DNA from: an uncultured Gammaproteobacteria bacterium | Lineage (GTDB): Bacteria; Patescibacteriota; Microgenomatia; UBA10105; UBA927 | Assembly (NCBI GenBank): GCA_964349125.1 | Contig: CAYGFH010000001.1 | Location: forward strand, 197,408 to 261,407 | Reading direction: 5' to 3' | Length of the DNA: 64,000 bases | Shown here: piece after piece, positions 1 to 64,000 of the stretch | How positions within the stretch are numbered: the stretch's first letter is position 1 | Layout: the number at the start of each line of letters is the position of its first letter | Notes under the pieces: generated by a model | Database searches by the model: none | What the model saw: the letters and a program-made list of their open reading frames with translations, nothing else | Told to the model about the DNA's origin: nothing | Position numbers and translations under genes: made by a program

Positions 1-98
1 AACTGAAGGGTTGCATTGCCCTGGACATAGTAAAAAGATGCTATACCGGCTCCGAGTATAATCAGGAGGACAATATAATGCATGAGAGATTTTTTCAT
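1..98 (-). CDS. Partial CDS (N-terminus only, runs off window start): hypothetical secreted/membrane protein
   Basis: Minus-strand ATG at 98-96 overlaps the stop of the upstream gene (ATGA overlap). It translates to MKKSLMHYIVLLIILGAGIASFYYVQGNATLQ, a signal-peptide/TM-like N-terminus. Confidence 0.35.
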   Translation of the reverse strand, partial: MKKSLMHYIVLLIILGAGIASFYYVQGNATLQ

Positions 99-1081
99 AG
101 AAGTGCTCCTCTGCCCACAGAACCCGCCAGAAGTATGATAGCGCCCAGGAATAAGAAATGGGCTATGTTATGACCCGCTACCCGGACTATCTTTTTTCTG
201 GATACCACCCAGGCATCCAACAGTAATACCCCCATCAAAACACCTGCAAATATAAACACTATATCGCGGGTGAGTGTCGGTATATTTATCTTCGGGGTCC
301 GTAGTACGCTATCAAACGGATTTGAGGATCCTGCCACAAACGCCGCGGGGGAAGACGGCACCTCTACAAGTACAGGCGCCTCGGGCGCAACAGGAACAGT
401 CGTCACAACAGGAGCAGAGGTCACAATTGGAGTGGGCTCAGTTGCCAATGCTTTTTCCACAATAACAGGCGCGGAAGCAGGAGCAGGCTTACTTGCGATG
501 GAATCGGCGGATGCCCCGAACATCTGCACAACGAGTGTGGTTTCTTCGCCATTGAGTTTTCCATTGACCACTGCAAATCCTATTTCTTTATAACTGGGCT
601 TTATAATGTTTGCCCAATGCGTCGGTGATGCCTTCCATGCGGCAACAACACCCTGACTGTTGGAAAAATTTTTCGCCAGATTCTCACCCGCCACCACGTA
701 GCGATACCCTGATCCGGAAATGAAATCCCAAGGAGTGGTGCCAGTGGGGCTGGTATGCGCCCAATATCCTTTTTCAAACATATCCTGCGCTTTGCGGGCG
801 GCAGCCTCGGACAATTGCTGATTCAGCGTGAGTTGTTGCAGTCCTGCGGCAGTCCTCTCGGCGTTCGTGTTGGCAAGCAGTGACTGGATGTTTATGTCTG
901 TGGCGTAGCCCAATACATCCGGCATGACAGTGTGCACACTCTTGAGGCCAAAGTTCACAAGGGCAAATAAAAGTACGTATCCAAACAGTGCGTCCAGATG
1001 GAGCGCTTTTGATCTGTGATTATTGGAAGGATGAGGCACAAAGAAATGCCTGAGCACATGTGAAACCTGCATATATACCAC
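95..1081 (-). CDS. CAP/SCP (YkwD-like) domain protein with Thr/Pro-rich linker and C-terminal TM anchor
   Basis: GYWAHTSPTG...VAAWKASPTHWANI...EIGFAV matches the CAP/SCP fold. Followed by a T/P/V/A-rich low-complexity linker and a hydrophobic C-terminal helix. Confidence 0.7.
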   Translation of the reverse strand: MVYMQVSHVLRHFFVPHPSNNHRSKALHLDALFGYVLLFALVNFGLKSVHTVMPDVLGYATDINIQSLLANTNAERTAAGLQQLTLNQQLSEAAARKAQDMFEKGYWAHTSPTGTTPWDFISGSGYRYVVAGENLAKNFSNSQGVVAAWKASPTHWANIIKPSYKEIGFAVVNGKLNGEETTLVVQMFGASADSIASKPAPASAPVIVEKALATEPTPIVTSAPVVTTVPVAPEAPVLVEVPSSPAAFVAGSSNPFDSVLRTPKINIPTLTRDIVFIFAGVLMGVLLLDAWVVSRKKIVRVAGHNIAHFLFLGAIILLAGSVGRGALL

Positions 1082-1138
1082 TATATCGCACTTTCACAAA
1101 AAAATGCTATACCCTATCGGGACAGCGGGCACCGTGCG

Positions 1139-1774
1139 TTATTCCTCAGAAGCGTCAGAACCGGTGTCAGCGGACTCCTGTCCAAGCATAATGATGACGG
1201 TTGTTTCTTTTGCGCTGTCTGACCGCGATACTGATACAGTGCCGCTGTATGCGTTTTTTGTGATCGTCGTTGTGGATGTATCTCCCTGTGCGTAGGTCGC
1301 GGTTTCCTTATAACCGGACTTAGCAAGTTCTGCTTTGTAGAATGCAGACACTTTCTCGTATGAATCGGGAGTGGTAAATGTCAACCAAAATCCCATCCCG
1401 TTTGATTTTTCTGATCCTGACATGGAGCTAAGCAGTTTCATGCCCGGGTACAGCGGAAAATCGGAAGGAAACGATGAGGGAATTTTATTTGATCCGATAT
1501 CTATTGATGTTCCCGTTTTTTCATCGGTAAATGTCATTTTTCCTTTTTCCAGATCCTGTATGTTTGTCTTTACTCCAGTCTTTTCTTCTATGGCCTTTTG
1601 CACTATCCCTGTGCCGATTTTTTTTGCAAAAAAGTTAAATGCCAGGGATCCGATGATACCGAGTATCACAATAATTATCAGACAGCCTATACCGACATAG
1701 AGAAGCGTGTTAGAGGATTTTTTTTCTGCATTTTTTGTTTCTGCCATGGTGCCTCCTATAAATAAATGTAACAA
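1139..1774 (-). CDS. Hypothetical membrane-anchored (N-terminal TM) protein
   Basis: N-terminal hydrophobic segment LLYVGIGCLIIIVILGIIGSLAF; no recognised domain. Confidence 0.5.
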   Translation of the reverse strand: MLHLFIGGTMAETKNAEKKSSNTLLYVGIGCLIIIVILGIIGSLAFNFFAKKIGTGIVQKAIEEKTGVKTNIQDLEKGKMTFTDEKTGTSIDIGSNKIPSSFPSDFPLYPGMKLLSSMSGSEKSNGMGFWLTFTTPDSYEKVSAFYKAELAKSGYKETATYAQGDTSTTTITKNAYSGTVSVSRSDSAKETTVIIMLGQESADTGSDASEE

Positions 1775-1788
1775 TTCTGATTGTACGT

Positions 1789-2094
1789 TTAGTATTTGGC
1801 CTTGGCAAGCTCATGTTTCCCGTTTACGGGAATATTGTAGAGAAACGATAGAGTATTTGCTATAGAAATCCCCACGCGGACACCGGTAAATGAGCCCGGA
1901 CCTGTATTGACATTGATGTCCGTGATATCAGTAAAATTCAATTTTTCTTTCTTCAGAAGCGACTCAATAAGAGGGAGCGTCATCTGCGATTTGAGTACCC
2001 GGGAGTCCGATTCCATGTAAGCCACACGCCCGTCAATATGTAGTGAAATTCTGGTCACGTTCATGGAGGATGTATCGATCGATAGTACTACCAT
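1789..2094 (-). CDS. tsaB: tRNA t6A biosynthesis protein TsaB-like (short YeaZ N-terminal domain)
   Basis: LSIDTSS...NTGPGSFTGVRVGIS is the Kae1/YeaZ family signature. Only about 100 aa, so a truncated or minimal TsaB. Confidence 0.6.
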   Translation of the reverse strand: MVVLSIDTSSMNVTRISLHIDGRVAYMESDSRVLKSQMTLPLIESLLKKEKLNFTDITDINVNTGPGSFTGVRVGISIANTLSFLYNIPVNGKHELAKAKY

Positions 2095-2107
2095 ATGCGT
2101 TAGTCAG

Positions 2108-2710
2108 CTACAGTATAACACTTCCAAGCCTCAGTATTTTTGGCGGCTGTGCGCTACAGTCAACCACGGTTGATGCCTGGCCAACTGAACACTCACCCGG
2201 CAGTACGAAATCAACCAATGCGACAAGATTTGGATCAACCGCCCCAAAAGAATACGGCGTCGGTAAACCATGAAAATTTGCTGACGGTCCTAAAATAGGG
2301 ACACCGATCTGTTCAATGATTGTCAATATTGCATCATGATTCGGCATTCGGAATCCTACCGTATCTCCGCCACCCCGCACAAGCAAGGGGACCTTCGTCA
2401 CATCACACGTATCAATAATGGTTAGCGCTCCCGGCCAGTATTGGGACATATACTCCAAGGTGTATGAAGAAGGGTGGGAAAAATAGCTTTTGGCCATAGT
2501 TTCCCCCGAAACCAACACAGGAGTGGCCTGGGATGTCGGGCGCTTGCGGATATCAAATAACCTTGCCACACTCTCCTCACTATCCATACGGCAACCGATA
2601 CCAAATGCTGTATCTGTCGGAAAAATTCCTACGCCACCTCCGCGAAGAGTTTCTATAGCTTGCTGTATTTCAGATGATACCTGTTTATTGTTCATACGTA
2701 TCGACGTCAA
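2108..2710 (-). CDS. tsaC: L-threonylcarbamoyladenylate synthase TsaC (YrdC/Sua5 family)
   Basis: GGVGIFPTDTAFGIGC...RLFDIRKRP...LRLGSV YrdC-domain motifs. Confidence 0.8.
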   Translation of the reverse strand: MTSIRMNNKQVSSEIQQAIETLRGGGVGIFPTDTAFGIGCRMDSEESVARLFDIRKRPTSQATPVLVSGETMAKSYFSHPSSYTLEYMSQYWPGALTIIDTCDVTKVPLLVRGGGDTVGFRMPNHDAILTIIEQIGVPILGPSANFHGLPTPYSFGAVDPNLVALVDFVLPGECSVGQASTVVDCSAQPPKILRLGSVIL

Positions 2711-3152
2711 TCGTATGGGATCCGTCTTTCATGACAGTGAATCGTATATCCGTACGTGCTTTTGGCCTCAATGATCCCAGTTTTTCTGCCCACTCAATAA
2801 GCACACAGTTACGCGGGTCCGACATAATCTCAGGTAATCCGATCCCGATTAAATCGGAATCTGATGCTGTGCGATAAATATCGAGATGATAGAGATAGGT
2901 ATCTTCATACCGTGTACTGTATCGCTTCGCAAGTAAAAACGTTGGAGATAAAAGTCGCGATATAATTCCCAGCGCTCCTGCAAACCCTCTGGTAAATGTG
3001 GTTTTGCCGCTCCCAAGGTCACCAAACAGACAAAAGATGTGAGGATCGGGACTATGATCTGTCCACCGTTTTATTTGACGGTCAGCCATTTGTCGCCCAA
3101 AGTTTTCAGTCGCTTCGGCAGATGTGGAAATAATTGTCTGATGAGTATCCAT
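2685..3152 (-). CDS. tsaE: tRNA t6A biosynthesis ATPase TsaE (YjeE)
   Basis: P-loop LFGDLGSGKTTFTRGFAGALGI and SPTFLL...YHLDIYR typical of TsaE. Overlaps tsaC by 26 nt; its 5' end overlaps the VanZ-like gene. Confidence 0.8.
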   Translation of the reverse strand: MDTHQTIISTSAEATENFGRQMADRQIKRWTDHSPDPHIFCLFGDLGSGKTTFTRGFAGALGIISRLLSPTFLLAKRYSTRYEDTYLYHLDIYRTASDSDLIGIGLPEIMSDPRNCVLIEWAEKLGSLRPKARTDIRFTVMKDGSHTIDVDTYEQ

Positions 3153-3487
3153 GAAAGTAAAATTCCTATCGTATCAATTATAACATCGCGTGGGTGTCCT
3201 TCCCGAGTCGGAACCATTGTTTGATGGATTTCATCACTGGAGGCATATAACACGCAGAGAATGTACGCGAGAAAAAATGAGTACGGATAGGCAGCTCCCT
3301 GCGTCTCAAATCTCACTGCGCGGTATGCAAAGAAATATAAAATAGCGTATTCGATCACGTGAATTGTTTTGAAAAACAGGAAATTAATCGCATCCTGTTG
3401 AGATATCTGGACACTGCTTCGGGAAGACAACAGAAATATAGTTACCATCCACACAAGAACCGGCAGCCAGGCAACTATTCGTTTCAT
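3071..3487 (-). CDS. VanZ-like family membrane protein
   Basis: Multi-TM protein with the SDEIHQTMVPTREGHPRDVIIDTIG motif characteristic of the VanZ family. Confidence 0.65.
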   Translation of the reverse strand: MKRIVAWLPVLVWMVTIFLLSSRSSVQISQQDAINFLFFKTIHVIEYAILYFFAYRAVRFETQGAAYPYSFFLAYILCVLYASSDEIHQTMVPTREGHPRDVIIDTIGILLSWILIRQLFPHLPKRLKTLGDKWLTVK

Positions 3488-3499
3488 ACCGTATTATAC

Positions 3500-4339
3500 C
3501 TATTTATCCTCGGATTTTGAAATTTGTGTATGAGTTTTCCAGGCAAACAATCCGGAAAGAAGACCAAATCCCATGGCGATTAGGACAAATGAAATAATAA
3601 ATGGTTTCATGCTGTCCCTACGTATAGCCCCTCGACTAGCCGGTAGTGCCGTTTCCGCGCCCAGAACGAGAAATGTCGCAGAGACCGATGATTGATCAAC
3701 TTCACGGGCGATATCTGTTGGTGAAAATGCAATGGAAATGGCCTTTGTAGGAGATGCACTGGCAGGAACAGCGGTGGGTGGCACACTTGTAGACGTTGGC
3801 GTATGGGTCGGCTGAGGCGATGGAGATAACGTGGGTACAGGTGTGACAGTGTGCGTGGGACTGGATGTAGGAGACGGACCTGTGATTGCAATCGTTTTTT
3901 CCTGTGACCAGGTAGGTGCACCGCAACTTCCCGTGTATCTGCCCACCTTAAACTGGTATTCACCTGGCCCGGTATAGTATGCACTGGCGGTATCAGGTTT
4001 AACCTTCAATGTACCGCTCCATGTCCCGCCGTTTAACATGCCTGTCGATATAGTGAAATATTTCGTGCATGAACCGCCGGGAGCGTTAACCCACGCACCG
4101 TCGGAGGATCGGGTGAACCCAAAATAACTGTTGCTTCCCGCCGGAAAAAATACTGCGCGGATATACGAATCGCTCGTGCAATTCGCACATTCAAACAGGA
4201 CTGATATATCCTGTTCTTGAGCCTGATCAATAGAAAGCGGAAGGTCCTGAAGTGAGAGCGAAACAGCGTGAATTTGGGGCAGAAATGTACCCAACAATAG
4301 CACCACACATACCATCATGAATATGACAGCAGGTTTCAT
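3500..4339 (-). CDS. Secreted protein with Thr/Pro/Ser-rich linker and C-terminal TM anchor
   Basis: N-terminal signal peptide, Cys-containing globular region, a PTxTP-rich low-complexity stretch, and a C-terminal hydrophobic helix followed by a basic tail. Confidence 0.55.
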   Translation of the reverse strand: MKPAVIFMMVCVVLLLGTFLPQIHAVSLSLQDLPLSIDQAQEQDISVLFECANCTSDSYIRAVFFPAGSNSYFGFTRSSDGAWVNAPGGSCTKYFTISTGMLNGGTWSGTLKVKPDTASAYYTGPGEYQFKVGRYTGSCGAPTWSQEKTIAITGPSPTSSPTHTVTPVPTLSPSPQPTHTPTSTSVPPTAVPASASPTKAISIAFSPTDIAREVDQSSVSATFLVLGAETALPASRGAIRRDSMKPFIISFVLIAMGFGLLSGLFAWKTHTQISKSEDK

Positions 4340-4352
4340 GGATCACCATGTA

Positions 4353-5492
4353 CTATTGTACATGCAAATACAATGATACGACCCCATCCGCATGCTCAAT
4401 ATATTTGATTTTTATGATACTACTTGAACCGCATGCCTGACTGGATGAATACAGAGTGCCGTCTTTTGGTGCACGAATAACGGTGCTCGAAGTAGAGATC
4501 ATATCCATCCCGGTATGAACACCACTTGAGTATGTGTATCGCCAAGAATACGGAGTTTTACCGTAGTACTGTGTCAACCGGACGGTATCTTGCAAAGGCC
4601 AACCCCAATCTCCACTACCGATTGTTCTACTGCCACCATTTTGGTCATCTGCTACGCTTTTTGAAGATAAATATGCACCGGGATCTGTCCATGAATTGTT
4701 CTTTCGAACTTCAAAATGCAAATGCGCACCCGTTGAACACCCCGGATAACCTGTGTTACCGACCAATGCGATCGGGTCTCCCTGCTTCACAGGGCCTAAT
4801 GATACTCCTTGGATAAGTGCCTGTTCGATAGCGGTTTTTTCAGCAAGTGCCTGTGCCAAGAGTTTTTGATACACCGACTCACTGTTCTTTGTCTGTTCTA
4901 GTAATATCTGTTTTTCTCTTTTTTGCCTGTCCAGCTCCCAGGATTGCTGCTCAAATTGCACTTTGAGCGATTCATGCTGTACCTTCTTTTTTTCACGGAG
5001 ATCTTTTCTTTCACTATAGGTGTCCTGCACGTTCTGAAGTTGACGGTATAACATGGTATCTTCATCCTGTACATGGGAAAGATATTTGATTCTACTCATG
5101 AAATCTGAAAAATCCTTACTAAACAGAAGCACGCCAAATTGAGACACCTGATAGCGTTTGTATGTCTCAGGAATTCTGTGTAATACCAATTCAAGGCGCT
5201 TTGTTTTGAGCGTCTCCAGTCGTTCAATCTCATCATTTAATTCAGTGATCTCGGTAGATAGCTTTGAAATTGCATCTTTTATACTGCTAAGCCGAAGTGT
5301 AGTCAGCGAAATCTGAGACGTGATGATATTTATTTGTTTGGATAAACTGTTTTCCTGTCCTTGAAGTTCCGTTATCTTTTTTTGAAGTTCGTCGATGTTT
5401 TTTTGCTGATCACTAGAAGCCTGGGCAAACACAGGAGTGACACACATACACAGTAGTAGTACTCCCAATAATACGTTCCGGATTTTTATCAT
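4353..5492 (-). CDS. M23 family metallopeptidase with N-terminal coiled coil (EnvC/murein hydrolase activator-like)
   Basis: Long coiled-coil N-terminus plus C-terminal GNTGYPGCSTGAHLHFEVRKNNSWTDP M23 catalytic motif. Sits immediately downstream of ftsEX. Confidence 0.8.
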   Translation of the reverse strand: MIKIRNVLLGVLLLCMCVTPVFAQASSDQQKNIDELQKKITELQGQENSLSKQINIITSQISLTTLRLSSIKDAISKLSTEITELNDEIERLETLKTKRLELVLHRIPETYKRYQVSQFGVLLFSKDFSDFMSRIKYLSHVQDEDTMLYRQLQNVQDTYSERKDLREKKKVQHESLKVQFEQQSWELDRQKREKQILLEQTKNSESVYQKLLAQALAEKTAIEQALIQGVSLGPVKQGDPIALVGNTGYPGCSTGAHLHFEVRKNNSWTDPGAYLSSKSVADDQNGGSRTIGSGDWGWPLQDTVRLTQYYGKTPYSWRYTYSSGVHTGMDMISTSSTVIRAPKDGTLYSSSQACGSSSIIKIKYIEHADGVVSLYLHVQ

Positions 5493-5504
5493 GCCTGGTA
5501 CTAA

Positions 5505-6452
5505 TTATAACTTCAAATATCGGCCAAGCGCGACAAGGCTGCCGATTGATCCAAGTAAGAATCCAACGGCAGTCAAAACGAACAGCATGGCCAGATTGGC
5601 AACTATAAATGGAGATGATGTCGGATTGCCCAGTATAAACTGTACAGTTGGAATCATACCGATAAAGCCCAGCAGAACTGGACGGATCCACATGAGAAGC
5701 CCAGTAATAATGACCCATGAAATACTGGCACCGAAAAACCCATACATACCGCCCTCCAGGACAAATGGCATACGTACATACCACGGTGACGCTCCAATAA
5801 GCGTCAGGATTTCTATCTCATCCTTCTTCAATGCTATCTTCATCCCAATTACGGTCATAATTATGAGAATGGAGTTAATGCCAAAAAGTCCCACCATCAC
5901 TAAACCCACCATCCGAATCGCGTTGGTCCACATAAGCAGCGTGTCCACGACATCTTTTTGAAATATTACTTCTTCCACACCTGGCGCCTGTTTTATCACA
6001 GGTTCGAATTCATGTAAGTATTCCGGATTTTTTGCTGATACTTCGAGAGATGCGGGAAGGCTTTCCACAGTGACCATTTCCAGAAGCAACGGATCATTTT
6101 TGTTTTGTTCCTTATAAATTGCGAGGGCTTCGGCTTTGGACACATATTTCATGGAATCGACTTTACCCGTTGCCTCCAAAGTTTTTTTGAGCGCGTCAGC
6201 ATCTGCCACAGTGGCTACATTTTTAAAGAAGACGGAAATTTGTGGTTTGCTCTCAAAATACTGGAGGACGAATGATGATCCCAGCGTGATGAGGAAAAAT
6301 ACGCCGGCAAGAAGCATTGTCAGAAACATGGTCATGATGGCGACCATGCTTTGATATGGACTCCTTCGAATGTGTTTCCACGCATTATGCATTGCTTGCA
6401 TGTTTTCCTTTCCCTCGAACCGCCACTCTGTATTTACCCTTTTCTTCATCAT
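5505..6452 (-). CDS. ftsX: Cell division ABC transporter permease FtsX
   Basis: FtsX topology with four TM segments and a large periplasmic loop; follows ftsE with a 68-nt overlap. Confidence 0.85.
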   Translation of the reverse strand: MMKKRVNTEWRFEGKENMQAMHNAWKHIRRSPYQSMVAIMTMFLTMLLAGVFFLITLGSSFVLQYFESKPQISVFFKNVATVADADALKKTLEATGKVDSMKYVSKAEALAIYKEQNKNDPLLLEMVTVESLPASLEVSAKNPEYLHEFEPVIKQAPGVEEVIFQKDVVDTLLMWTNAIRMVGLVMVGLFGINSILIIMTVIGMKIALKKDEIEILTLIGASPWYVRMPFVLEGGMYGFFGASISWVIITGLLMWIRPVLLGFIGMIPTVQFILGNPTSSPFIVANLAMLFVLTAVGFLLGSIGSLVALGRYLKL

Positions 6453-7098
6453 GAATAATTTTCCCCTGATCCAGGGTAATTGTTCGTTTCTTCATATCAT
6501 TTACTATTGATTCATTATGTGTAGCCATGACAATGGTTGTGCCGATCTTATGAATTTCTTTCAAAATATCCAAAATATCCCATGAAGTTTGCGGATCCAA
6601 ATTTCCCGTTGGCTCATCCGCCAAAAGGATTGACGGGCCACCAACGATAGCCCGAGCTATTGCGATACGCTGCATCTCCCCCGCCGACAACTGCAGTGGA
6701 AAATAATTTTTCCTGTGCTCCAGACGCACGAGTTCCAACACATCCATGACACGGCTGGAAATTTCTTTAGTCGGCTTGCCCAGGATTTCCAATCCCAGGG
6801 AAACGTTTTCATACACCGTTCTGTCCATGAGCAGCTTAAAGTCCTGAAATACTGTGCCCACGTGTCTTCTCAGTTTATAAATCTGAGAAGGTGCGAGGGA
6901 AAAAACATCCCATTGGTCTACATGAAGAGAGCCCTCTGATGCGATGATTTCATGGATAAGCAACCTAAGAAGTGTTGTTTTTCCGGCTCCTGAGTGTCCA
7001 ATCAAAAATACAAACTCACCGTCTTGTATTTCAACGGTTATATCAGACAGGGCGCTATGCCCGGCATACTTTTTTGAGACATGGTCAAATCGAATCAT
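6385..7098 (-). CDS. ftsE: Cell division ATP-binding protein FtsE
   Basis: Walker A GHSGAGKTT, ABC signature LSAGEMQR, Walker B ILLADEPTGNLD. Confidence 0.9.
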   Translation of the reverse strand: MIRFDHVSKKYAGHSALSDITVEIQDGEFVFLIGHSGAGKTTLLRLLIHEIIASEGSLHVDQWDVFSLAPSQIYKLRRHVGTVFQDFKLLMDRTVYENVSLGLEILGKPTKEISSRVMDVLELVRLEHRKNYFPLQLSAGEMQRIAIARAIVGGPSILLADEPTGNLDPQTSWDILDILKEIHKIGTTIVMATHNESIVNDMKKRTITLDQGKIIHDEEKGKYRVAVRGKGKHASNA

Positions 7099-7631
7099 TC
7101 CGAAATAGCTTCAAGCTTACCAACATCCATAAGCCAAGAGACCTTTTTTGCACCCATTGTTTGTCCCCACACTGTTACCTTTTTGCCGACGTATTCATCC
7201 AGATCTACGATCGAGGAAATAAGATACGCTGTTTGTGAAGGACCACCTTCTCGTATAAGTTTGTGCGTACCTTCTCCATTGAGCCCACCCATTTCGATAA
7301 TACCGGTTGCTGTGTCTTTAAATGTTTTTGTATCTGTGCTCCCGACGGCATTTCCGCTCTCCACAATTGCTGTCTTTGATGAGGAGGCAACACCCGCAAC
7401 AACAGCGCTTTTGGATAGGAAATATCCCGTGGTAATACCCAGTGCAATTACGACCACATATACACCCAAAATAACATGTGAATTAAATTTCATAGTTTCT
7501 TTCTGTTCGACATCAACCTCGGATTCAATAGACCGAACCGGCGAAACAGTGTCGGATTTTTTTTCTAAATCTCCCGCTGGGACCGAAGGACGAATTATTC
7601 GTTTACTTTCCATATTCCGAACCTCCCCCAT
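7095..7631 (-). CDS. Hypothetical single-pass membrane protein
   Basis: TM helix VILGVYVVVIALGITTGYFL; ORF end overlaps the ftsE start by 4 nt (operon context). Preferred over the antisense ORF 7081..7659. Confidence 0.45.
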   Translation of the reverse strand: MGEVRNMESKRIIRPSVPAGDLEKKSDTVSPVRSIESEVDVEQKETMKFNSHVILGVYVVVIALGITTGYFLSKSAVVAGVASSSKTAIVESGNAVGSTDTKTFKDTATGIIEMGGLNGEGTHKLIREGGPSQTAYLISSIVDLDEYVGKKVTVWGQTMGAKKVSWLMDVGKLEAISE

Positions 7632-7650
7632 CTATAATCATTATTACCGT

Positions 7651-8661
7651 TTACGATGATTTTTTCAAGTACGCTACTATGAAATCTTCTATATCTCCGT
7701 CGAGCACCCTGTCTGTATTGCCCGTTTCAAACTGCGTGCGTAAATCCTTGACCATATGATATGGGTGAAGGACGTATGATCGAATTTGATTCCCCCATCC
7801 TGGCGTTTTATATGCACCCTTAATTTTACTTTGTGCTTCTTTAGCTTCCTGCTCCCGAAGCGTCCATAATTTTGCCTGGAGAATTTTTAATGCGTATTCC
7901 CTATTTTGACCCTGATACCGTTGTGCCTGACTGGCCACGATGATGCCGGTCGGTTTATGTGTTAGGCGAACCGCTGTTGATACTTTGTTTACGTTCTGCC
8001 CGCCTTTACCACCCGCACGATAAAAATCCCATTCCAGATCCTCATCCTTAATCTCGATATCAGCTCCCTCATCCAGTATGGGAAGCACCTCCACCATCGC
8101 AAAGGATGTCTGTCTGAGATTATCGGCATTAAACGGTGACTGTCTGACTAGTCTATGGACACCCACCTCAGCCTTCAAAAACCCGTAGGCAAATCCTCCC
8201 GAAACGCTCAGTGTAATGCTTTTTATCCCTGCTTCATCACCTGCGGTGTAATCAATCTCATCTGATTCCCATCCTTTGCGCTCTATGTACCTGCTGTACA
8301 TACGGTAGAGCATTTGGGTCCAATCCATCGCTTCGGTCCCCCCCTGTCCGGCATGCAGCGATAGAATTGCATCGTTTCTGTCATAGGGACCTGAAAGGTA
8401 CAGCGAAAATTCCAGTTTTCCCACCTCCCGTTCCAAATCCTCTGCGGCATTTTCCGAAATATACAGCTCCAGCATCTCTCCCTCTTCCAACTCTTTCTGG
8501 AGTTCAGCTATTTTTTTCATTTTTTTTGCGGCAGCCTGCGGATCGTTCCAAAAACCGGGGTGCGTGCTTACGGCTTCCAGCTCACGGATTTCCCGCCGTT
8601 TACTATCGAGGTTTAATTTTTCCAGCACGCTTTTTGCGCGTGATTTCAATTCTTCATCCAT
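7651..8661 (-). CDS. prfB: Peptide chain release factor 2
   Basis: GGQ motif ([17 protein letters not shown]) and SPF tripeptide (QSPFNADN) specific to RF2. The ORF is uninterrupted, with no +1 frameshift site. Confidence 0.9.
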
Positions 8662-8673
8662 GCAAACATTGTA

Positions 8674-9069
8674 TCATGGGGAGACTGCAGGAACTTCGGC
8701 AGGCTTACACAGGGCGTCCTGTATATACTGTTTTTGATCATCTGGGAGCTTATCAAACTGCCGGGTAAGCTCATTTACGGCGTTGCCAACCACAATTGTC
8801 TGCATACGTTTTTGTAGTGTGACTTTCACGCCGTTTACACCGTCTGCCGCCATTTTTCCAATGTTGATCGGCTCAGCATGCGCTTCGTCTGAGACGCCGA
8901 GTACCTGCGCTGCCTGCTGGCCGGGAACTGTTTTGATCGCAAAGTCGTGCACCTGTTGAAGCAACTGTGGACGCGGTTCGCGTGTCAAGCGCGGCCAAGC
9001 CAGACTGCCACCGGCTAATGATGTAAGTGCTACCGCGACTGCTAGAGTGAACTGAACAACTGGTCCCAT
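8674..9069 (-). CDS. Hypothetical secreted protein
   Basis: N-terminal signal peptide MGPVVQFTLAVAVALTSLAGGSLA; no recognised domain. Confidence 0.45.
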   Translation of the reverse strand: MGPVVQFTLAVAVALTSLAGGSLAWPRLTREPRPQLLQQVHDFAIKTVPGQQAAQVLGVSDEAHAEPINIGKMAADGVNGVKVTLQKRMQTIVVGNAVNELTRQFDKLPDDQKQYIQDALCKPAEVPAVSP

Positions 9070-9194
9070 ATAGTGATATTATATACCCACCTTATATACG
9101 ATTTGCAGTCCTCGGTATTTTCAGTCTGCAAATCTATTTAGATGGGTTTATACTCAAAAATATTCAGATTTTTTGTGATATATCTAATACGTAT

Positions 9195-9680
9195 ATGATT
9201 ATTCTAGGAATCGATCCCGGTGTCGCCAGAGTTGGGTGGGCGGCAATTTCTGTATCAAAATCTGTTATCACTCCTCTCGGATTTGATTGCGTAGAAACCG
9301 CAAAAGAAAAAGCTCCCGAAGAACGTCTGTTTGAAATTCATGAAGCACTGCGGTCTATAATCAAAACATATAAGCCTGATGGTATGGCGGTTGAAGATTT
9401 ATTTTTTGCCACAAATGCAAAAACCGCGATATCCGTAGGACAATCCCGCGGAGTCATACTCCTGACCGCTTTTGAATGTCATATTCCCGTGGTATCATAT
9501 TCTCCGCTGGCAGTTAAAAGAACAATAACCGGGGATGGAAAAGCAGATAAAAAACAGGTAAGCCGTATGGTGACGCTCACGCTGAAACTTACAAAAACAC
9601 CGGTGTTAGACGATACGACTGATGCCCTCGCAATAGCCATGACACACGCGTATTCATATAAAATTAAGCAATTACAATGA
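9195..9680 (+). CDS. ruvC: Holliday junction resolvase RuvC
   Basis: MIILGIDPGVARVGWA N-terminus; RNase H-like fold with conserved acidic residues. Confidence 0.9.
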   Translation: MIILGIDPGVARVGWAAISVSKSVITPLGFDCVETAKEKAPEERLFEIHEALRSIIKTYKPDGMAVEDLFFATNAKTAISVGQSRGVILLTAFECHIPVVSYSPLAVKRTITGDGKADKKQVSRMVTLTLKLTKTPVLDDTTDALAIAMTHAYSYKIKQLQ

Positions 9681-10252
9681 TCGGAAAACTCACAGGATTC
9701 GTTAATTCCAAAGCAAGAAGTCCAATTATTCTGGACGTTCACGATGTCGGATATCTTGTTCAAATCCCGGAATCGAACCTCCAGTCATTGGTGACAGATG
9801 CGCCACAGGTTCTCTACATACATACACATGTCCGTGAAGATGCATTAGATTTGTACGGGTTTCTCTCAGAAACAGATCAGGTATTTTTTGAGCTGCTCCT
9901 CACGGTTTCCGGCATCGGCCCCAAAACAGCGCTCACCGTTATCGGAAAAGGATCTGACGCTGTGAAAAAAGCTGTCATCAACAACGATGTGGATTTCTTC
10001 ACGCATGTGCCAAGACTTGGTAAAAAGAATGCGCAAAAGATAATTATAGAGCTCAAAAATAAAATCGGAGGGATGACTGATCTTGATTTGACTGATGCAC
10101 CAAGCGAAATGGAGGAACTTTCCGACGCGCTGCAATCCATGGGGTTTGGGAGGAACGAAATTTTGAGAGCTCAGGAAGCACTCAAACAGTCAGACGATTC
10201 TATCGACAATAAAATCCGGTCGGCACTAAAAATTCTCGGTAAAGGAAAATAA
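9677..10252 (+). CDS. ruvA: Holliday junction branch migration protein RuvA
   Basis: MIGKLTGFV...[14 protein letters not shown] domain, followed by HhH motifs (GIGPKTA). Confidence 0.9.
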
Positions 10253-10254
10253 GC

Positions 10255-11262
10255 ATGACAAAAGTAAAACAAAAAGTTCCGGGAACAGAGACGGTATCAC
10301 CTGAGGAAGAAAAACTTTTTGTCTCTCTGCGTGCATCTTCGTGGAATGAATTCGTTGGCCAGGAATCCATTAAACAAAATCTGGGCGTTGCTATTGCAGC
10401 TGCTAAAAAGAGGAAGGAATCTCTCGAGCACATCTTACTCTATGGACCTCCGGGACTGGGTAAAACAACACTTGCGCATATCATTGGTAACGATATGGGC
10501 GTGAACGTGAGAGTCACATCAGGTCCGGCACTTGAACGGGCCGGCGACGTGGCATCCATACTTACGAATTTAGAACAGGGTGACATACTGTTTATTGATG
10601 AAATCCATAGACTGAACAAGGCGGTAGAAGAGACACTCTACCCGGCTATGGAAGACTACGCTCTGGATATTGTCATCGGCAAGGGACCGTCAGCTCGTAC
10701 GCTCCGTCTCGACCTGCCAAGATTTACCATTATCGGAGCAACTACCCGTATAGGATTATTGTCGTCGCCTATGAGAGACAGATTCGGCGTTATTATGCGA
10801 TTGCCGTTTTACGAATCGACTGATTTGGCACAAATACTGTCCAAAGCAGCGGGTAAACTAGCTGTGCCCATCACCGATGAGGCAACACGCGAACTCGCCA
10901 AACGGAGTCGAGGCACACCGCGCATAGCGCTCAGACTGCTCAAGCGGGTACGGGATGTGGCGCAGGTACATGGCACAGGCGTAATTACTCCGGAGATTCT
11001 TCACACATCACTTTCTATGCTTGAAGTGGATAACGCGGGACTTGATGCGTCTGACAGAAGGCTGCTTACCATCATCATCGATTCATTCGGCGGCGGTCCT
11101 GTGGGGCTTGAGACACTTGCAGCGTCCCTATCAGAGGATATCGGGACGGTAGAAGAAGTTCTTGAACCATACCTTATGCAAATTGGATTTCTCAAGAGAA
11201 CACCAAAAGGTAGAATCGCAACACCCCACGCCTTTACCCATTTGGGGAAAACATCCAAATAA
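10255..11262 (+). CDS. ruvB: Holliday junction ATP-dependent DNA helicase RuvB
   Basis: AAA+ [17 protein letters not shown], sensor motifs, winged-helix C-terminus. Confidence 0.95.
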
Positions 11263-11398
11263 TGCCCATCCTATAGAACTGATTAGGATCACATGAGTAC
11301 GTGTCGTGGAAGACAAACTTTTGGAGGGAGGTTTATTGCGGTTGCCTACACCGTGAGCCCGCAAGCCCACGGTGTTTCAAATATATGCAGTTGGTTTC

Positions 11399-12178
11399 TT
11401 ACTTCAACAGTTCGTCGATACTTGGTTTGATCTGGTCAAATGGAACTGCTCCAGGGATAACCATAGTCTTACCGGTTTTATTTTCCAGAAGGATGTTTCC
11501 CGGTGTTCCAGTTACACCTTCTTTTGTCCCCTGAGCCATCTGGTCTTTAACTTTCTGTGCATATTTTCCGCTATCCAAACAGGATGTGAACTTATCCTGT
11601 GGGATACCAAATTCTGCTGCAAGCGGAGCTAACTTATCAAGTGCAAACCCTGTGCCGTTGGCTGTTGTTCTTTCATAAATGGCATCGATATAGCTCCAAA
11701 ATGCATCTTCTCCACCTAACTCTGCCACGCACTCAGATGCTTCTGCTTCTTTCTGTGCATTTGCGTGGAAACTGAGAGGATAATGGCGATATACCCAATT
11801 CACTTTTCCTTTGTACTCATCCAGTATCTGGATAGCAGTTTTATGGAATGTTTTACAAAACGGACATTCCAGGTCTGAGTATTCTATCAATGTTACTTTG
11901 GCATTTTTATCACCGCGGATATGATCCTTGCTGTCCACTTTTGGCGCGACTGCTGCCGCTTGTGGCGCAGGAGCTCCCTGACCTGATGGGGCGGTTCCAT
12001 TTGATACAACTCCACCCTTCTCTAGCATCTGAACCTTGGTCCAAAGTGAACCCATAAAAAATGCTCCGACTACTATAACAAGCAGGAGCAGTGTCTGAAA
12101 CGTATTTCCTGAACCTAATAATCCACCACTAACTGATTTTTTTTCCATGTATTCCTCCTCAAAAAAACTAGTCCCCAT
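11399..12178 (-). CDS. DsbA-family thiol:disulfide oxidoreductase, membrane-anchored
   Basis: N-terminal TM plus CPFC active site (LECPFCKTFH) in a thioredoxin fold. Confidence 0.8.
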   Translation of the reverse strand: MGTSFFEEEYMEKKSVSGGLLGSGNTFQTLLLLVIVVGAFFMGSLWTKVQMLEKGGVVSNGTAPSGQGAPAPQAAAVAPKVDSKDHIRGDKNAKVTLIEYSDLECPFCKTFHKTAIQILDEYKGKVNWVYRHYPLSFHANAQKEAEASECVAELGGEDAFWSYIDAIYERTTANGTGFALDKLAPLAAEFGIPQDKFTSCLDSGKYAQKVKDQMAQGTKEGVTGTPGNILLENKTGKTMVIPGAVPFDQIKPSIDELLK

Positions 12179-12228
12179 ATTGTAAAGTCCCTTACAAAAA
12201 TTCGCAATATCTCAATTCAAAAAAAGTA

Positions 12229-12257
12229 TTGACAAGATTTAGCAGTCATGGTATAAG
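12229..12257 (+). promoter_or_regulatory. Sigma70-type promoter for hsp20 (TTGACA-17 bp-TATAAG)
   Basis: TTGACA at 12229-12234, 17-bp spacer, TATAAG at 12252-12257; AGGAGG Shine-Dalgarno at 12276-12281 upstream of the ATG at 12290. Confidence 0.6.
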
Positions 12258-12265
12258 AGTGCTAG
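12239..12265 (+). promoter_or_regulatory. CIRCE-like inverted repeat (HrcA operator) overlapping the hsp20 promoter
   Basis: TTAGCAGTC-N9-GAGTGCTAG versus CIRCE consensus TTAGCACTC-N9-GAGTGCTAA (8/9 and 8/9 matches, exact 9-nt spacer). Confidence 0.6.
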
Positions 12266-12289
12266 ACACAAAAAAAGGAGGTGACACGT

Positions 12290-12697
12290 ATGTCATATAA
12301 CATATTACCTGGATCATTTTTTCGACTTCCCGCACAATCTTGGGATGAAGATGAGGATTGGGGCATAACAACAGCTTCATCAGGTGGACTCACTATTTCC
12401 GAAGATGAAAAATATGTCTACGTTCAGGCATCGCTGCCCGGCGTGGATCCAAAGGAAATTGAAGTCACATTCGACAAAGGTGTTGTCTGGATAAAAGGTG
12501 AAATTAAGCTGGAAGAGAAAGGAAAGAAGTTCTATAGAAAGTCCGCAAGCCAGTTCTCGTACAGGGTTGCGGTTCCGGGAGATTTGGATCACACCAAAGA
12601 ACCTGAAGCATCCTGCAAAAACGGTGTGATGACTGTTTCTTTCGCAAAATCACCGGCGTCCCAGCCCAAAAAGATTGCAGTGAAAGAAACCAAATAA
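12290..12697 (+). CDS. Hsp20/alpha-crystallin family small heat shock protein
   Basis: Alpha-crystallin domain ISEDEKYVYVQASLPGVDPKEIEVTFDKGVVWIKGE. Start placed at the ATG at 12290, behind a strong SD. Confidence 0.85.
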   Translation: MSYNILPGSFFRLPAQSWDEDEDWGITTASSGGLTISEDEKYVYVQASLPGVDPKEIEVTFDKGVVWIKGEIKLEEKGKKFYRKSASQFSYRVAVPGDLDHTKEPEASCKNGVMTVSFAKSPASQPKKIAVKETK

Positions 12698-12718
12698 GCT
12701 CTAGCATGGGTATTACCC

Positions 12719-12750
12719 AAAAACCCCGCCACATAGGCGGGGTTTTTTAT
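12719..12750 (+). terminator. Rho-independent terminator after hsp20
   Basis: AAAACCCCGCC-ACAT-AGGCGGGG followed by TTTTTT. Confidence 0.8.
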
Positions 12751-12763
12751 TTGATAATACACA

Positions 12764-13528
12764 TCACACACCAAGTATTGACGGGAGAATTCCACCTTTG
12801 CCAAATACAAATATACTTCCCAGGATAATACTAAACACTGCCGTAACACCGGCTAAAAAGACATAGAGGATAGATCCCTGTTTTGCTTTTGCGATCCCAA
12901 GCAACGATATAAGCGTAATGATGGAATTTGATATGACCAGTCCAAGCACAAAAGTCAGCACCAGAAAGCTACCCATCACCTTCCCACCCGCCCCGGTCGC
13001 AGCTATAAACAGTAACAATTGTGTCGGTGTCTCTGCCCCTATCCCATGGACCACACCCACGATTAATGCGGTTTTTACCCCGAACTCCTGGGGATACGAG
13101 AAGTGGCTATGTTTATGTTTATGCGTAATTTTGTGTTCCACAAAATCATATATTTTTGAAGCCGCTTTAAATATGACCATCCACCGGCTTTGCAAATGGA
13201 CATTTCTGCCATGCCGCACAATTGAAAACGCGAGATATACACCCAAAAAAAGCAGGGTGAATCCCACAAACGGCTCCATAAGCGCGTCTACCCAATCAGG
13301 AAGTGTTACACCCAGATTTACTGCCAAAAGCCCGAAGAGTACGATGATAAGAGCATGTCCTAATACATACACAGTACCCAGCCAAAACGACTGTCTCTTA
13401 TTGTCTGTTGATGTTGTGATATCTGTGATTGCTGCTATATGGTCCCAATCAATTCCATGCCGCAGACCCAGCAATAATGTCGTTGCAAATAACAAAAATG
13501 GTGTAACGAATGTCGTTGTTTCCATCAC
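12764..13528 (-). CDS. NicO/RcnA-like nickel/cobalt transporter family membrane protein
   Basis: Multi-TM protein with LGLRHGIDWDHIAAI (HX4DH-type motif of the NicO/HoxN-related family) and a His-rich loop KHKHSH. Confidence 0.55.
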   Translation of the reverse strand: MMETTTFVTPFLLFATTLLLGLRHGIDWDHIAAITDITTSTDNKRQSFWLGTVYVLGHALIIVLFGLLAVNLGVTLPDWVDALMEPFVGFTLLFLGVYLAFSIVRHGRNVHLQSRWMVIFKAASKIYDFVEHKITHKHKHSHFSYPQEFGVKTALIVGVVHGIGAETPTQLLLFIAATGAGGKVMGSFLVLTFVLGLVISNSIITLISLLGIAKAKQGSILYVFLAGVTAVFSIILGSIFVFGKGGILPSILGV

Positions 13529-13989
13529 AGTATGGTGTATACCTGCCGTGAATCATCAGGGAAATGCACCTCGTCAAACAGCACAAAGGAGCTCGGTTGT
13601 ATCGTATAACACACATGCCCATCAGTGCCAGAGATGATTTCAGTTACTCGATCAGTGGACAGGGAGAATCGCTTCGCGTACACCTCCAACCCTTTTTTTG
13701 CCTGAGAGATATCTGTTAACTCCTTTGCCACTCCTTCAAACTGGATTCCCTGTACGTCATCCCCGGGAGTATGAGGCAATACAATAGCTCCAGCCACAGT
13801 GGGAGTCGTTCTCAATTCTTCTGAATGTCTGCGATCTTTCCGGGAAAGCCAATACAATGAGAGATTGCCATCAAATGCAAAATACACGCTGCATACCCAT
13901 GGCTTGATACCTGAGACCGTTGCAACCTGCATAAGTACCGCCTTGCCCAGATAATCGACAATCAGCTGTCGCACTGTTTGTTCACTCAT
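13525..13989 (-). CDS. Hypothetical protein, possibly PNPOx-like FMN-binding split-barrel
   Basis: Size and pattern are compatible with pyridoxamine 5'-phosphate oxidase-like proteins (weak). 4-nt overlap with the downstream gene. Confidence 0.4.
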   Translation of the reverse strand: MSEQTVRQLIVDYLGKAVLMQVATVSGIKPWVCSVYFAFDGNLSLYWLSRKDRRHSEELRTTPTVAGAIVLPHTPGDDVQGIQFEGVAKELTDISQAKKGLEVYAKRFSLSTDRVTEIISGTDGHVCYTIQPSSFVLFDEVHFPDDSRQVYTIL

Positions 13990-13994
13990 ACCTG

Positions 13995-14534
13995 TTACGC
14001 TATATGTGCCTGTATATACGTAATTGCATCTTCAGGCGTATCTGCAAAATGTATTAATTCGTCGATCGGTCTGTTTATAAATTTTTCGTCATACATGCGC
14101 TGCAATTGTGAGCGCAAACCATCATAAAAATTATTGGTATTAATTATTACTACCGGTTTATTGTGCACATTTTGTTTTTTCAGCTCCACAATTTCGGCGA
14201 TTTCGTCCAGAGATCCCACACCGCCAACGAGCAAAATGATTGCATCTCCCTCTTCCAATAACAGTTTCTTCCGTTCGGATAAATCTTTCGTCACCACCAT
14301 CGTGTCGGCATTTTCTCGCGCAAGATGGTGAAAATACTCCACTGACACTCCATGTAATTTTCCGCCGGCCTGCTGCACGGCATCGGCAACCACTTTCATA
14401 ATTCCGGTATTAGATCCCCCCCATACCAGATCAAATCCGTGTGACACCATACGTGTACCGAGGTCAGTCGCCGCTTGTACATATATATCCGCAACATCGC
14501 TTGCACTGCAGAAGACACAAATGGATTTACTCAT
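13995..14534 (-). CDS. LOG family protein (cytokinin riboside 5'-monophosphate phosphoribohydrolase-like, TIGR00730)
   Basis: ICVFCSAS...LVWGGSNTGIMKVVADA...GGVGSLDEIAE...PVVIINTNNFYDGL motifs. Confidence 0.85.
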   Translation of the reverse strand: MSKSICVFCSASDVADIYVQAATDLGTRMVSHGFDLVWGGSNTGIMKVVADAVQQAGGKLHGVSVEYFHHLARENADTMVVTKDLSERKKLLLEEGDAIILLVGGVGSLDEIAEIVELKKQNVHNKPVVIINTNNFYDGLRSQLQRMYDEKFINRPIDELIHFADTPEDAITYIQAHIA

Positions 14535-14580
14535 ATCAGGATATTATACACAAAAATCCGCGACGTTTATGAGTATGTAA

Positions 14581-15717
14581 TTAACGCAAGTGTTCATTGG
14601 CTAATTTCGAGTGTAAATGACGATGGTACGTCGCCGCCAAAAAAGATGTGATGGGCACCGCAGTCAGCAACCCGATACTGCCTGACACTGTGCGCACGAC
14701 CTCTTCCATAATAATTTCACTGTTGAGGATTACCCATAAGGGTACATGATTCGGATTTAATACTATGACAAGAAAGACCGGGAGTGCCGCGCCCGCGTAC
14801 GCAAGGACCAACGTGTTTACCAGAGAGGCAATATGCTCTTTCCCTACTTCCAATCCGGATTTGTATAACGAGCTAAATTCAGGTTTTTTTACCGATTTGA
14901 CAAGTTCGGAGACAGATGCGACCAGGCCTGTTGTCACATCGTCTAATACCCCGAGTGTGCCTATGATAATGCCTCCGAGAAGCAGTCCCTTCAGGTTTAT
15001 ATATCCTGTTGTGCCAAGACGGAGCGCTGTAGCATCTTCAGTCCCGAGACCTGTGAGGTGTGCCAGCTTTACTGAAATGGTAGCGATGATTCCTGTTACC
15101 ACAAGGGCTATGAATGTAGAAACAACAGAGATCGTGGTTCGTTTGGAGAATCCGTGAGCCAGATACATGGTCGTAATCATTATGCCCAAACCGCCGGACA
15201 CACTCACGAACAGAGGATCCTTTCCTGCCAGAATCTGCGGAACGATATACCACACGATAACTCCCAGACTCATAAACATGCCAACGATGGCTCCAAATCC
15301 TCGCCACCCCGAAAGAATCAGAATTATGCCAAAAAAGATGAAGAGTATGGTGCTAATCTGATCAAGCCGATATGCATCTACTATTTGATACTCCGCCGTG
15401 CCGTTTTGTCCGATACCCAATGTCACCACAACCAGTTGTCCTTTTTTGACCAACTGATTGGGATCCAAACTGTAGCCGGATCCATGATTGATACCCAGCG
15501 TTTTCCCCGCGATATCACCGTCAAGCACACGCACGGTAAGTGTTTGATACGGACTTTCCTGTCCAAACTCTTTTTTTATACCGGAGTCAGTTACATCCAC
15601 GACCTCGGCTTTGTAATATGGCTGTACCTGTGACTGCGGGGTTTGGGCGGCTGCCCGCGACAGCGGAGAAAGAAACAGGAAACAAAGCAAAATCAATACC
15701 GTGGCTCGTCTGATCAT
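14581..15717 (-). CDS. YibE/F-like family membrane protein
   Basis: Signal/TM, an extracytoplasmic beta-rich N-domain, then about 6 TM helices; architecture typical of YibE/F. Confidence 0.55.
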   Translation of the reverse strand: MIRRATVLILLCFLFLSPLSRAAAQTPQSQVQPYYKAEVVDVTDSGIKKEFGQESPYQTLTVRVLDGDIAGKTLGINHGSGYSLDPNQLVKKGQLVVVTLGIGQNGTAEYQIVDAYRLDQISTILFIFFGIILILSGWRGFGAIVGMFMSLGVIVWYIVPQILAGKDPLFVSVSGGLGIMITTMYLAHGFSKRTTISVVSTFIALVVTGIIATISVKLAHLTGLGTEDATALRLGTTGYINLKGLLLGGIIIGTLGVLDDVTTGLVASVSELVKSVKKPEFSSLYKSGLEVGKEHIASLVNTLVLAYAGAALPVFLVIVLNPNHVPLWVILNSEIIMEEVVRTVSGSIGLLTAVPITSFLAATYHRHLHSKLANEHLR

Positions 15718-16457
15718 ACAGATAAAGGATCGCTCACCTGATATGACACTGTCGTCAAACCGTCTTTTTCGCTGACAGACGTGATTGTTATATGACCAAC
15801 CTCTCCTGTATTTGCTACCTGTGTCCCACCGTCCGCAACGGATCCTACCCCCTCCAACGTCAGTCTCCGAAGCGGTTTATTTGTGGGTAGCCCTGGCTGG
15901 AGATATATCGCGTCTTTCCCAAGCACATCCAAAGATACGATTTCGGTTGTAAATTTCAGCCTTGAGGCAATGAGCTCATTTGCCTTTTTTTCCAGTTCTA
16001 CGGCAAATTCCTTTCCCAACACACCCGTGTACACAATAAACGGCTTTTTCCCGTGATCGCCTTTTGTCGGAACAAGTAGCTTCGGAGAATATCCCAGCAT
16101 ATACAGGGCAAAGTCCACCACATGTCCTCCTGAGTGAAGACGCATATTGAGAAAACGCCGTTCCCAGTTAATAGTGCCGTGCACTGTTTCCCCTACGACC
16201 GGCGCGACGTCTGTTTCAACATAATGCCAAATCTCTCCGTCTTTCATCACCACCTGATAGACATTCATGGAGTGTGTGGATGAAATAAGCGTGCCCTGAT
16301 CGGTCGGCTGACCGCCACCCATCGGATAAAACACCGTCTGGTCAAGGAGTAATCTGTACCTGATCCCATTTTCAGGAATCACCTCTAGAATTGCCGCATC
16401 TGTCTCACGCGTATATGAATCTGAGAGGTATAGTTGTTTCGTTTTCATTGGCCACAT
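15714..16457 (-). CDS. AlaX-like aminoacyl-tRNA editing domain protein (tRNA_SAD-like)
   Basis: N-terminal domain plus HSGGHVVDFAL metal-binding-like motif resembling the threonyl/alanyl-tRNA synthetase second additional domain. Confidence 0.55.
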   Translation of the reverse strand: MWPMKTKQLYLSDSYTRETDAAILEVIPENGIRYRLLLDQTVFYPMGGGQPTDQGTLISSTHSMNVYQVVMKDGEIWHYVETDVAPVVGETVHGTINWERRFLNMRLHSGGHVVDFALYMLGYSPKLLVPTKGDHGKKPFIVYTGVLGKEFAVELEKKANELIASRLKFTTEIVSLDVLGKDAIYLQPGLPTNKPLRRLTLEGVGSVADGGTQVANTGEVGHITITSVSEKDGLTTVSYQVSDPLSV

Positions 16458-16498
16458 TGATATCCGGATCTGACTGTAACACGCTTAGAATTTATGTA

Positions 16499-19228
16499 TT
16501 AGCTCAGATTTGGATAATGACACTTTTTGAATTTCTTCCCGCTTCCGCACCAGCACGGATCATTGCGACCCAATTCCCTTTGGGAATTGATCGCCTGCTT
16601 TGGAGCTGGCCTATCCGCATTTGTGCGCATCTTTTTTGCTGCCTGTGTTATGGTTGTCTCCATTTTTGGCAGCTCGACGGGTGCTTGCTTCTTGGTATTT
16701 TTGCCCGTATCGGACGCGGGAGGATTCATCTGCACCTGAACTTTGTAAATGCGATGTACGATCTCACTGTCGATTGTAGACATGAGTCTCTCAAACATTG
16801 AAAACGCCTCGTTTTTATACTCCACCAGCGGATCGCGCTGACCGTATCCGCGTAGGCCGATACCCTCACGCAAATCGTCTATACCATCCAGATGCGCCAT
16901 CCATAAATTATCTATGACATTGAGGCTTACCCACCGTTCTATCTGGGAGGCAACCTCTTCTGTCATCTGTTTTTCCCTGCCCTGATACATGTCCCTGGCA
17001 ACCGCAGTCAAAAACTCAGTAATTTCAGATGATGAATGCATCTGTGAGAGTTGTGTCACCAGCTGCTGTTGAGAATTCTCATCAAACGGGATAATCGAAC
17101 TGTATTCTGTCACAATTTTCGCGAGATCGAATGATGTATCATTTTCAGTTGCATACGCTGCAACCAGTATGGATATCTCTTCTGCCACACTTTCGAGAAT
17201 CTTATCTTTCAGCCGCTCTCCACCCAATATTTTCTTCCTTCGTCTGTAGACAATTTCCCGCTGTTTGCTTAATACGTCGTCATACTCAACCAAATGCTTA
17301 CGTGAATCAAAATGGAATCCTTCAACCTTTACCTGCGCCTGCTCAATAGCGCGTGATACCATCGGATGCTCCAGAGGCACATCTTCAGGTAGGTTGAATG
17401 CAGTCATGAGTCTCGCGACCTGGTCGCCGCCAAACAGCCGCATAATGTCATCTTCCAAAGAGACGTAAAACCGTGTGGAACCAGGGTCACCCTGCCTTCC
17501 GCTTCGGCCACGAAGCTGGTTATCTATACGGCGTGATTCGTGCCGTTCCGTGCCGATGACATGTAATCCTCCGATTGCTAGGACTTCATCATGCTGCTTC
17601 TGCCATTCTTTTTCTTCCTTTTCCCATTTTTTCATATCTGTCGCTTCCCATTTTTCGCGACGTGACCCGCCCAAAATAATATCGACTCCCCGTCCTGCCA
17701 TATTCGTGGCCACTGTAACGGCGCCTTTTTTACCGGCTTCTGCGATAATAGATGCTTCCTGCAAATGGTTTTTCGCATTGAGCACCTGGTGTGGAATTCC
17801 TTTTCGTTTCAAAAGTTCACTGACGATTTCGTTTTTGTCTATCGATGTGGTACCCACCAACACGGGTTGTCCGCGTTTATAACAATCTGCGATATCTTCC
17901 GCAATAGCGCTGTATTTCGCCCTCGGGGTCTTATAGACGCTGTCACCATAGTCTTTCCTGGACATACCCCGGTGTGTCGGTATGGCGATGACGTCTAACT
18001 TATATATCTTTTGAAATTCCTCCGCTTCCGTTGCAGCAGTTCCCGTCATGCCTGCAAGCTTCTCATACATGCGAAAGTAATTTTGCAGGGACACAGTAGC
18101 GAGCGTTTTGCTCTCCTGTTGGATCGTGACGCCTTCTTTTGCCTCTATGGCCTGGTGAATTCCTTCACTAAACCGCCTGCCATTTAGCAATCTTCCAGTA
18201 AATTCATCCACTATCACAACTTGCCCGTCTTTTACGATATAGTCCTTCTCGCGAGTAAACAATGCGCGAGCCTTCAAAGCGGCCTCTATGTGATGCACCG
18301 TTTCAAAATCCTTTTCGTAAATATTGCCTATACCCAATATCTTTTCTATCTTTAAGATACCGTGATCAGTCAAATGCGCTGTACGGAGTTTTTCATCAAC
18401 AGCATAGTCTGTTTCACTATTTAGTTTTTCGACGATTTTCGCGTAGTCATAGTACGCGTGGGTAGCTTCCATATCAGGCGCTGAGATAATGTGAGGGGTT
18501 CTGGCTTCATCAATAAGAACTGAATCCACCTCGTCTACGACGGCGTAGTGGTATTCCCGCTGTACCAACTGGGATACTTCGGACGCCATGTTATCGCGCA
18601 GGTAATCAAAGCCAAATTCGCTGTTAATACCATACGTGACATCCGCCAGGTATGCTTCCTTCCGGGTAACCGGCCGCAAATGTGTGAGTCTCCAATCGGC
18701 CGCCTGTTTGTCCTCATACTGGGCATCATAGATAAATGACTGGTCACTGATAATTGCCGAGACCGTAAGCCCCAGCAGATCAAATACAGGCCCCATCCAT
18801 CCCGCATCACGGCGTGCAAGGTAATCGTTTACAGTGACCAAGTGCACACCCCGACCGGTAAGTGCATTGAGATAAAGTGCAGGCAATGCGGACAAAGTCT
18901 TTCCCTCTCCTGTTTTCTGTTCGGCTACATTCCCGTTGTGCAGCGTCAGCGCTGCGATAAGCTGTACATCATAATGTCGCTGTCCGATTGCACGAAGTGC
19001 CGCTTCCCGAACCAAGGCAAATGCTTCAGGGAGAATATCATCGAGCGCCTGTCCACCCCGTATCCGTTCTTTGAATTCAGCTGTCTTTTTTTTGAGACCC
19101 GGATCTTTGAGCTTTTGCATTTCCGGTTCGAGGGCGTTTATCGCGAGCACTATTTTTCTGTACTTTGCGATTTCTTTTTCGTTACTGTCCAGCCATTTTC
19201 CAAGGAATTTAAACATGGTTATAATCAT
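16499..19228 (-). CDS. secA: Preprotein translocase ATPase SecA
   Basis: DEAD-like motor domains, preprotein cross-linking domain, and C-terminal zinc finger CWCGSGKKFKKCH. Confidence 0.95.
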   Translation of the reverse strand: MIITMFKFLGKWLDSNEKEIAKYRKIVLAINALEPEMQKLKDPGLKKKTAEFKERIRGGQALDDILPEAFALVREAALRAIGQRHYDVQLIAALTLHNGNVAEQKTGEGKTLSALPALYLNALTGRGVHLVTVNDYLARRDAGWMGPVFDLLGLTVSAIISDQSFIYDAQYEDKQAADWRLTHLRPVTRKEAYLADVTYGINSEFGFDYLRDNMASEVSQLVQREYHYAVVDEVDSVLIDEARTPHIISAPDMEATHAYYDYAKIVEKLNSETDYAVDEKLRTAHLTDHGILKIEKILGIGNIYEKDFETVHHIEAALKARALFTREKDYIVKDGQVVIVDEFTGRLLNGRRFSEGIHQAIEAKEGVTIQQESKTLATVSLQNYFRMYEKLAGMTGTAATEAEEFQKIYKLDVIAIPTHRGMSRKDYGDSVYKTPRAKYSAIAEDIADCYKRGQPVLVGTTSIDKNEIVSELLKRKGIPHQVLNAKNHLQEASIIAEAGKKGAVTVATNMAGRGVDIILGGSRREKWEATDMKKWEKEEKEWQKQHDEVLAIGGLHVIGTERHESRRIDNQLRGRSGRQGDPGSTRFYVSLEDDIMRLFGGDQVARLMTAFNLPEDVPLEHPMVSRAIEQAQVKVEGFHFDSRKHLVEYDDVLSKQREIVYRRRKKILGGERLKDKILESVAEEISILVAAYATENDTSFDLAKIVTEYSSIIPFDENSQQQLVTQLSQMHSSSEITEFLTAVARDMYQGREKQMTEEVASQIERWVSLNVIDNLWMAHLDGIDDLREGIGLRGYGQRDPLVEYKNEAFSMFERLMSTIDSEIVHRIYKVQVQMNPPASDTGKNTKKQAPVELPKMETTITQAAKKMRTNADRPAPKQAINSQRELGRNDPCWCGSGKKFKKCHYPNLS

Positions 19229-19267
19229 ACCACAAAACTACATAGTTCAAACGTAAAAAAACGGTAC

Positions 19268-19918
19268 TCAGACCCTGCAATAATAAAATACGTTTCTGCG
19301 GTTTCTGACCATATCCACATCAGTATAAATTTTCTGAAGCAAGACCAGGATTTCCAGTTTTTTTTCTTTCTGACCGGTATAACTAAAATAGTTAAACATA
19401 ACACTCCCCTTTGGCCGCAGGATCCGCAGTATCTTCCTGAAAAACGAGGAAAGCATGACAAAATCAGGAATTACGTTGCCTGTATATAAATCTATAATGA
19501 CGCTGTCAAAATGCAGGTTGGTATCTAGTGCACGGCGCAGATACGCGTTGGCATCAGCGATGATGTAGCGAGTGTACGGTATGGTGTGAATGTGAAAAAA
19601 TTCTTTCGCCACACCGACAACAGTTGCATCTATGTCCACACCAGTGATATGTGCTTCAGGATATGCCGTACTCAACAGACGGAAAATATCACCACCGCCA
19701 ATGCCAAGCACCAGAATATTTTTTAAAGGGCCGGTATGCCACGATGATAATTTTGTAATCCCTTTTGAAAAGAGCTTCCGCGGATAGCTTCCTGATTGCA
19801 CGATACCGTTCACCAGCAGTTTTTGATTTCCAAAAGATTCAATAACCTCGATGGAATGACTGTGTTTTGAGCTGCCCTGAAACAGCACTCTCGTAACGAG
19901 AAATGATAGCACATTCAT
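19268..19918 (-). CDS. Spermidine synthase-like class I SAM-dependent methyltransferase fold protein
   Basis: VLVLGIGGGDIFRLL...VTGVDIDATVV motif I/II of SpeE-like enzymes. Confidence 0.6.
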   Translation of the reverse strand: MNVLSFLVTRVLFQGSSKHSHSIEVIESFGNQKLLVNGIVQSGSYPRKLFSKGITKLSSWHTGPLKNILVLGIGGGDIFRLLSTAYPEAHITGVDIDATVVGVAKEFFHIHTIPYTRYIIADANAYLRRALDTNLHFDSVIIDLYTGNVIPDFVMLSSFFRKILRILRPKGSVMFNYFSYTGQKEKKLEILVLLQKIYTDVDMVRNRRNVFYYCRV

Positions 19919-19941
19919 GTTTTTTGATCGGGCAACACAGA

Positions 19942-21189
19942 TTATCTCCGTATCTCTGATTTTCCGATAAGCGGCTGTAACACCTTGGGAACTCTGACTG
20001 AGCCGTCTTTTTGCTGATAATTCTCAAGTATTGCAATAAGTATTCGTGGAGATGCAATAGCCGTGTTATTGAGCGTATGGCAAAACCGTGTTTCTCCGTC
20101 TTTTGTTTTATACCGAATCTTCAGCCTTCTAGCCTGGAAATCACCCATTATCGAGTTTGACATGGTTTCTCCGTATGCTTTCCTTCCCGGCATCCATGTC
20201 TCTATATCGTATTTTTTTACCTGTGGCTCACCCATGTCACCTGTGCACATTAAAAGTACCCGATATGGCAATTCCAGATCCTGCAGTACTTCTTCAGCAT
20301 TTTGCAGTAACTCTTCATGAAGAGTAATAGAATTGTTCATATTATTTGTTGAGATAATTACTTGTTCAATCTTACTGAATTGGTGTAGTCTATAGACCCC
20401 ACGTGTATCTTTACCATAGCTGCCCGCTTCACGCCTGAAACATGGAGAAAATGCCACAAATTTCTTTGGCAAATCCTTCTCCTGTAATACTTCATCACTG
20501 AAGTACGCAGTCACAGGTACTTCCGCAGTTCCGGCCAGATACTCATCATCCTTTTCCAGATGGTAGACCTCTTCCCTTCCCCACGGAAACTGGCCATTAC
20601 CAAACAGGGTAAATTCCCGCACTAAACTTGGGGCAATAAGCGGCGTATATCCCTTGCCTATGAGTTTTTGAAATGTGTAAAAAAGCACAGCAAATTCCAT
20701 CTGCGCCGCTTCGTTTTTCAAAAAGTACGCACGTGATCCTCCAACTTTTGCTCCGCGGTCAAGATCGATAAGATCGAGTGTTTTTGCCAGATCTATATGA
20801 TCCCGGACAGGAAAATCAAACGATGTCGGTTCGCCCCATTTTTTAATTTCCTTGTTTTCCGATTCATCCTTTCCTACGGGAACACTGGCATCTGGAATGT
20901 TTGGAACTGTGTACATGACCAATTGAAATTCTTCCTCCACAGAACGCAGTTCATCCTCTATAGTTTTAAGTTCTTCCTTTAACCGCTTCCCTTCTTCACG
21001 GAAGGCAGGATCCTTGCCATCCCCTTTGGCATTGTTGCGTTTTGCGCGTACAACTTCTGACTTTCCAATCAGATCACGGCGTTTTTCATCCAACTCTAAT
21101 AACTTGTCCCAATTAACCACACGGTTTTTATTTTTTGCGGCTTCCTTGCATATATCAAGGTTCTCTCTGATAAACTTTATATCTAACAT
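19942..21189 (-). CDS. serS: Seryl-tRNA synthetase
   Basis: N-terminal coiled-coil tRNA-binding arm plus class II core motifs 1-3. Confidence 0.95.
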   Translation of the reverse strand: MLDIKFIRENLDICKEAAKNKNRVVNWDKLLELDEKRRDLIGKSEVVRAKRNNAKGDGKDPAFREEGKRLKEELKTIEDELRSVEEEFQLVMYTVPNIPDASVPVGKDESENKEIKKWGEPTSFDFPVRDHIDLAKTLDLIDLDRGAKVGGSRAYFLKNEAAQMEFAVLFYTFQKLIGKGYTPLIAPSLVREFTLFGNGQFPWGREEVYHLEKDDEYLAGTAEVPVTAYFSDEVLQEKDLPKKFVAFSPCFRREAGSYGKDTRGVYRLHQFSKIEQVIISTNNMNNSITLHEELLQNAEEVLQDLELPYRVLLMCTGDMGEPQVKKYDIETWMPGRKAYGETMSNSIMGDFQARRLKIRYKTKDGETRFCHTLNNTAIASPRILIAILENYQQKDGSVRVPKVLQPLIGKSEIRR

Positions 21190-21198
21190 ATTGCCTTT

Positions 21199-21240
21199 CT
21201 TTGAAACACTTATTTTTTTAACTAAAAAAATTAGTGTTTC
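21199..21240 (-). promoter_or_regulatory. Long AT-rich hairpin/inverted repeat immediately upstream of the serS SD
   Basis: GAAACACTTATTTTTTTAACTAAAAAAATTAGTGTTTC forms an approximately 17-bp stem; the SD AAGAAAGG and the ATG follow directly. Confidence 0.35.
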
Positions 21241-21366
21241 TTAGATCCTCCGAAGCGTTACGCGAAGGAGGACGAAAACATTAATACGGGTCCACCGTCG
21301 CCGAGGCTATGGTGGATTTGTCGGCTTCTAAGCTCATTGTTACGAATCAATTCGCGTGCGTAGCCA

Positions 21367-21395
21367 TAAAAAAACACGCAATATTCGTTGCGTGT
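21367..21395 (-). terminator. Rho-independent terminator on the minus strand, about 175 nt downstream of rdgB and 175 nt upstream of serS
   Basis: Minus strand reads ACACGCAACGAAUAUUGCGUGU followed by UUUUUUU. Confidence 0.6.
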
Positions 21396-21570
21396 TACGG
21401 CCCTTCGACATAGCTCAGGGAGTTGCCACCATAACTTGTACTTAATTTTGAGATATTACGGTCTCTCCCGTTCCGGTTTCCTTTGAAAAAATTCAAAGAT
21501 CTACCGGAATGCTCGACTGTTGGAAGCAGTCTAAAACGCATTTCTACCCGTATTGTATCGTACCGGACAG

Positions 21571-22182
21571 TTATGTCAATAACTCTCGGATGCGTGGCTT
21601 TAGCATATCAATTGCCTTTTTCCGGTGGTTGTAGGCTGCAGTTTCCTCTTTTGTCATGACTGTGTGGTCATAAAATTTCCCAAGTTCAGGCAAATATAAC
21701 AATGCCCTGTATGGAAAACCCTTTGTTCGTGATTCGGATGGAGCAACCGCAACAATTCCTCGGACAAACGCCTCGGATGTGACGACGTTGCCTCTGGGGA
21801 GTGAAAATGCCAAAACGAGCCGTAGTTGTGCACCGCGCTTTTCTATCGGGACTGCCTCCATTTTTTGTATGGTATAGGCGATAAGTTCTTCGTCGGTGTT
21901 TTCGCGGTCCCCATGGATCCATCGGTGCGATTTTACACCCGGCTGCCCACCCAATGCATCGATTTCAAATCCGCCGTCATCGGCAATTGCCGGTAGCCCT
22001 GACAATTTGGCATAGGTCGTTGCCTTCAATATGGCATTCTCCTGAAACGTTTCACCTGTCTCGTCGACATCCACCGTGATACCGATATCTGACAGTGACA
22101 CAAACTCATAGGGCAAATCAGATAAAAACAATCCAAGTTCTTGAAATTTTCCGGGATTGGTGGTGGCGATGAGTATCTTCAT
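21571..22182 (-). CDS. rdgB: Non-canonical purine NTP pyrophosphatase RdgB/Ham1
   Basis: MKILIATTNPGKFQE...ADDGGFEIDALGGQPGVKS Ham1 family motifs. Start placed at the MKIL Met. Confidence 0.85.
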   Translation of the reverse strand: MKILIATTNPGKFQELGLFLSDLPYEFVSLSDIGITVDVDETGETFQENAILKATTYAKLSGLPAIADDGGFEIDALGGQPGVKSHRWIHGDRENTDEELIAYTIQKMEAVPIEKRGAQLRLVLAFSLPRGNVVTSEAFVRGIVAVAPSESRTKGFPYRALLYLPELGKFYDHTVMTKEETAAYNHRKKAIDMLKPRIRELLT

Positions 22183-22855
22183 TTTGTGTGGTATCCAGTA
22201 TACTATCACTATGAAACGCCTGGCTGCACGGTATGCATTGGCATCTCCCTATCTGTTTGTCTTATTCTACCTTATCATAGGATTTTTGACACCGGGATAT
22301 AGTCACACAAAACATACTATCAGCAGATTGTCGCTCGGTGCGTACGGATATTTGGAAACACTCAATATTGTGCAGTTTTCTTTCGGGCTTTTGACGATGA
22401 TCTATCTGATACGCAGTCACATCAGAAATTCACACACGGTAAAACAGATATCCGTTATGCTAAGCGCAATCGCACTTACACTGGTGCTTGTTGCCGTATT
22501 CCCAACTGATCCTATCGACTCATTTCCGCAAAAAATTCTAAGCATTTCGTGGTCGGCACTCGTGCATTTCGGCATAATCGGATGTTTTGTTGTCTGCACC
22601 CCCATCTTAGTTCACAGGCTGTACAGTGTGTTTACGAAAGACCCTATGTACAGAGATCTCGCCCTTACGACGCTGATCTGTGGATGGATGACATTTGTCC
22701 TGTGCATCCTGTGGTTTCTGTTTTTTTATTTCGGCGTGATACCTGAGTATCGTGGTTTATTTCAAAAAATAATTGCAATGATCGTCATATACTGGACAAC
22801 ACGGATAATGAAACGGATCGCAGATACAACAAGAGCGGACTCATCACAGACCTAA
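22157..22855 (+). CDS. Hypothetical polytopic membrane protein (DUF998-like)
   Basis: About 6 predicted TM helices; the true start may be an internal Met (MKRLAARY). Confidence 0.45.
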   Translation: MVVAMSIFILCGIQYTITMKRLAARYALASPYLFVLFYLIIGFLTPGYSHTKHTISRLSLGAYGYLETLNIVQFSFGLLTMIYLIRSHIRNSHTVKQISVMLSAIALTLVLVAVFPTDPIDSFPQKILSISWSALVHFGIIGCFVVCTPILVHRLYSVFTKDPMYRDLALTTLICGWMTFVLCILWFLFFYFGVIPEYRGLFQKIIAMIVIYWTTRIMKRIADTTRADSSQT

Positions 22856-24913
22856 TTCATCATGATGCGCCTGCATCGCACGGAGCGTAAGCTCTATAAA
22901 TTCCGCCAGCGGAATTCCCAGTTTGGTTTCACACTGTGCAATATGCTCCCGATCGACTGGTCTTGCAAACTCTTTTGTCTTCCATTTTTTCATGATCGAA
23001 CTCATCTCTACTGTCTCGAGTTTCTTATCCGGTCTGACGAGCGTAACGGCGACAATAAATCCCGTCAGCTCATCCACAGTCTCCAGCGCCCACTCCATAA
23101 CTGATTCGATTTCGGCCAATTTTGTGAGTTTCCTGTTATGTGATTGTAGAGCTTTCACGATTGGCCCCTTGGTAAAACCCATTTCTGCCAACCACGAGAG
23201 TGTTTTTTTTGTATGTTCCTCGGGCTTGTCTTTGGTTTCCTCCCAGTCGGCATCATGCAATATACCCAAGACTTCCCACACGTCGGCATTTCCGCCAAGT
23301 TTTTCCGCTAGTGCACGCATGGCGTACCCGACTGCATAGCAATGTCGGCGTAAATTTACATTTTGCATGTGTGCATGAAGCATTTCCATTGCCTGCGCTT
23401 TTGTAACAATATCTTTTTCATCTATCACACTGTCTGCCACCAACGCTTTCTCTTTTTTCTGAAACTCCGGGCGAAGTGTCGGGAACAAAATCACATCCTT
23501 AAGCGATGCCTGATCAGTTAATATGGATACGAGTCTGTCTATGCCCATACCCCAACCCGCGGTCGGCGGCATGCCATACTCAAGCGCGCGGATGTAATCG
23601 TGATCAAATGCCTCGTGTTCGTCCTGGCCTTCCTCACCGAGTTTCTCCGATTCACGCCAGCGCACAGACTGGTCTTCGGGATCATTGAGTTCGTTATATG
23701 CGTTGATCACTTCTTTCCCTGCAATAAGCAGTTGGAATGACGCCGTTTTATGGGGATCATGCGGTAACCGCTTAGCCAGTGTGACAAATGCTGTCGGCCT
23801 GTCGGTCAAAAACATAGGTCCAACCAAATAGGGACGTGCAGTTGCCTTATAGAGCGTATCAAGCATCGCTCCATACCCCACCACACCGGTAAGGTCCAGT
23901 TGGATTTTTTTCGCTTTGATTTCAGAGAGTAATTGCTCTTCCGTCTGCGCGACATTTATATCTATCCCGGTATATTCCATGACGACATCGCTGTAAGTTT
24001 TTCTCTCCCATTTTCCTGAGAAATCTATGGTTTCACCTTGGTATGTAATCGTGGAACTGCCGCAAACGTCTTTCACCAAAGAGGCTATCATGGTTTCGGT
24101 ATATTCCATGAGCTTTTCATAATCGGCGTACGCCCAGTAAAACTCCATCATGGTGAATTCTGGATTATGCTGGCGGTCAATCCCCTCATTTCTGAAATCT
24201 TTGGAAATTTCGTATACCTTTTCAAACCCGCCTGCAATCAGTCTTTTGAGGTACAGCTCATCAGATATCCGAAGGTACAAATCCACATCCAGCGCATTAT
24301 GGTGTGTGGTAAACGGTTTTGCGGATGCTCCGCCATAGATCGGCTGCAACACAGGCGTCTCCACTTCCAAAAATCCGTCCGCATCAAAATAATTGCGCAG
24401 GAACCGCACGACTTTTGTGCGAAGCAAAAACACTTCCCGCACTCCGGGATTTACTACCAGATCCACATACCGTTGCCTATAGCGCTCCTCCACATCCTTG
24501 AGGCCATGCCATTTGTCGGGAAGCGGGCGGATTGATTTGGAAAGAAGCCTGAGTCGTGTGGCAAACACAGAAAGTTCTCCTGCCTGTGTCGTACCGACTG
24601 AGCCTTCCGCCTCCACAAAATCACCCATATCAAGAAGCGATACCAGAGCAAACGAATCCGCATCCAGCATATCATGCTTTAAGACCACCTGGATTTTGCC
24701 GGAGAGATCAACGAGGTCACAAAACACTATTTTTCCGTGCCCACGCATTGCCATGATACGTCCCGTGATAACCACGACACTATCTTTGGAATCCCGCGCC
24801 TGTGCCACGGTCTGTGTGCGGCCGGAAACGGACGGATACGGATCTATCCCTCTTTTTTTCAGTTCCTTCAGCTTATTCTTTCTGGTATCGATGAGCTCCT
24901 CGAGTGTTGGCAT
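22844..24913 (-). CDS. lysS: Lysyl-tRNA synthetase (class II) fused to a C-terminal HD-domain phosphohydrolase
   Basis: Residues 1 to about 500 form an OB-fold anticodon-binding domain plus class II core ending ...FPTLRPE. The remaining ~185 aa carry H..H / HD motifs (LRRHCYAVGYAMRALAEKLG...LGILHDADWE...) typical of HD/HDIG hydrolases. Confidence 0.85.
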   Translation of the reverse strand: MPTLEELIDTRKNKLKELKKRGIDPYPSVSGRTQTVAQARDSKDSVVVITGRIMAMRGHGKIVFCDLVDLSGKIQVVLKHDMLDADSFALVSLLDMGDFVEAEGSVGTTQAGELSVFATRLRLLSKSIRPLPDKWHGLKDVEERYRQRYVDLVVNPGVREVFLLRTKVVRFLRNYFDADGFLEVETPVLQPIYGGASAKPFTTHHNALDVDLYLRISDELYLKRLIAGGFEKVYEISKDFRNEGIDRQHNPEFTMMEFYWAYADYEKLMEYTETMIASLVKDVCGSSTITYQGETIDFSGKWERKTYSDVVMEYTGIDINVAQTEEQLLSEIKAKKIQLDLTGVVGYGAMLDTLYKATARPYLVGPMFLTDRPTAFVTLAKRLPHDPHKTASFQLLIAGKEVINAYNELNDPEDQSVRWRESEKLGEEGQDEHEAFDHDYIRALEYGMPPTAGWGMGIDRLVSILTDQASLKDVILFPTLRPEFQKKEKALVADSVIDEKDIVTKAQAMEMLHAHMQNVNLRRHCYAVGYAMRALAEKLGGNADVWEVLGILHDADWEETKDKPEEHTKKTLSWLAEMGFTKGPIVKALQSHNRKLTKLAEIESVMEWALETVDELTGFIVAVTLVRPDKKLETVEMSSIMKKWKTKEFARPVDREHIAQCETKLGIPLAEFIELTLRAMQAHHDELGL

Positions 24914-24950
24914 ATGTTAGCTTGTATTATCGTATATAATCGCGTACGAT

Positions 24951-25958
24951 TCAACCTGATAATACACTCCCTTCTGTAAATGCACGGGCGATACTGCCCA
25001 GCGTTTTTATATTGTATCCGCCTTCCTGGAGGTAGACCGTCGGAATACCCAGAGAAGACAATTCTTTCCCGATCCGGTGAAACATCGGCGTGGAAAGCGC
25101 AAACCCGCCAATCGGATCTTTCACATGGGCATCATACCCCACGCTCACCACAAGGTATGACGGTGAGAATGCGCGGATTCTGGCAATCGCAGCGCGTAAA
25201 GCATTGCCGTATACTCGGTCCTTTGTGCGGGGGGGGAGCGGGATATTCAGATTATATCCGACCCCTTCGCCGACACCTATTTCTGACGCCCTTCCCGTAA
25301 AATACGGAAACAGCGTATCGGGATCCCCGTGTATACTGATCATCAGCACATCGCGGCGGTGATACAGCAAGGCCTGCGTGCCGTTTCCATGATGTACATC
25401 GATATCGATGACCGCGACTGTCCCCCGAGTACTGAGATAGTTGGCGGCGATAGCCGCATTATTGAAGTAACAGTACCCGCCCATTTTCGCATATTCGGCA
25501 TGATGACCGGGCGGCCGGCAGAGAGCATAGGATTGCGTCTCCCCAGACATGACGAGTGAAGCGGCAGTGAGTGCGGCCATCGCCGAACCTCGGGCAGCTT
25601 CATAAGTGCTTTCTGATACGGGTGTGTACATATCAAAACTGTATTGTCCCCGCATACCGACAGGCTGTCGTGTGTGCTGATCCTGACCGTACGGAAATAC
25701 AGACGGATACACGTATGTACCGCCAGACTTCCTACTTGATGCTTTCAGATAGCTGATATAGGAGAGCTCATGCACAGCATCTACCCATAACATGGGAAAC
25801 CTGCGTGGCTCTATAGCCCGCATTCCCGGCATGCGGGAAAGTGCACTATTTATCACTTCTATTCTGTCGGGAACCTCTGCATGGGAATCCCTGTTGCCGT
25901 TGAATATCTCGCACGGCGGGCAGTGGCGCATATGTGCGGACGGATACACGAGTTTCAT
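24951..25958 (-). CDS. Histone deacetylase/AcuC/acetylpolyamine amidohydrolase family protein
   Basis: CRPPGHHAE...GYCYFNNAA...IDIDVHHGNGTQ...GDPDTLFPYFTG HDAC class signature motifs. Confidence 0.8.
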   Translation of the reverse strand: MKLVYPSAHMRHCPPCEIFNGNRDSHAEVPDRIEVINSALSRMPGMRAIEPRRFPMLWVDAVHELSYISYLKASSRKSGGTYVYPSVFPYGQDQHTRQPVGMRGQYSFDMYTPVSESTYEAARGSAMAALTAASLVMSGETQSYALCRPPGHHAEYAKMGGYCYFNNAAIAANYLSTRGTVAVIDIDVHHGNGTQALLYHRRDVLMISIHGDPDTLFPYFTGRASEIGVGEGVGYNLNIPLPPRTKDRVYGNALRAAIARIRAFSPSYLVVSVGYDAHVKDPIGGFALSTPMFHRIGKELSSLGIPTVYLQEGGYNIKTLGSIARAFTEGSVLSG

Positions 25959-27034
25959 ATGGACCTCCCTAAAATTTCTGCACGCATCACGGGCGTGAAA
26001 TATATATTTTGTGATTGTGGTGTCAAATACAACATGGTGAAATCACGGTTTCCAACGGGTTCCAATCCATCACGCACGCGGACATTTTGCACTAGCGTCT
26101 GCGGGACAAATCCCTCGCCAATATGGCGGGGAGCCACATCCATCCCTGTGGCAAAGCCAACATTATGTGCGCCCGACCAGAAGTTTGTCTCGGCGATGAT
26201 AAGTGGCGCACATGGTTCAATATCATCGAGTACATGTGCGTGCAGGTGTGAGACAGTCGCCGCCATCAGACCATGACGGTTGACACTCTCGTGCCTCCTC
26301 CACTCCGTGCTCTCTATAATCGGAATACTCCTCCCGTCACCAATGGGCATATCGAGCCTCTCGGCGGTTGCGATTGATACTAATCTGTTTGAGTGGTGAT
26401 CAATGAGTCCGCTAAACCAGACTCTCCGCTCAAGGGCAGGGATCTTTGACTGCATCCTGAGTACCTCCTGTAATCCTGTTACTCCATCTTCGTTCCAGTC
26501 AAATGAGTCTCCCCAGAGGGATAACACCTCGCCAATTCGCGGCGATGCTACCTCTGAGGTGAACACAAATCCTTCTTCCCGCAAGCGGGCCACACGATCT
26601 ACAGGCGCAAACCTCGGAGATCGCTTGGTGGAATCAACAGATGCAACGATTTCTGGCATGCTATGAATGGATTGTCTAGCTGGGCTGTTTATAGCACCAA
26701 GCACCATCCAAATCGGCTCACTGGTGCCGGTAAGAAACCATGTCGGAACAGCAGCCTCCAGCACCTGTGATATGTGCGGATGGCTCATAGAATCCGCAAG
26801 CGTCGACTGGTCCATTAAAACTCTCGCGACACACCTGGTCACACCCATACTCCGGCGTTCTATAGCTTCGTTCCCAAGATGAAATAATGTTTCCATCCGA
26901 TCGATATCATCGATCACCCCGCGATGATAATTGAGATAGTACCGGTCAAATGAACGGCGCTCTAATCCAAGTTGCCCAGTGCTTCCTGTATTTGTATCTC
27001 TATCTGTTTCTGTCATAGTCCTCCTTCGCCACAA
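25955..27034 (-). CDS. Hypothetical protein (weak metallophosphoesterase-like motif pattern)
   Basis: Scattered GD / DHH / H.H motifs (LWGDSFDW, LIDHHSN, SHLHAHV) in the order seen in calcineurin-like phosphoesterases, but not conclusive. 4-nt overlap with the HDAC-family gene. Confidence 0.4.
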   Translation of the reverse strand: MWRRRTMTETDRDTNTGSTGQLGLERRSFDRYYLNYHRGVIDDIDRMETLFHLGNEAIERRSMGVTRCVARVLMDQSTLADSMSHPHISQVLEAAVPTWFLTGTSEPIWMVLGAINSPARQSIHSMPEIVASVDSTKRSPRFAPVDRVARLREEGFVFTSEVASPRIGEVLSLWGDSFDWNEDGVTGLQEVLRMQSKIPALERRVWFSGLIDHHSNRLVSIATAERLDMPIGDGRSIPIIESTEWRRHESVNRHGLMAATVSHLHAHVLDDIEPCAPLIIAETNFWSGAHNVGFATGMDVAPRHIGEGFVPQTLVQNVRVRDGLEPVGNRDFTMLYLTPQSQNIYFTPVMRAEILGRSI

Positions 27035-27062
27035 AAAAACCCCTCTTTCGGAGGGGTTTTTG
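27033..27062. terminator. Palindromic (bidirectional) intrinsic terminator
   Basis: AAAAAAACCCCTCTTTCGGAGGGGTTTTT. Confidence 0.7.
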
Positions 27063-27181
27063 CGGAAATATGTTTATATGCGATTATATTTCACCACAAG
27101 CACCTCTCCCGGTAGGGATTTGTTTTTTCGCTTTTTTGGCGATAATCCGATACGTGCTTACGGTCATAGTGTTGTACATAC

Positions 27182-27210
27182 AAAAAATCCCGCTTTCGCG
27201 GGATTGTTTT
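27182..27210 (-). terminator. Intrinsic terminator downstream of greA (palindromic, A/T runs on both sides)
   Basis: AAAAAATCCCGCTTTCGCGGGATTGTTTTG. Confidence 0.7.
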
Positions 27211-27225
27211 GATTGTTTATATTTT

Positions 27226-27690
27226 TTATTCTATATCGAGAATCTTGTAAAGGTTTCTTCCCGCCGGAGCCTCTACTTCTACTTTTTCTCCTACTTTTTT
27301 TCCTATCAGTGCCTTCCCAAGTGGAGATGAGTGGGATATTTTTTTCTCCATGGGATTTGCTTCCCATTCTCCCACCAAGTGGAATGTTTCTTTTTTACCG
27401 TTGATTGTGAGGGTCACTTTGCAGCCCACATCCACATGGGATTTACCGTGTGATGTCACGACCTTGGCGCCATGCATGATGTCTTCCAGTTCGATAATGC
27501 GTCCGTCGATGAACGACAGATCGGTTTTTGCCGCTGCGTACTCACTATTTTCCGATAAATCACCGGCTTCGCGTGCGGAAGCAAGCCGAGTAACGGCTTC
27601 CGGTCTCTTAACATTCACCAGTTCTTCATGTTCGCGCTTTAACTCAGCTAAACCTTCAGGTGTGAGAATAATTTTGTTTTGTAAATCCAT
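27226..27690 (-). CDS. greA: Transcription elongation factor GreA
   Basis: MDLQNKIILTPEGLAELKREHEEL coiled-coil N-domain plus FKBP-like C-domain. Start placed at the MDLQ Met. Confidence 0.9.
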   Translation of the reverse strand: MDLQNKIILTPEGLAELKREHEELVNVKRPEAVTRLASAREAGDLSENSEYAAAKTDLSFIDGRIIELEDIMHGAKVVTSHGKSHVDVGCKVTLTINGKKETFHLVGEWEANPMEKKISHSSPLGKALIGKKVGEKVEVEAPAGRNLYKILDIE

Positions 27691-27899
27691 ATAGCTCAAA
27701 AAAAACCTCCCCAATCAACCAATCTAGGATAAAAAGGGAGCAGTCTTAATACGTTTGTACGCTGTCGTACGTTTTTTATTTTACCCGTTTTACCTTGTCA
27801 TGTCAAGTAGAAACTGATACAATCTACTGTACACGTATACATTTTTAGCCTCGATTTTGTGTTATAATTTTACTACAGGTTATATTTTGAAGCTAACTT

Positions 27900-27908
27900 T
27901 TGTATAAT
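27900..27908 (+). promoter_or_regulatory. Extended -10 element (TGTATAATG) upstream of tRNA-Glu
   Basis: TGnTATAAT 13 nt upstream of the tRNA 5' end. Confidence 0.45.
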
Positions 27909-27911
27909 GTG

Positions 27912-29474
27912 TTACAGATAGCCCCTATCGTCTAGCGGCCTAGGACGGTGCGTTCTCATCGCACAAATCGCCGGTTCGAATCCGGCTAGGGGTACTAAAT
28001 TTGTTTTAGAAGATGCAACGTCTCCAATTAGAGCAAAAGGAAGGCCTAATTCTGCGGTTCCAATACTTTCATTTTTATAGATAACTCCCTTAGGAAACAT
28101 AAGAGTCTGGAATCTTAACTTATATTCAAAAGGAGCATCAAGCCATATGGTAGCCGCGTTATCAAACAAACTCTCTGAGAGGCTAACAAGATAATCTATA
28201 TTAGTTTCCTCAGATACTGAATCGCTCCTTTCAACTTCCTTAATCACGATTTCCTGATCTAACCTTGACTTTGCTCGTTTGTAATCTTCATCGTCCACTA
28301 CACCATCTAGATTCTTTTGAAGTAGCCGTTCTTTCATTTCTCTGAGCTTAGCCACTTCCTTGGTAACTTTATTTAAAATTGACAGCTTCTCTGACTGTTT
28401 TTGTTTCCATACATCATAAAGAATCTCCTTAAATAGTTTTTTGAAGTCGGAATTAGGCTGTATATCCTTTAGTGTACTGTAGAATATTTCTTCTAGAGTG
28501 TTTTTAGAAATTCTTGTCTTTCCACATAGACAATGATAATAGGCATATCGCTTGTTCCTACCTTTAGACCAACTTCCAGTTAAATATTCACCGCATGCAT
28601 CGCACTTGGCTATATTTTTTAGAGGAAAATCTGGATTTTTTACTAAACGCGGCACTGAAGTAAAGGATTTTCCTTCTCTAACTGCTTTGACGCGGTAAAA
28701 AAGTGCTGGTTCAATTATTTTTTCATGCAAACCTTGCACCTCATCTTTCCATCCTCTTACCTCAATAACGCCCATATACAGTTTATTCCGAAGAATATGA
28801 TCCACAGATTGTGGCGTAAGTTTATTGCCTTTGGCGCTACGTAGTCCCCAACGGTTCATTTTTTGAGCCATATCCTTGAGTGTGTAGCCTGTCTGAGAAT
28901 ATGTCTCAAAAGTTTTTAATATTATTGGTGCTTTAACAGCGTCAATTATTATGCCTGCTGGGGTATTTTTATATCCAATCGGTGCTTTCCATGCCCAAAA
29001 GCCTTGTCTTACCTTTTCCTGAAGACCCCATTTTGTTTTATCTGATCTCGTGTCGTTATCCCATTGAGCTACAGCAGAAAAAATATTTTCAATAAATTTA
29101 CCCGTTGATGTCTCATCTATGTTCTCTGAAACTGATCGTAGAACTACATTAAGCTTACTTAGAACTGCTCGCACCATTTGATGGTCAGCTGTGTTTCTTG
29201 AAAACCGATCTAATCTTTGGACTAGTAGCACATCAATCTTCCCACGGTTCTTATGACAATAATCCAACAGTTTAATGAGTTGCGTCCGATCAGCGGTTTT
29301 CGCGGATTCGCCCTCTTCCCTAAAAACTTGAACAATATTCCATCCTTGCCTCGCGCAGTGTTCACGGCAATATTTTTCTTGCGAGTCTAAACTAAAGCCA
29401 CTAGTTGCCTGTTCCTCTGTGGAAACGCGTGTATATATAAGGGCATTCATAATTTTCTCAGCCTTTTTATCCAT
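27912..29474 (-). CDS. Large serine recombinase (integrase) of integrated element
   Basis: N-terminal resolvase catalytic domain (YTRVSTEEQ catalytic Ser; VQRLDRFSRN), central recombinase domain, zinc ribbon CDACGEYLTG...YYHCLCGK, coiled-coil C-terminus. The last ~27 codons overlap tRNA-Glu on the opposite strand. Confidence 0.9.
   Translation of the reverse strand: MDKKAEKIMNALIYTRVSTEEQATSGFSLDSQEKYCREHCARQGWNIVQVFREEGESAKTADRTQLIKLLDYCHKNRGKIDVLLVQRLDRFSRNTADHQMVRAVLSKLNVVLRSVSENIDETSTGKFIENIFSAVAQWDNDTRSDKTKWGLQEKVRQGFWAWKAPIGYKNTPAGIIIDAVKAPIILKTFETYSQTGYTLKDMAQKMNRWGLRSAKGNKLTPQSVDHILRNKLYMGVIEVRGWKDEVQGLHEKIIEPALFYRVKAVREGKSFTSVPRLVKNPDFPLKNIAKCDACGEYLTGSWSKGRNKRYAYYHCLCGKTRISKNTLEEIFYSTLKDIQPNSDFKKLFKEILYDVWKQKQSEKLSILNKVTKEVAKLREMKERLLQKNLDGVVDDEDYKRAKSRLDQEIVIKEVERSDSVSEETNIDYLVSLSESLFDNAATIWLDAPFEYKLRFQTLMFPKGVIYKNESIGTAELGLPFALIGDVASSKTNLVPLAGFEPAICAMRTHRPRPLDDRGYL
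27921..27994 (+). tRNA. tRNA-Glu (anticodon CUC)
   Basis: Cloverleaf: acceptor GCCCCUA/UAGGGGU, anticodon stem GUGCG/CGCAC with loop UUCUCAU (anticodon CUC), T-arm GCCGG-UUCGAAU-CCGGC; overall close to bacterial tRNA-Glu. CCA is not encoded. Confidence 0.8.
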
Positions 29475-29772
29475 TGTGTCTCCTTAATGGTGCCTTATCA
29501 ATACCTTTAGGTGAATTTTTGGAACCACGTACCACTACTGCCTCTGTAATAATTTCAGCAAGGCCATATAACTTATTTAGCATTTCCTGTAAATCCAAAT
29601 CAGACATGGAGCGGGATCTGCCACCCATTATGTTTCTCGCTTTGTTTAATGAAATCATAAAAGCTCTATTAATTTGTGGCCGGGAGGGGAATCCCAGGCA
29701 CAAACCAATAGAGCTAATAAAAGCCTGATTCCCCTTTTGACCACAAAAAATAGCACCGTTAGAAACACACAT
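29467..29772 (-). CDS. Small hypothetical protein upstream of and translationally coupled to the integrase
   Basis: Stop overlaps the integrase start by 8 nt. No recognisable domain; could be a recombination directionality factor. Weak SD; the start is uncertain (alternative Met gives 63 aa). Confidence 0.3.
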   Translation of the reverse strand: MCVSNGAIFCGQKGNQAFISSIGLCLGFPSRPQINRAFMISLNKARNIMGGRSRSMSDLDLQEMLNKLYGLAEIITEAVVVRGSKNSPKGIDKAPLRRHNG

Positions 29773-29863
29773 TTCATTGTGTTGCTAAAAGTGCCAGTCG
29801 CTTTTCAGCGTGTTAGGCTATTAAATTTTTAATATCCTAATTAAATTGTAAGTAATAATTTTA

Positions 29864-30226
29864 TCAATCGTCAACTTTACCCTTATTAGTAAGAATTGAT
29901 CGTATATCAGCAGATAGTTGTTGTAGTTCTGGAAAATTAATTGAACCAGATACCGGTTGTTTAGGCTTACCGATTACTGTCTCAATAATGAATTGCAGCA
30001 TTCTTTCATCTGGAGGCCTTGTATATACATGCTTTCTTTTACCTTCTATGCGAACGCACACAATCTTTCCAAGAGCTATATCAAGAGAAATATCCGCCAC
30101 GGCTTGCCATTGAGTAAGTAAACGATTCACTAAGATATCTCGCGCTTCTACTTCCATGACTGTTTTTATATTTAGTGCACCTTTTTTTCGTCCGGCACCC
30201 GGTCGCATTCCACCTCGTTGTTTCAT
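29864..30226 (-). CDS. Phage-like DNA-binding protein with N-terminal AT-hook-like GMRPGAGRKKG motif
   Basis: N-terminal basic Gly/Arg/Pro motif common in small phage/mobile-element proteins; no other domain recognised. Confidence 0.5.
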   Translation of the reverse strand: MKQRGGMRPGAGRKKGALNIKTVMEVEARDILVNRLLTQWQAVADISLDIALGKIVCVRIEGKRKHVYTRPPDERMLQFIIETVIGKPKQPVSGSINFPELQQLSADIRSILTNKGKVDD

Positions 30227-30312
30227 AATATTTGATTAAAAATCAATAAAATCAAAACTCTATATTATTATGGTACAGGAAAATTTTATCAGAGGGCAAA
30301 TTAGAGGTATGT

Positions 30313-30525
30313 CTACAGAAGTTCTTTCACGGCAACTCTAAGCACACGTGCAATTCTGTTAAGCACTTCTAACGACGGAGCGTTTCTGCCTTGCTCTATA
30401 TAACCCATATACGCGCGACTAATACCGACTTTTTCTCCAAGTTCTTCTTGAGTTAATCCGGCAGAATTGCGCAACTTCTGTACTTTATGTCCGATCACAC
30501 GGGGTAACTTAGCATTCCTTCTCAT
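30313..30525 (-). CDS. XRE-family (Cro/CI-type) helix-turn-helix transcriptional regulator
   Basis: LRNSAGLTQEELGEKVGISRAYMGYIEQGRNAPSLEVLNRIARVL canonical XRE HTH. Confidence 0.85.
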   Translation of the reverse strand: MRRNAKLPRVIGHKVQKLRNSAGLTQEELGEKVGISRAYMGYIEQGRNAPSLEVLNRIARVLRVAVKELL

Positions 30526-30559
30526 TGCCTAATTGTTGGCCAAATGTCTTACAAGTTAC

Positions 30560-30624
30560 ACTTAGCTACAGTTAGCAATTAGCCTCATATTATGCTTGCA
30601 TTTCTGCTAACTTAGGGTTAGCAT
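30560..30624. promoter_or_regulatory. Divergent promoter/operator region with repeated TTAGC / GCTAA half-sites
   Basis: Three direct TTAGC copies (30562, 30572, 30579) and inverted GCTAA / TTAGG / TTAGC copies (30606-30622) between the XRE gene and the divergent small membrane-protein gene. Confidence 0.45.
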
Positions 30625-30635
30625 AAAGAAGATTT

Positions 30636-30824
30636 ATGATTAAGATTATTCTAGTTGTTATTTTTATTCTCGGTGCACTCTTCTCTAATGCCTCCCAAAT
30701 ACCGGCATGGCTACTAGGTGCCGGCAAGCCTAACGATAAGGAAACACCACATTGGAAAGTTTATGGTGTAATAGCGGCATTTTTGTGGGTCGGCTTATTC
30801 GCTATAGCGAATTTAGCTTTATGA
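30636..30824 (+). CDS. Small two-TM membrane protein divergent from the XRE repressor
   Basis: 62 aa with two hydrophobic helices (ILVVIFILGALFS; VIAAFLWVGLFAIANLAL). Confidence 0.45.
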   Translation: MIKIILVVIFILGALFSNASQIPAWLLGAGKPNDKETPHWKVYGVIAAFLWVGLFAIANLAL

Positions 30825-30933
30825 GTGAGTATGGAAAAGATGATAACCGTACAAGACATAGCACAACTTATTAAGCTTGCTCTATTTGGTAGCAACAAGC
30901 AGCGTGTGTTGGCGGTACGCTTGCTTTGCTTGC

Positions 30934-31386
30934 TTAGATAATGTTGTGTACGTTTGAAGCTTCTAAGGGCATTGTACGGAGCATAACGCCTATTTCTTTA
31001 ACAACGGCATCTGCAAATTCAGCCTTGTGAGCATTATCCTTGAGTATTACTCGCTTCACTCCACGTTTTTGGGCTTGTTTATTATATTCCGGAACGGATG
31101 ATATAGAGATTACTTTATCCGGGCCGAATTTCTCAATGTTAAGTATGTGAAACGAGCCACCGAGCTTACAATCACGATCAAGTAGGATTATGTCAAACTG
31201 AATGCTTTTGTTATCGTTAATTAAATTCTCTACCTGTACATGATTTGTAAGCACAATGGTAGACAGATCATAAGGTTGGTCACCCTCAAGGTCCGCGAGA
31301 CGTTCAAGAATAAGAGAAAGCGTTTTGAGATCGTCTTCTAATATAAGAATAGTTTTGTGTAAGACCATACTTGCAGTATACTCCAA
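30934..31386 (-). CDS. Standalone CheY-like response regulator receiver domain protein
   Basis: ILILEDD acidic pair, ILLDRD phospho-acceptor Asp, ISISS Thr/Ser position, KRVILKD Lys position. No output domain. The likely start is the MVLHK Met. Confidence 0.65.
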   Translation of the reverse strand: MEYTASMVLHKTILILEDDLKTLSLILERLADLEGDQPYDLSTIVLTNHVQVENLINDNKSIQFDIILLDRDCKLGGSFHILNIEKFGPDKVISISSVPEYNKQAQKRGVKRVILKDNAHKAEFADAVVKEIGVMLRTMPLEASNVHNII

Positions 31387-31440
31387 CTGTAAACGGGCAT
31401 TTACCGTTGTATCAAGCCCGAAAGTTAATATTTAAGCAAC

Positions 31441-32124
31441 ATGAAAACCATCAACATTACAAGCGTCTTTTTGTTATTGATACTCATTCTTCTTTTAATG
31501 ATTTTGGAGTTCCAATCAAATAATAAAGAAGTTGTTTTGCCAATCGTTATTCAACTTTATGGTGGTTTTGTAGCGGTACTAGTGGGTGTCTACATTCCGC
31601 TGGCAGAGGCTAAGAAAAAAGAAAGGCAAGAAGAACGTAGGCGCATGATTGCTTCTCTAAAACTCATCTGGTCAGAGCTTGATATAAACGAAATTGTGAT
31701 GAGAAATATACTTCTAGGCCTTCAAACAATGCCAAGAAAAATTGACCAGATGTATGATAGCGTTTTATTCGTACTTAATGTGGCAAAAGACCTAAGAACA
31801 GAGGCTTACTATGGTGCTATCTCGTCAGCCACAATAATGACAATTAGCGAATCTGATGCAATATTTAACTCGCTGCAGCAAGCCTACTACAATATGCAAC
31901 TAACAGAAAGCGGCCTGAGCATGACGGCAGATGTATATAAAGAATATTACCAAAAAAATCTAGCTACTATCCCACAAGAATTCAAGGCACAGGTACTGGA
32001 TATTCATGATAAAGAAATAAAAAAGTGTGTAAGCGCGATTACATTCATCGCTACGGCTAAAAAAATAAGCGGAGCATATCTTTCTAAAACGGGCGTTACT
32101 TTTTCCCAAGGCGCTTATATATAA
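31441..32124 (+). CDS. Hypothetical membrane protein (two N-terminal TM helices plus cytoplasmic helical domain), first gene of the OLD cassette
   Basis: TM1 VFLLLILILLLMIL, TM2 VAVLVGVYIPLA, then a charged KKKERQEERRR region and an alpha-helical domain. Confidence 0.5.
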   Translation: MKTINITSVFLLLILILLLMILEFQSNNKEVVLPIVIQLYGGFVAVLVGVYIPLAEAKKKERQEERRRMIASLKLIWSELDINEIVMRNILLGLQTMPRKIDQMYDSVLFVLNVAKDLRTEAYYGAISSATIMTISESDAIFNSLQQAYYNMQLTESGLSMTADVYKEYYQKNLATIPQEFKAQVLDIHDKEIKKCVSAITFIATAKKISGAYLSKTGVTFSQGAYI

Positions 32125-32186
32125 CGGAATTTGCACGCATGTAATTCCGAGGCCGGTGTATAATCATATAAAGATTAATAATACCT

Positions 32187-34205
32187 ATGATATTAAAAAG
32201 TACCCAATTAATAAACGTAAAAAGCTACTATCCTGACTCTACTATCAACTTTGAGAGCGATATAAATATATTTGTTGGTCCGAATGCCGGTGGCAAAAGC
32301 AATCTATTTGAAATTTTACAAGGGGTTATAAATACTATCCTTTTAAAACACGTTACTCTTCAGCAGAATCCGGCTTGGAACGATATCAATAATCCTGAAA
32401 GAAATAAACCCTTCAAGCTAGATTTTGATAATGTGGACCAAAATAATTTGAAGTTGCATATTTTTGACAAGCATTTTAAACATACTACTGAGCCTCAAAC
32501 TATTTATATATCTCTTGAGTTAACAACTGAGGACGTAAAACAAATTAGCTATATCCTTTCTATAAGGGATATAATCATTGCAAAATTGGAAAAAGATGTT
32601 GTTAACTCTCTTCCTTTAACCACTCTGCTTAAATCAATACCCATTGATATCCACTTTGGGGACTTTGTTAACAAGACTGTAAAGTTAATGGTTAATTCAG
32701 AAAATTCATTTACGATAATGATAAGTGATTATGCTGGATATAGCCCAGAACAACAAGCCAGACTTAATATGTTATTTGAATTAATACAGTACAGGAATGT
32801 CTTTCATGAAATTTCCCTTATATCTTTAACACCTGACATCCACCCTGCTAGTAGGTATTTCGGTCCACACAGAACTCTAAATCAAGTTAGAGATGATATT
32901 AATGTAGATTTGAGCTCTGCTGGAAATCTTGAAGATAATTACGCTAAGGACATAAACCAATTTACTGATAATACACGTTCCTTTATTGACTCATCGTTTA
33001 ATAAATTATGTTACCTTTTTAAATCTGGCAACACACATCTACTTGATAGATATAAAGAGTACTTGAGTAAATATCTCAAGGTCAACTTAAATATAAGTCA
33101 AATTGAGCATCCTACCAAGTTTTTATACAGAGTTAACTTCACACGACAATCTGGTACACCCTTAAGACTAAGCTCAGGTGAGAAAGAGTTCTTTAATCTT
33201 ATTAGTGGATTAATCCTATCGGAGCTCAAAGATGGGATTGTGTTTATAGATGAGCCCGAACTTCATCTCCACTTTCAATGGCAACAGGTTATTCTAAATT
33301 TAATTAAGGACTTGTCGCAGGATTTTAATATACAGTTTCTTATCGTTACACATTCTCCAAAATTTATTAATCAAGAAACGTTACCCAAAATATTTAGGGT
33401 GTATATGGGCAATGAATTGTCTAGTTGTATAGTTAAACCTGAGAATCCTTTAAACGGTGCCGACGCTAAAGATTTAATTAAACTCATCAATACAACGAAC
33501 AATGAAAAGGCATTTTTTACTCAAAAAGTAGTTCTAGTTGAAGGTGTATCTGATCTGATTGTCTATTCAAATATACTTCATAAGTTAAAAGATGATGCTC
33601 ATTCTGAAATAGAGATAGAGGTTATTGAAGTAGCAAGTAAAGGCAATCTATTAAAATTTAGAAATCTGCTGACAGAATGGAAAATTGATAATTACATTAT
33701 TGCAGATTTAGGTTACTTGAAAGATGTTAGACGTGATAAAGAACATATGATTCATGAGGAAGAAACAAAGGCAAAATTTGTTAGTTTGAATGATCAGATC
33801 AACAGTCTTGTTCTCTTTTCAGAAGAGGAGCTTAAAAATATCCTATGTAGAAATCCCGGCGAAGATGCAAACACCATTGTGAACTTAATAAGAGATAAAG
33901 AAACATTGGGTAATGATGAATTTACTAAAAGATTATTAACTCTTTGTAACTACATCCGAACACAGCGTGCTATTAAACTTAACCCCCACGCATCCTTTAG
34001 TATACAGCTCGTGGAGCTACTAACAGACTTAGCAGAAAAAGAAAAAATCCTTATACTTAGGGAGGGGAATTTGGAAGATTTATTTAAGCCTCTTAAGACA
34101 GCGGGTAATAAAGTCACTAACGCTATAAGACTAACGAATGGGATTACACTTACTGATATCCCCGAATATTTAAAAACTTATCTAAGGAATATCTTAACAG
34201 CATAA
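32187..34205 (+). CDS. OLD-family ATP-dependent nuclease-like protein (ABC-type ATPase plus C-terminal Toprim domain)
   Basis: Walker A FVGPNAGGKSNLFEIL, ABC signature LSSGEKEFFNL, Walker B IVFIDEPELHLH, H-loop IVTHSP. The C-terminus has a VVLVEGVSDLIVYS Toprim-like glutamate and downstream IIADLG acidic motif, as in P2 Old / GajA-type proteins. Confidence 0.8.
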   Translation: MILKSTQLINVKSYYPDSTINFESDINIFVGPNAGGKSNLFEILQGVINTILLKHVTLQQNPAWNDINNPERNKPFKLDFDNVDQNNLKLHIFDKHFKHTTEPQTIYISLELTTEDVKQISYILSIRDIIIAKLEKDVVNSLPLTTLLKSIPIDIHFGDFVNKTVKLMVNSENSFTIMISDYAGYSPEQQARLNMLFELIQYRNVFHEISLISLTPDIHPASRYFGPHRTLNQVRDDINVDLSSAGNLEDNYAKDINQFTDNTRSFIDSSFNKLCYLFKSGNTHLLDRYKEYLSKYLKVNLNISQIEHPTKFLYRVNFTRQSGTPLRLSSGEKEFFNLISGLILSELKDGIVFIDEPELHLHFQWQQVILNLIKDLSQDFNIQFLIVTHSPKFINQETLPKIFRVYMGNELSSCIVKPENPLNGADAKDLIKLINTTNNEKAFFTQKVVLVEGVSDLIVYSNILHKLKDDAHSEIEIEVIEVASKGNLLKFRNLLTEWKIDNYIIADLGYLKDVRRDKEHMIHEEETKAKFVSLNDQINSLVLFSEEELKNILCRNPGEDANTIVNLIRDKETLGNDEFTKRLLTLCNYIRTQRAIKLNPHASFSIQLVELLTDLAEKEKILILREGNLEDLFKPLKTAGNKVTNAIRLTNGITLTDIPEYLKTYLRNILTA

Positions 34206-34264
34206 GTTCTAACATTGTTGTTAATATTAGTTAAGCTGTTATAATTGGATGCCTGCCAAATTGT

Positions 34265-34948
34265 ATGAAAATTAATTGGCTGGCGGGTCTATTCATAGGT
34301 TGCCTTCTTACATTGCTTGTGCTGGGCTTTAATACCCCATTGTTGCCCAAATTCCAAATTCAATATACCCTTCAAGGCTCGCAATCTGATTGGTTATCGG
34401 CGATTGGAACACTTTTTGCGACAATTACAGCTTTAGTAATAGCTATTTGGGGAAAAAGCCTTCGCAAATTATCGTTCTGGTCGGACATACGCATAATAGA
34501 TTCGCAAGTAAACTTCCAACCATCTAAAGAAGGACGCGGAGGTTATGTAAGGTTCTTGTTTAAAAATTATGGCAATGATACAGCTGAAGATGTTGAAGTT
34601 TATATAGACCACATACAAGATAACGATTCAGATCGTCTTAATTTTTTGCCAGTTCCACTTAGATGGACACATGACGGTCGGTCAAAAAGGAGCTTCCATC
34701 CAAATCAGTATGGGTATTTAGATTTTTGCAATGTTCATGATATTGGAAACAGATCAGATGGGGCGCATTTTACTTTAGCTGCCGGATCTGGAGTCCCTAG
34801 CTATGAACAAATAGCAACAGGCAAATCTCAACTACACCTAATAATTTTTCAAAAATCTGGTCAAATAAAAAAATACAATGTAAATATTAGTTATAATATA
34901 AGCGATAAAGTTCCCAATATTACAAATATTGCGGAAACTATTAATTAA
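34265..34948 (+). CDS. Hypothetical membrane protein (two N-terminal TM helices plus beta-rich domain)
   Basis: TM1 LAGLFIGCLLTLLVLGF, TM2 IGTLFATITALVIAIW; no recognised domain. 59 nt downstream of the OLD-family gene. Confidence 0.5.
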   Translation: MKINWLAGLFIGCLLTLLVLGFNTPLLPKFQIQYTLQGSQSDWLSAIGTLFATITALVIAIWGKSLRKLSFWSDIRIIDSQVNFQPSKEGRGGYVRFLFKNYGNDTAEDVEVYIDHIQDNDSDRLNFLPVPLRWTHDGRSKRSFHPNQYGYLDFCNVHDIGNRSDGAHFTLAAGSGVPSYEQIATGKSQLHLIIFQKSGQIKKYNVNISYNISDKVPNITNIAETIN

Positions 34949-35455
34949 TTGACTATGGATGAAAAATTAAAAGAGAGTCTACGACATATCCAAACGCATC
35001 CAACAACCGGGTTACCTCATAACCAACAACTTATTACTACACAAATTGAATCTATTTTCATGCTTGATAGTCTAGGTGAAAAAATTGATCAATTAAATAA
35101 AACACTTGTTGATTCAGGAAAAATTAATCAAGGACTTGAACAATCAAATTACCGCCTTCAGTGGGCAATGTTGATACTTACTGCCATAGCTACATTTACG
35201 GTTATTTATCCCATCCTTAAAGGATATTTTGTCAGCCTTTTTGTTGTAAACGCGTTTGGATTTTCTGTAACCGCGGCTACGACTGGCTTAATTGCTGCAC
35301 TTGTATCGGGATTGGTAGCAGGAGCATTACTTGGTCTTGCCAAAAGGAGCTTAAATAAGATGGTATTCACGAATTTAGGCGATCAAATTAAAATACGCGA
35401 TAGTGTTAATATCGTATTAAAAGATAAGGACGGGAATATTAAAGAAGCGAGATGA
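34949..35455 (+). CDS. Hypothetical protein with N-terminal coiled coil and C-terminal TM helices
   Basis: Directly abuts the previous gene. Hydrophobic C-terminal half (WAMLILTAIATFTVIYPIL...LIAALVSGLVAGALLGLA). The start is probably the ATG at 34955. Confidence 0.5.
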   Translation: MTMDEKLKESLRHIQTHPTTGLPHNQQLITTQIESIFMLDSLGEKIDQLNKTLVDSGKINQGLEQSNYRLQWAMLILTAIATFTVIYPILKGYFVSLFVVNAFGFSVTAATTGLIAALVSGLVAGALLGLAKRSLNKMVFTNLGDQIKIRDSVNIVLKDKDGNIKEAR

Positions 35456-35505
35456 CATAGCTAACGGCACTTTTATTTAATAGAAGAATATAATTTACCC
35501 ATAGA

Positions 35506-36027
35506 TCACCAGGATGAGACTAATTTTACTAGTTCTTCCCTCGTTCTATTTATTTCATCTTCTAGTTGTTTATATAATTCTTTTGGCATGACATCCGATG
35601 TTCTCATTTGCCACGCATACAAATAATATTTAAGTTTTATACTCACTGTATTGTTAACTTTTTGAAGTTTATTTGCTACAAAAGCAATATGCTCGGAATC
35701 ACGAGGTGGTGATTGGAAGAAGGCCTGTTCGCCTTCAGCGCAGAATTTTAAAACTTCTTCACCTAAATTACTTTTCGTAATAGCGGAATTTCTACGTTTT
35801 TCAAAAAAATATCCTATTAGTTTCTCAACTATCTTATACAACATTGTAAAACCACCAGCTCCACCTGCTGAACCGACTAAAATTGTCGTATACAATTGAG
35901 TCTGACTTATAACAATTGTATTATTTACAGAATTAACAAATAAAGCTGTGGCTGTAGCGTCTGACATATATATAGAGCAGTTTACTGCAAAACTAGTGGC
36001 TGATCCATAGGCTATGTGCTGTATCAA
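35506..36027 (-). CDS. Hypothetical protein (island cargo)
   Basis: 173-aa ORF with a Gly-rich motif SAGGAGGF; no recognised domain. Confidence 0.4.
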   Translation of the reverse strand: MIQHIAYGSATSFAVNCSIYMSDATATALFVNSVNNTIVISQTQLYTTILVGSAGGAGGFTMLYKIVEKLIGYFFEKRRNSAITKSNLGEEVLKFCAEGEQAFFQSPPRDSEHIAFVANKLQKVNNTVSIKLKYYLYAWQMRTSDVMPKELYKQLEDEINRTREELVKLVSSW

Positions 36028-36228
36028 CGTTATAAATATTAATTCTAATACACTATGGCAGTCTTAACTGTGAATGGATGGAGGCTATTAGAAATGGAGC
36101 TACTCCACTGCCTAAATGAAAACAGAAGCTGGTTCCATTGAGAAATCATCTGGGGTACAAGCAAAAAGACAAGGCTAAATGCCTGGTTTTTTGTTTGTAT
36201 TCTCTTAAGTATTGAACCGTCCGAAGGA

Positions 36229-36281
36229 TCGGTTCGGAGCGCCCGTATACCTCGGCGTTGTTACTCATCCGGCTAGGGGGA
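36229..36281 (+). repeat. Degenerate duplicate of the tRNA-Glu 3' end (putative distal att site of the island)
   Basis: GGTTCG...ATCCGGCTAGGGG matches tRNA positions 27973-27992; 13-nt exact core. Confidence 0.5.
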
Positions 36282-36295
36282 CATACAGAAAAAAT

Positions 36296-36919
36296 CTAAA
36301 TAAATTTTAGCGTTGAGAGAATGGAATCAAACAGCTCGAAATCTTGCACTCCTGGCTGTTTTTCAAAATCATAATACACGCCGATTGATAGTGGGTTTTC
36401 TTCATCGGGGTAATCAATTTTGACGTCATATATTTTTTTGTTTGCTTCTCGCAATTCGCATCTTATTACCTCTTTGTTAGAAATCCGTATTACTTTCCCT
36501 CCACTAACAACTGTTGAACAGTCATACGGGTCTGATCCGCCATAACCGAAAACACTTTTCCTCCTAGTGATTATCATTGAATTCCTCTCCCCTGTTTTTT
36601 CTGTAATTCTAAGTTTTAGCCACCCGTCTGGCTCAACAGTCTCGATAGCGATGACAATTTCAGGAATTATCATTGAAATGCCAAGTTCAGTGTTGGAATA
36701 CGTGCCTGAAGAAATATTCCTAGGTTTCGGGCTTGGAGTTGCAGAAGGCTGAAATAACACCGTGCCATTTGGCGGAAGGTTTACAAATTGCACTTCACGC
36801 TTTTGTTCATAACTATTTATCCGGAAATATAAATATAAAATAAAAAATAATATTCCGAATAAGATGGTTAACAATACAAACGTTGAGTTTATTTGAATCA
36901 GAATCTTTTTCTTTTTCAT
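36296..36919 (-). CDS. Hypothetical membrane-anchored protein
   Basis: Start placed at MKKKKIL; N-terminal TM FVLLTILFGILFFILYLY, then a Pro/Ser-rich linker and a globular domain. Confidence 0.45.
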   Translation of the reverse strand: MKKKKILIQINSTFVLLTILFGILFFILYLYFRINSYEQKREVQFVNLPPNGTVLFQPSATPSPKPRNISSGTYSNTELGISMIIPEIVIAIETVEPDGWLKLRITEKTGERNSMIITRRKSVFGYGGSDPYDCSTVVSGGKVIRISNKEVIRCELREANKKIYDVKIDYPDEENPLSIGVYYDFEKQPGVQDFELFDSILSTLKFI

Positions 36920-37006
36920 ATATATCCTTTTAAGGATAACATAAAAATTCTTCCGATTCCCCCAAATGGGGTACAAGTAAAAAATTATATGGTAAACTGA
37001 TTCCAT

Positions 37007-37456
37007 ATGGGCGAAGAAATTTCAAAAGAGATACAAACGCTGGCACAAATCCTTCCGCCTCAATCTGAGTCGGAGCTTGCGGAACATTTTCAAAAATCAC
37101 AATGGTTGATCGAACAAATTCTAGAACTGAAGCCGTATGATATTAAAGCAGCTGGAACTGTCGATGGTGCTTTCATGCTAGCAGCAAGGCTTCATGCAGA
37201 GAAGTTAGACCCAACTAATCTGATAAATGCGACTGAAACAGATAACGCTCTAGGGGTTATCCTTGTCCGTGCAATTAATCCGACAGCTGGAGAAGATAAT
37301 CATATACAAGGAGCAGTATTTTGTAGAAATCCCAATAGCCCTCAGGATGAATATGATAAACAATTTAAAGATTTCATGGGATTGGTGGAGGGATTTCTAA
37401 ATAGTCCTATTTATCAGAGGCATCCTCAGGATGGGCAGCATAAACTATCGGAATAG
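37007..37456 (+). CDS. Hypothetical protein
   Basis: 149-aa ORF divergent from the previous gene; no recognised domain. Confidence 0.4.
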   Translation: MGEEISKEIQTLAQILPPQSESELAEHFQKSQWLIEQILELKPYDIKAAGTVDGAFMLAARLHAEKLDPTNLINATETDNALGVILVRAINPTAGEDNHIQGAVFCRNPNSPQDEYDKQFKDFMGLVEGFLNSPIYQRHPQDGQHKLSE

Positions 37457-37630
37457 AAAATTTATCCGAAATAGTATTTAGAATAGATAATTTTTGATTA
37501 AATACGTTCCAATTTCGTCCAAAAAAAGGCTAGCAAATTACCTTGAATTTCAAAAAGTCTTAGAATATCTGGGAAAGCCTAGCGTGCTAGCTATCTTACA
37601 CTGGATTAGTGTAGGTAATTCTCAGAATCT

Positions 37631-38626
37631 TTATGGCACGAAGATATCGTGATCCTGACTAAAGAAATTCCCTTTCACAACATGGTTTCCGCCGACCACG
37701 TGGATATTTCCCAGCATTTGACCCGCCACTAACCCATATCGGGCAGTCGGCATATCGGCTCTCCGATACCACTTATCCTCTTTGGTTTTGTACTCGTACA
37801 CTTCAGGTGATACTGTATCTCCATTTGCGCCACCAAAAATAAAAATGCTTTCTCCTTTGACAACTGCTGCAAATCCGCTTATAGCATGTGGAAGAGACGC
37901 ACGCGGTGTCCAGGTATCTGTGTATGGATCGTACATCTCATTAGTGTTTAACGCATGAAATCTGTCTTTGATCAACCCTCCAAGTGCATATATTTTCCCA
38001 TCAACCGTCACCACGGACAAATGTTCTCTCGCGCTTGGCATCGACGTTTTGGTAACCCAGACGTCTTTTTTTGTATCATATGCGTGAAGCAAAGTCACTT
38101 GATTTGCATTTCCGGAATCTCCACCAACTGCATAAATAGTTTCCTCATGGCAAGTCACACCGAGCGCACCGCGTCCAACGGGTATATCTGCCCGTTTAAT
38201 CCATTCATCCGATGAAGCGTTATATTTGTATACGTATGAAGAAGGCAAGACACGAATCCAATACCCCCCGACAACGTAGAGATCATCTCCACAAGAAACA
38301 ACCCCAGGGTGGTGTATTACGCGCGGATAACTGGCTATATGTATCCATTCTTCTTTTACGGGATCGTATGCGTCTACACGATCTGTTGGTGTCCATGGAG
38401 TAGATAAGACCAACCCACCAACGATGTATAGTTTTCCCCCAGCAACTGCAGCACCAAAATCGTATCGCTGAGTTGGCAAATCTTTTGCTTTTTTCCAAGA
38501 ACCGGCGGAGGTAGTAATTTCGAGATTTGAACTTGTAAACACTCGTTGCGGTTTGTCGCGCATATCCACGAAGAATGCGATAATCAACATGGGTATCAAC
38601 AAAATTTGGCGCACCAAGACATCCAT
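37631..38626 (-). CDS. Kelch-repeat beta-propeller protein with N-terminal TM anchor
   Basis: Repeated Kelch motifs (GG..YVVGG, YKYN..DEW, AVGGDSG, ALGG) following an N-terminal hydrophobic helix. Confidence 0.8.
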   Translation of the reverse strand: MDVLVRQILLIPMLIIAFFVDMRDKPQRVFTSSNLEITTSAGSWKKAKDLPTQRYDFGAAVAGGKLYIVGGLVLSTPWTPTDRVDAYDPVKEEWIHIASYPRVIHHPGVVSCGDDLYVVGGYWIRVLPSSYVYKYNASSDEWIKRADIPVGRGALGVTCHEETIYAVGGDSGNANQVTLLHAYDTKKDVWVTKTSMPSAREHLSVVTVDGKIYALGGLIKDRFHALNTNEMYDPYTDTWTPRASLPHAISGFAAVVKGESIFIFGGANGDTVSPEVYEYKTKEDKWYRRADMPTARYGLVAGQMLGNIHVVGGNHVVKGNFFSQDHDIFVP

Positions 38627-38907
38627 ACCTATACTATACTCGAAACTTTATCATGCCACCACTGCCTGTATAGGCAAATCGCCACCGTCACCAAACTATA
38701 CATTCTTAAACTGCATAAAAAGAGTATCACTTCGGCGTTTTTGAAACGTATCTGGTTGCCTAGCCAATTTGCTACGCGCGTATGTAAATCTCATAATATG
38801 TATTCGTGTACATAAGAGAAGTTCCAATTGACTTCGGAAGAATTCTTATTCACAGTATTTTTAGACTGTCCGTATGCGAAGTGTAATCTTTTTGTTAAAA
38901 ACCGTAT

Positions 38908-41319
38908 TTACGAAGATGCCAGTTCACACCCTTCCCTATTCCATTTCCAATTCCGTATCTCCGGCATATCCACCCCATGGATTTCTATATACCGTCGATG
39001 TTCTGCAAGCTTATCTTCCAGCATGCGTTTCAATTCTTTTCCTTTTTCTCCCGTCTTTGGAAAACGGTTAATGACATCCATTGCTAAATGGAACCGGTCC
39101 ATATCATTGAGAACAGTCATATCAAACGCGGTGGTGATAGTACCCTCTTCTTTATACCCACGAACGTGGATGTTTCTATTAACCCGTTGATATGTGAGAC
39201 GGTGAATAAGCCACGGGTATCCATGGAACGCCCAAATAATATGTTTGTCTCTGGTAAATATCTCATCATATTTTTGTTGGGTGAGACCATGCGGATTTTC
39301 GGTATCTGTCTCAAGCCTCATCAGATCCACTACGTTGACGACACGGATTTTCAGTTCCGGTAAATATTTGCGCAGTATAGAAACGGCTGCGAGGGTCTCG
39401 ATGGTTGGAATATCGCCCGCACAGGCCATAACAACATCAGTATCCCCTTCTTCATCATTACTTGCCCACGCCCACCGATCAATACCCTTTGTACAATGCT
39501 CAGTCGCATCCTGCATATTGAGGAATTGAGGCGCTTCGTGTTTTCCACAGACAACCAGGTTCACATATCCCAGACTCCGCAGACAATGATCCGCTACTGA
39601 AAGTAAACAATTTGCATCCGGGGGAAGATACACTCTAATGATTGAAGATTTTTTGTTTACCAAATGATCGATAAAACCCGGATCCTGGTGGGTAAACCCG
39701 TTATGATCCTGTCGCCAAACATGGGATGTGAGGAGAAAATTCAGTGATGATATTTTTTTCCTCCACGGGACTTCACTTGATAGTTTTAACCATTTTGCGT
39801 GCTGGGTGACCATAGAATCCACTATCCTGATAAACGCCTCATAGCTATGAAATATACCGTGTCTGCCTGTGAGCAGGTAACCTTCCAGCCAGCCTTCACA
39901 CTGATGTTCACTGAGCATTGAGTCGATGACTAGACCCTCCGGAGACAAAAATTCATCATATTTTTTGATCGTACTATTCCATTGTCTGTTAGTCACTTCA
40001 AAGATTGATTCCAGCCGGTTTGAGAGTGCCTCATCAGGTCCAAATATACGAAAATTTCTGTGCTGTTTATTAAGCTGTATTACATCCCGTAAGAATTTCC
40101 CAAGCACATGAAAGTTACCCTTATTCACTTGTGTTGGGCCGGGCACCTCAACCGCATAATCCTGAAAGTTTGGAACATGGAGGGGTTTTAGAAGTAACCC
40201 TGCGTTTGTGTGAGGGTTGGATCCCATTCGTCGCGCCCCGGTGGGAGCGAGTGCCGCTATTTCCGGTTTCAGGCGTCCCTGATCATCAAACAATTCTTCA
40301 GGTTTATAGCTTTTCATCCACGATTCCAGTATGGCTAAATGATCGGCGGGAGCACCCTCAGATACGGAGAGTGGCACCTGATGAGAACGGAATGTTCCCT
40401 CTATCGGTTGGGTATCTATTTCTTTTGGTCCGGTCCAGCCTTTTGGAGAATTAAACACAATCATTGGCCAACGTGGTCTCGTAGTATCATTATTTTCCCT
40501 GGCATTGCGGTGAATCTCATGTATATCTGTAAGCACTTGATCCAGAGCCGCCGCCATATCCTGATGCATTTGGTTTGGGTCATCTCCTTCGACAAAATAT
40601 GGTGCCCACCCATATCCGCGCATCAGCTGTTCCAGTTCTTCGTGAGAAATGCGTGAGAGGATTGTCGGATTGCTGATTTTATATCCGTTCAGATGCAAAA
40701 TCGGGAGTACCACGCCATCAGTTTTCGGGTTCAGGAATTTGTTGGAGTGCCAGGATGTCGCAAGCGGCCCTGTCTCCGCCTCGCCATCCCCTATGACGCA
40801 CGCCACGATGAGGTCAGGATTATCAAATGCCGCACCGAAAGCATGGCTGAGCGAATACCCAAGTTCTCCACCCTCATGGATGGATCCCGGAATCTGCGGT
40901 GATACATGGCTGGATATACCGCCGGGGAATGAGAACTGTTGAAACAATTTTTTCATTCCTGCTTCATCCTGTGTGATGGTGGGATACATGTCTGTATATG
41001 AGCCTTCCAGATACACATTGCTGACTATTGCCGGGGCTCCATGGCCGGGTCCGGATATATATATCATGTCAAGATCATGGTGTTTGATAATTCTATTTAG
41101 GTGCGCATAAATAAAGCTTTGCCCCGGTGTTGTTCCCCAATGACCTAGTAGGATTTTTTTGACGTCTCCGATTGAGAGTGGTCTCTTCAGTAGTGGATTA
41201 TCGTGCAGATATATCTGCCCCACTGCCAAATAATTGGCCGCACGCCAGTACGCATCTATCTGTTTTAACTGATCAGGTGATAGCGGCGCTGTAGTCTCGT
41301 TTGGCAAGTCTGTTTCCAT
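38908..41319 (-). CDS. xfp: Xylulose-5-phosphate/fructose-6-phosphate phosphoketolase
   Basis: 803 aa. TPP-binding motifs ([15 protein letters not shown]...[36 protein letters not shown]) characteristic of Xfp. Confidence 0.95.
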
Positions 41320-41330
41320 AAATATTTTTT

Positions 41331-42518
41331 TCAGTGTAGTTTTGCCAGTACATCCATTGTCTGTTTTGCGATGATCAGTTCTTCATTTACATGAACGATC
41401 CGCACCTGTACTCTACCTGTCTGTGATGAAATCATATCTTCATTCGCCTGATTCTTCGCCTCATCCAACTGTATACCTAAAAACTGTAACTTTTCGCAAA
41501 TTCGGGAACGTATCTGGCTTGCCCTCTCACCGATGCCGCCGGTAAAGACAAGCATATCTATACCACCCATTGCTGCCGCATATGCCCCGATATATTTTTT
41601 CACCTGGTAACAAAACACATCGAGCGCATCCTTTGCCCGCTGATCTGTTTTTTCATGCTCCAACAATTCGTGTACATTGGCGCTGATTTCCGACATGCCA
41701 AGAAGTCCTGACTCAAAATTAACCATAGCATGTATCGCCGTAACATCATACCCGGCACTCTGTGAGAGGTACGGTAAAATTCCCGGATCGATATCTCCAG
41801 ATCTCGTTCCCATAGGGATACCTGCCACAGGAGTAAAGCACATACTGGTGTCTATTGATTTTCCATCGACTATAGCAGCCAGACTGGCTCCGCTACCCAG
41901 ATGTGCGAAGACAAATTTACCCCTTGCGGCATCAACACCTACCGATTGCTGTATCTGTTCCAAAACAGAGGTAAAGGAGAGTCCGTGAAACCCATATCGT
42001 CGTACACCTAGTGCATCGAATTTCCTAGGAATCGGGAGCAGTCGGGCAACGGTCGGCATGTCATGATGGAACGCGGTGTCAAAACACGCAACATGGGAAA
42101 CTGTGGGGAATCGTGTACGAAATGATTCTATGAGTTGGATAACCTGAGGCATATGATCGGGATCAAGCTGGGTAATCGATCGCAGATATTCAACCAGTTC
42201 ATCGGTAATACCCGTCGGTTCACTATATTTCATACCTCCATGTATGACACGGTACCCAATACTCACCATAGTTTCCCCATGGACTTGTGATCGTATCCAC
42301 TCACTAAACAATTGCACAGACGATGATATATCCGGTGACTCGATATTTTTTTTAAAATCATCGGCGCCATCGGCGTATGTTGCCCAAAATACACCATTGG
42401 GCTGTCCGATATTTTCAATGGCACCCCGAAACACAACAGCAATCGCATCATTTTTTTCAAATAACGCAAACTTAATGCTTGATGAGCCACCGTTAATTGT
42501 CAAGATATGTTGAGCCAT
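41331..42518 (-). CDS. ackA: Acetate kinase
   Basis: [17 protein letters not shown]-terminus, [23 protein letters not shown] motifs. Confidence 0.95.
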
Positions 42519-42827
42519 AGTATGAAGCTGTTTTCATGATATACCCATCTTACTTCGGTTTGCAACCGCGAAGCGGTGAAAAAGCGGATTAGATGGGTCT
42601 ATACTGAGTAACCAACGAGAAGAATGAGTTACGTTGGTATACAACCATAAAGTGTACAGAAGCAAGGATAGTGTACGTTGCATACATAAATCTGGTAAAT
42701 TCGAACATTTGTGTGTATACTACTCCCATATGAACGATGACGGTTTGCCATACGAACGTTTGTTCACCCCTTAACCACAAGCAGGGCATATCACCCCTTG
42801 TGAAAAGAGGGTGAACCACAAGATGCC
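42519..42827. promoter_or_regulatory. Structured divergent intergenic region (ackA / DUF1003 gene) with candidate SD-sequestering hairpin and alternative pairings
   Basis: CACCCC...GGGUG hairpin covers the SD-like GAGGGUGA just upstream of the plus-strand start. CUUGUG can pair with either of two ACCACAAG copies. A 7-bp stem CCCAUCU/AGAUGGG lies near the ackA side. Confidence 0.3.
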
Positions 42828-43265
42828 ATGCAGAAGAAAGCATATTCCAATCAACGCAAAATTATGAAGCGTCTTCACTCAATGGAGGGAAGCTTAGCCG
42901 ATGCCATCACCAGATTATCAGGAAGTATGAGCTTCGTATATTTTCACGTCGCCTGGTTTTTGGTGTGGTTTCTCATCAATCATAATTATTTCTCTCCGTT
43001 TGTTGTGGCATTTGATCCCTACCCATACGGATTGTTGACCATGATCGTATCGCTTGAAGCAATATTTTTGTCAACATTCATCATGGTTGCCCATAACAGG
43101 CAGACACTTATGGACGCATACCGTGATATTGAAGAAGATATAGAAGGTGAAGAAGCAGAAAAGGAAGTGGAAGATATTCAGAAAGATCTCGATGACCTTA
43201 AAAGATCTTTGGCTTCGATTCAGAAAAAAATTGTAAATACAGACAACCCGCCGGGTAAAAAATAA
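42828..43265 (+). CDS. DUF1003 family membrane protein
   Basis: FHVAWFLVWFLINH...FDPYPYGLLTMIVSLEAIFLSTFIMVAHNRQ matches the DUF1003 signature; acidic coiled-coil C-terminus. Confidence 0.7.
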   Translation: MQKKAYSNQRKIMKRLHSMEGSLADAITRLSGSMSFVYFHVAWFLVWFLINHNYFSPFVVAFDPYPYGLLTMIVSLEAIFLSTFIMVAHNRQTLMDAYRDIEEDIEGEEAEKEVEDIQKDLDDLKRSLASIQKKIVNTDNPPGKK

Positions 43266-43327
43266 CGTGTATATGCACCGTGGGAAGCGTAGTGACAATC
43301 AATACAACTCTACATACCTATTTTCAT

Positions 43328-43951
43328 ATGAGCACCAGTATTTGTGGTTTAGATGAAGCAGGCCGGGGAGCACTGGCGGGACCACTCGTTGCCGCAGCCG
43401 TAATACTGAAAGAGAGTGTCAATACAATAACATCAAAAGCCGGAGCACCACTGCGCGACAGTAAAACACTCAGCAAGCGGCAACGTGAATCCATCTATGA
43501 AGTACTTATCAATTCGCACTCGACTGTCATAAGCACGAACATCTCCGCGGAGCTTATAAATGCAAAAGGGATCGGGTGGGCAAATAAAGAAATATTCCGT
43601 ATGTTAATTCGTCAGGTTCCCGCGACAGAATATATTGTTGACGGTAATCTTTCTTTGGCACCTATGCCGAGTATCAAAGGAACCGTGCGCTGCCTGGTAG
43701 ATGCCGACGCGACTGAGGCGGCTGTGATATGTGCCGGAATTGTGGCGAAAGTAACACGAGATAGAATAATGCAGAAACTTCATCTGAAGCACCCATTCTT
43801 TGGGTGGGAGCATAATGCAGGATATGGAACGCGCGAACATATAGCGATGATTCTTGAGCATGGAAGTACTCCTGAGCATCGTACATTGTTTGTAAATACT
43901 GCAGTGCAAAAAAAGTATATGAGACATATCAATTCATCGCCAAATGTTTAA
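43328..43951 (+). CDS. rnhB: Ribonuclease HII
   Basis: GLDEAGRGALAGPLVAAAV...DSKTLS...AAVICAGIVAKVTRD...GYGT motifs. Start placed at the MSTS Met. Confidence 0.85.
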   Translation: MSTSICGLDEAGRGALAGPLVAAAVILKESVNTITSKAGAPLRDSKTLSKRQRESIYEVLINSHSTVISTNISAELINAKGIGWANKEIFRMLIRQVPATEYIVDGNLSLAPMPSIKGTVRCLVDADATEAAVICAGIVAKVTRDRIMQKLHLKHPFFGWEHNAGYGTREHIAMILEHGSTPEHRTLFVNTAVQKKYMRHINSSPNV

Positions 43952-44327
43952 TAGCACGTGAAATATAAATCCGACCCGTTGTGAGTATCACGATTCGCAT
44001 GGCTGAATCCTATAATCTATTTTACATAAATAAAATTCGAATCAAGTGATCTTCTGCAATCGGGATAGACGGGACTCATATAGAGACAATTATTTCAGAA
44101 ATCGGTGTATACCCTGTCAAGGATCCGAATTTTTTACTTGCCGTACACACAAGGAATACATAGAAAAGTATTTCTGATCCTCTATCAGTATTTCGCCATG
44201 GTGGAATTATTATTGTTATATATTTTTCTTCAATTGTATATGTGTATTCTTCATGATATGAATATATGGATAATCAAAGAAAAATCATAGAGTGTGATAG
44301 AGGACGTTGAGTAAATATGCGATATGT

Positions 44328-45095
44328 TCAGTTTATCCGAAAACCGTAATAATCAGGCTCAAACGTAGTCAGTCCGCCCATTGCTTGCCACGAGAAACGT
44401 GTTGACGATTTTTTGAGAAGTTTCACATTTGTATCCCCCGCCAGTTGAGCAGCAGCCTGCGCCAATACATTCCGGATTGCCACATCGGTCTGAAAACGGA
44501 GCGTGCTGACAATCATAATTTTGTGTGCTTCTACAGCATGCCTCATCCATGGATACAGTGATTTATAGACATCTTCCACCGCTGACTGTGACGTCAACGG
44601 CCCGGGATGGCGAACAGCGATAATATCGGGCTCAGGTATCTGAGACAGAACAGAGTGGACATCGCTCGCATCTTGAAAGCAGAACGTCGCATTTGCCATA
44701 CCCAATGATTGGTGTAACATTCGTTTCCCTCCCCAAATGCTCGCGAGGGACGAATCATTATCAACTCCGGTCAGTTGAATTCCTTCTCCAAAATGTATCC
44801 GGGCAGCAACCAGTTCATGCCCATACCCGCACCCTAGAGATACCATGCTGGAGAATGTATCAGGAGGCTCAGGTACTGCCATCGGAAGAAATTCGAATGC
44901 ATATGATCCGATTAATGCCCTAGTCTGGGTACTTTGTTGCTTTTCATAAAATCGGGATGATTCAGCGCGGGTCATACGGGTGGATTGTATGGAAATAACA
45001 TGACAATTGCAATTCATGCTCATATAAGAGAGTTTTACGAAATTTAAATGGTATGCAATCTGTTTTGTTTTTTTGACAAAGATATCTACTATCAA
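44328..45095 (-). CDS. Class I SAM-dependent methyltransferase
   Basis: Motif I VSLGCGYGHELVA, motif II-like GVDND. The true start is probably an internal Met (MSMN or MTRA). Confidence 0.55.
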   Translation of the reverse strand: MIVDIFVKKTKQIAYHLNFVKLSYMSMNCNCHVISIQSTRMTRAESSRFYEKQQSTQTRALIGSYAFEFLPMAVPEPPDTFSSMVSLGCGYGHELVAARIHFGEGIQLTGVDNDSSLASIWGGKRMLHQSLGMANATFCFQDASDVHSVLSQIPEPDIIAVRHPGPLTSQSAVEDVYKSLYPWMRHAVEAHKIMIVSTLRFQTDVAIRNVLAQAAAQLAGDTNVKLLKKSSTRFSWQAMGGLTTFEPDYYGFRIN

Positions 45096-45133
45096 TATAA
45101 TTCGGACAAGTTAAAAATGGCCAACGCACCACT

Positions 45134-46369
45134 ATGCAGTCTCAACTTGAAATGCTCAACCGAGTAGAAGCGTCTGAATTTCAGGGAGACCCGACTCTGA
45201 CAACTGCGTTTCATAACACAGCCAGAGCAATGGTGGAACAATCTCTGAATATTCAACCAGGAGAGGAGGTTCTCATTTGGTTCGATCCATCAGGTCTACC
45301 TCTCGTAAAGGAATTATTCCACGCATGCCAAGCCCGCAACGCCAATGTTTCTTTTTTTGAACGTAATCTGGATGAGGATGCACAGTCAATACAATCAATG
45401 ACCGAAGAGCAAATTCGAGAGCGATTCACCCTCGAAAGACAATTGGTAGATAACGCGCAGGCGATCCTACTCGTACGTGGCCCTGAAAATCCGGAAATTA
45501 TGATGACTGTTCCCAAGCATCTTCGCACTGCATACAAAAATGAAAGTGACTCTGTCCATAGCAGAAGAGGTAAAGATCTGGATAAAGGTGGAGTCAGATG
45601 GTGTTTATTTCTCTGGCCTACAGAGTATGAGGCAAAAAAAGAGCAAATGTCGCAGGACTCCTACATGCACGCATATTTTGAAGCATGTAATCAACCGTGG
45701 AGGGCAATTGCCGAAGCACAGGAAGTACTAATATCAAAACTGAACGCCGGAAAAAAACTAGAGCTTAGAGCGAACCAGCATGCTGCCGATCCGAAGAAGC
45801 GGACGAAACTGACCATGAGTATAGATAGCATGACATTTTGTAACAGCACAATTGGGAAAAATTATCCGGGTTCTGAGGTATTTTCTGCACCAGTGGTAGA
45901 CTCGGTAAATGGACAACTATACGCTGAGGGAGAGTATATGTATGACGGGTCGCTCATGAAAAATATATATTTGGAGTTTAAGGATGGGAAAATTATCAAA
46001 GCTGAAGCCGAATTCGGAAATGATGAGCTTCAGCATATACTGAGTCAGGGTGAAGGGGCGCGATATCTTGGGGAAGTGGCACTCGGAACAAATCCGGGAT
46101 TAACACGTAGATTTTTTAATGATTTGTTAAACGAAAAAGTCGGCGGAAGTTTCCATGTGGCAATAGGACACTGTTATGAATACACAACATATGCAGGCGA
46201 AGACGTGAATGTAAACAATGGAAACACTTTTGATAAGACACCCGTACACTGGGATCTGACCATACTTATGAATACGGATGGCATGGTACTCGTGGATGAC
46301 GAGGTCATACAGGAAAATGGATGTTTCATAGATCCTGCACTTTCAATTCTGAACCCGCAATTTACATAA
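45134..46369 (+). CDS. M29 family aminopeptidase (AmpS/aminopeptidase T-like)
   Basis: GSEVFSAPV...GEVALGTNPG...FHVAIGHCYEYT...TPVHWDLT motifs typical of thermophilic metalloaminopeptidase family M29. Confidence 0.8.
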   Translation: MQSQLEMLNRVEASEFQGDPTLTTAFHNTARAMVEQSLNIQPGEEVLIWFDPSGLPLVKELFHACQARNANVSFFERNLDEDAQSIQSMTEEQIRERFTLERQLVDNAQAILLVRGPENPEIMMTVPKHLRTAYKNESDSVHSRRGKDLDKGGVRWCLFLWPTEYEAKKEQMSQDSYMHAYFEACNQPWRAIAEAQEVLISKLNAGKKLELRANQHAADPKKRTKLTMSIDSMTFCNSTIGKNYPGSEVFSAPVVDSVNGQLYAEGEYMYDGSLMKNIYLEFKDGKIIKAEAEFGNDELQHILSQGEGARYLGEVALGTNPGLTRRFFNDLLNEKVGGSFHVAIGHCYEYTTYAGEDVNVNNGNTFDKTPVHWDLTILMNTDGMVLVDDEVIQENGCFIDPALSILNPQFT

Positions 46370-46444
46370 TGCCTCTGAACTCCTACCCCATGTCCCCCTC
46401 AGGTGCTCGTAATCCGCGTACAGTATGCGGCAGATCCGGATAAA

Positions 46445-46453
46445 TGGTATAAT
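46445..46453 (+). promoter_or_regulatory. Extended -10 promoter element (TGGTATAAT) for the cold-shock gene, about 100-nt 5' UTR
   Basis: TGnTATAAT at 46445-46453; long leader before the ATG at 46564, as is typical for csp genes. Confidence 0.45.
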
Positions 46454-46563
46454 GATCATACAGAAAGGAGACATTGTAGGTATCTATACTACTTTGCCTC
46501 TCAAGCGTAACAGCAAGAGCGAGACTTTGTATTCAAGGACATTCCTACAATTAAAAAAACACT

Positions 46564-46761
46564 ATGACAGGTACAGTTAAAACTAAAACCGATCGAGGAT
46601 TTGGATTTATCAGCCGTGAGGGTGAAGCAAAAGATTTGTTCTTTCATTCAAAAGAATTGAACGGAGTAACTTTTGATGAACTTCAGGTTGGCGCAACAGT
46701 AACTTTTGAAGTTGCTGAGGGCGAAAAGGGTCCATACGCAAAAAACGTAAAACTCGCATAA
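46564..46761 (+). CDS. Cold-shock protein (CspA family)
   Basis: MTGTVKTKTDRGFGFISREG...FFHSKEL RNP1/RNP2 motifs of the cold-shock domain. Confidence 0.9.
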   Translation: MTGTVKTKTDRGFGFISREGEAKDLFFHSKELNGVTFDELQVGATVTFEVAEGEKGPYAKNVKLA

Positions 46762-46782
46762 TCAATCGAAAGATTGGTATGT

Positions 46783-46812
46783 AAAAGCCCCGTGCATAAC
46801 GGGGCTTTTTTG
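46783..46812. terminator. Palindromic intrinsic terminator between csp and glgA (convergent)
   Basis: AAAAGCCCCGTGCATAACGGGGCTTTTTT. Confidence 0.8.
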
Positions 46813-46825
46813 TGGAATGGGATGG

Positions 46826-48307
46826 TTATACGTGTCCGACCATGATCTGCTGGTACAACGCGAGGTATTGTTTAGCCGATTCTGTCCATGAAAAATCCCG
46901 TTTCATTGCAGCCTCAACCATTTTGAGATGTTTTTTCGGATTTGATGATTTTATTTTGAGCGCATTTATAATCCGCTCCTCCAATTCTATGGAAGATGAG
47001 TTCGTAAAAATATACCCGTTCTTTCCATTGATCACGGTGTCATTGAGTCCCCCTGTCGCACGTGCTATCGGGAGAGCACCGTAGCGCATAGCGTTCATCT
47101 GGATCAGACAACACGGTTCAAAGTATGACGGAATCATCATGAAATCACTTGCCGCATAGATCAGTGATGCCAGAGCGTCATCATACACAGTAATGACCGC
47201 GACCCGATCGGGATTAAATGCCCGCAGTAAATGAAAGCGTTCTTCCCACCCTTCGTCACCCTGACCCATGATTACAAATTGACAATCGGGGAGGGCTTCG
47301 CGGACTATCATACGGTGTATAAGGTCTATCCCTTTTTGACGCTGATCCAGTCGCCCAATATATCCGATCACAGGAATAGATGCGTTTATGGGAAGTTGGA
47401 GACGCCCCTGTAGAGTTTTTTTATTCAGTTGCTTGCCTCTCGTGATACCGACTACCGATGCGTCTTCCACACTGTCTTTCTCCCGTGCTGAATAGCGCAC
47501 ATCCAAAAAACTGTTAGTGGCCGGATTTTTCAGCATGTAATCGATGCCGTTTAGAATCGCAGATGTTTTATACATATGATCTCTGATCACCACATCCAAT
47601 CCGGCGCCATGCTCTTCAGTTTGGATTTCTTTCAAATATGTCGGGGATACCGTGTTTACCCAATCTGCATTCACTATGCCCTCTTTGAGCAGATTAAATT
47701 GTTGGGATACTGATTCCCACTGGGTTAAAGATAACGCTTCACGAGGGACATGTAATTTATCCGCAATGGATGGGGGGAATTTCCGCTGATGTGATATTCC
47801 ATGAATAGTAAGTAATGATTGTATCGGCAACGCATTTGTTTTTAATAATAACGGTATGAGTCCGCAGTGGTTATCATTGCAGTGCACAATATCAGGCTTC
47901 CACAACCCAAATACTCCTAATTTCAACGCTTCCACGACAGCAAGGGCGAACACCACAAATGTTTCTGCGATCGGTTTATCAAAATATTTTTTATTCCCGA
48001 TAAGATATACAGGAATATCGGTATTTAGAAAATATATTTTATGTATCGTTATTTTTACTTGTTGACTGCCGTACAAAATGGAGAATGTCGCTTTCAGTTT
48101 TTTGCGCTGACCCAATACTTTCAGTGCCCGGTAATGCGGAATGACTAATCGAATATCAACACCCATGGACTTTAGCGCTCGCGGAAGTGACCGTGCGACC
48201 TCACCCAGACCACCCACTTTCAGGAAGGGCTCTACTTCCCAGACTGCAAACAATATATTTGGTTTCGAAATCGATTGAGCAAGTGTGTCGGAGGAATTAG
48301 CTGGCAT
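46826..48307 (-). CDS. glgA: Glycogen/starch synthase (GT5 family)
   Basis: ILFAVWEVEPFLKVGGLGEVARSLP (KVGGLG ADP-glucose-binding motif) and GT-B fold C-terminus. Confidence 0.85.
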   Translation of the reverse strand: MPANSSDTLAQSISKPNILFAVWEVEPFLKVGGLGEVARSLPRALKSMGVDIRLVIPHYRALKVLGQRKKLKATFSILYGSQQVKITIHKIYFLNTDIPVYLIGNKKYFDKPIAETFVVFALAVVEALKLGVFGLWKPDIVHCNDNHCGLIPLLLKTNALPIQSLLTIHGISHQRKFPPSIADKLHVPREALSLTQWESVSQQFNLLKEGIVNADWVNTVSPTYLKEIQTEEHGAGLDVVIRDHMYKTSAILNGIDYMLKNPATNSFLDVRYSAREKDSVEDASVVGITRGKQLNKKTLQGRLQLPINASIPVIGYIGRLDQRQKGIDLIHRMIVREALPDCQFVIMGQGDEGWEERFHLLRAFNPDRVAVITVYDDALASLIYAASDFMMIPSYFEPCCLIQMNAMRYGALPIARATGGLNDTVINGKNGYIFTNSSSIELEERIINALKIKSSNPKKHLKMVEAAMKRDFSWTESAKQYLALYQQIMVGHV

Positions 48308-48438
48308 TACTCCCAGTATATCACATTTAGCGCATATTTACGGGCTATTTGCGAATATTTGTTTTTTTAGGCAACTACTGTGCTATACCGATCCAAAGGG
48401 CGTGAGAGTAAAAAGAATATTCGGGAGTGGGTGTGTCT

Positions 48439-48852
48439 TTACCGTGTGGATGCTGTGAGGGTTTTTGACAATTCATTTACTGAATTTGCCCAGGCTTCCC
48501 GATTGGTCACACCATTTTTGTACTCGCTTTCAAGTTTTTCATACTTGGTGCAAAAATCAGAAAATACCGCAGCAAATCCGGGCGGCAACGGGAATGTCAA
48601 AAGTGCGTTGATATTTTTTCTGGTGAGTCCTAAAAATAACTCTATTCGTAGCTGCTCCTGGGTATAACACGTGCGCGTCCACTCACTGATCTGGCTGAGG
48701 TTTTCTGCGGTGTCTAGTACCAGATCCCGCTGATTTTTTTCTGAATAATTGCTGATAGAAGATTGTTGTATTATGTATGCATAATACCATTTTTTTATAA
48801 GATATTCAAATGGGGTAAAGGGATTGTCAAAACGTGATATAATATTTTCCAT
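48439..48852 (-). CDS. Hypothetical protein upstream of glgA (back-to-back with the pdxS start)
   Basis: 138-aa ORF beginning at the ATG at 48852-48850, fully intergenic. It is the only non-antisense part of the longer ORF 48439..49197. No recognised domain. Confidence 0.3.
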
Positions 48853-49743
48853 ATGAAAACAAAAGGTACCTTCACTATTAAATCCGGACTCGCACAAATG
48901 ATAAAAGGCGGCGTTATCATGGATGTCGTTAACGCTAAGCAGGCCGAGATCGCAGAAAAGGCCGGCGCAGTTGCCGTCATGGCACTGGAACGTGTGCCAT
49001 CCGATATTCGAGCTGACGGCGGAGTCGCCCGCATGAGTGATCCGACTAAAATCAAGGAGATTCAGTCTGCTGTCACGATTCCTGTTATGGCAAAATGCCG
49101 TATTGGCCATTTTGTAGAAGCACAGGTGCTCGAGGCGTTGGGCGTGGATTTCATCGATGAGAGCGAAGTTCTCACCCCGGCGGATGAACAGTTCCACATA
49201 GATAAATCTCCATTCACCGTGCCGTTTGTCTGCGGATCACGGGATCTGGGAGAAGCATTGAGGCGTATCCATGAGGGAGCCGCAATGATCAGAACCAAAG
49301 GCGAAGCAGGAAGCGGAAATATCGTGGAAGCTGTCAGGCATATTCGCGCTGTTCGGGCAGGATTAGATGAGCTGGTCACAGCATTCAAAAAAAAGCAGAC
49401 GGCGAAACTTAAAGCACTCGCACTAACCTACAGAGTCCCCTATGATCTCGTTGAAAAAACTGCACGCCTCGGACGACTCCCGGTAGTGAACTTTGCGGCA
49501 GGTGGCGTAGCCACTCCATCCGATGCTGCACTGTGTATGCAGTTAGGTGTTGATGGAGTATTTGTAGGCTCCGGAATATTCAAAAGCAGCAATCCTGAAA
49601 AATATGCCAGGGCGGTTGTCGACGCCGTCGCCCACTACACTGACGCCAAAGAAATCGCACGGGTCAGTGAAAATCTGGGCGGGGCAATGAAAGGTCTTGA
49701 GATCTCTACGCTTGAGACAAAAATGGCATCCCGCGGTGTCTAA
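48853..49743 (+). CDS. pdxS: Pyridoxal 5'-phosphate synthase lyase subunit PdxS
   Basis: [35 protein letters not shown]...[11 protein letters not shown]...GTGN-like motifs of PdxS/SNZ. Confidence 0.95.
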
Positions 49744-49763
49744 AAAATCTGTGGTGTGTACGT

Positions 49764-50354
49764 ATGAAGGCGACTATTGGTGTTTTGTCATTCCATGGTG
49801 ATGTTATTGAACATATAGATGCCACGTCGAGGGCCATAAAAAAACTCCGTGCCCTGGTGGACGTCATACCCGTCAGGACCTCTGAATCGCTTTCCTGGGT
49901 ACAGGCCCTCATTATCCCCGGTGGAGAAAGCACGACGCTCCATAAACTGTGCGTTCGGGAAGGTATGTGGGATACAATGAAAACCGTCCCGTTTATATTC
50001 GGTACCTGTGCGGGCGCAATCATGCTCGCAACCAATGTGGAGCACAAAGCGAAGGGTCAGGAAACACTGGAACGAATGCATATCGTAATAGATAGAAATG
50101 CATATGGCAGACAAACGGATTCATTTCAGGAACCACTACAGACAACGTTGGGCACAGTGGATGCCGTATATATCCGCGCACCAAAAATTCTATCTACACA
50201 AAACACGGTGACGACACTCGCCGCACGTGGGAATGAGGTTCTGGCTTGTGAAGAAACTGTAAACGGACGCTACAGCATGGCGGCATGCTTCCATCCGGAG
50301 CTCACCACTACGATCTTTCATGAATATTTCATCCGTACCGTGTTACATAACTAA
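49764..50354 (+). CDS. pdxT: Pyridoxal 5'-phosphate synthase glutaminase subunit PdxT
   Basis: IGVLSFHGDV...IIPGGESTT...GTCAG class I glutamine amidotransferase triad context. Confidence 0.9.
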   Translation: MKATIGVLSFHGDVIEHIDATSRAIKKLRALVDVIPVRTSESLSWVQALIIPGGESTTLHKLCVREGMWDTMKTVPFIFGTCAGAIMLATNVEHKAKGQETLERMHIVIDRNAYGRQTDSFQEPLQTTLGTVDAVYIRAPKILSTQNTVTTLAARGNEVLACEETVNGRYSMAACFHPELTTTIFHEYFIRTVLHN

Positions 50355-50497
50355 CCCCACAACTCCCTGGTACTTATATATATTTTCAGCTTACAATGGC
50401 GTTGTATATGATATACTCACAACATTCTGATGGTATACAGCTGTGCCTGGATCCTGGCGCATGTTGCACATATATATATCAACGCATTTGAAACCTC

Positions 50498-51439
50498 ATG
50501 CATACAGAATCATATACACAACCGAAACAACCTCCTGCAGTACGAATAACGGCATATGTGATCATCCTATGCATAGTTTTTTGGATCGTCAAATCGGTCT
50601 TCTTCTCAAAACCCGTCAGTATCTCCCCTATACCGGACGAGCCAAATAAACGAAGTGTTTTTTTGCAATTTTTCAAAAAAGAAAAAAATCCCGAAGCGCT
50701 GAAAGAAAAGATAAAAAAAACTGTTAATAATGAATGGACAAACTATTCTGTACTTGTAAAAGATATGAACTCTGACTTCAGTGTGGGAATCAATGACTCT
50801 CTCATATACAGCGCTGCATCGGTAAACAAAGTACCCATCCTCGTAGCCATATATGACAAGGCAAAGCAGGGAGATATAGATTTTGATGCCGTTGTGACGC
50901 TTCAGGAAGCTGACATACAGGATTACGGTACCGGGAAAATACGCTACGATCAGCCGGGATCAACGTACACGATAAAGACGCTCGTACAACTTATGACGCA
51001 AAAAAGTGATAACACAGCTGCATTCATACTTGGCAACTACATAGTAAGTCTGACAGGTATACAGCAGTATATAAATGCACTGGGCCTTACACAAACCGAT
51101 ATCGTAAACAACAAAACCTCAAATAAAGATATGGCAATCCTATTCGAAAAAATGTACAGAAAACAGATAACGACACCGGCACTGTCTGAGGAATTGTTAG
51201 GGCTTCTCACCGACAGTGATTTTGAAGACAGATTACCGGCATTACTCCCTCCGGGAACGGTGGTGCATCATAAAATAGGAACCGGGACTGGTGTTGTCCA
51301 CGATGTCGGCCTCGTAGTACATGGGTCGACAGCCTACTATATCGGCATATTTACCAGTGATATCACAGATGAAGAACAGGCGGCACAACTTCTCGCAAAA
51401 GTCTCCAAAACCGTGTACGACTTTATGTACGAAAAGTGA
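50498..51439 (+). CDS. Class A beta-lactamase-like serine hydrolase, membrane-anchored
   Basis: N-terminal TM, then S-x-x-K (SAASVNK), SDN, and KTG-like (HKIGTG) motifs of class A beta-lactamase/PBP-like fold. Confidence 0.65.
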   Translation: MHTESYTQPKQPPAVRITAYVIILCIVFWIVKSVFFSKPVSISPIPDEPNKRSVFLQFFKKEKNPEALKEKIKKTVNNEWTNYSVLVKDMNSDFSVGINDSLIYSAASVNKVPILVAIYDKAKQGDIDFDAVVTLQEADIQDYGTGKIRYDQPGSTYTIKTLVQLMTQKSDNTAAFILGNYIVSLTGIQQYINALGLTQTDIVNNKTSNKDMAILFEKMYRKQITTPALSEELLGLLTDSDFEDRLPALLPPGTVVHHKIGTGTGVVHDVGLVVHGSTAYYIGIFTSDITDEEQAAQLLAKVSKTVYDFMYEK

Positions 51440-51452
51440 ACGTGAGCTATTG

Positions 51453-53894
51453 TTACGATAATGCCTTAAGCGGTTTGGATAGCGCAACTTTCAGCACTTC
51501 GTCGATATGATCTACGAAATGGAATACGAGATCATCCTGCACCACTTTTGGTATATCTTCCAAATCTTTCTTGTTATTCTTTGGCAGTATAACTGTCTTT
51601 ATCCCCGCTCTGTGAGCTGCGATTACTTTTTCCTTTACACCGCCGATTTCCAGAACCCTGCCTCTCAGTGTAATTTCTCCTGTCATAGAAACTGTTCGTT
51701 TTGCAGGAATCTTTGTCAGGACTGAGACAAGCGCAGTTGCAATTGCAGCTCCTGCTGATGGTCCATCCTTTGGCACTGCACCTTCCGGTACATGAACGTG
51801 TATATCAATTTTTTGGAAAAACTTTTCAGGAAGACCGAGCATCTTCCAGCGGCTACGCACATATGAAAGGGCTGCCTGAGCTGATTCCTTCATGACATCA
51901 CCAAGCTGGCCTGTAAGTGTAATTGCACCCCGTCCCGGCATGATGGCCGCTTCAATGAATAGGATATCTCCTCCGGCCTCGGTCCATGCCATTCCCGTTG
52001 TCATACCCACTTCATCGTTTTTCTCCGCAAGGTATGAAGTGAATTTGTATGGCCCAAGATAGTCATGCAGTGACTTTTCGGTAATCTTGTATGTAGTTTC
52101 GCTCCCCTCTGACTCGGCGATTTTTTTTGCTACTTTTCTAAATACCGTAGCGGTTTCCCTCTCGAGACTTCTCACTCCGGCTTCCCGTGTGTATCGCCTG
52201 ATGATTTCGTATATTGCTTCATCTGAAAGGCGCACAGCGTCTTTTGGCACGCCATGGATTTCGCGCTGCTTTTCATACAGATAGTCTTTTGCGATGTGGA
52301 ATTTCTCATCCTCGGTATATCCGGCAAAGCGGATTACTTCCAAACGGTCACGAAGAGCCGGAGGAATGCTGTCCAATACATTACATGTTGTGACAAAAAA
52401 CACATCGGACAGATCAAAAGGAACTTCCAGATAGTGATCTGAGAACGCATAGTTTTGTTCCGGATCCAACGCTTCAAGTAGTGCTGAAGATGGATCTCCA
52501 CGGAAATCTGTACCGACTTTATCAATTTCGTCCAGCATGAACACAGGGTTTTTTGTTCCTGCCTGCTTTATCCCTTGGATAATCCGCCCAGGAAGTGCGC
52601 CTACGTATGTACGTCTGTGTCCGCGAATTTCCGCTTCATCCCGTATGCCACCCAATGACATTTTTACAAACTTGCGTCCCAGTGACTTTGCAATGGATTT
52701 TCCGATCGATGTCTTTCCGACTCCTGGCGGTCCGACAAAACATAATATCGTTGGTGATCCTTTAATCTTATGTTTTTCGATTGACTCTTTTACTCCTTTT
52801 TCAGGAGCGGCCTTTGCGGCTTGTGCATCTGCTGCGGCGCGCAGCTTAATCACGGCAAGGTACTCCAGAATTCTCTCTTTAATTTTCTTAAGTCCGTAGT
52901 GATCAGTGTTTAACACTGCTTCTGCATCTTTAATGTTTACCGTGTTCGCTGTTGAGACACCCCATGGCAATTCCACGAGCGTGTCCAGATAGTTTCGGAC
53001 GTAGGACGCTTCAGGGTTATACGGGGACATCTGCGAAAGCTTGCGAAGTTCCTTCTCTGCTTTTTCCCGTACCTCTGTCGGCATTACTGCCTTTTTGATT
53101 TTGTCCGCTATTTCCTTAATCTCTTTGTTCTCCTCGTTTTCCCCAAGCTCTTTTTCTATGGTCTTCATACGTTCACGGAGGACCTGCTCCCGAACGTTTT
53201 TATCGAATTTTTCCTGTGTTTTGTTTGCGATTTTTTTCTCCAGATCCAAAATCTTTGTCTCTTTTGAGAGGTACGCGATTTCGCGTTCCAGACGATCTTT
53301 CACATTATTCATCTCAAGAAGTTCCTGACGCTCGCTTGGCTTGATATCCAACACACCTGCAACGTGGTACGAAAGTGCCAACGGTGAGATGCCCGACATG
53401 ATATTCATAAACGTAAGGAAATCTATAGATTTCCCCAACTTCACAGCCACACGCAGTTCGCTTGTGAGATGGTTAAACAAGGCCTTTAACTCATCCGTAT
53501 CCTGTGCATCATCAGTCAGCTCGGATGCCTTGGCGATAAAATACGGCTCCACAGATTCGAAAGAATCAATTGTTATCTTGGAGATACCGCGTACGAGTGC
53601 GTTGATCTCACCTTCATTTTTCATCATCTGTACAATTTCTCCAAGTGTTGCTGTCGCATACAGATCCGATGCAGTCGGATCGTTGATATTCGGGTTTTTC
53701 TGCATGACGAGGATTATTTTTTTCCCGGAAGCCTGCGCCGCTTCGATGGCAGACACACTTCGTTGCCGTCCAAACGTCAATATCATTTCCGTTCCCGGAA
53801 ATACAATACCGTCCCGTATGGGAACTACCGGGTATACTTGGTTGGATATTTGGTCTATTTCGTTCATAATTTTTATAGAAAACTGTATTAGCAC
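51453..53894 (-). CDS. lon: ATP-dependent Lon protease
   Basis: LON N-domain, AAA+ [15 protein letters not shown], protease domain [17 protein letters not shown] with catalytic Ser-Lys. Confidence 0.95.
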
Positions 53895-53940
53895 TCCATT
53901 TTAACAACTGCTAATACTTCCGTCAACAGGGTAATTTTGA

Positions 53941-54801
53941 TCAGATAAATTCTTCCAGAACATCATTCAAATGCTCTGTATCAATCGCGCTTTTCACCAG
54001 AGGTCCATTGGCTAGCGCCGGTTCGTATGACTCACTCGTAGGTTTATCTTCCTTATAAAACAATCCGTATGGTATCTTATCTCCCCATTCCATTGCTTTC
54101 TCCATAGCCTTAACTTTGCTGTCCGGTGTGTATCCCTGAGAAGATAGCGTATATAACCGTTGCCTATACCATTGATAGGTATGGATTTTGTCGAATGTGA
54201 CACATGGCTGCAGAATATCGACAAGTGCAAATCCTTTGTGTTCGATAGCCTGGCTCATGAGTGATATAAGTCCCGGCGTGTCTCCGGCGAACCCGCGTGC
54301 GACAAATGTAGCACCGGCTGCGAGGGCGAACACCAATGGGTTAATCGGAGCATCTACCACACCTTCCGGTGTTGATTTCGTCACAAAGCCCGGCTTTGCC
54401 GTCGGTGATGCCTGACCAGTCGTAAGTCCATATACCTGATTATCGTGTAACATGACGGTGATATCCGGATTGCGCTTCGCGGCATGCAAAAAATGGTTAC
54501 CACCCTCACCCAGTCCGTCACCGTCTCCTGATACTACGATGACCGGTAATGCATGATTTGCCATTTTTACACCCTGGGCAACAGGGAGTGTTCTGCCATG
54601 CAATCCGGAAAATCCGTACATATGCATCCAGCTATACATATTACCGTGGCATCCGACACCATAAATGGCCAACCCATCTTCAGGACCTATCCCCAGTTTT
54701 ACCAAAGCTTCTTTGAGGGCTGTCCAAATGCCATAGTCCCCGCATCCCGGGCACCAGGTTGGTAGGTGAGATGTTCCAAATGCACTGCTGTTTAGTGTCA
54801 T
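53941..54801 (-). CDS. korB: 2-oxoacid:ferredoxin oxidoreductase beta subunit (TPP-binding)
   Basis: WCPGCGDYGI...GVGCHGN...GDGDGLGEGGNHF TPP-binding motifs of OFOR beta subunits. Confidence 0.9.
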   Translation of the reverse strand: MTLNSSAFGTSHLPTWCPGCGDYGIWTALKEALVKLGIGPEDGLAIYGVGCHGNMYSWMHMYGFSGLHGRTLPVAQGVKMANHALPVIVVSGDGDGLGEGGNHFLHAAKRNPDITVMLHDNQVYGLTTGQASPTAKPGFVTKSTPEGVVDAPINPLVFALAAGATFVARGFAGDTPGLISLMSQAIEHKGFALVDILQPCVTFDKIHTYQWYRQRLYTLSSQGYTPDSKVKAMEKAMEWGDKIPYGLFYKEDKPTSESYEPALANGPLVKSAIDTEHLNDVLEEFI

Positions 54802-56540
54802 ACATTCCTCCGGATTGCTTCAACTATATCTTCAGGGAAAAAGGGTCGTCCATCAAATTTTAATACCTTCTCTTTTATCTCAATCCCAGTGTGCTCACGT
54901 ATAAGCGCCGCCAATTGTCCCGTGGCGTTTTGTTCTACGTCAACAATCCGTTTTGCCTTTGAAAGCATCTCGGTCACCTGAGCGCTTGCAAACGGGAACA
55001 TCCACGTAAAGTGATAGAGGTTTGCACGGACGCCCTGATTCTTGAGCATAGCGATCGCATCTATAACAGGGCCGCGTGATGATCCCCAACTGACAAATGT
55101 GATATCGGCATCTGCATCTCCATACATGGTCGGGGGCTTCACGTCAGACTCAATCGCTTTGAGTTTTTTGAACCTCTTCCCTGCCATCAGCACTCGCTCG
55201 TGAGGTGACTCCGTCACGATACCCGTTTCATCATGTTCGTACGCGTTGGAAATATAGACACCACCTTTTTGACCGGGAATACTCCGAAGGGACGCGCCGT
55301 CCTGGGTATCTAATGAATATCGCTTGTACGAGCCGTCTGTTGGAAGATCCTCATCTTTTGCCAGTTTTCCCCTGTTGATTGTCACTTCTTTTTTGAATAC
55401 TGATTCAGGAACACACCACTGGCTCTCATTCATGTACTTATCTGTGAGAACCAGCACAGGGATCTGGTATTTATCCGCCAGGTTAAATGCATCAAACGTC
55501 ATTTGATATGCTTCTCCGGCATCGCTGGGTGCCAAAATTATTTTTGGAAACTCTCCGTGACCCGCATGAATTGCAAACTGCAATTCGCCCTGTTCCGTCC
55601 ACGTCGGCATACCGGTGGCGGGACCCACACGCATACCGAGATCTATAACGACGGGAAGTTCCATGATACCCGCGAGTGAAATTGCCTCAACCATAAGTGC
55701 AAATCCTCCCCCCGATGAAGCGACCATGCTTCTGACACCCGCAAGGGATGCGCCCAGTGCCATATTTATGCCTGCGATTTCATCCTCCGGTTGTCTGTAT
55801 ACGATGTTGAGCTCCTTTGCATGATCTGCCAAAAATGATATGAGTGAATTGATAGGCGTCATCGGGTAAATAGCGGCGAATTTCAGACCCGCCCGGTACG
55901 CACCGATACCTACCGCTTCACTTGCGTTTATGATGAGTTTAGGTTCTGAGGCCGCTGCAGGCGCTATATGCATGGATGTTTCTTCCGGAAAATGCGCTTT
56001 AACATAATCGTACCCCTGTCTGGCTATCGCTATATTACTGTCTATAACTGCCTGTTTTTTCTTTTTAAACTGATCTCTAATGACAGATTCTATGAAGGAA
56101 AAATCCACGCCCATGAGCGCTACAGTTGCGCCTAGCGCGATAGTATTTCGCATGACCGGGATACCGTTTGCAGCAACCACAAGCTCAGTGAGCGGAACAG
56201 GTAACAATTTGACCGGTTTTGGAAAATCCGCCAGTGTCCACTCTTTATCTTTTGGATCAAATACCACAAGTGCATGTTCGGAAAGCTCACCTTTGTGCAC
56301 TTCTATGCTTTGGTTATGTAGCGCCACCAAGATCTGAACATCACGATTGAGCGATTCGAAATACTCGGAAGAAATTCGGACGGTAATAATGTTATGCCCT
56401 CCGCGGATGAGAGACGGGTATTCGTTTATGCAGAGTGTGTAATACCCATTTCTGGCAAACGCCTTGGATATCATGGTTCCTGCGGACATGATGCCGAAGC
56501 CTGCTTCACCGCTAATTTTCCATGTAACTGAGTGTGTCAT
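54798..56540 (-). CDS. korA: 2-oxoacid:ferredoxin oxidoreductase alpha subunit (gamma-alpha fusion)
   Basis: N-terminal gamma-like domain (ISGEAGFGIMSAG) fused to the alpha domain; 4-nt overlap with korB. Confidence 0.9.
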   Translation of the reverse strand: MTHSVTWKISGEAGFGIMSAGTMISKAFARNGYYTLCINEYPSLIRGGHNIITVRISSEYFESLNRDVQILVALHNQSIEVHKGELSEHALVVFDPKDKEWTLADFPKPVKLLPVPLTELVVAANGIPVMRNTIALGATVALMGVDFSFIESVIRDQFKKKKQAVIDSNIAIARQGYDYVKAHFPEETSMHIAPAAASEPKLIINASEAVGIGAYRAGLKFAAIYPMTPINSLISFLADHAKELNIVYRQPEDEIAGINMALGASLAGVRSMVASSGGGFALMVEAISLAGIMELPVVIDLGMRVGPATGMPTWTEQGELQFAIHAGHGEFPKIILAPSDAGEAYQMTFDAFNLADKYQIPVLVLTDKYMNESQWCVPESVFKKEVTINRGKLAKDEDLPTDGSYKRYSLDTQDGASLRSIPGQKGGVYISNAYEHDETGIVTESPHERVLMAGKRFKKLKAIESDVKPPTMYGDADADITFVSWGSSRGPVIDAIAMLKNQGVRANLYHFTWMFPFASAQVTEMLSKAKRIVDVEQNATGQLAALIREHTGIEIKEKVLKFDGRPFFPEDIVEAIRRNV

Positions 56541-56607
56541 AAGAAAGAAGGACAGATTAAATCATGACATGAATCTGCGCCTAAATCAATATAGAAAATA
56601 CCTACCC

Positions 56608-56808
56608 TTAATCTGAACAACACGGATCTTTATAGCCACACAGGTGACAGTGGGCGTCCCGCCCACCGGGCATGCCGAAAATAGTGCCCCCACACTGTGG
56701 ACACGGACGGATATTGTATACATGGGGTCCGGGTACGACGGTGCCGTGAGCGTGTTGCCCTGAGCCAGTTTGACGACCGTTATGGGAATATTTGCGTACC
56801 GTTTTCAT
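56608..56808 (-). CDS. Small zinc-ribbon protein (doubtful)
   Basis: CPQCGG...CHLCG Cys pairs. Overlaps the ferredoxin 3' end by 29 nt, so it may be spurious. Confidence 0.25.
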   Translation of the reverse strand: MKTVRKYSHNGRQTGSGQHAHGTVVPGPHVYNIRPCPQCGGTIFGMPGGRDAHCHLCGYKDPCCSD

Positions 56809-57046
56809 CGGTAATGATGATAGCCATGACAGGACATGCCTTTGCTGCCTCTATGAGCGTCTCGTCGGTCTCGCTGTCTGCGGTATCCAAAATAATCGCC
56901 TTTGCTTCATCATTGAGAGTCCATGCTTTGGGCGCGATAGCTATACACGTAGCTGCACCGATACAGAGATCCTGATCAATTCTCATTGTCAGAGTCCGGA
57001 TTTTTTTTACGATTGTGGGATCATCAGACATAAACTGGTTATACAC
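56780..57046 (-). CDS. 4Fe-4S ferredoxin
   Basis: DQDLCIGAATCIAIAP...ACPVMAI cluster-binding cysteines; adjacent to korAB. The start may instead be the internal Met (MRIDQ). Confidence 0.7.
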   Translation of the reverse strand: MYNQFMSDDPTIVKKIRTLTMRIDQDLCIGAATCIAIAPKAWTLNDEAKAIILDTADSETDETLIEAAKACPVMAIIITDENGTQIFP

Positions 57047-57054
57047 AAAATACG

Positions 57055-57428
57055 CTACTTTTTCAATGACACGATGAGTTTATGAAGCACTTCCAGCGAC
57101 AATACGGCACACTTCATCCGTGATGGAGTAAGCTCAGTACCCAGCATTTCAGTAATATCCGAGGCTTGTAATTTCATTACCTCATCAACGGGCATTCCCT
57201 TTACTTTTTCGGTGAGCATAGACGCGGCAGCCTGACTAATAGCGCAGCCTTCACCGGAAAATGCAATATTCGAAATTCGAAATTCGAAATTCGAAACTTT
57301 GGTTGTATTAATCTCCATCACAATACGATCTCCACACGTCACATTTCCCTCTTCGAGGATAGCATCCGGATTTTCCAAGTGGCCAAAGTTACGCGGATTT
57401 TTATAATGATCCAGAATTATTTCGCGGT
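57055..57428 (-). CDS. sufU: SUF system Fe-S cluster assembly scaffold SufU (IscU/NifU-like)
   Basis: MDIYREIILDHYKNPRNFG...GNVTCGDRI...FSGEGCAISQAAAS...LTPSRMKCAVL. Start placed at MDIY; the listed longer ORF reads through the upstream repeat region. Confidence 0.8.
57268..57295. repeat. Tandem heptanucleotide repeat (ATTCGAA)x4 inside the sufU coding sequence
   Basis: Four perfect tandem copies; encodes ...SNFEFRISN... on the minus strand. Confidence 0.85.
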
Positions 57429-57433
57429 ATATA

Positions 57434-57468
57434 TCCATACACTTAATCGTTAATCGATAATCGCGAAT
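57434..57468. repeat. Tandem heptanucleotide repeat (NNAATCG)x5 in the sufS-sufU intergenic region
   Basis: TTAATCG TTAATCG ATAATCG CGAATCG GAAATCG immediately upstream of the sufU start codon (reads CGATTNN x5 on the coding strand). Confidence 0.85.
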
Positions 57469-57520
57469 CGGAAATCGAAAAAATTTGGTTTTTTTGCGAT
57501 TAACGAATAGCGTTTCGCGG

Positions 57521-58750
57521 TTAGCGAAATATTTTTTTGACCTTCTCCAGGCCCTCAACCAGCATGTCTATATCGTTGTATGTCGTATACACATAAAATG
57601 AAGCTCTGGCTGTCGCGGCAATTCCCAGTGATATATGAAGAGGCATAGCGCAATGATTCCCTGACCGTATACAGATATTATCCTCATTCAATACCTGTGC
57701 GATGTCATGGGCGTGTGCCCCCTTGAGAGTAAACGCCATAACACCGCCTTTCACCGCGTTATCAGTTGGTCCATATATGCGAATCCCGGAAATACGGGAA
57801 AGCGCTTTTTGTGCATGAGAAACCATATCTTTCTCATGATCCCGTATGGCGTCCATCCCCAGCGATGATAAATAGTCAACCGCCGCGCCAAACCCAATTA
57901 CACCTGCTATATGTGGTGTACCCGCTTCAAATTTATGTGGCGGTTTCTTAAACAGTGACCTGTCCTCACGTACATCTTCGATCATTTCCCCACCGTACAG
58001 AAACGGAGACATGTGCTCCAACACTTCATACTTCCCCCACAACACGCCAATCCCGGTAGGACCGAGCATTTTGTGCGAAGAAAACACGACTATATCCGCA
58101 CCCCATTTCATGACATCGATCGGCATATGTGGTGCGGCTTGTGCCGCATCAACAACGACCAAGCAGTTTTGATTTATTTTTTTTACACGTTTTACTATTT
58201 CTTCGATGGGCGTTATCGTCCCCAACACGTTTGAGAGCGCGGTAACTGCGAGCACTTTTGTTTTTGGCGTGATAAGCGTATCGAGCTGGGAAATATCCAG
58301 CTGACCATCTTCAGTTGTGCGCCAAATATCTATAGCCCATCCCCTGTCTTTCCCTAACTGTTGCCAGGGAACAAAATTGGAGTGGTGCTCCATGATGCTG
58401 AGGACAACGCGGTCTCCTGTGTGAATTTCTGACAGACCATAGCTGTACGCAAACAGATTAATTGATTCAGACGCATTCCGAGTAAACACCACCTCATCGG
58501 CATTTTTTGCTCCAATAAATGTGGCTACTTTTTTTCTGGCATTCTCATACTCCTCGGTGGCTTCTTCACTTGTCGTATAAATACCGCGGAAAATATTTGC
58601 GGTATACCGAGTGTAATACTCGTTTTCCTTATCTATGACGGCTTGGGGTTTCAACGACGTAGCAGTTGAATCCAAATAGACGATACGTTTTCCGTTTATC
58701 TGCCGCTGTAATTGGGGGAAATCTGCTGTACAATCTCTGATTGTTTTCAT
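57521..58750 (-). CDS. sufS: Cysteine desulfurase SufS
   Basis: Class V aminotransferase fold; SSHKMLGPTGIGVLWGK PLP-lysine region; HHSN; C-terminal catalytic Cys region. Confidence 0.9.
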   Translation of the reverse strand: MKTIRDCTADFPQLQRQINGKRIVYLDSTATSLKPQAVIDKENEYYTRYTANIFRGIYTTSEEATEEYENARKKVATFIGAKNADEVVFTRNASESINLFAYSYGLSEIHTGDRVVLSIMEHHSNFVPWQQLGKDRGWAIDIWRTTEDGQLDISQLDTLITPKTKVLAVTALSNVLGTITPIEEIVKRVKKINQNCLVVVDAAQAAPHMPIDVMKWGADIVVFSSHKMLGPTGIGVLWGKYEVLEHMSPFLYGGEMIEDVREDRSLFKKPPHKFEAGTPHIAGVIGFGAAVDYLSSLGMDAIRDHEKDMVSHAQKALSRISGIRIYGPTDNAVKGGVMAFTLKGAHAHDIAQVLNEDNICIRSGNHCAMPLHISLGIAATARASFYVYTTYNDIDMLVEGLEKVKKIFR

Positions 58751-58753
58751 AGG

Positions 58754-59062
58754 TTAAGTGATCTGCACCAACACATCAGTCCCTTCTACTTTCGTTTCAT
58801 ACGTGGCCACGTCTACTGTCGCGGGAAGCGATAAGGCTTCTCCTGTCGTAACATCGAACTGCGCGCCATGACAACTGCAGATAATCGCGCTCCCATCCAA
58901 AAATCCGGATGTACCCAGTGAGCACTGTTGATGCGTGCAGGTGTCGTCAATCGCAAAAAAATCCCCATCGACATTTGCGATGGCTATCCGCTTGCCCAGT
59001 ACTATGACTGTTTTTTTTGTACCCGGAGCGATTTCGCTAGTTGTTGCAGCTTTCGTAAACAT
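58754..59062 (-). CDS. Rieske [2Fe-2S] domain protein within the suf operon
   Basis: CTHQQCSLG...CSCHGAQF Rieske CxH...CxxH ligands. Confidence 0.8.
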   Translation of the reverse strand: MFTKAATTSEIAPGTKKTVIVLGKRIAIANVDGDFFAIDDTCTHQQCSLGTSGFLDGSAIICSCHGAQFDVTTGEALSLPATVDVATYETKVEGTDVLVQIT

Positions 59063-59077
59063 ATGTGCGTAGTGTTA

Positions 59078-59701
59078 TTATATCGCCATAGCGACAGATT
59101 GAAAAAGTGTTTCTCTCATTTTCAGGTCTTCCAGCATATCGATTCCTTTTTGAAAAAATCCGGAAATTATGAGGGGCTCTGCCATAGTCTTGGAAATACC
59201 TCTTGTGGCTAGATACCATAATTCCTCTTCTGAAATTGGCCCCATGGTAGCTCCGTGAGTACACCGTACATCATCAGCAAGAATCTCCAACGACGGTTTG
59301 CTTGTCGCTACAGCGAGTGGCGATAACAATAAATTTTCATTGCGCTGATAGGCATTTGTTTTCTGCGCGCCCACGGCAACACTGATTCCACCTTCTATGC
59401 ATGATTGTGCGCTGTCCCAAAGAGCAGATTTCACCAATAAATTACTGGTGGTATCCGGAGACTCATGGTATTGCATCGTATGCAAATTAATACGGGCGTC
59501 TTTTTTTGCCACAATGAGCCCGAGAATCGTAGCTGTAGCTCCGGGACTCGCCAGATGAACCGCCACTCGTGCGTTCACCTCTGTCTGATTAAATGATTGG
59601 ATGACAAGTGTACACGCGGCGTTATTTTTTACTATATATTCGTGCACAGAATCACCTTCAGGAAGCAGGACGATAATTGTTTTTGATGCAGATATAATCA
59701 T
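59078..59701 (-). CDS. sufD: SufD-like Fe-S assembly protein (short form)
   Basis: C-terminal SufB/D signature DDVRCTHGATMGPISEEELWYLATRGIS. Confidence 0.7.
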   Translation of the reverse strand: MIISASKTIIVLLPEGDSVHEYIVKNNAACTLVIQSFNQTEVNARVAVHLASPGATATILGLIVAKKDARINLHTMQYHESPDTTSNLLVKSALWDSAQSCIEGGISVAVGAQKTNAYQRNENLLLSPLAVATSKPSLEILADDVRCTHGATMGPISEEELWYLATRGISKTMAEPLIISGFFQKGIDMLEDLKMRETLFQSVAMAI

Positions 59702-59777
59702 ACGGTTATCCTACTGATCCTTCTCCCGCTGTAGCGGGATTTCGCCACGACTTTCGTCGAGGCTCAACATTTGTTAC

Positions 59778-61172
59778 TTACCCGACTGATCCTTCCATTT
59801 GTAGTTGGATAAGGCGGTTCATTTCTACGGCGTATTCCAGTGGGAGTTCTTTCACGATCGGCTCTATGAATCCGTTTACGATCATGGATTCTGCCTGTAC
59901 TTTGTCTATGCCTCTGCTTTGCAGATAGAACAGTTGTTCGTCGCCTATTTTTGAAACAGTTGCCTCGTGTTCAATTGCTACATCTTTTTCATGTATATTC
60001 ATCGTCGGATAGGTATCGGAGCGGGACGCGTCGTCCAGGAGCAGTGCATCACATACGACTTTGCTTTTTACATTTGTCGCGCCTTTTCGTACCTCCACAA
60101 GTCCACGGTATGACGTTCGACCTCCCGATTTACTTATGGATTTGGAAATAATCTGGGAGGAGGTTTCAGGAGCAACGTGTATCATTTTTCCACCTGCGTC
60201 CTGATGTTGCCCCTCGCCCGCGTAGGCAATGGATAATACTTCTCCATGAGCTTTACGTCCGACCAAATAGACACTCGGATACTTCATCGTCACTTTACTG
60301 CCAAGGTTACCATCCACCCATTCCATCACTCCTTCTTCTTCCACTTTCGCCCGTTTGGTTACCAGATTATACACATTTGTACTCCAGTTTTGGATTGTTG
60401 TGTAGCGTACTCTGGCACCTTTTTTTACAATAATCTCAACAACTGCGCTGTGAAGTGAATCGGTTGTATAAATTGGCGCTGTACAGCCTTCGACATAGTG
60501 AACAAAGCTTCCTTCATCCGCAATAATAAGTGTCCGTTCAAATTGACCCATATTCGCTGCGTTAATCCTAAAATACGCCTGAAGAGGTAATTCCACATGC
60601 ACCCCTTTCGGGACATAGACAAACGATCCACCACTCCAAACGCTGCTGTTGAGAGCGGCAAATTTATTGTCAGCGGGAGGAATGACTGTACCGAAATATT
60701 GCCGTACCAACTCCGGATATTCCCGAAGACCGCTATCCATGTCCAGAAAGACAACGCCTTTTTTTGTAAGCATCTCATTCATGCTTTTGTAGACAACTTC
60801 AGACTCATACTGGGCACTCACACCTGCGAGGTACTTTTTTTCCGCCTCCGGAATGCCAATTCTATCGTAGGTATCTTTGATACTTTTTGGGAGATCCTCC
60901 CAGGAGGATACCTTGTCCGCGATTGGCTTTATGTAGTAAAAAATAGAATCAAACTGAATCCCTGAGAGGTCTCCTCCCCAAGAGGGCATCGGTTTGGCAG
61001 TATAGAACATGTAACTTCGTTGCCTGAATTTACGCATCCATTCCGGCTCATTTTTATGATTACTGATCGCAGTAATGACCCCGGCATCCAGCCCTCGTTT
61101 GGACTTAAACACATAGTCCTCGGGTTTATGAAATCCAAATTTATAGGAATCGTCAAATACAGGTTTCGACAT
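59778..61172 (-). CDS. sufB: Fe-S cluster assembly protein SufB
   Basis: Full-length SufB with ...[13 protein letters not shown]...MIVNGF C-terminal signature. Confidence 0.9.
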
Positions 61173-61248
61173 ATGAGAGTATAGTAAGTTCTATGTGCTA
61201 AATTCTGAGTTCTACGTTATTGAACTTAGTACTTTGTGATCGTAATAC

Positions 61249-62076
61249 TTATGAGAGATATTTTTCGTACCCCTCTTCTTCAATTTCTTTTGCAAGTGTC
61301 CCGTCACCCGTTTTTACCATATTGCCTTTCACGAGTATATGAACCTTGTCGGGATTCAGGTACTTCAGTATTCGCTGATAATGTGTCACTATAAGGATAC
61401 CGGTTCCGCGTTTAGCAAGAATTCCGATTCCCTTGGCAACCAGTCGAAGCGCATCAACATCGAGTCCTGTGTCTATTTCATCGAACATGGCAAACTTGGG
61501 TCGCAGTACAAGTGCCTGCAGCATCTCCACTTTTTTCTTTTCACCACCTGAAAATCCGTCATGTATCCCCCTACTCAGAAACGAATCTTCGATCTTCAAT
61601 AATTTTGCATCTTCTTTTATCCTCTTCATAAACTCCACAATTGTCATACCTCCCGCACTCCATCTGCGGCTAAGTACTGGGTTTTGGATTTTTGCCTCTG
61701 CTTTCACAGACTTGTCAGGAAAAATCTGGGCAAATGATGTCCGCAACAGGTTTAACACACTCACTCCAGGCACGGAAATTGGTGATTGGAACGCGAGAAA
61801 GAGTCCTTCTTTAGCTCTGTCCTCCGGGTTCATATCGTGAATTGCTTTCTTGTCTATGATAATTTGCGACTTGGGATTTGTGATCTGATAGTGCGGGTGT
61901 CCCATTATGACATTTGCAAACGTTGATTTTCCGCTGCCGTTAGGTCCCATGAGTGCATGGATCTCGCCTGAGCGGATCGTGAGAGAGACATCGGTAAGAA
62001 TTTCTTTAGTCCCGACGGATGCTTTTATATGCCTGATATCCAATAAATGCTGTTCCATAATCTCTGCATTATACAA
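61249..62076 (-). CDS. sufC: Fe-S cluster assembly ATPase SufC
   Basis: Walker A GPNGSGKST, signature LSGGEKKK, Walker B MFDEIDTGLD. Confidence 0.95.
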   Translation of the reverse strand: MYNAEIMEQHLLDIRHIKASVGTKEILTDVSLTIRSGEIHALMGPNGSGKSTFANVIMGHPHYQITNPKSQIIIDKKAIHDMNPEDRAKEGLFLAFQSPISVPGVSVLNLLRTSFAQIFPDKSVKAEAKIQNPVLSRRWSAGGMTIVEFMKRIKEDAKLLKIEDSFLSRGIHDGFSGGEKKKVEMLQALVLRPKFAMFDEIDTGLDVDALRLVAKGIGILAKRGTGILIVTHYQRILKYLNPDKVHILVKGNMVKTGDGTLAKEIEEEGYEKYLS

Positions 62077-62090
62077 AATTGTGAGAATTA

Positions 62091-62879
62091 TTACAGTTTA
62101 GAAACAACTCTGTCATTTTTACCCATGAAAATTTCACGGACTCCATGCATACGGAATATGTAGTATTCCTGCTTAACCAATGGGTTATGTGGCAAAGACA
62201 AAAATCTGGTCACATCCTCCGTCTGAGATACATGACATTTTAGCGCTCGTTTTTTCACCTGCTGGAACCCTTCGGTGCTGATAACAGTTGTTATAAACTT
62301 ATCCTCGACCCCTTTCCACGGCTTACCAAAAGACTCTTCGGGGAAAATTTTCTTCTTTTTCAAATACTCCACGACTGAGTCAGGAACACAGGAGTAGTAC
62401 AGCTTGGGATCCGCTTCTTCGGTATACTCAGGATTGTCCTTTAATGCATTTTTAATCTGTGCGGCATACTTTTGAAACGCGAATGTGGCCGCAAAGCTAA
62501 GCCTCACATGATCTGGGTGATTACTTATCCCGGTCGTATCGAATGTGATAACAATATCCGGGATTAACTCCACCATTTTCTGATATACAATTTCCTCCAA
62601 TTCACCGGGAGGATCAAATTTGAGATCACCATCGATATACTTCAGGAACGTAATCGTTGAGATTCCGAGGTGTGACGCGGCGTTTTCCAATTCTTTTTGT
62701 CTTATGATACCAAGCTCTTCGGGTGTTTTTTCTCCGAGAGGGCCGGTCTCACCTTTTTCCCCACGGGTTGCGCAAATTAAATCGATCGTCCAACCGGCCT
62801 TGGCGTATTTTGCGATCGTGGCGGCAGAAGTGAACGATTCATCATCAGGATGGGCAAATACCAATAACATTCTTTTCAT
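62091..62879 (-). CDS. PIG-L/LmbE family N-acetylglucosaminyl deacetylase
   Basis: LVFAHPDDESF motif and downstream His/Asp metal ligands characteristic of LmbE-like proteins. Confidence 0.8.
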   Translation of the reverse strand: MKRMLLVFAHPDDESFTSAATIAKYAKAGWTIDLICATRGEKGETGPLGEKTPEELGIIRQKELENAASHLGISTITFLKYIDGDLKFDPPGELEEIVYQKMVELIPDIVITFDTTGISNHPDHVRLSFAATFAFQKYAAQIKNALKDNPEYTEEADPKLYYSCVPDSVVEYLKKKKIFPEESFGKPWKGVEDKFITTVISTEGFQQVKKRALKCHVSQTEDVTRFLSLPHNPLVKQEYYIFRMHGVREIFMGKNDRVVSKL

Positions 62880-62936
62880 GAGCGTACTATACCAGAGCAG
62901 TATAAGGATTCATAGTCATTTTTGTTATAATGAGCT

Positions 62937-63800
62937 GTGGACATCAAAATTGACTACCCAACAGAGTGGACTGAGTATGAGCTTCTGGACTCAGGTGACG
63001 GGGAAAAAATCGAACGATTTGGCACATACATGATCGCCAGGCCGGATCCACGGGCACTGTGGCAAAAAACAAATCCGCAGGTATGGGAAACCGCCAACGC
63101 GACGTTCACCCGCACAGATCCCAAGACCGGCACATGGGACATACGGACTAAACCGCCAACACCATGGACACTTCGGTATAAAGCGCTTACCTTTACACTT
63201 CGTCCAACCGAGTTTAAACACGTGGGTATCTTCCCTGAGCAGGCGGCAAATTGGAACTGGCTTGAATCAACTATTCAAGGTAGGCCATTAAACGTGTTGA
63301 ATCTATTCGCCTATACCGGTGGGGCAACCATGGCATGTCTCGCAGCAGGCGCCAAAGTAACGCATGTAGATGCTGCCAAAAGCACTATAGTCTGGGCAAA
63401 AGAGAACCTTGCTGCATCATCACTCACGGAAAAACCAATCAGATGGATAGAAGATGATGCATATAAATTTGTCATGAGAGAAAGTAAACGGGGAAATACG
63501 TATGACGGGATAATTTTGGACCCGCCCAGATTTGGCCGTGGATCAAAGGGAGAAGTATGGAAATTAGAGGAACACCTTCCCCAGCTTCTCGTTGCCTGCA
63601 AACGTATTTTATCCTCATCACCCGCCTTTGTACTTATCAACGCCTACACAGCGGATATATCACCGATAGTGCTGGATAGACTCATGGGAGATATGACGAC
63701 AGAATTGGGAGGAACTGTTGAGTCAGGTGAGCTGACACTCAAAGAATCATCCTCCGGCAGACTGTTGCCGAACGGCATTTTTTCCCGATGGTCAATGTAA
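62937..63800 (+). CDS. Class I SAM-dependent methyltransferase (RlmI/YccW-like rRNA MTase fold, DPP motif)
   Basis: NLFAYTGGATMA (motif I), ILDPPRFG (DPPxF motif), C-terminal helical region. Confidence 0.6.
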   Translation: MDIKIDYPTEWTEYELLDSGDGEKIERFGTYMIARPDPRALWQKTNPQVWETANATFTRTDPKTGTWDIRTKPPTPWTLRYKALTFTLRPTEFKHVGIFPEQAANWNWLESTIQGRPLNVLNLFAYTGGATMACLAAGAKVTHVDAAKSTIVWAKENLAASSLTEKPIRWIEDDAYKFVMRESKRGNTYDGIILDPPRFGRGSKGEVWKLEEHLPQLLVACKRILSSSPAFVLINAYTADISPIVLDRLMGDMTTELGGTVESGELTLKESSSGRLLPNGIFSRWSM

Positions 63801-64000
63801 GTAGGTATCTAGTTCGGCACGCCAGAAACTTGCGCAAATAATTGCCAAATCGGGAAATATATCCTGTCTTATCGGAAAGATGAGAACCTATTGAACAATA
63901 AAATTCTGAATATTTTGTGTACGAGTACATATCGTATCCATTTAGGAATTCTATCGGTGTAATATATCCTTTGACATAGCTCTATAGTATATTTTCTGAA

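Follow-up and report, generated by a model that had tools for sequence, protein, structure and literature searches.

A class II lysyl-tRNA synthetase fused to a predicted HD-domain phosphohydrolase, a widespread architecture in Patescibacteria

Lysyl-tRNA synthetase (LysRS) is the main source of Ap4A, and YqeK is an enzyme that cleaves Ap4N (PMC13627108). Ap4A arises from the adenylate when no tRNA is present (PMC13627108), and class I LysRS has to have tRNA bound before it can activate lysine (PMC11961388). YqeK (COG1713, TIGR00488), the symmetrical Ap4A/Ap4N hydrolase of Firmicutes, is a protein of about 190 aa with an all-helical HD fold. ApaH and YqeK are mutually exclusive in their occurrence. 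Its phosphate-binding residues are R18, K54 (in the HDxxK motif) and R133, and F135 and F163 are used for stacking (PMC13627108). In mycoplasmas, YqeK is fused to or clustered with NadD, an adenylyl-transferring enzyme whose by-products the hydrolase could remove, and the NadD-YqeK fusion has been described as proofreading (PMC9426524).

Additional domains are found in several aminoacyl-tRNA synthetases (aaRSs). The clearest precedent that we found for an HD fold inside an aaRS is the HD domain of GlyRS-beta, in the bacterial (alpha-beta)2 GlyRS. In this domain, a degenerate Ser-Lys stands in place of the HD doublet, and the role is in tRNA acceptor-arm recognition or allostery (PMC8464048). 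LysX (NF002821), an MprF-type lysyl-phosphatidylglycerol synthase joined to a class II LysRS, likewise connects the synthetase with an enzyme that handles its product. The extra domain of LysX is an N-terminal, membrane-bound transferase that uses Lys-tRNA. Editing modules, such as B3/4 of PheRS-beta and the canavanyl-tRNA deacylase CtdA, form a further group. To our knowledge, LysRS is classically considered to have no editing domain, and we know of no ester-editing member of the HD phosphohydrolase superfamily. Searches of the literature on LysRS-HD fusions, Ap4A-hydrolase fusions, release factors and CtdA found no published LysRS-HD fusion.

Here, we describe such a fusion in a 64-kb stretch of DNA from an uncultured bacterium (the window; Table 1). 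The 689-aa protein consists of a class II LysRS (residues 5-483), a linker of about 20 aa and an HD/HDIG domain of about 187 aa. The NCBIfam lysS models NF001756 (606.5 bits; cut-off 468) and TIGR00499 (544.1 bits; cut-off 427.6) are matched end to end above their cut-offs, with residues 5-483 corresponding to TIGR00499 positions 3-494/496. Both parts of the class II LysRS anatomy, the N-terminal OB fold and the class II (D/K/N) core, are matched. By these profiles, the LysRS is a complete class II enzyme, for which lysylation of tRNA-Lys is the predicted activity. A second LysRS of class I or II was not found within the 64-kb window. The LysRS part also matches the corresponding half of the LysX model, at 488 bits and below its cut-off of 742 bits; in contrast to LysX, the extra domain here is a C-terminal soluble HD hydrolase. 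Since the lysS models stop at residue ~483, the C-terminal excess of about 190 aa is real, as the original prediction had stated. The same ORF exceeds the cut-offs of both the lysS and HD profiles, which bears out the predicted covalent fusion.

Table 1. Features of the lysS-HD locus, in window coordinates.
Feature	Coordinates	Strand	Basis and remarks
Ham1/RdgB-type non-canonical NTP pyrophosphatase	21571..22209	-	PF01725, E 1e-38
Convergent DUF998 membrane protein gene	22157..22855	+	PF06197, E 2e-19; overlaps lysS-HD 3' end by 12 nt
lysS-HD fusion ORF, 689 aa + stop	22844..24913	-	ATG start, 0 internal stops; coordinates verified per residue
HD/HDIG phosphohydrolase module, residues 503-689	22847..23407	-	PF01966 and TIGR00277 above cut-offs
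Basic/aromatic patch K642, K643, K647, F649-A650, R655	22949..22990	-	Conserved by column counts
Span of putative metal ligands	23072..23344	-	Invariant or near-invariant in 58 sequences
Putative ligands H524, H553-D554, D556, H567, H592, D614	H524 23342-23344; H553-D554 23252-23257; H567 23213-23215; H592 23138-23140; D614 23072-23074	-	
Linker FQKKEKALVADSVIDEKDI, residues ~484-502	23408..23464	-	Junction comparison and alignment with relatives
Class II aaRS catalytic core, residues 141-480	23474..24493	-	Pfam PF00152 tRNA-synt_2, E 5e-83 (5.3e-83)
Anticodon-binding OB fold of LysRS, residues 47-124	24542..24775	-	Pfam PF01336 tRNA_anti-codon, E 4.5e-15
HDAC-family deacetylase/amidohydrolase, 335 aa, 37 nt upstream of lysS-HD	24951..25958	-	PF00850
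Orphan protein, tandem-GNAT FemX-like fold, 359 aa (likely start 27016, 353 aa)	25955..27034	-	AF2 and Foldseek
Terminator-like hairpin after greA, parting greA from the GNAT-HDAC-lysS-HD unit	27186..27205	-	Pattern match only

A long ORF of this kind could result from a sequencing or assembly error that deleted the stop between two genes, and two genes a few bases apart are indeed found at this place in many relatives. However, three independent assemblies (an ENA contig of 809 kb, a Logan contig of 126 kb and an ENA contig of 7 kb), compared over 1959 nt, show 0 differences, junction included. Furthermore, a relative with about 90% identity (L003) is likewise fused, and full-length fusions with differing linkers make up about 80 of the 120 best database clusters, at 51-93% identity. 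At the 50%-identity level, at least 18 clusters span both domains. No frameshift or stop separating two genes, the event that had been named as fatal to the proposal, was found. The artefact reading is therefore rejected, the junction being the same in three assemblies and repeated in many diverged full-length fusions; its probability is negligible. The linker sequences of the fused relatives are non-homologous to one another in the junction comparison, and stand-alone HD homologues begin at the equivalent of residue ~502-503.

The HD module corresponds to the whole stand-alone protein of about 187-190 aa that is seen in relatives, and most of its 843 homologues are stand-alone. The Pfam HD model PF01966 gives 24.9 bits with the full protein and 27.3 bits with the isolated tail, a small margin over the gathering score of 22, so the HD profile search proposed for the C-terminal region was positive. 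HDIG (TIGR00277) gives 28.1-31.2 bits, again a small margin over its cut-off of 27.6, and is matched by 27/28 family members. The AF2 model of the module is all helical (pLDDT 97.3, pTM 0.93), and the top ~27 Foldseek matches of this model in the PDB are all HD-domain proteins, with E >= 0.014 and TM of about 0.5. A PDB sequence search with the HD sequence alone gave only chance-level matches, 3djb and 3b57.

Dinuclear HD sites are recognised by the extended H..HD..H..H..D pattern (PMC8177086). This motif is complete here, with H567 and H592 between HD and position 614, and its spacings are 29/25/22, versus 29/26/18 in YqeK. H524, H553, D554, D556 and H592 are invariant in 58/58 sequences and H567 is present in 57/58; position 614 is D in 46/58 and E in the other 12. 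The metal-binding motifs that had been noticed in the extension are thus conserved across the family. Because all six residues of the dinuclear site are kept, the module is most likely an active metallo-phosphohydrolase rather than a degenerate scaffold, as judged from sequence. The arginine before the first His, which is strictly conserved in HD phosphatases (PMC8177086), is partly conserved in this family. The patch from K642 to R655 provides candidate substrate (phosphate) binding residues, which would differ from those of YqeK.

The top Foldseek match is E. coli GlyRS-beta (7eiv_C, E 0.014), in which the HD domain contributes to acceptor-arm recognition (PMC8464048). The HD module might therefore be a non-catalytic tRNA-binding or regulatory appendage. 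However, GlyRS-beta has lost the HD doublet, whereas the module here keeps all metal ligands (D/E614 in 58/58 sequences). It is also acidic, and in most genomes it is a protein of its own. A degenerate domain of the GlyRS-beta type is rejected, since the ligands are conserved and the doublet is invariant, versus Ser393-Lys394 in EcGlyRS; an appendage function as a whole is very improbable.

YqeK is similar to the module in size and fold, and shares the six-ligand H..HD..H..H..D signature, in which the H-HD and H-H spacings are almost the same. A PDB search with the family profile found only YqeK-type Ap4A hydrolases (8jja, 2ogi, 2o08, 8wmy and 3ccg) at marginal E values of 0.007-0.9, and YqeK structures are also among the Foldseek matches of the HD model (TM ~0.45-0.5). 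However, the YqeK profile search that had been suggested as a check turned out negative. TIGR00488 gave no match at E <= 1 with the window protein, and it is matched by 8/28 family members with a best E of 9.5e-4, the model cut-off not being reached. On this family, TIGR00488 is equalled or outscored by the HD models of RNase Y and DVU_1551. YqeK orthology is thus rejected at the profile level. In addition, the module has about 19 fewer residues from HD to the third His. By offset from the metal ligands, R18, K54 and R133 of YqeK correspond to L521, W557 and I620, so the HDxxK lysine is not conserved by this offset; the corresponding stretch reads LHDADWEET, with the conserved basic residues at 642-655. 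On profile evidence, the module is a new HD subfamily and not YqeK.

The original prediction had regarded the fusion as a one-off. Instead, the LysRS-HD fusion is a widespread architecture in Patescibacteria, and in the Microgenomates-type members the HD gene nearly always follows that of LysRS directly or is fused to it. In the proposed survey of LysRS architectures in related genomes, the HD gene is fused to LysRS (32) or lies just downstream of it (45) in 77/79 informative loci, a far stronger link than was visible from the single sequence. The LysRS partner is of class II in 60 loci and of class I in 17, and fusion occurs in 32/60 class II loci versus 0/17 class I loci. Of the 45 split loci, 37 have the HD start no farther than 40 nt from the stop of the gene upstream (median 1 nt); in locus L019, an in-frame stop is found two codons ahead of the HD ATG. 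About 13 transitions between the fused and split states are needed by parsimony, a rough figure from NJ/Fitch trees.

Other modules are sometimes found between LysRS and HD in relatives. These are a CtdA-like B3_4 domain, DUF2000, which may be PTH2-like, and, in one relative, a HAD phosphatase. B3_4, for which the aa-tRNA deacylase CtdA is the nearest relative in the PDB, occurs in the arrangements LysRS-I-B3_4 followed by HD and LysRS-II-B3_4-HD, so that the locus behaves as a LysRS-plus-hydrolase cassette. In this respect it resembles the editing systems of PheRS-beta and CtdA, from which the window protein differs in having no B3_4; neither B3_4 nor DUF2000 was found in the 64-kb window. 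A PDB search with the DUF2000 segment of one relative (P0215) found nothing, and a search with the whole P0215 protein gave LysRS matches.

The gene order GreA-LysRS-HD-Ham1-SerRS-MTase-SecA is conserved in related loci. Since this block is broadly conserved, a part of the adjacency signal may be inherited gene order. It is conceivable that there is no specific coupling at all, and that the HD protein, like Ham1, is a nucleotide house-cleaning enzyme of a generic kind and happens to lie behind lysS in a very stable syntenic block. With genes 0-10 nt apart, loss of a stop codon would fuse LysRS and HD neutrally and repeatedly; at gaps of ~1 nt, one mutation is sufficient. The conservation of the block as a whole, the unconserved linkers and the two lineages in which the HD gene lies apart from any LysRS (L075 and L082) are consistent with this explanation. 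However, the position of HD is kept even where the LysRS gene has been swapped for the other class or for another class II lineage, and despite the B3_4, DUF2000 or HAD insertions. Fused forms persist over 40-93% identity, implying long-term retention under selection. Moreover, no fusion of HD to Ham1, which is equally close on the downstream side, was seen in 82 loci. We therefore regard the absence of coupling as unlikely.

The explanation we favor is that the HD module clears by-products of adenylyl transfer by LysRS, such as Ap4A/Ap4N. We give it a probability of about 0.4. In this mechanism, the tethered HD domain would hydrolyze a phosphoanhydride that arises as a side product at the adenylation site of LysRS. 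The likeliest substrates would be the dinucleoside polyphosphates Ap4A/Ap4N, formed from lysyl-AMP and ATP/NTP, and hydrolysis would give ADP/NDP back to the nucleotide pool. A Patescibacteria cell is probably dependent on nucleotide salvage. The HD module would then be a functional analogue, not an orthologue, of YqeK and of NadD-YqeK, with LysRS as the partner here in place of NadD. In favor of Ap4A, we counted the restriction of fusion to class II LysRS, the classical Ap4A producer (32/60 vs 0/17), and the family profile retrieving only YqeK-type Ap4A hydrolases from the PDB (E 0.007-0.9). The acidic module (median pI 5.55, net charge about -8.5), the house-cleaning neighbor Ham1 and the HAD insertion in one relative were counted for a small-molecule substrate over RNA. 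Against Ap4A, we counted the marginal similarity to YqeK and the phosphate-binding residues of YqeK that are not conserved by offset. The 17 associations with class I LysRS also argue against this mechanism. Class I LysRS depends on tRNA for adenylate formation and would be expected to make little Ap4A, and the HD gene follows it in these 17 loci, so that the conserved partner may be something other than Ap4A.

The two LysRS classes have tRNA-Lys and lysine, rather than Ap4A, in common. The HD domain could accordingly have an RNA substrate, namely tRNA-Lys or its 3' end, preparing or policing the tRNA that LysRS charges. Such an activity could be end-healing by a 2',3'-cyclic phosphodiesterase or 3'-phosphatase, RNase Y-like cleavage, or removal of an Np4A cap. 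Bacterial CCA-adding enzymes have an HD domain with 2',3'-cyclic phosphodiesterase or 3'-phosphatase end-healing activity. The inserted modules include the CtdA-like B3_4, and the best Foldseek match is the tRNA-contacting HD domain of GlyRS-beta. The RNase Y HD model matches 18/28 members (best E 1.5e-5) and the Trm56-HD model PRK12703 matches seven, but all of these matches are far under the family cut-offs. YqeK itself decaps Ap4A-RNA (PMC13627108). However, so acidic a module is unusual for an RNA-binding domain, and the stand-alone HD form carries no KH, OB or other RNA-binding module. An RNA substrate is therefore doubtful.

Sharing a polypeptide or operon with the CtdA-like B3_4 domain and with DUF2000, in an association that is independent of the LysRS class, HD may be viewed as a proofreading module of a hydrolase cassette. 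It would hydrolyze non-cognate aminoacyl-adenylates or tRNA-Lys mischarged with ornithine, homocysteine or lysine analogues. However, none of the HD-superfamily enzymes tabulated in a review cleaves a carboxylic ester or acyl-adenylate (PMC8177086). Moreover, HD is constant while B3_4 and DUF2000 are optional, so HD is not simply another editing option, and proofreading in this form is improbable. A broader proposal is slightly less remote, although still distinctly unlikely. HD could be an obligate, so far unrecognised partner of LysRS of either class, carrying out a quality-control step for Lys-tRNA-Lys without a described counterpart, for example hydrolysis of aberrant LysRS-specific adenylates or repair of phospho-lesions at the tRNA-Lys end. 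Together with B3_4, DUF2000 and HAD, it would form a multi-hydrolase proofreading cassette, which, if true, would make it the first editing system dedicated to a lysyl-tRNA synthetase.

A large uncultured bacterial radiation has thus repeatedly fused a predicted dinuclear HD hydrolase to LysRS or placed it immediately after. The LysRS of these reduced-genome bacteria carries accessory hydrolases that are missing from the standard models. For the fusion proteins, automatic annotation as 'lysine--tRNA ligase' alone can be corrected, and a strong, directly testable functional lead is gained for an orphan HD subfamily that comprises at least 843 database clusters. Whether Ap4A is a by-product that cells have to destroy at its source or a signal is a question for which the fusions offer a natural system.

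The genes around lysS-HD are only partly as predicted. The upstream HDAC-family deacetylase is confirmed by PF00850, which matches the 335-aa protein over the full length of the model (positions 1-296/298; 257 bits, E 2.9e-76). The next protein upstream, whose gene overlaps the HDAC gene by 4 nt, had been assigned a metallophosphoesterase-like motif pattern. This identity is rejected, as no calcineurin-like profile or fold match was found. In Pfam and NCBIfam, this protein matches no family at E <= 0.1 except for one chance-level match, and none of its 48 homologues has a Pfam domain; the few named by source are from Patescibacteria. Instead, it models as a tandem GNAT (pLDDT 92.3), with FemX (7z6a, E 6.5e-6) as the best Foldseek match, followed by other GNATs (NatD and NMT). 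HDAC and GNAT genes occur together upstream of LysRS in 11 related loci. A promoter and terminator scan gave total counts no higher than in shuffles; its one meaningful-looking element is the hairpin after greA, which separates greA from the unit. Of the overall interpretation, the class II LysRS-HD fusion with intact metal ligands stands, but the picture of an operon of hydrolases does not, given the tandem-GNAT protein and the hairpin. On the downstream side, the DUF998 gene occupies the same position in four related loci (L001, L003, L004 and L036). Ham1 is the gene next to HD in most related loci; DUF998 intervenes here and in four others.

The lysS-HD gene is one open reading frame whose N-terminal part is a complete class II lysyl-tRNA synthetase (LysRS-II). 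In Pfam, the anticodon-binding OB fold falls on residues 47-124 and the class II D/K/N catalytic core on residues 141-480 (E 5e-83). The matches to the NCBIfam lysS models run end to end (NF001756, 606 bits against a cut-off of 468; TIGR00499, 544 against 427.6). Both matches stop at residue ~483, leaving about 200 residues. Pfam HD scores 24.9 bits on this tail in the full protein and 27.3 when the tail is searched by itself, against a gathering score of 22; HDIG (TIGR00277) scores 28.1-31.2 against a cut-off of 27.6. The original prediction of a LysRS with a C-terminal HD domain stands. Of the two findings named beforehand as refuting it, neither was made: the tail does match HD profiles, and no frameshift or stop splits the ORF into two genes. 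Three independent assemblies (an ENA 809-kb contig, a Logan 126-kb contig and an ENA 7-kb contig) have 0 differences over the 1959 nt compared, junction included, and an artefactual ORF is extremely improbable. The final 12 nt (22844..22855) are overlapped by a convergent gene that is found in few of the related loci compared (L001, L003, L004, L036).

Features of the window
Feature	Coordinates	Strand	Remarks
DUF998 membrane protein	22157..22855	+	convergent with lysS-HD
lysS-HD ORF	22844..24913	-	ATG start, 689 codons, 0 internal stops
HDAC-family amidohydrolase	24951..25958	-	335 aa
tandem-GNAT orphan protein	25955..27034	-	predicted fold; overlaps HDAC-family gene by 4 nt
low-GC stretch	~27900..37500		GC 0.33-0.39, flanks ~0.45
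large serine recombinase	27912..29474	-	3' end overlaps tRNA-Glu(CTC)
tRNA-Glu(CTC)	27921..27995	+	overlapped by serine recombinase 3' end
OLD-family ATPase-TOPRIM protein	32187..34205	+	within low-GC stretch
xylulose-5-phosphate/fructose-6-phosphate phosphoketolase	38908..41319	-	full-length; XFP_N, XFP, XFP_C

A search with the tail alone returned at least 843 homologues. Nearly all are stand-alone proteins of 187-190 aa that begin at the equivalent of window residue ~502, and the few with a named source come from Patescibacteria, Gottesmanbacteria or Microgenomates. In the whole-protein search, query coverage is 94% or more in ~80 of the 120 best clusters at the 90% identity level; these fusions measure 648-727 aa and are 51-93% identical to the query. 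At least 18 representatives in the 50%-identity library align in a single stretch over both domains, down to 37% identity. Since the fusion clusters are so numerous and diverged, the LysRS-HD architecture is, by sequence comparison, widespread and old. Where source names are given, the fusion proteins are called simply lysine--tRNA ligase.

The stronger finding is a family-wide linkage of HD to LysRS that is independent of LysRS class and includes interchangeable hydrolase inserts (B3_4, DUF2000, HAD). We sampled 80 loci from species-representative genomes, retrieved with two HD-family motifs (at least 80 such loci exist, and the sampling favours sequences retaining these motifs), and added L001 and L002. 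Loci were annotated by BLASTP against reference domains.

Arrangement of LysRS (class I or II) and HD in the 82 loci sampled
Arrangement	Loci	Remarks
LysRS-II-HD fused	31	
LysRS-II-DUF2000-HD fused	1	
LysRS-II, then separate HD gene	20	
LysRS-I-B3_4, then HD	13	
LysRS-I, then HD	4	
LysRS-II-DUF2000, then HD	4	
LysRS-II-B3_4, then HD	4	one has split ORF
upstream sequence ends too early to read	3	
no LysRS upstream of HD	2	L075 Saccharimonadales, L082 Berkelbacteria

HD is fused to LysRS or lies directly behind one in 77/79 informative loci, and this genomic coupling is near-obligate. In 37/45 split loci, no more than 40 nt separate the upstream stop from the HD start (median 1 nt). Four split loci (L014, L017, L061, L068) have an interval of 0.7-1.5 kb separating the HD gene from lysS; the frame after lysS in L017 carries GCRFGCVYCYA, a CxxxCxxC motif that hints at a radical-SAM enzyme. 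Many MAG records among L003-L082 are titled 'uncultured Gammaproteobacteria bacterium' despite a clearly Patescibacteria-type gene block, and the title seems to be a placeholder or a taxonomic mislabel.

In loci whose HD domain is 65-75% identical to that of the window, the LysRS part is ~45-48% identical, ~66-73% identical, or of class I, which indicates that the HD gene stayed in place while the LysRS gene ahead of it was exchanged. On the neighbour-joining (NJ) tree, several deep LysRS-II clades contain fused forms. Fitch parsimony on the NJ trees gives, as a rough count, ~13 fused/split changes on the HD tree and likewise on the LysRS-II tree. In split members of the window's clade, lysS ends in "...RPEK*" or "...RPESA*" and the HD gene starts (ATG) within a few bases; L019 has an in-frame stop two codons ahead of that ATG. 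The linkers of fused members (window/L003, L005, L009, L040) are 20-30 aa long and non-homologous, and look like flexible tethers. Near-abutting genes and non-homologous linkers together indicate that fusion, as read from these junctions, is a one-step event that arose repeatedly. No description of it was found in the literature searched; the fusion is real, recurrent and, to that extent, undescribed, and, since both of its domains are of known kinds, it does not form a new category.

The HD module (residues 503-689) is an uncharacterised subfamily. Across 58 aligned sequences, H524, W546, H553-D554, D556, H567 (57/58), H592, D/E614, G618, F649-A650 and R655 are invariant or nearly so, and K642, K643 and K647 are kept at 90-95%. 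The ligands follow the H..HD..H..H..D signature that diagnoses dinuclear HD sites, and YqeK, the HD-domain Ap4A hydrolase, uses H21, H50-D51, H83, H109 and D127 (PMC8177086). The ligand spacings are alike (29; 25; 22 against 29; 26; 18 in YqeK), although the stretch from HD to the third His is ~19 residues shorter in the window module. An AlphaFold2 model from the 58-sequence alignment is all-helical and of very high confidence (pLDDT 97.3, pTM 0.93). Foldseek against PDB gave no match at E <= 1e-3, and its top matches, with TM about 0.5, are exclusively HD-superfamily proteins, the best being GlyRS-beta HD (E 0.014), PgpH, SP1746/YqeK proteins and 2pq7. A non-catalytic, tRNA-binding role like that of GlyRS-beta is very unlikely: GlyRS-beta carries Ser-Lys where the HD doublet would stand (PMC8464048), whereas the window module keeps H553-D554 and its other ligands are conserved. 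A family profile built from 28 HD-only sequences retrieved five PDB sequences and no others, every one a YqeK-type Ap4A hydrolase (marginal E, 0.007-0.9), and aligned the SHN histidine with the fourth YqeK ligand. Among curated models, HDIG alone reaches its cut-off; DVU_1551, RNase Y, TIGR00295, NadD-YqeK and YqeK are sub-threshold, and membership of the YqeK family was rejected. The YqeK substrate residues include R18, K54, R133, F135 and F163 (PMC13627108), of which the first three correspond, by offset from the ligands, to L521, W557 and I620. The module is a distinct, probably dinuclear subfamily that looks catalytically competent, with YqeK as its nearest characterised neighbour by profile comparison.

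The domain anatomy, the retained metal ligands, the near-obligate coupling to LysRS and the repeated fusion are shown; for the substrate we infer, as the best-supported reading and with a probability of roughly 40%, that the HD module removes dinucleoside polyphosphates. The LysRS active site would make them and the coupled HD domain would clear them in a YqeK-like manner. NadD-YqeK is a precedent for an HD hydrolase fused to an adenylyltransferase and has been read as proofreading of side products (PMC9426524). The clearance reading also draws on the following observations. HD fusion occurs with class II LysRS only (32/60 against 0/17 for class I; Fisher p 3e-5, the kinship of the loci ignored), the nucleotide-sanitising Ham1 is the next gene in most loci, and one relative (L070) adds a HAD phosphatase. 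The main argument against Ap4A clearance is that the same HD gene is paired with class I LysRS in 17 loci. Class I LysRS requires tRNA for lysine activation (PMC11961388) and is therefore no obvious Ap4A producer. tRNA-Lys, or a product derived from lysine, could be the constant partner of HD instead. The module is acidic (median pI 5.55), which suggests a small-molecule substrate and speaks against RNA, and this too favours the clearance reading. An RNA or tRNA-end phosphodiesterase is an unlikely alternative to clearance. Equally doubtful is a neutral fusion, in which a generic house-cleaning enzyme sits within a frozen syntenic block; the wider conserved block reads GreA-(GNAT-HDAC)-LysRS-HD-(DUF998)-Ham1-SerRS-MTase-SecA.

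Other domains also occur at the LysRS/HD junction. In Pfam, the relatives' proteins include P0173 (LysRS-II + B3_4 + HD, 941 aa), P0186 (LysRS-II + B3_4), and P0187 and P0215 (LysRS-II + DUF2000), and L001 has a class I LysRS (PF01921) with B3_4, then HD. C-terminal B3_4 is found on LysRS of either class (L001:3717-5999, L008, L011, L016, L027, L030 and others, besides P0173 and P0186). Closest to it in the PDB are CtdA, the canavanyl-tRNA deacylase (9f7e, E 2e-4), and a further B3/4 protein that is likewise free-standing; on LysRS, B3_4 would be a post-transfer editing domain. We know of no such domain described for LysRS, and the CtdA family paper makes no mention of B3_4 on LysRS. DUF2000 (PF09391), for which no PDB sequence match was found, is fused to LysRS-II in P0187, P0215, P0234, L004, L013, L015, L031 and L052; in L004, DUF2000 and then HD follow within one polypeptide. 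Proofreading of the adenylate or aa-tRNA by HD, beside B3_4 or DUF2000, is improbable. L070 is a LysRS-II + HAD_2 phosphatase + HD triple fusion (L070:4170-5000, within a 1020-aa ORF), with HAD_2 as a further hydrolase at the same junction.

Upstream, the 335-aa protein belongs to the HDAC family (Pfam), as predicted. For the 359-aa protein, the earlier reading of a metallophosphoesterase-like motif pattern is rejected. Its start is likely at 27016, giving the 353-aa P0390, which has no Pfam or NCBIfam match and belongs to an orphan family of 48 members, the few named ones being Patescibacteria. The P0390 model has a tandem-GNAT fold (pLDDT 92.3); its best PDB match is FemX (E 6.5e-6, TM only 0.35), and other GNATs rank next. 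FemX is an aminoacyl-tRNA-dependent transferase. In 11 loci sampled (for example L006, L010, L011, L028, L037, L041 and L071), the GNAT-HDAC pair immediately precedes LysRS, be it class I or class II; possible roles are Lys-tRNA-dependent transfer and salvage of lysine or acetyl-lysine. Behind greA lies a terminator-like hairpin. The Kelch-repeat gene adjoins greA in L001, a syntenic relative, so the ~9.6-kb low-GC segment of the window looks inserted. This segment contains several orphan ORFs and has the look of a mobile or defence element that has integrated.

Follow-up and report, generated by a model that had tools for sequence, protein, structure and literature searches.

A large serine recombinase that probably carries attP inside its own gene, in a tRNA-inserted element of a candidate-phyla-radiation genome

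The archaeal 'suicidal' tyrosine integrases of SSV1, pTN3 and pT26-2 carry attP in the integrase gene and target tRNA genes, and the gene is partitioned, giving a compact int+att module (PMC8371274). In the mycobacteriophages BPs and Brujita, known for integration-dependent immunity (Broussard et al. 2013), a phage gene has attP within its 3' end, and the 3' end of a tRNA gene overlaps attB; on integration the protein encoded by this phage gene exchanges its C-terminal tail and so behaves differently (PMC9262239). According to a 2020 paper, no serine integrase (S-Int) had been reported to use a t(m)RNA gene (PMC7192596), and the largest survey of large serine recombinases (LSRs) nowhere mentions tRNA (PMC10083194). 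In the literature we found no description, for bacterial or serine integrases, of an integrase gene that spans the recombination site and swaps its tail. The design reported here is common to relatives in many phyla and is apparently undescribed for such integrases.

The window (the whole 64-kb stretch of DNA that was analyzed) comes from a candidate-phyla-radiation (CPR) genome (Patescibacteria, Gottesmanbacteria-like). Good support exists for a predicted integrative element of 8,163 bp (27996-36158) inserted right at the 3' terminus of tRNA-Glu(CTC) (Table 1). The LSR ORF (27912-29474, minus strand, 520 aa) contains Resolvase, Recombinase and Zn_ribbon_recom domains (PF00239, 1e-33; PF07508, 4e-15; PF13408). 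It has 1644 homologues, its catalytic-region residues do not vary across an alignment of 42 sequences, and among solved structures it is matched best by the catalytic domain of TP901-1 and the C-terminal domain of A118. The preliminary description placed an LSR-borne integrative element at this tRNA, with the integrase ORF running about 80 nt into the opposite-strand tRNA gene; the tRNA/ORF overlap, the LSR domains and the junction bear this out. The ORF passes antisense through the entire tRNA gene and 9 nt beyond it, an overlap of 84 nt in all, and its last residues are indeed read from the strand opposite the tRNA. However, this C-terminus had been taken as the integrase's own end, and it appears instead to be a by-product of integration, with the native, conserved C-terminus encoded at the opposite end.

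Table 1. Features of the element and its borders (window coordinates)
Feature	Position	Strand	Description	Source
tRNA-Glu(CTC)	27921..27995	+	host target gene, attB B-arm; intact post-integration	ARAGORN; Rfam RF00005 (57.5 bits)
Integration-generated extension	27912..27988	-	25 codons + stop (LAGFEPAICAMRTHRPRPLDDRGYL), antisense to tRNA; non-native integrase sequence	
attL core GGGGTAC	27989..27995		tRNA acceptor 3' strand + discriminator + next base	
Integrase body	27989..29474	-	495 native codons; catalytic, recombinase, zinc-ribbon/coiled-coil domains; ends …SSKTNLVP	
53-aa ORF	29467..29628	-	directly upstream of integrase, overlaps its start; conserved partner, candidate regulator or RDF	
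120-aa ORF	29864..30226	-	N-terminus basic, Gly/Arg-rich; putative 'AT-hook protein' of the preliminary description	
XRE-family HTH regulator	30313..30525	-	PF13560, PF01381 at ~1e-15	Pfam
Three unannotated ORFs	30636..32124		62-aa membrane (+), 150-aa (-), 227-aa membrane (+)	
OLD-family ABC-type ATPase + TOPRIM nuclease	32187..34205	+	672 aa; AAA_21, AAA_15, OLD-like_TOPRIM	Pfam
Three unannotated ORFs	34265..36027		227 aa (+), 168 aa membrane (+), 173 aa (-)	
Detached integrase tail exon	36045..36152	-	35 codons + stop (QMISQWNQLLFSFRQWSSSISNSLHPFTVKTAIVY); in frame with body once cores joined	
attR core GGGGTAC	36152..36158		distal end of 8,163-bp element; same 7-mer as attL	
Fossil unit outside element	36159..36282		terminator-like hairpin + fossil tail exon of L086-type LSR + second tRNA 3'-end copy incl. 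13-mer	

Splicing the integrase across the GGGGTAC core yields a 530-aa ORF whose last 35 residues (…LVPQMISQWNQLLFSFRQW…) come from the detached exon. This tail aligns to P0007, P0015, P0038, P0039 and P0070, and it matches the C-termini of relatives that have no tRNA-derived tail, one of them on a circularly assembled 12.1-kb contig. When the P0007 tail was searched against the whole window (tblastn), the single best match ran from 36152 to 36069 (E=2.7e-5) and started exactly at the core. A tail HMM that excluded the window sequence and was dominated by acidobacterial tails matched the window exon weakly (E=1.2), yet this was its best match in the window. Because the tail of the spliced ORF matches the native C-termini of relatives, attP probably lies inside the integrase gene, and a swap of the native tail for 25 tRNA-antisense residues on integration is well supported.

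Relatives show the gene in its contiguous form. The contig L095 (12,166 nt) has ends identical over 29 nt, and its circularity is based on this overlap, which a tandem repeat could also give. Its integrase, 62% identical to that of the window, continues without a break over the same GTACCCC core and tail. The nucleotide alignment of the window tail exon with this uninterrupted 3' end crosses the junction, and in the first 20 tail codons four synonymous changes keep the residues. L179 has the same contiguous junction, and in the tandem array L177 the tail is of the WNQ type in the outer integrase and derived from the tRNA in the one next to the tRNA.

The 7-bp core by itself is not significant, and the case for the boundary is made by the adjoining tail exon and by comparative data. 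Strain L086, whose GreA is 98% identical, shows homology with the window that stops exactly at 27995, and the stretch 3' of its tRNA is homologous to 36159-36282, although sister-strain flanks have diverged (~83% identity) and a strictly isogenic empty site was not found. Downstream of the attR core, an A-run, a hairpin and a T-run follow in the same order as directly 3' of the tRNA in L086 and L176; in L176 this terminator hairpin is immediately 3' of the tRNA with no integrase there. In L092, likewise with no integrase there, the 13 nt between the tRNA and the contig end resemble the window attR flank. The crossover must fall within the core at 27989-27995. Every contig with an identical GreA is occupied; junction searches of JGI metagenomes found neither attP nor empty-attB junctions of the window element, and gave no support for its excision at the read or contig level. 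L086, L088 and L176, all of which lack the element, have an identical tRNA-Glu sequence, G1-U72 pair included. Since the tRNA is unchanged in element-free strains and the identical shared core is only 7 bp, the element does not supply the tRNA 3' end in any meaningful way, contrary to the earlier proposal. The GC content of the element is 0.362 against 0.459-0.466 in the left flank and stays low (0.379) to ~37500, so that the sharp fall described between the two sites stands relative to the left flank, but the right end shows no abrupt change.

The same arrangement recurs widely. An opposite-strand tRNA lies at the integrase 3' end in 64 of 80 related genome loci, from Acidobacteriota to CPR (Glu 24, Ala 21, Lys 15), and the tRNA/integrase reading phase is constant in 58 of these 64. 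tRNA targeting by a serine recombinase, previously noted as uncommon, is thus the rule in a large multi-phylum LSR clade. Tails of the form G[FVIL]E[PSL], which correspond to the antisense translation of the tRNA T-loop, occur in 99 of the 120 closest homologues. Family cores of 5-17 nt, starting at the tRNA 3' end, were found in 27 loci, and splicing over 11-17-nt tRNA-end repeats gave SWNQ…WL…L tails in 10-11 loci. All 48 tail-HMM matches to tail exons lie upstream of the integrase on its strand, and the 607 kb downstream of integrases and the opposite strand gave none. The elements are inferred to span 3.6-10.1 kb. Some acidobacterial tails end in …RRAA or …QVAA. It is therefore well supported that the attP-in-integrase anatomy extends across a large LSR clade, whose predicted targets are tRNA-Glu, tRNA-Ala, tRNA-Lys and occasionally others.

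We regard as very probable the overall anatomy of a tRNA-inserted element with attP inside its integrase gene, and propose the following mechanism for it. The LSR would have inserted the element by means of an attP located in the 3'-terminal part of its own gene; Int would bind this ~50-bp attP, which would also encode a flexible linker of the protein, and the crossover dinucleotide would lie inside GGGGTAC. Recombination there would part the 495-codon body, beside the tRNA, from the last 35 codons, now 8.1 kb away. The body would be fused to the tRNA antisense strand, giving a 520-aa protein in which a 25-residue tRNA-derived tail replaces the conserved WNQ-containing C-terminal helix, and excision would rebuild the 530-aa gene. 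In the AF2 model of P0007, a linker (475-490, pLDDT <50) is followed by a helix (489-506), which is of low confidence (pLDDT about 50-58). We infer that the tail swap may alter the activity or stability of Int between the free and integrated states, and would thus act as a built-in integration-state sensor. The conserved 53-aa upstream ORF may aid excision; it was called as a gene in L001 and L091, was found upstream of the integrase in L006, L007, L094 and L095 (tblastn), and had no family match in Pfam, PHROGs or NCBIfam.

The same anatomy could instead reflect one-way integration, as in the archaeal SSV-type 'suicidal' integrases, with an essential tail, an inactive 520-aa form and an element trapped unless a related free element provides full-length Int. 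We consider this possible, although on the unlikely side. It is consistent with tail conservation down to ~35% identity, the accumulation of fossil tail exons and remnants at these tRNAs, the occupation of all contigs of this strain and the archaeal precedent (PMC8371274). However, nearly all of 74 complete loci have an intact integrase-body ORF, and the loss concerns the last 35 of 530 residues, past all recognised LSR domains. Moreover, locus content varies among strains with 98-100% identical GreA, which points to turnover.

It is also conceivable, although we find it doubtful, that the swap is functionally neutral, the tail being conserved as an attP arm at the DNA level or being a dispensable appendage, and the overlap existing because a compact int-attP module mobilises easily. 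The WNQ motif, only 4-6 codons away from the core, is close enough to fall in an LSR attP half-site, but the W..W/L..L..L amphipathic pattern extends 15-25 codons (45-75 nt) from the core, past a ~25-bp half-site, and the conserved tail pattern tolerates synonymous and conservative changes. Neutrality would fit the poor modelling of the tail and the wide variation in its length and C-terminal sequence.

A further question concerns the 13-mer ATCCGGCTAGGGG, which was described as a copy of the tRNA 3' end with an upstream GGTTCG. This repeat exists: it is exact at 27980-27992 and 36267-36279, CGGTTCG lies ~30 nt upstream of the distal copy, and a 12-mer of it has just two exact copies in the whole 64 kb. 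Its interpretation as a decayed distal att site does not hold, as the true junction is GGGGTAC at 36152-36158 and the 13-mer falls in a fossil unit seen in L086. The segment 36159-36282, whose hairpin folds at -13.4 kcal/mol, is homologous to the ~125 nt separating tRNA-Glu and int_L086, and in L086 the unit is directly 3' of the tRNA and abuts a different LSR. Since the unit is also present in this sister strain, the 13-mer match is not due to chance; by this comparison, it is part of an older fossil that the two strains share. An element spanning the tRNA to the 13-mer, which would supply the tRNA 3' end and whose attP-form integrase would end …LVPLAG right after the core, is very improbable. 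Although this exact repeat occurs nowhere else in the window, and joining at it puts TGA immediately past the core (read off the sequences), the 13-mer and its 55-nt upstream unit adjoin the tRNA in element-free L086 and there complete the ORF of a different LSR. In addition, that boundary is 115 nt beyond the conserved tail exon, which abuts another core copy, and family cores begin at the tRNA 3' end, whereas the 13-mer starts 3 nt in.

As for gene content, Pfam, PHROGs and NCBIfam revealed no replication, structural or transfer genes in the element, in agreement with the preliminary description, and the LSR is accompanied by the XRE regulator, the OLD-family gene and unannotated small or membrane ORFs. 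The related elements L094 and L095 also have XRE homologues. The sole match of the 120-aa ORF was weak (PHROG 15261, E=0.002), and both groups of three unannotated ORFs had no matches in Pfam, PADLOC, PHROG or NCBIfam. The 672-aa protein matched Old (1e-26), AriA (8e-24), GajA (4e-20) and AriAB (5e-20) in PADLOC and, under its cut-off, the retron Eco8-type effector in NCBIfam (4e-14). It shares with P2 Old, GajA of Gabija and AriA/AriB of PARIS an ABC-type ATPase followed by TOPRIM; Pfam and PADLOC found no GajB-like helicase or separate AriB partner in the element. This cargo resembles an Old-like system of one gene with unannotated membrane ORFs on either side, and is likely an anti-phage nuclease that may repay carriage of the element. 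The earlier view of a small element with defence-type cargo, rather than a prophage, fits its size, the OLD-family gene and the lack of detected phage genes. A decayed prophage or phage satellite, to which the low GC, the XRE repressor-like gene and the edge position of the integrase might point, is hardly credible, given that ten of the element's ORFs lack PHROG matches save one weak, function-unknown match, the integrase is just 25-33% identical to its closest IMG/VR relatives, family elements are uniformly 3.6-10 kb, and the circular relative L095 has no capsid or terminase domains.

Compared with known systems, the window LSR has the same domain order (resolvase catalytic, recombinase, zinc ribbon with a long coiled coil) as the large serine integrases phiC31, Bxb1, A118/LI, TP901-1, CcrB and XisF, and shares with them a short att core and an integrase gene beside attP. 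However, those enzymes target protein-coding or intergenic sites, whereas the window family targets tRNA, and its attP is placed within the integrase ORF, with exchange of the C-terminus on integration. The phiRSM-type small serine recombinase of Askora et al. 2011 reportedly integrates at tRNA-Ser. It resembles the window LSR in being of the serine family and in using a tRNA 3' end as attB, but it is a small, resolvase-like enzyme of a filamentous phage without the Recombinase and zinc-ribbon domains, both of which the window family has. With the SSV1, pTN3 and pT26-2 integrases, the window LSR shares attP within int, a tRNA target and gene partitioning; those are archaeal tyrosine integrases, whereas this is a bacterial serine recombinase that would lose ~35 end residues and gain a tRNA-antisense tail. 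In BPs and Brujita, it is the repressor gene that is split, the integrase is of the tyrosine type and the lost tail is a proven ssrA-like degron, whereas in the window the integrase gene itself is split.

The integrase reading frame runs antisense across the entire tRNA-Glu gene, with its stop codon 9 nt past the tRNA 5' end. This overlap, reported in the preliminary description, was confirmed by ARAGORN, Rfam, the reading frame and its Pfam domains. The catalytic domain (PF00239, 1.1e-33) covers residues 11-158, and Y14, R16, S18, Q22, R63, R90 and R93 are invariant in an alignment of 42 sequences; a Recombinase domain (PF07508, 4e-15) lies C-terminal to it. The zinc ribbon (PF13408, 5.8e-4) fell under its gathering score, yet its Cys residues are invariant in the 42 sequences. 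An AF2 model of an integrase homologue has long helices at 333-412 and resembles the C-terminal domain of A118 integrase (4kis). Judged by its domains, the window protein is predicted to be a large serine recombinase (LSR). The 13-mer reported earlier, ATCCGGCTAGGGG, was also found, exact at 27980-27992 and 36267-36279, and a 12-mer within it has only two exact copies in the window. The reported drop in GC content holds between the junctions (0.362 versus 0.46 in the left flank), but it does not end with the element, since low GC (0.379) persists to ~37500. Given the overlap, the repeat and the GC values, the original observation at this tRNA is real.

Coordinates of the tRNA gene, the integrase and other features at the locus
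Feature	Position	Strand	Remarks
tRNA-Glu(CTC)	27921-27995	+	ARAGORN, sole tRNA in 64 kb; Rfam 57.5 bits
Integrase ORF, 520 aa	27912-29474	minus	Resolvase, Recombinase, Zn_ribbon_recom domains
XRE regulator	30313-30525		intact, ~2.3 kb from attL
OLD-family ATPase-TOPRIM, 672 aa	32187-34205		PADLOC Old 1e-26, AriA 8e-24, GajA 4e-20
Fossil unit outside the element	36159-36282		A-run, hairpin, T-run, 55-nt tail-exon remnant, second copy of tRNA 3' end

The last 7 nt of the tRNA, GGGGTAC (27989-27995), are repeated at 36152-36158, so that the same core stands at both ends of an interval that is absent from related genomes. These two sites, attL and attR, are putative products of attP×attB recombination. 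When the core copies are joined, a 530-aa ORF results that ends …KTNLVPQMISQWNQLLFSFRQWSSSISNSLHPFTVKTAIVY* with its stop at 36045-36047, and its tail aligns with those of homologous integrases that have no tRNA-derived tails, namely P0007 (…KTNLVPQMILHWNQLLSNLRAWSNLL…), P0015, P0038, P0039 and P0070. The joining predicts …AAATTTAGTACCCCAGATGATTTC… as the attP junction and …GGCTAGGGGTACAAGCAAAAAGAC… as the empty attB junction. A tail HMM built without the window sequence gave the window exon a weak score (E=1.2), because acidobacterial tails dominate the profile; it was replaced for the window by a direct comparison with the tail of the closest relative, P0007. Searched against the whole window with tblastn, this 33-aa tail gave one clear match (36152→36069, minus, E=2.7e-5), which begins exactly at the core. 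It is well supported computationally that attP lies within codons ~490-505 of the integrase gene, and that the last 35 codons are cut off from it when the element integrates at the tRNA 3' end. In other words, the att site lies inside the integrase gene, which is partitioned on integration. The C-terminal overlap then takes on a different meaning from the one first given to it: residues antisense to the tRNA, which had been read as the end of the integrase, replace a conserved tail that splicing at the core restores.

We also compared related strains, using GreA identity as a measure of their closeness to the host, which by its named GreA homologues is a Patescibacteria/Gottesmanbacteria-like organism. 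Contig L086 (GreA 98%) is collinear with the window through the left flank to exactly 27995, and past the tRNA it carries a different island, with an LSR 27% identical to the window integrase. Its tRNA and LSR are separated by ~125 nt consisting of an A-run, a hairpin, a T-run, a 55-nt segment and a second ATCCGGCTAGGGGTAC, to which window 36159-36282 is homologous. Therefore, the window insertion lies exactly between GGGGTAC and that unit. The distal att site had been placed at the 13-mer, which in fact belongs to the pre-existing unit, as in L086; the real junction is 36152-36158. The 13-mer as attR, with an attP ORF ending LVPLAG*, is rejected on the L086 comparison and the tail exon. The proposal that the element supplies the tRNA 3' end also failed, given that the compared strains have the same tRNA, G1-U72 pair included; G1-U72 is native in all of them and is ruled out as an integration scar. 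This wobble pair stands at the top of the acceptor stem in tRNA-Glu(CTC) of the window, L086, L088, L089 and L176. CCA is unencoded in the tRNA-Glu(CTC) of most strains and encoded in L089.

The L086 unit encodes the C-terminal codons of the L086 integrase, int_L086 (…PSRMNNSAENFEG…), and by our own translation the window copy reads …PSRMSNNAEV… in the same frame. The window unit is therefore a fossil tail exon left by an older element of another type. Because the unit completes the ORF of so distant an LSR, a second LSR lineage also seems to be of split-gene design. Beyond it, 36283-37500 (GC 0.379) holds two unannotated ORFs of 236 aa (minus) and 149 aa (plus), which had matches only in same-strain contigs and none in related genomes; this segment is probably a relic of an earlier island inserted at that tRNA.

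Among contigs encoding an identical GreA, there was no empty site, every one being occupied. Where GreA is 97-99% identical, the site is occupied in L091, differently occupied in L086 and L088, and short or empty-like in L092 and L176. L176 (97%) has a terminator-like hairpin directly after the tRNA and no integrase in the 437 nt past it, and in L092 (99%) the tRNA is followed by AAACGAAAAA, the contig ending 13 nt past the tRNA. Since the flanks of the compared strains have diverged, the sites in L086, L176 and L092 are not isogenic empty sites. Past the hairpin in L176, ~40-190 nt downstream of tRNA-Glu, there are tRNA-like fragments, TGGTTGGATTTGAACC (opposite strand) and AATCCGGCTAAGATCAC, that look like further decayed att relics. 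In L088 (98%), the site at this tRNA is taken up by a 5.6-kb block (4077-9691, against window 28003-46440) that contains a 744-aa DNA methylase and unannotated ORFs and no integrase, and joins directly to the equivalent of window 46440-50526. This arrangement indicates that window 28-46 kb, including the Kelch and phosphoketolase genes and their neighbours, varies between close strains. Assemblies of the same element from two other samples (L002/L005 and L091) break just before the 53-aa ORF next to the integrase, their contigs ending 398-680 nt from the integrase on its upstream side; the cargo side may differ among co-occurring strains, with the integrase module constant.

The database holds 1644 homologues of the integrase. 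Among the 120 closest, which are 36-100% identical, 99 have tails of the form …LV/LA-x3-G[FVIL]E[PSL]…; here G[FVI]EP is the tRNA T-loop GGTTCGAANCC translated antisense, and LV comes from reading CCA and the discriminator base in antisense. More than 540 relatives were confirmed among species-representative genomes. We examined 80 loci from such genomes (Acidobacteriota, Verrucomicrobiota, Myxococcota, Nitrospira, Eisenbacteria and bins resembling the candidate phyla radiation, CPR), with integrases 34-63% identical to that of the window. An opposite-strand tRNA overlaps the integrase 3' end at 64 of them (Glu 24, Ala 21, Lys 15, and one each of Leu, Arg, Asn and Val), and the reading phase of the integrase relative to the tRNA end is constant in 58 of these 64. 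Six of the 80 loci are cut by a contig end, and most of the other 10 have tRNA-fragment tails.

At least 11 loci have an 11-17-nt direct repeat from the tRNA 3' end, the second copy lying 4-11 kb upstream of the integrase, and splicing over it swaps the tRNA-derived residues for a conserved peptide, (S/T)WN(Q/R/P)(L/I/V)xxWL+xLxxL+. Gene callers report the integrated form, so that the 99 proteins end …GFEP/GIEP… and lack this WNQ helix. The exact-repeat search (at least 11 nt) missed many distal sites; repeat matches at L009, L054, L061 and L085 were rejected as chance. A profile of 17 tails was run against six-frame translations of the 80 loci with a cut-off of E<0.05. It gave 48 matches, all 48 upstream of the integrase and on its strand; the 607 kb downstream had none, and neither had the opposite strand at any of the 80 loci. 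At 27 loci, the elements are 3.6-10.1 kb in size, as measured from the tRNA to the nearest tail exon, and the attL/attR identity blocks are 5-17 nt long, nearly all beginning within a few nt of the tRNA 3' end; the predicted 7-bp core of the window fits these blocks. The element is best classed as a tRNA-targeting LSR integrative element with a self-interrupted integrase gene, a design common to a large clade.

A free form is suggested by L095 (Logan, SRR22000240), a 12,166-nt contig whose first 29 nt equal its last 29 nt, as in a circle. In its integrase, P0007 (62% identical), the GTACCCC core and the tail follow without a break, and the reconstructed attP junction of the window aligns with L095 nucleotides across the join; L179 has the same contiguous junction. 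No excised circular form of the window element itself was found among the strain contigs, in exact-pattern scans of JGI metagenome contigs (0 matches for the attP junction and 0 for the empty attB junction) or with the reconstructed C-terminal 111 aa as protein query, which retrieved a single uninformative fragment, P0241. Locus L177 contains two elements in series, with a WNQ tail on the outer integrase (P0038) and a tRNA-antisense tail on the tRNA-proximal one (P0041), as expected if the distal exon of the inner element completes the outer integrase. Several loci have two to four fossil tail exons upstream of the active integrase. Canonical LSRs are not known to recombine attP with attL, a reaction that would account for tandem arrays. 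Tandem arrays at one tRNA or tail-exon fossils were seen at L177 (10001-21566), L036, L067, L073, L028, L065, L070 and L076.

The earlier view of the element as a minimal integrative defence island rather than a prophage is supported by its OLD-family cargo, by the lack of phage hallmarks (capsid, terminase, portal, tail, primase) in searches of Pfam, PHROGs and NCBIfam, and by the absence of the integrase clade from IMG/VR, in which the best match is ~30-33% identical. Gabija (GajA+GajB) and PARIS (AriA+AriB) share the ATPase-TOPRIM protein with the element but pair it with a partner, a UvrD-like helicase or a separate TOPRIM protein, whereas in the element no neighbouring ORF matched GajB or AriB models. 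The protein is best described as a putative Old-like system of a single protein, or as one of fused AriAB-like type. The start of the integrase is overlapped by the 53-aa ORF, which is conserved in this upstream position in L006, L007, L094 and L095, and the other ORFs had no matches in Pfam, PADLOC, PHROGs or NCBIfam. In L089 (GreA 89%; 335-2756), a 489-aa LSR at the same tRNA-Glu adjoins a rolling-circle initiator (Rep, PF23343), so that some family members may be integrating plasmids; a GIY-YIG gene lies between its tRNA and greA. L095 carries a 588-aa reverse-transcriptase-like protein (weak RVT_1 match), a Y-family polymerase (IMS) as well as SRAP. L177 and L178 also have IMS together with SRAP, which may be a recurring cargo module.

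What the exchange of tails does was considered in three ways: as a state-dependent switch of activity or stability, as one-way 'suicidal' integration, and as a neutral by-product of a compact int-att module. Conservation of the tail extends from CPR bacteria to Acidobacteriota and goes along with synonymous and conservative substitutions, which makes selection on the protein likely. In the AF2 model of P0007, a disordered linker (475-490, pLDDT below 50) is followed by an amphipathic helix at 489-506, modelled with low confidence. The att DNA would encode this linker, a segment that could tolerate having to match a tRNA end. We tentatively put forward, as a possibility that we rate below even, that this multi-phylum clade, with its tRNA attB, its attP inside its own gene and its tail exchange, senses integration through a switch of directionality or stability. 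In this reading, the placement of attP inside the coding sequence would mean that the conserved C-terminal helix is present only in the free element. Several reconstructed acidobacterial tails (L036, L042, L076, L023, L073) end …RRAA, …QVAA, …AAVA or …RLA, resembling ssrA-like degrons; CPR tails, including that of the window, have no such ending.

A coherent and abundant LSR clade targets tRNA genes, a class of target that is new for LSRs. Every genome has tRNA 3' ends, which are short and conserved; this makes them attractive for integrase-based engineering, and the self-interrupted integrase offers a natural system for studying how LSR directionality or stability can be coupled to integration state. 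If the reading of the clade given above is true, most of its database sequences end in a spurious tRNA-antisense C-terminus and are missing the genuine one. Enzymes synthesised from database entries would be tested with the wrong C-terminus. Mobile elements are poorly known in CPR bacteria, in which minimal defence-carrying elements of 4-10 kb and serial integration at one tRNA are now documented. In open-access papers and preprints, tRNA targets are treated as the preserve of tyrosine integrases. Mageeney et al. 2020 (PMC7192596) placed 14 of 297 S-Int islands at t(m)RNA genes, and the largest LSR survey (Durrant et al. 2022, PMC10083194) does not mention tRNA.

The archaeal 'suicidal' integrases of the SSV type share with the window element an att site inside the integrase gene and the partitioning of that gene. 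However, they have a tyrosine fold (Phage_integr_3, PF16795), whereas the window integrase has only serine-recombinase Pfam domains; judged by these domains, it resembles the SSV type in logic and is no member of it. In the integration-dependent immunity of mycobacteriophages, attP lies in the repressor gene and a degron is removed on integration (PMC9262239). There the repressor is split and the removed tail is an ssrA-like degron, whereas in the window the integrase is split, the XRE gene is intact and the tail (…TAIVY) is not ssrA-like. If the reading as a switch is true, the system would be a serine, bacterial counterpart of both. We found no description of this integrase clade in open-access papers and preprints, and it appears to be the first example, both outside archaea and within the serine family, of a recombinase that interrupts its own gene through the reaction it carries out.

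Follow-up and report, generated by a model that had tools for sequence, protein, structure and literature searches.

A single-gene OLD-family ATPase/Toprim protein, probably Class 1-like, among small membrane proteins on a tRNA-integrated element

The described OLD-family systems are divided by their gene context and by the architecture of the OLD protein. Class 1 comprises single genes with no conserved partner nearby (PMC10568477; PMC12392090), and the encoded proteins are also shorter, without the helical Toprim insert and the C-terminal helical domain of Class 2 (PMC7049728; PMC10568477). The helical Toprim insert is the mark of Class 2 OLDs (PMC10568477).

The locus considered here lies within a stretch of 64,000 nucleotides that was analysed as a whole (the window). 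A preliminary description of this DNA had proposed that a 672-aa OLD-family protein and three neighbouring membrane proteins form a defence cassette. The 672-aa protein is clearly an OLD-family ABC-ATPase plus Toprim protein, but the proposed four-gene system fails because the neighbours of its nearest homologues examined are unrelated and non-conserved, conservation being the test named in that description. The gene appears to be an ordinary OLD of the single-gene type, and the four genes do not appear to make up a new defence system.

The integrated element and its genes

All four genes, designated memA, OLD, memB, and memC, are held by a low-GC element of ~8.3 kb, with a GC content of 0.33-0.40 over 28-37 kb and ~0.45 elsewhere in the window. 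The features of the element are as follows.

27921..27995, + strand: tRNA-Glu (CTC), the integration target (ARAGORN; Rfam tRNA, 57.5 bits)
27980-27995, + strand: left att repeat copy, the last 13-16 nt of tRNA-Glu (repeat search)
27912..29474, - strand: large serine recombinase, 520 aa (Pfam Resolvase 1.1e-33, Recombinase 4e-15)
29864..30226, - strand: 120-aa element gene with no assigned function, conserved beside the recombinase in a related element
30313..30525, - strand: HTH_31/HTH_3 regulator (Cro/CI-type), 70 aa (Pfam HTH_31/HTH_3)
30636..30824, + strand: 62-aa product, predicted to have two TM segments (ORF; hydropathy scan)
30934..31386, - strand: 150-aa soluble protein, divergent to memA (ORF)
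31441..32124, + strand: memA, 227 aa, with an N-terminal pair of TM helices and a conserved region (IWSELDINE motif) (hydropathy; alignment)
32187..34205, + strand: OLD-family ABC ATPase plus Toprim, 672 aa (Pfam, PADLOC, NCBIfam, motif alignments, AlphaFold)
34218..34245, + strand: strongest sigma-70-like promoter candidate of the region, TTGTTA-16-TATAAT plus an upstream TG (10/12 positions)
34265..34948, + strand: memB, 227 aa, with a pair of TM helices and a beta-sandwich at residues 75-225 (AlphaFold, hydropathy)
34949..35455, + strand: memC, 166-168 aa, two TM helices (alignment; hydropathy; 23 homologues)
35506..36027, - strand: 173-aa ORFan, the last gene within the element (ORF)
36267..36282, + strand: right repeat copy, ATCCGGCTAGGGGgAC, matching the 3' end of tRNA-Glu; putative right border of the element

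The right repeat copy matches over 13 nt exactly, or over 16 nt with one mismatch, and the chance expectation for such tRNA-end matches in the whole window is ~0.04. The recombinase, which matches a PHROG integrase (2.3e-92), is encoded antisense across tRNA-Glu, so that its ORF spans the element's left junction and measures 520 aa in the integrated form and 498 aa in the modelled excised circle. The region is thus probably the cargo of an integrative element put into tRNA-Glu by this serine recombinase, and the low GC, the tRNA-Glu, the 3'-end repeat, and the recombinase bear out the earlier claim of an AT-rich, tRNA-integrated element. The genome that harbours it is probably that of a member of the Patescibacteria (CPR). 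A related element (L175) carries a 69% identical copy of the 120-aa product adjoining a 72% identical recombinase, and the regulator matches PHROG transcriptional regulators (5.7e-14). The 62-aa protein belongs to no known family, and neither the 150-aa nor the 173-aa product has a family match in Pfam, PADLOC, NCBIfam, or PHROG. The N-terminal 59 aa of the 150-aa protein are 85% identical to a copy adjoining a memA homologue in another locus (L170), and memA with this divergent neighbour is likely to be a small module, found also where OLD is absent. The set of four genes in this element is present as identical copies in several samples.

The four plus-strand ORFs of the preliminary description were confirmed, with gaps of 62 bp (memA/OLD), 59 bp (OLD/memB), and 0-6 bp (memB/memC); comparison with homologues favours the ATG at 34955 as the memC start. 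The four share one strand, are separated by short gaps, and have no convincing terminator between them, so that they may be co-transcribed. The promoter-like site between OLD and memB is the strongest in the region, and a second lies immediately 5' of OLD (TGTATAAT at 32157-32164), but the total of such sites across the region is not above chance and the site between OLD and memB is suggestive only.

Kyte-Doolittle scans predict two TM segments for memA, memB, and memC alike; the preliminary description had given two or three per protein. MemA and memB are not homologous; memA represents a rare family for which just 5 homologues were found, whereas the widespread memB family, which has no name and no Pfam match, forms 173 representative clusters of its own. 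In memC, both ends are conserved, namely an N-terminal soluble region (PTTGxPHNQQ...LExSNYRLQ) and a C-terminal tail (KDKDGNIKE). Phage holin or lysis genes were considered for these proteins and rejected: none of the three matches PHROG, any of 50,697 phage records (tblastn), or a plasmid, none has a relative in IMG/VR, the island contains no endolysin, and the AlphaFold model of memB shows two TM helices with a beta-sandwich, which is not the fold of a pore former.

Domains and active-site motifs of the 672-aa protein

The OLD protein has four Pfam matches, all exceeding the gathering score: AAA_21 (5e-22), AAA_15 (4.9e-18), SMC_N (3.6e-11), and OLD-like_TOPRIM (1.3e-12), the last covering residues 443-508 and scoring 48.5 bits where the cut-off is 23.2. 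PADLOC ranks 'Old' first (1e-26), followed by AriA, GajA, AriAB, and PtuA, and all NCBIfam scores, including a partial retron_eff_Eco8 match, fall far under the family cut-offs. Every motif quoted in the preliminary description could be located, i.e., GPNAGGKSN (31-39), LSSGEK (328-333), FIDEPE (353-358), and VTHSP (387-391) in the ATPase, and VVLVEGVSD (448-456) and IIADLG (504-509) in the Toprim module. The key ATPase residues are Walker A K37, the signature at 328-333, Walker B D355/E356, and H389, and in an alignment of 84 homologues K37, S329-G331, D355/E356, and H389 vary little or not at all. In the Toprim module the key residues are E452, D456, and D507, with an EGNLE motif following at 626-630.

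In the AlphaFold model (pLDDT 89.7), strands 501-506 and 596-598 are separated by ~85 residues of helices (510-594), an insert between Toprim strands 3 and 4, and further helices follow at the C-terminus (629-671). The best Foldseek matches are retron-Eco8 OLD, GajA, and TsOLD, near-equal at ~1e-13, with a structural-alignment identity of just 13-15% to any solved OLD. In sequence searches, TsOLD (6p74) is the sole solved chain that matches over the ATPase end and the Toprim domain, and no GajA chain passed the PDB searches at E<=1e-3. Overall, Pfam, the PADLOC 'Old' model, the motifs, and the AlphaFold/Foldseek comparison uphold the identity first proposed for this protein, which is most likely one of a subfamily of long OLDs, ~640-690 aa in length, whose Toprim domain carries a helical insert. 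The hosts appear to be mainly Patescibacteria.

The metal-A triad of the Toprim site (Glu plus DxD) is incomplete. E452 and D507 are kept, but position 509 is Gly (DLG) where the second Asp of DxD is expected, and nuclease activity is therefore not assured. The corresponding triad in TsOLD is E377/D431/D433, in which D433, the counterpart of G509, ligates metal A; the triple mutant of the metal-A site is 12-15-fold less active (PMC7049728). Together with the presence of Asp at this position in 78 of 84 family members, this might suggest an impaired or altered nuclease, with the protein acting mainly through its ATPase or with its gene drifting towards loss. We regard this as quite unlikely, since TsOLD with single-site metal mutations still nicks DNA (PMC7049728), the ORF is intact, and K37, D355/E356, H389, E452, D456, D507, and E630 are all conserved. 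Furthermore, Gly occupies the position in 6 of the 84 members, which range from 58% to ~30% identity to the window protein and include its nearest homologue (58%), and this recurrence indicates that the variant appears to be tolerated.

Neighbourhood conservation and the link between memC and OLD

Genomic contexts were inspected for OLD (4 of the ~27 close homologues), memC (5 of its 23 homologues), and memA. The four OLD homologues (L165, L166, L167, and L169, with 58, 49, 48, and 42% identity, respectively) each have different neighbours, including a type IIG restriction-modification enzyme and an M78 peptidase, a protein kinase, an amidase, and methyltransferases, and memA, memB, and memC are absent beside all of them. 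HMM profiles of the three membrane proteins gave zero matches in ~165 OLD-family loci fetched via OLD searches. The memA homologues (68-40% identity) adjoin an integrase, a methyltransferase beside rpsJ, or small ORFs, and no OLD adjoins them in the contexts examined. The full set of four genes is seen together in the window's element alone, and elsewhere the components are found separately, apart from memC and OLD in a single element. The three flanking membrane genes are accordingly best read as independent accessories of the element, a reading that we consider likely, rather than as obligate partners of OLD; the promoter-like sites in front of OLD and memB count in its favour.

Homologues of memC recur in related serine-recombinase/HTH elements with varying cargo. 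One such element carries a PIN-TPR-GreABC protein (L179), another a DUF4145/PD-T7-4-like protein (L181), and a third has no recognisable defence gene within it (L175). The contig of this third element also has Shedu SduA_C and DUF4145 genes, past a second recombinase. Serine-recombinase elements of this family probably have memC as a recurring gene.

The exception is a distantly related element in a Patescibacteria MAG (GCA_035946335.1; L177/L178), fetched via memC, which outside the window's element is the only OLD-bearing locus matched by the membrane-protein profiles. Its order is tRNA-Gln, serine recombinase, HTH, a 1-TM protein, memC, OLD, and a 3-TM protein (TM136), with memC 3 bp upstream of a 686-aa OLD and 3-bp gaps throughout this trio. 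As in the window, the recombinase ORF overlaps the tRNA and small membrane proteins flank OLD on both sides; the HTH proteins are 47% and the memC proteins 41% identical, and hhalign places its OLD in the long subfamily of the window's OLD (probability 100%, E 9e-58). Unlike the window's, this OLD has an intact DxD (DWD) and is only 26% identical to it, memC lies upstream rather than downstream, memA and memB are missing, and the other membrane proteins are non-homologous.

This element might suggest that memC, maybe together with further small membrane proteins, is a functional partner of long-form OLDs in Patescibacteria elements; in such a membrane-associated OLD system, the membrane protein would sense or tether and OLD execute, or the reverse. 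The common layout (tRNA, recombinase, HTH, cargo), the tight memC-OLD-3-TM order, and the co-directional, closely spaced genes of the window are consistent with such a partnership, as is the rarity of multi-TM neighbours: a co-directional adjacent ORF with at least two predicted TM segments occurs at 6 of 127 OLD-family loci (~5%), as opposed to both memC-bearing OLD loci. However, three of the five distinct memC contexts lack any OLD, only one of four independent contexts has one when the window case is left out, and memC is absent from all four close OLD homologue contexts examined. In addition, the gene order differs between the two cases, with memB and a promoter-like site separating OLD from memC in the window. 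Since memC is always found in the same element family, its co-occurrence with OLD can stem from a shared backbone beside a cargo slot. Overall, a memC-OLD partnership is unlikely, and the sensing or tethering mechanism is equally so. A broader version, in which the memC family couples to interchangeable cytoplasmic effectors (long-form OLD, PIN-TPR-GreABC, DUF4145) on Patescibacteria serine-recombinase elements, is likewise doubtful; if true, the memC-OLD pair would be a membrane-linked OLD system outside Classes 1-4.

Proposed function and comparison with described OLD systems

P2 Old, TsOLD, and VcOLD are the models for the defence activity that we infer for the preferred single-gene OLD. 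On this analogy, its ABC-ATPase heads would dimerise and bind or hydrolyse ATP, a step that would act as a switch responding to infection; the Toprim site would then nick or cleave nucleic acid, and an invading phage or a competing element would thereby be kept from replicating. Anti-phage and anti-element activity both fit the present evidence and cannot be told apart by it. A role serving the element or the cell instead of phage defence, such as inter-element competition, plasmid or element maintenance, or a housekeeping-like function, could be proposed from the carriage of the gene on a small integrative element, from P2 Old, itself an element-encoded interference gene (PMC10568477), and from an archaeal OLD (Cran1) described as essential for cell-cycle progression, as cited in PMC13261556. 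Such a role is very unlikely, given that the surroundings of close homologues differ, many being of a mobile or defence-like kind (integrases, transposases, and a restriction-modification enzyme), and that the distribution of the gene is patchy, unlike that of a housekeeping gene.

Among described systems, PARIS AriA/AriB (Class 4) resembles the window OLD in its ABC ATPase and Toprim chemistry and in the partial AriA/AriAB PADLOC matches. This class was rejected, as ATPase and Toprim are fused here, there is no AriB/DUF4435, and the AriA/AriAB models score under 'Old'. The retron-Eco8 OLD (Class 3) shares the ABC ATPase plus Toprim architecture and is the top Foldseek match (9lpa_B, 7.1e-14); this class was also rejected, since 27-38 kb holds no reverse transcriptase ORF or Pfam match and Rfam (E<=0.1) shows a tRNA as the sole match in the island, leaving a novel ncRNA as a conceivable exception. 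Gabija GajA (Class 2) is similar in fold (Foldseek 1.5e-13 to 8u7i_A, 8x5i) and in its helical Toprim insert. Gabija, however, has the UvrD/PcrA/Rep-like GajB, whereas the window's island has no such gene and the GajA PADLOC models rank under 'Old'; Class 2 was rejected on the grounds that the downstream gene is memB (two TM helices plus beta-sandwich) and that no helicase domain is found in the island ORFs. The ORF list and Pfam thus agree with the preliminary description in finding no helicase (GajB), no retron reverse transcriptase, and no separate Toprim ORF (AriB) in the island.

Class 1 remains the closest. Its members, including P2 Old, TsOLD from Thermus scotoductus (PDB 6P74), VcOLD from Vibrio cholerae, and E. 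coli YbjD/OldB, have no conserved partner, and the same is true of the window OLD, as seen from the four close homologues with unrelated neighbours and from the absence of the flanking-gene profiles from ~165 OLD loci. In length and architecture it departs from this class, at 672 aa against 528 aa for the TsOLD chain and 552 aa for YbjD, with the ~85-residue predicted helical insert, the C-terminal helices, DLG for DxD, and hosts that are apparently mainly Patescibacteria. The window OLD is therefore, in our judgement, likely a single-gene OLD that is Class 1 by context ("Class 1-like"): 'Old' is its top PADLOC model, TsOLD is the only solved chain spanning its ATPase end and Toprim, and, like P2 old, it is carried on a mobile element.

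The element and its borders

The genes of interest had been placed in an AT-rich element integrated at a tRNA gene, and this placement holds: GC content drops from about 0.45 in the flanks to 0.33-0.40 across 28-37 kb, tRNA-Glu is immediately adjoined by a large serine recombinase of 520 aa, and the last 13 nt of this tRNA gene are repeated exactly downstream (16 nt if one mismatch is allowed), against a chance expectation of about 0.04 such tRNA-end matches in the window. The element is about 8.3 kb long (27980-36282), and public-assembly contigs 809 kb and 127 kb long carry the identical sequence too. Its content comprises the recombinase, a conserved 120-aa gene, an HTH_31 regulator, a 62-aa two-TM peptide, a 150-aa ORFan, the genes memA, OLD, memB and memC, and a 173-aa ORFan. 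The main features are the following.

27921-27995, tRNA-Glu
30934-31386, minus strand, 150-aa ORFan
31441-32124, plus strand, memA, small membrane protein
32187-34205, plus strand, OLD, 672-aa OLD-family ABC ATPase and Toprim protein
34265-34948, plus strand, memB, small membrane protein
34949-35455, plus strand, memC, small membrane protein
36267-36279, exact repeat of the tRNA-Glu end

The four ORFs from memA to memC all lie on the plus strand at the boundaries first assigned to them, and two of the membrane proteins, memA and memB, are both 227 aa long yet unrelated. Each of the three had been credited with two or three TM helices; hydropathy supports two segments in each. Neither a helicase nor a reverse transcriptase was found in the island, in agreement with the preliminary description, an Rfam search returned nothing beyond the tRNA, and a PHROG search of the element found no phage structural or lysis genes. 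A prophage reading was dropped because structural genes are absent from the 8.3 kb.

The recombinase ORF runs antisense across the whole tRNA-Glu gene (window 27912-27995) and crosses the left junction, so that its product is 520 aa long in the integrated state and 498 aa long in the modelled excised circle. Because the recombinase (4006-5772) of a distantly related element, at locus L177, likewise overlaps its tRNA-Gln (3995-4066), the arrangement suggests an attP site within the 3' end of the recombinase gene. On the other side, low GC (0.375-0.41) extends about 1.2 kb past the att repeat, over 36296-37456, which holds two ORFans encoding a 236-aa one-TM protein (minus strand) and a 149-aa protein (plus strand); the foreign DNA may actually end nearer 37.5 kb on this side, or an older remnant may lie there.

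Gene neighbourhoods of OLD and the membrane proteins

The preliminary description had read OLD and the three membrane proteins as one four-gene system, and it is this claim that fails, as the neighbourhood is not conserved whether one starts from OLD or from memA and memC. Four contexts of close OLD homologues were inspected. The closest homologue (58% identity; locus L165, 925-5346) is accompanied by an MmeI-like type IIG restriction-modification enzyme, an HTH regulator, an M78 (ImmA-like) peptidase, a Replic_Relax protein and a small protein of GIY-YIG-like appearance, which is a defence-island context unlike that of the window. The others have as neighbours a protein kinase and an acetyltransferase (49% identity), an amidase with transposase and integrase genes (48%), and methyltransferases with trigger factor (42%). 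When every island protein was compared with these four loci by tblastn, nothing except OLD itself matched. Similarly, HMM profiles of memA, memB and memC, run against six-frame ORFs of 183 loci, matched only this element and loci fetched via memA or memC, and none of the roughly 165 OLD-family loci in the set that had been fetched through OLD searches. In a crude survey, an adjacent co-directional ORF with at least two TM segments was seen at 6 of 127 OLD-family loci. When the OLD alignment was used to scan genomes and metagenomes, the search keyed on generic ABC motifs, and 159 of the 160 loci returned were distant OLD-family genes, which served as a background set unsuited to the close clade. 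Overall, the likeliest reading, which we consider probable, is that the element carries OLD as a stand-alone OLD-type cargo gene.

From the side of memA, five homologues were found, and no OLD occurs near memA in the three contexts read. The nearest (68%; L170) retains the divergent neighbour corresponding to 30934-31386 but is followed by unrelated genes; another (42%) is flanked by a DNA methyltransferase gene and rpsJ, and a third (40%) is beside a tyrosine integrase. The 150-aa ORFan and memA thus form a divergent pair, which is retained at locus L170 (24-1027) with the ORFan truncated; the ORFan is receiver-like by eye (ILILEDD...ILLDRD), with no Pfam match. The 42% homologue (L171, 5087-8729; also L172 and L173) is part of an insertion that includes three small ORFs besides an N6/N4 DNA methyltransferase gene, located at an unusual site between rplC and rpsJ of the ribosomal-protein gene cluster.

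The memC family is unnamed and small, with 23 homologues. In its members about 70 strongly conserved N-terminal residues (PTTGxPHNQQ...LExSNYRLQ) precede a TM hairpin that varies, and the tail, KDKDGNIKE, is again conserved. Five distinct contexts were read.

Table. Copies of memC and their contexts
Window, 34949-35455: serine recombinase and HTH regulator visible; OLD
L175, 7430-7948: recombinase visible; recombinase 72%, 120-aa gene 69% and memC 69-70% identical to those of the window; OLD absent
L177/L178 (Patescibacteria MAG GCA_035946335.1), L177 8001-8519: serine recombinase and HTH regulator visible; 686-aa OLD
L179, 8001-8507: HTH regulator visible; 1120-aa PIN-TPR-GreABC protein upstream of memC
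L181, 8001-8456: serine recombinase and HTH regulator visible (3/5 contexts with both); DUF4145/PD-T7-4-like gene; OLD absent

In L175 (8372-13921), a second, apparently split serine recombinase directly follows the memC-bearing element, with DUF4145 and Shedu (SduA_C) genes further on, which suggests tandem elements or a defence hotspot.

L177/L178 provides a second instance of an OLD with membrane proteins on either side, and is the main ground for still considering a functional link between memC and OLD. Its order is tRNA-Gln, serine recombinase, HTH, a one-TM zinc-ribbon protein, memC, the 686-aa OLD and a three-TM 136-aa protein, with gaps of 3 bp around OLD; the HTH, memC and OLD are 47%, 41% and 26% identical to those of the window, and an hhalign comparison (probability 100%, E 9e-58, 609 columns) assigns this OLD to the long subfamily of the window protein. 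However, the gene order differs from that in the window, OLD occurs in only one of the four independent memC contexts when the window is set aside, other cargo is present in three of the five, and memC is always found within one element family beside cargo that varies among OLD, PIN-TPR-GreABC and DUF4145. We therefore regard such a link as unlikely, and equally doubt that memC serves as an adaptor at the membrane for exchangeable effectors, OLD among them. memC is better viewed as a gene that recurs across elements of this family, and all three membrane genes as separate accessory genes beside a stand-alone OLD.

The memB family, with 173 representative clusters at 50% identity, has no Pfam, PHROG or PADLOC model and is a candidate for a new domain family. 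In the confidently predicted structure of memB (pLDDT 92.1), two TM helices lead into a beta-sandwich (residues 75-225), and a FLPVPLxWTH motif is conserved; Lys/Arg residues following TM2 suggest that the sandwich would face the cytoplasm. Longer proteins containing the domain, searched for informative fusions, gave no Pfam match.

None of the three membrane proteins resembled a pore-former or holin in any search run. IMG/VR scans with memB, memC and OLD alignments yielded nothing related to memB or memC and, in the case of OLD, distant ATPase fragments only; tblastn searches of deposited phages with all four proteins, and of plasmids with memB, returned a single ATPase fragment of 13% coverage. 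A phage lysis cassette was dropped, there being no endolysin and no phage homologues.

Within 30.2-36.4 kb, the best sigma-70-like match is in the OLD-memB gap (34218-34245, TTGTTA-16-TATAAT with an upstream TG), and an extended -10-like element, TGTATAAT, precedes the OLD start codon by 23 nt; across the region, promoter-like matches are in total no more numerous than in shuffled sequence. The two sites lean slightly towards separate transcription units, and no convincing plus-strand terminator was found between the genes.

The OLD protein and its class

The identification of the 672-aa product as an OLD-type ATPase/Toprim protein is upheld by Pfam, PADLOC and motifs alike. AAA_21 (5e-22), AAA_15 (4.9e-18), SMC_N and OLD-like_TOPRIM (1.3e-12; residues 443-508) all exceed gathering scores, and the top PADLOC model is 'Old' (1e-26), with AriA, GajA, AriAB and PtuA ranking lower; NCBIfam gave PtuA and retron-Eco8 effector models below threshold only. 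The ATPase and Toprim motifs noted earlier were all found, in invariant columns of the family alignment, as were Toprim residues E452, D456 and D507. The Toprim DxD is DLG (residues 507-509; window 33705-33713), with the second Asp replaced by Gly, as in the closest homologue. This position is Asp in 78 and Gly in 6 of 84 family members, and the six carriers range from 58% to about 30% identity to OLD, a recurrence in the alignment that suggests a tolerated or functionally distinct variant. The equivalent TsOLD residue, D433, is a metal-A ligand (PMC7049728). In E. coli YbjD, the entire Toprim is dispensable for the phenotype. A PDB sequence search with the C-terminal 243 aa alone returned no OLD match, so the metal-B residues are not mappable by sequence; E630 (EGNLE) is our guess for one.

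By analogy with P2 Old, TsOLD and VcOLD (PMC10568477, PMC7049728, PMC12392090), dimerising ABC heads would bind and hydrolyse ATP to gate the Toprim nuclease or nickase, which would then interfere with replication of the invader. If OLD is indeed stand-alone cargo, a divergent clade is added to the poorly studied single-gene OLDs, one that is long, sometimes DxG and apparently largely restricted to Patescibacteria, and small serine-recombinase elements are seen to carry defence-type cargo in the reduced genomes of that group. This is of value for cataloguing and is no surprise; greater significance would follow only if memC were a general membrane adaptor for different effectors.

The AlphaFold model of OLD (84 homologues in the input; pLDDT 89.7, pTM 0.87) matched retron-Eco8 OLD (7.1e-14), GajA (1.5e-13) and TsOLD (2.0e-13) in the PDB by Foldseek, at 13-15% identity; the predicted fold is that of OLD without class preference, these top matches being nearly equal. 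Gabija, retron, PARIS and AbiL readings were dropped because their partner genes are missing. The protein appears to be a divergent new single-gene OLD of a long subfamily, with close relatives mainly in Patescibacteria (named homologues are from Levyibacteriota, Moraniibacteriota and 'Patescibacteria group'), which suggests that the host of the element, too, is a member of the Patescibacteria. In the model, moreover, the stretch of about 85 residues (510-594) that separates Toprim strands 3 and 4 is entirely helical and further helices are seen at the C-terminus; a helical Toprim insert is described as a trait of Class 2 and not of Class 1 (PMC10568477, PMC7049728). Classes are, however, assigned by genetic context (PMC10568477, PMC12392090), and by this criterion OLD is Class 1 despite its Class 2-type insert. 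It thus resembles Class 1 OLDs in being a single gene and differs from them in the predicted insert, which it has in common with Class 2, whose partner gene is absent from the island.
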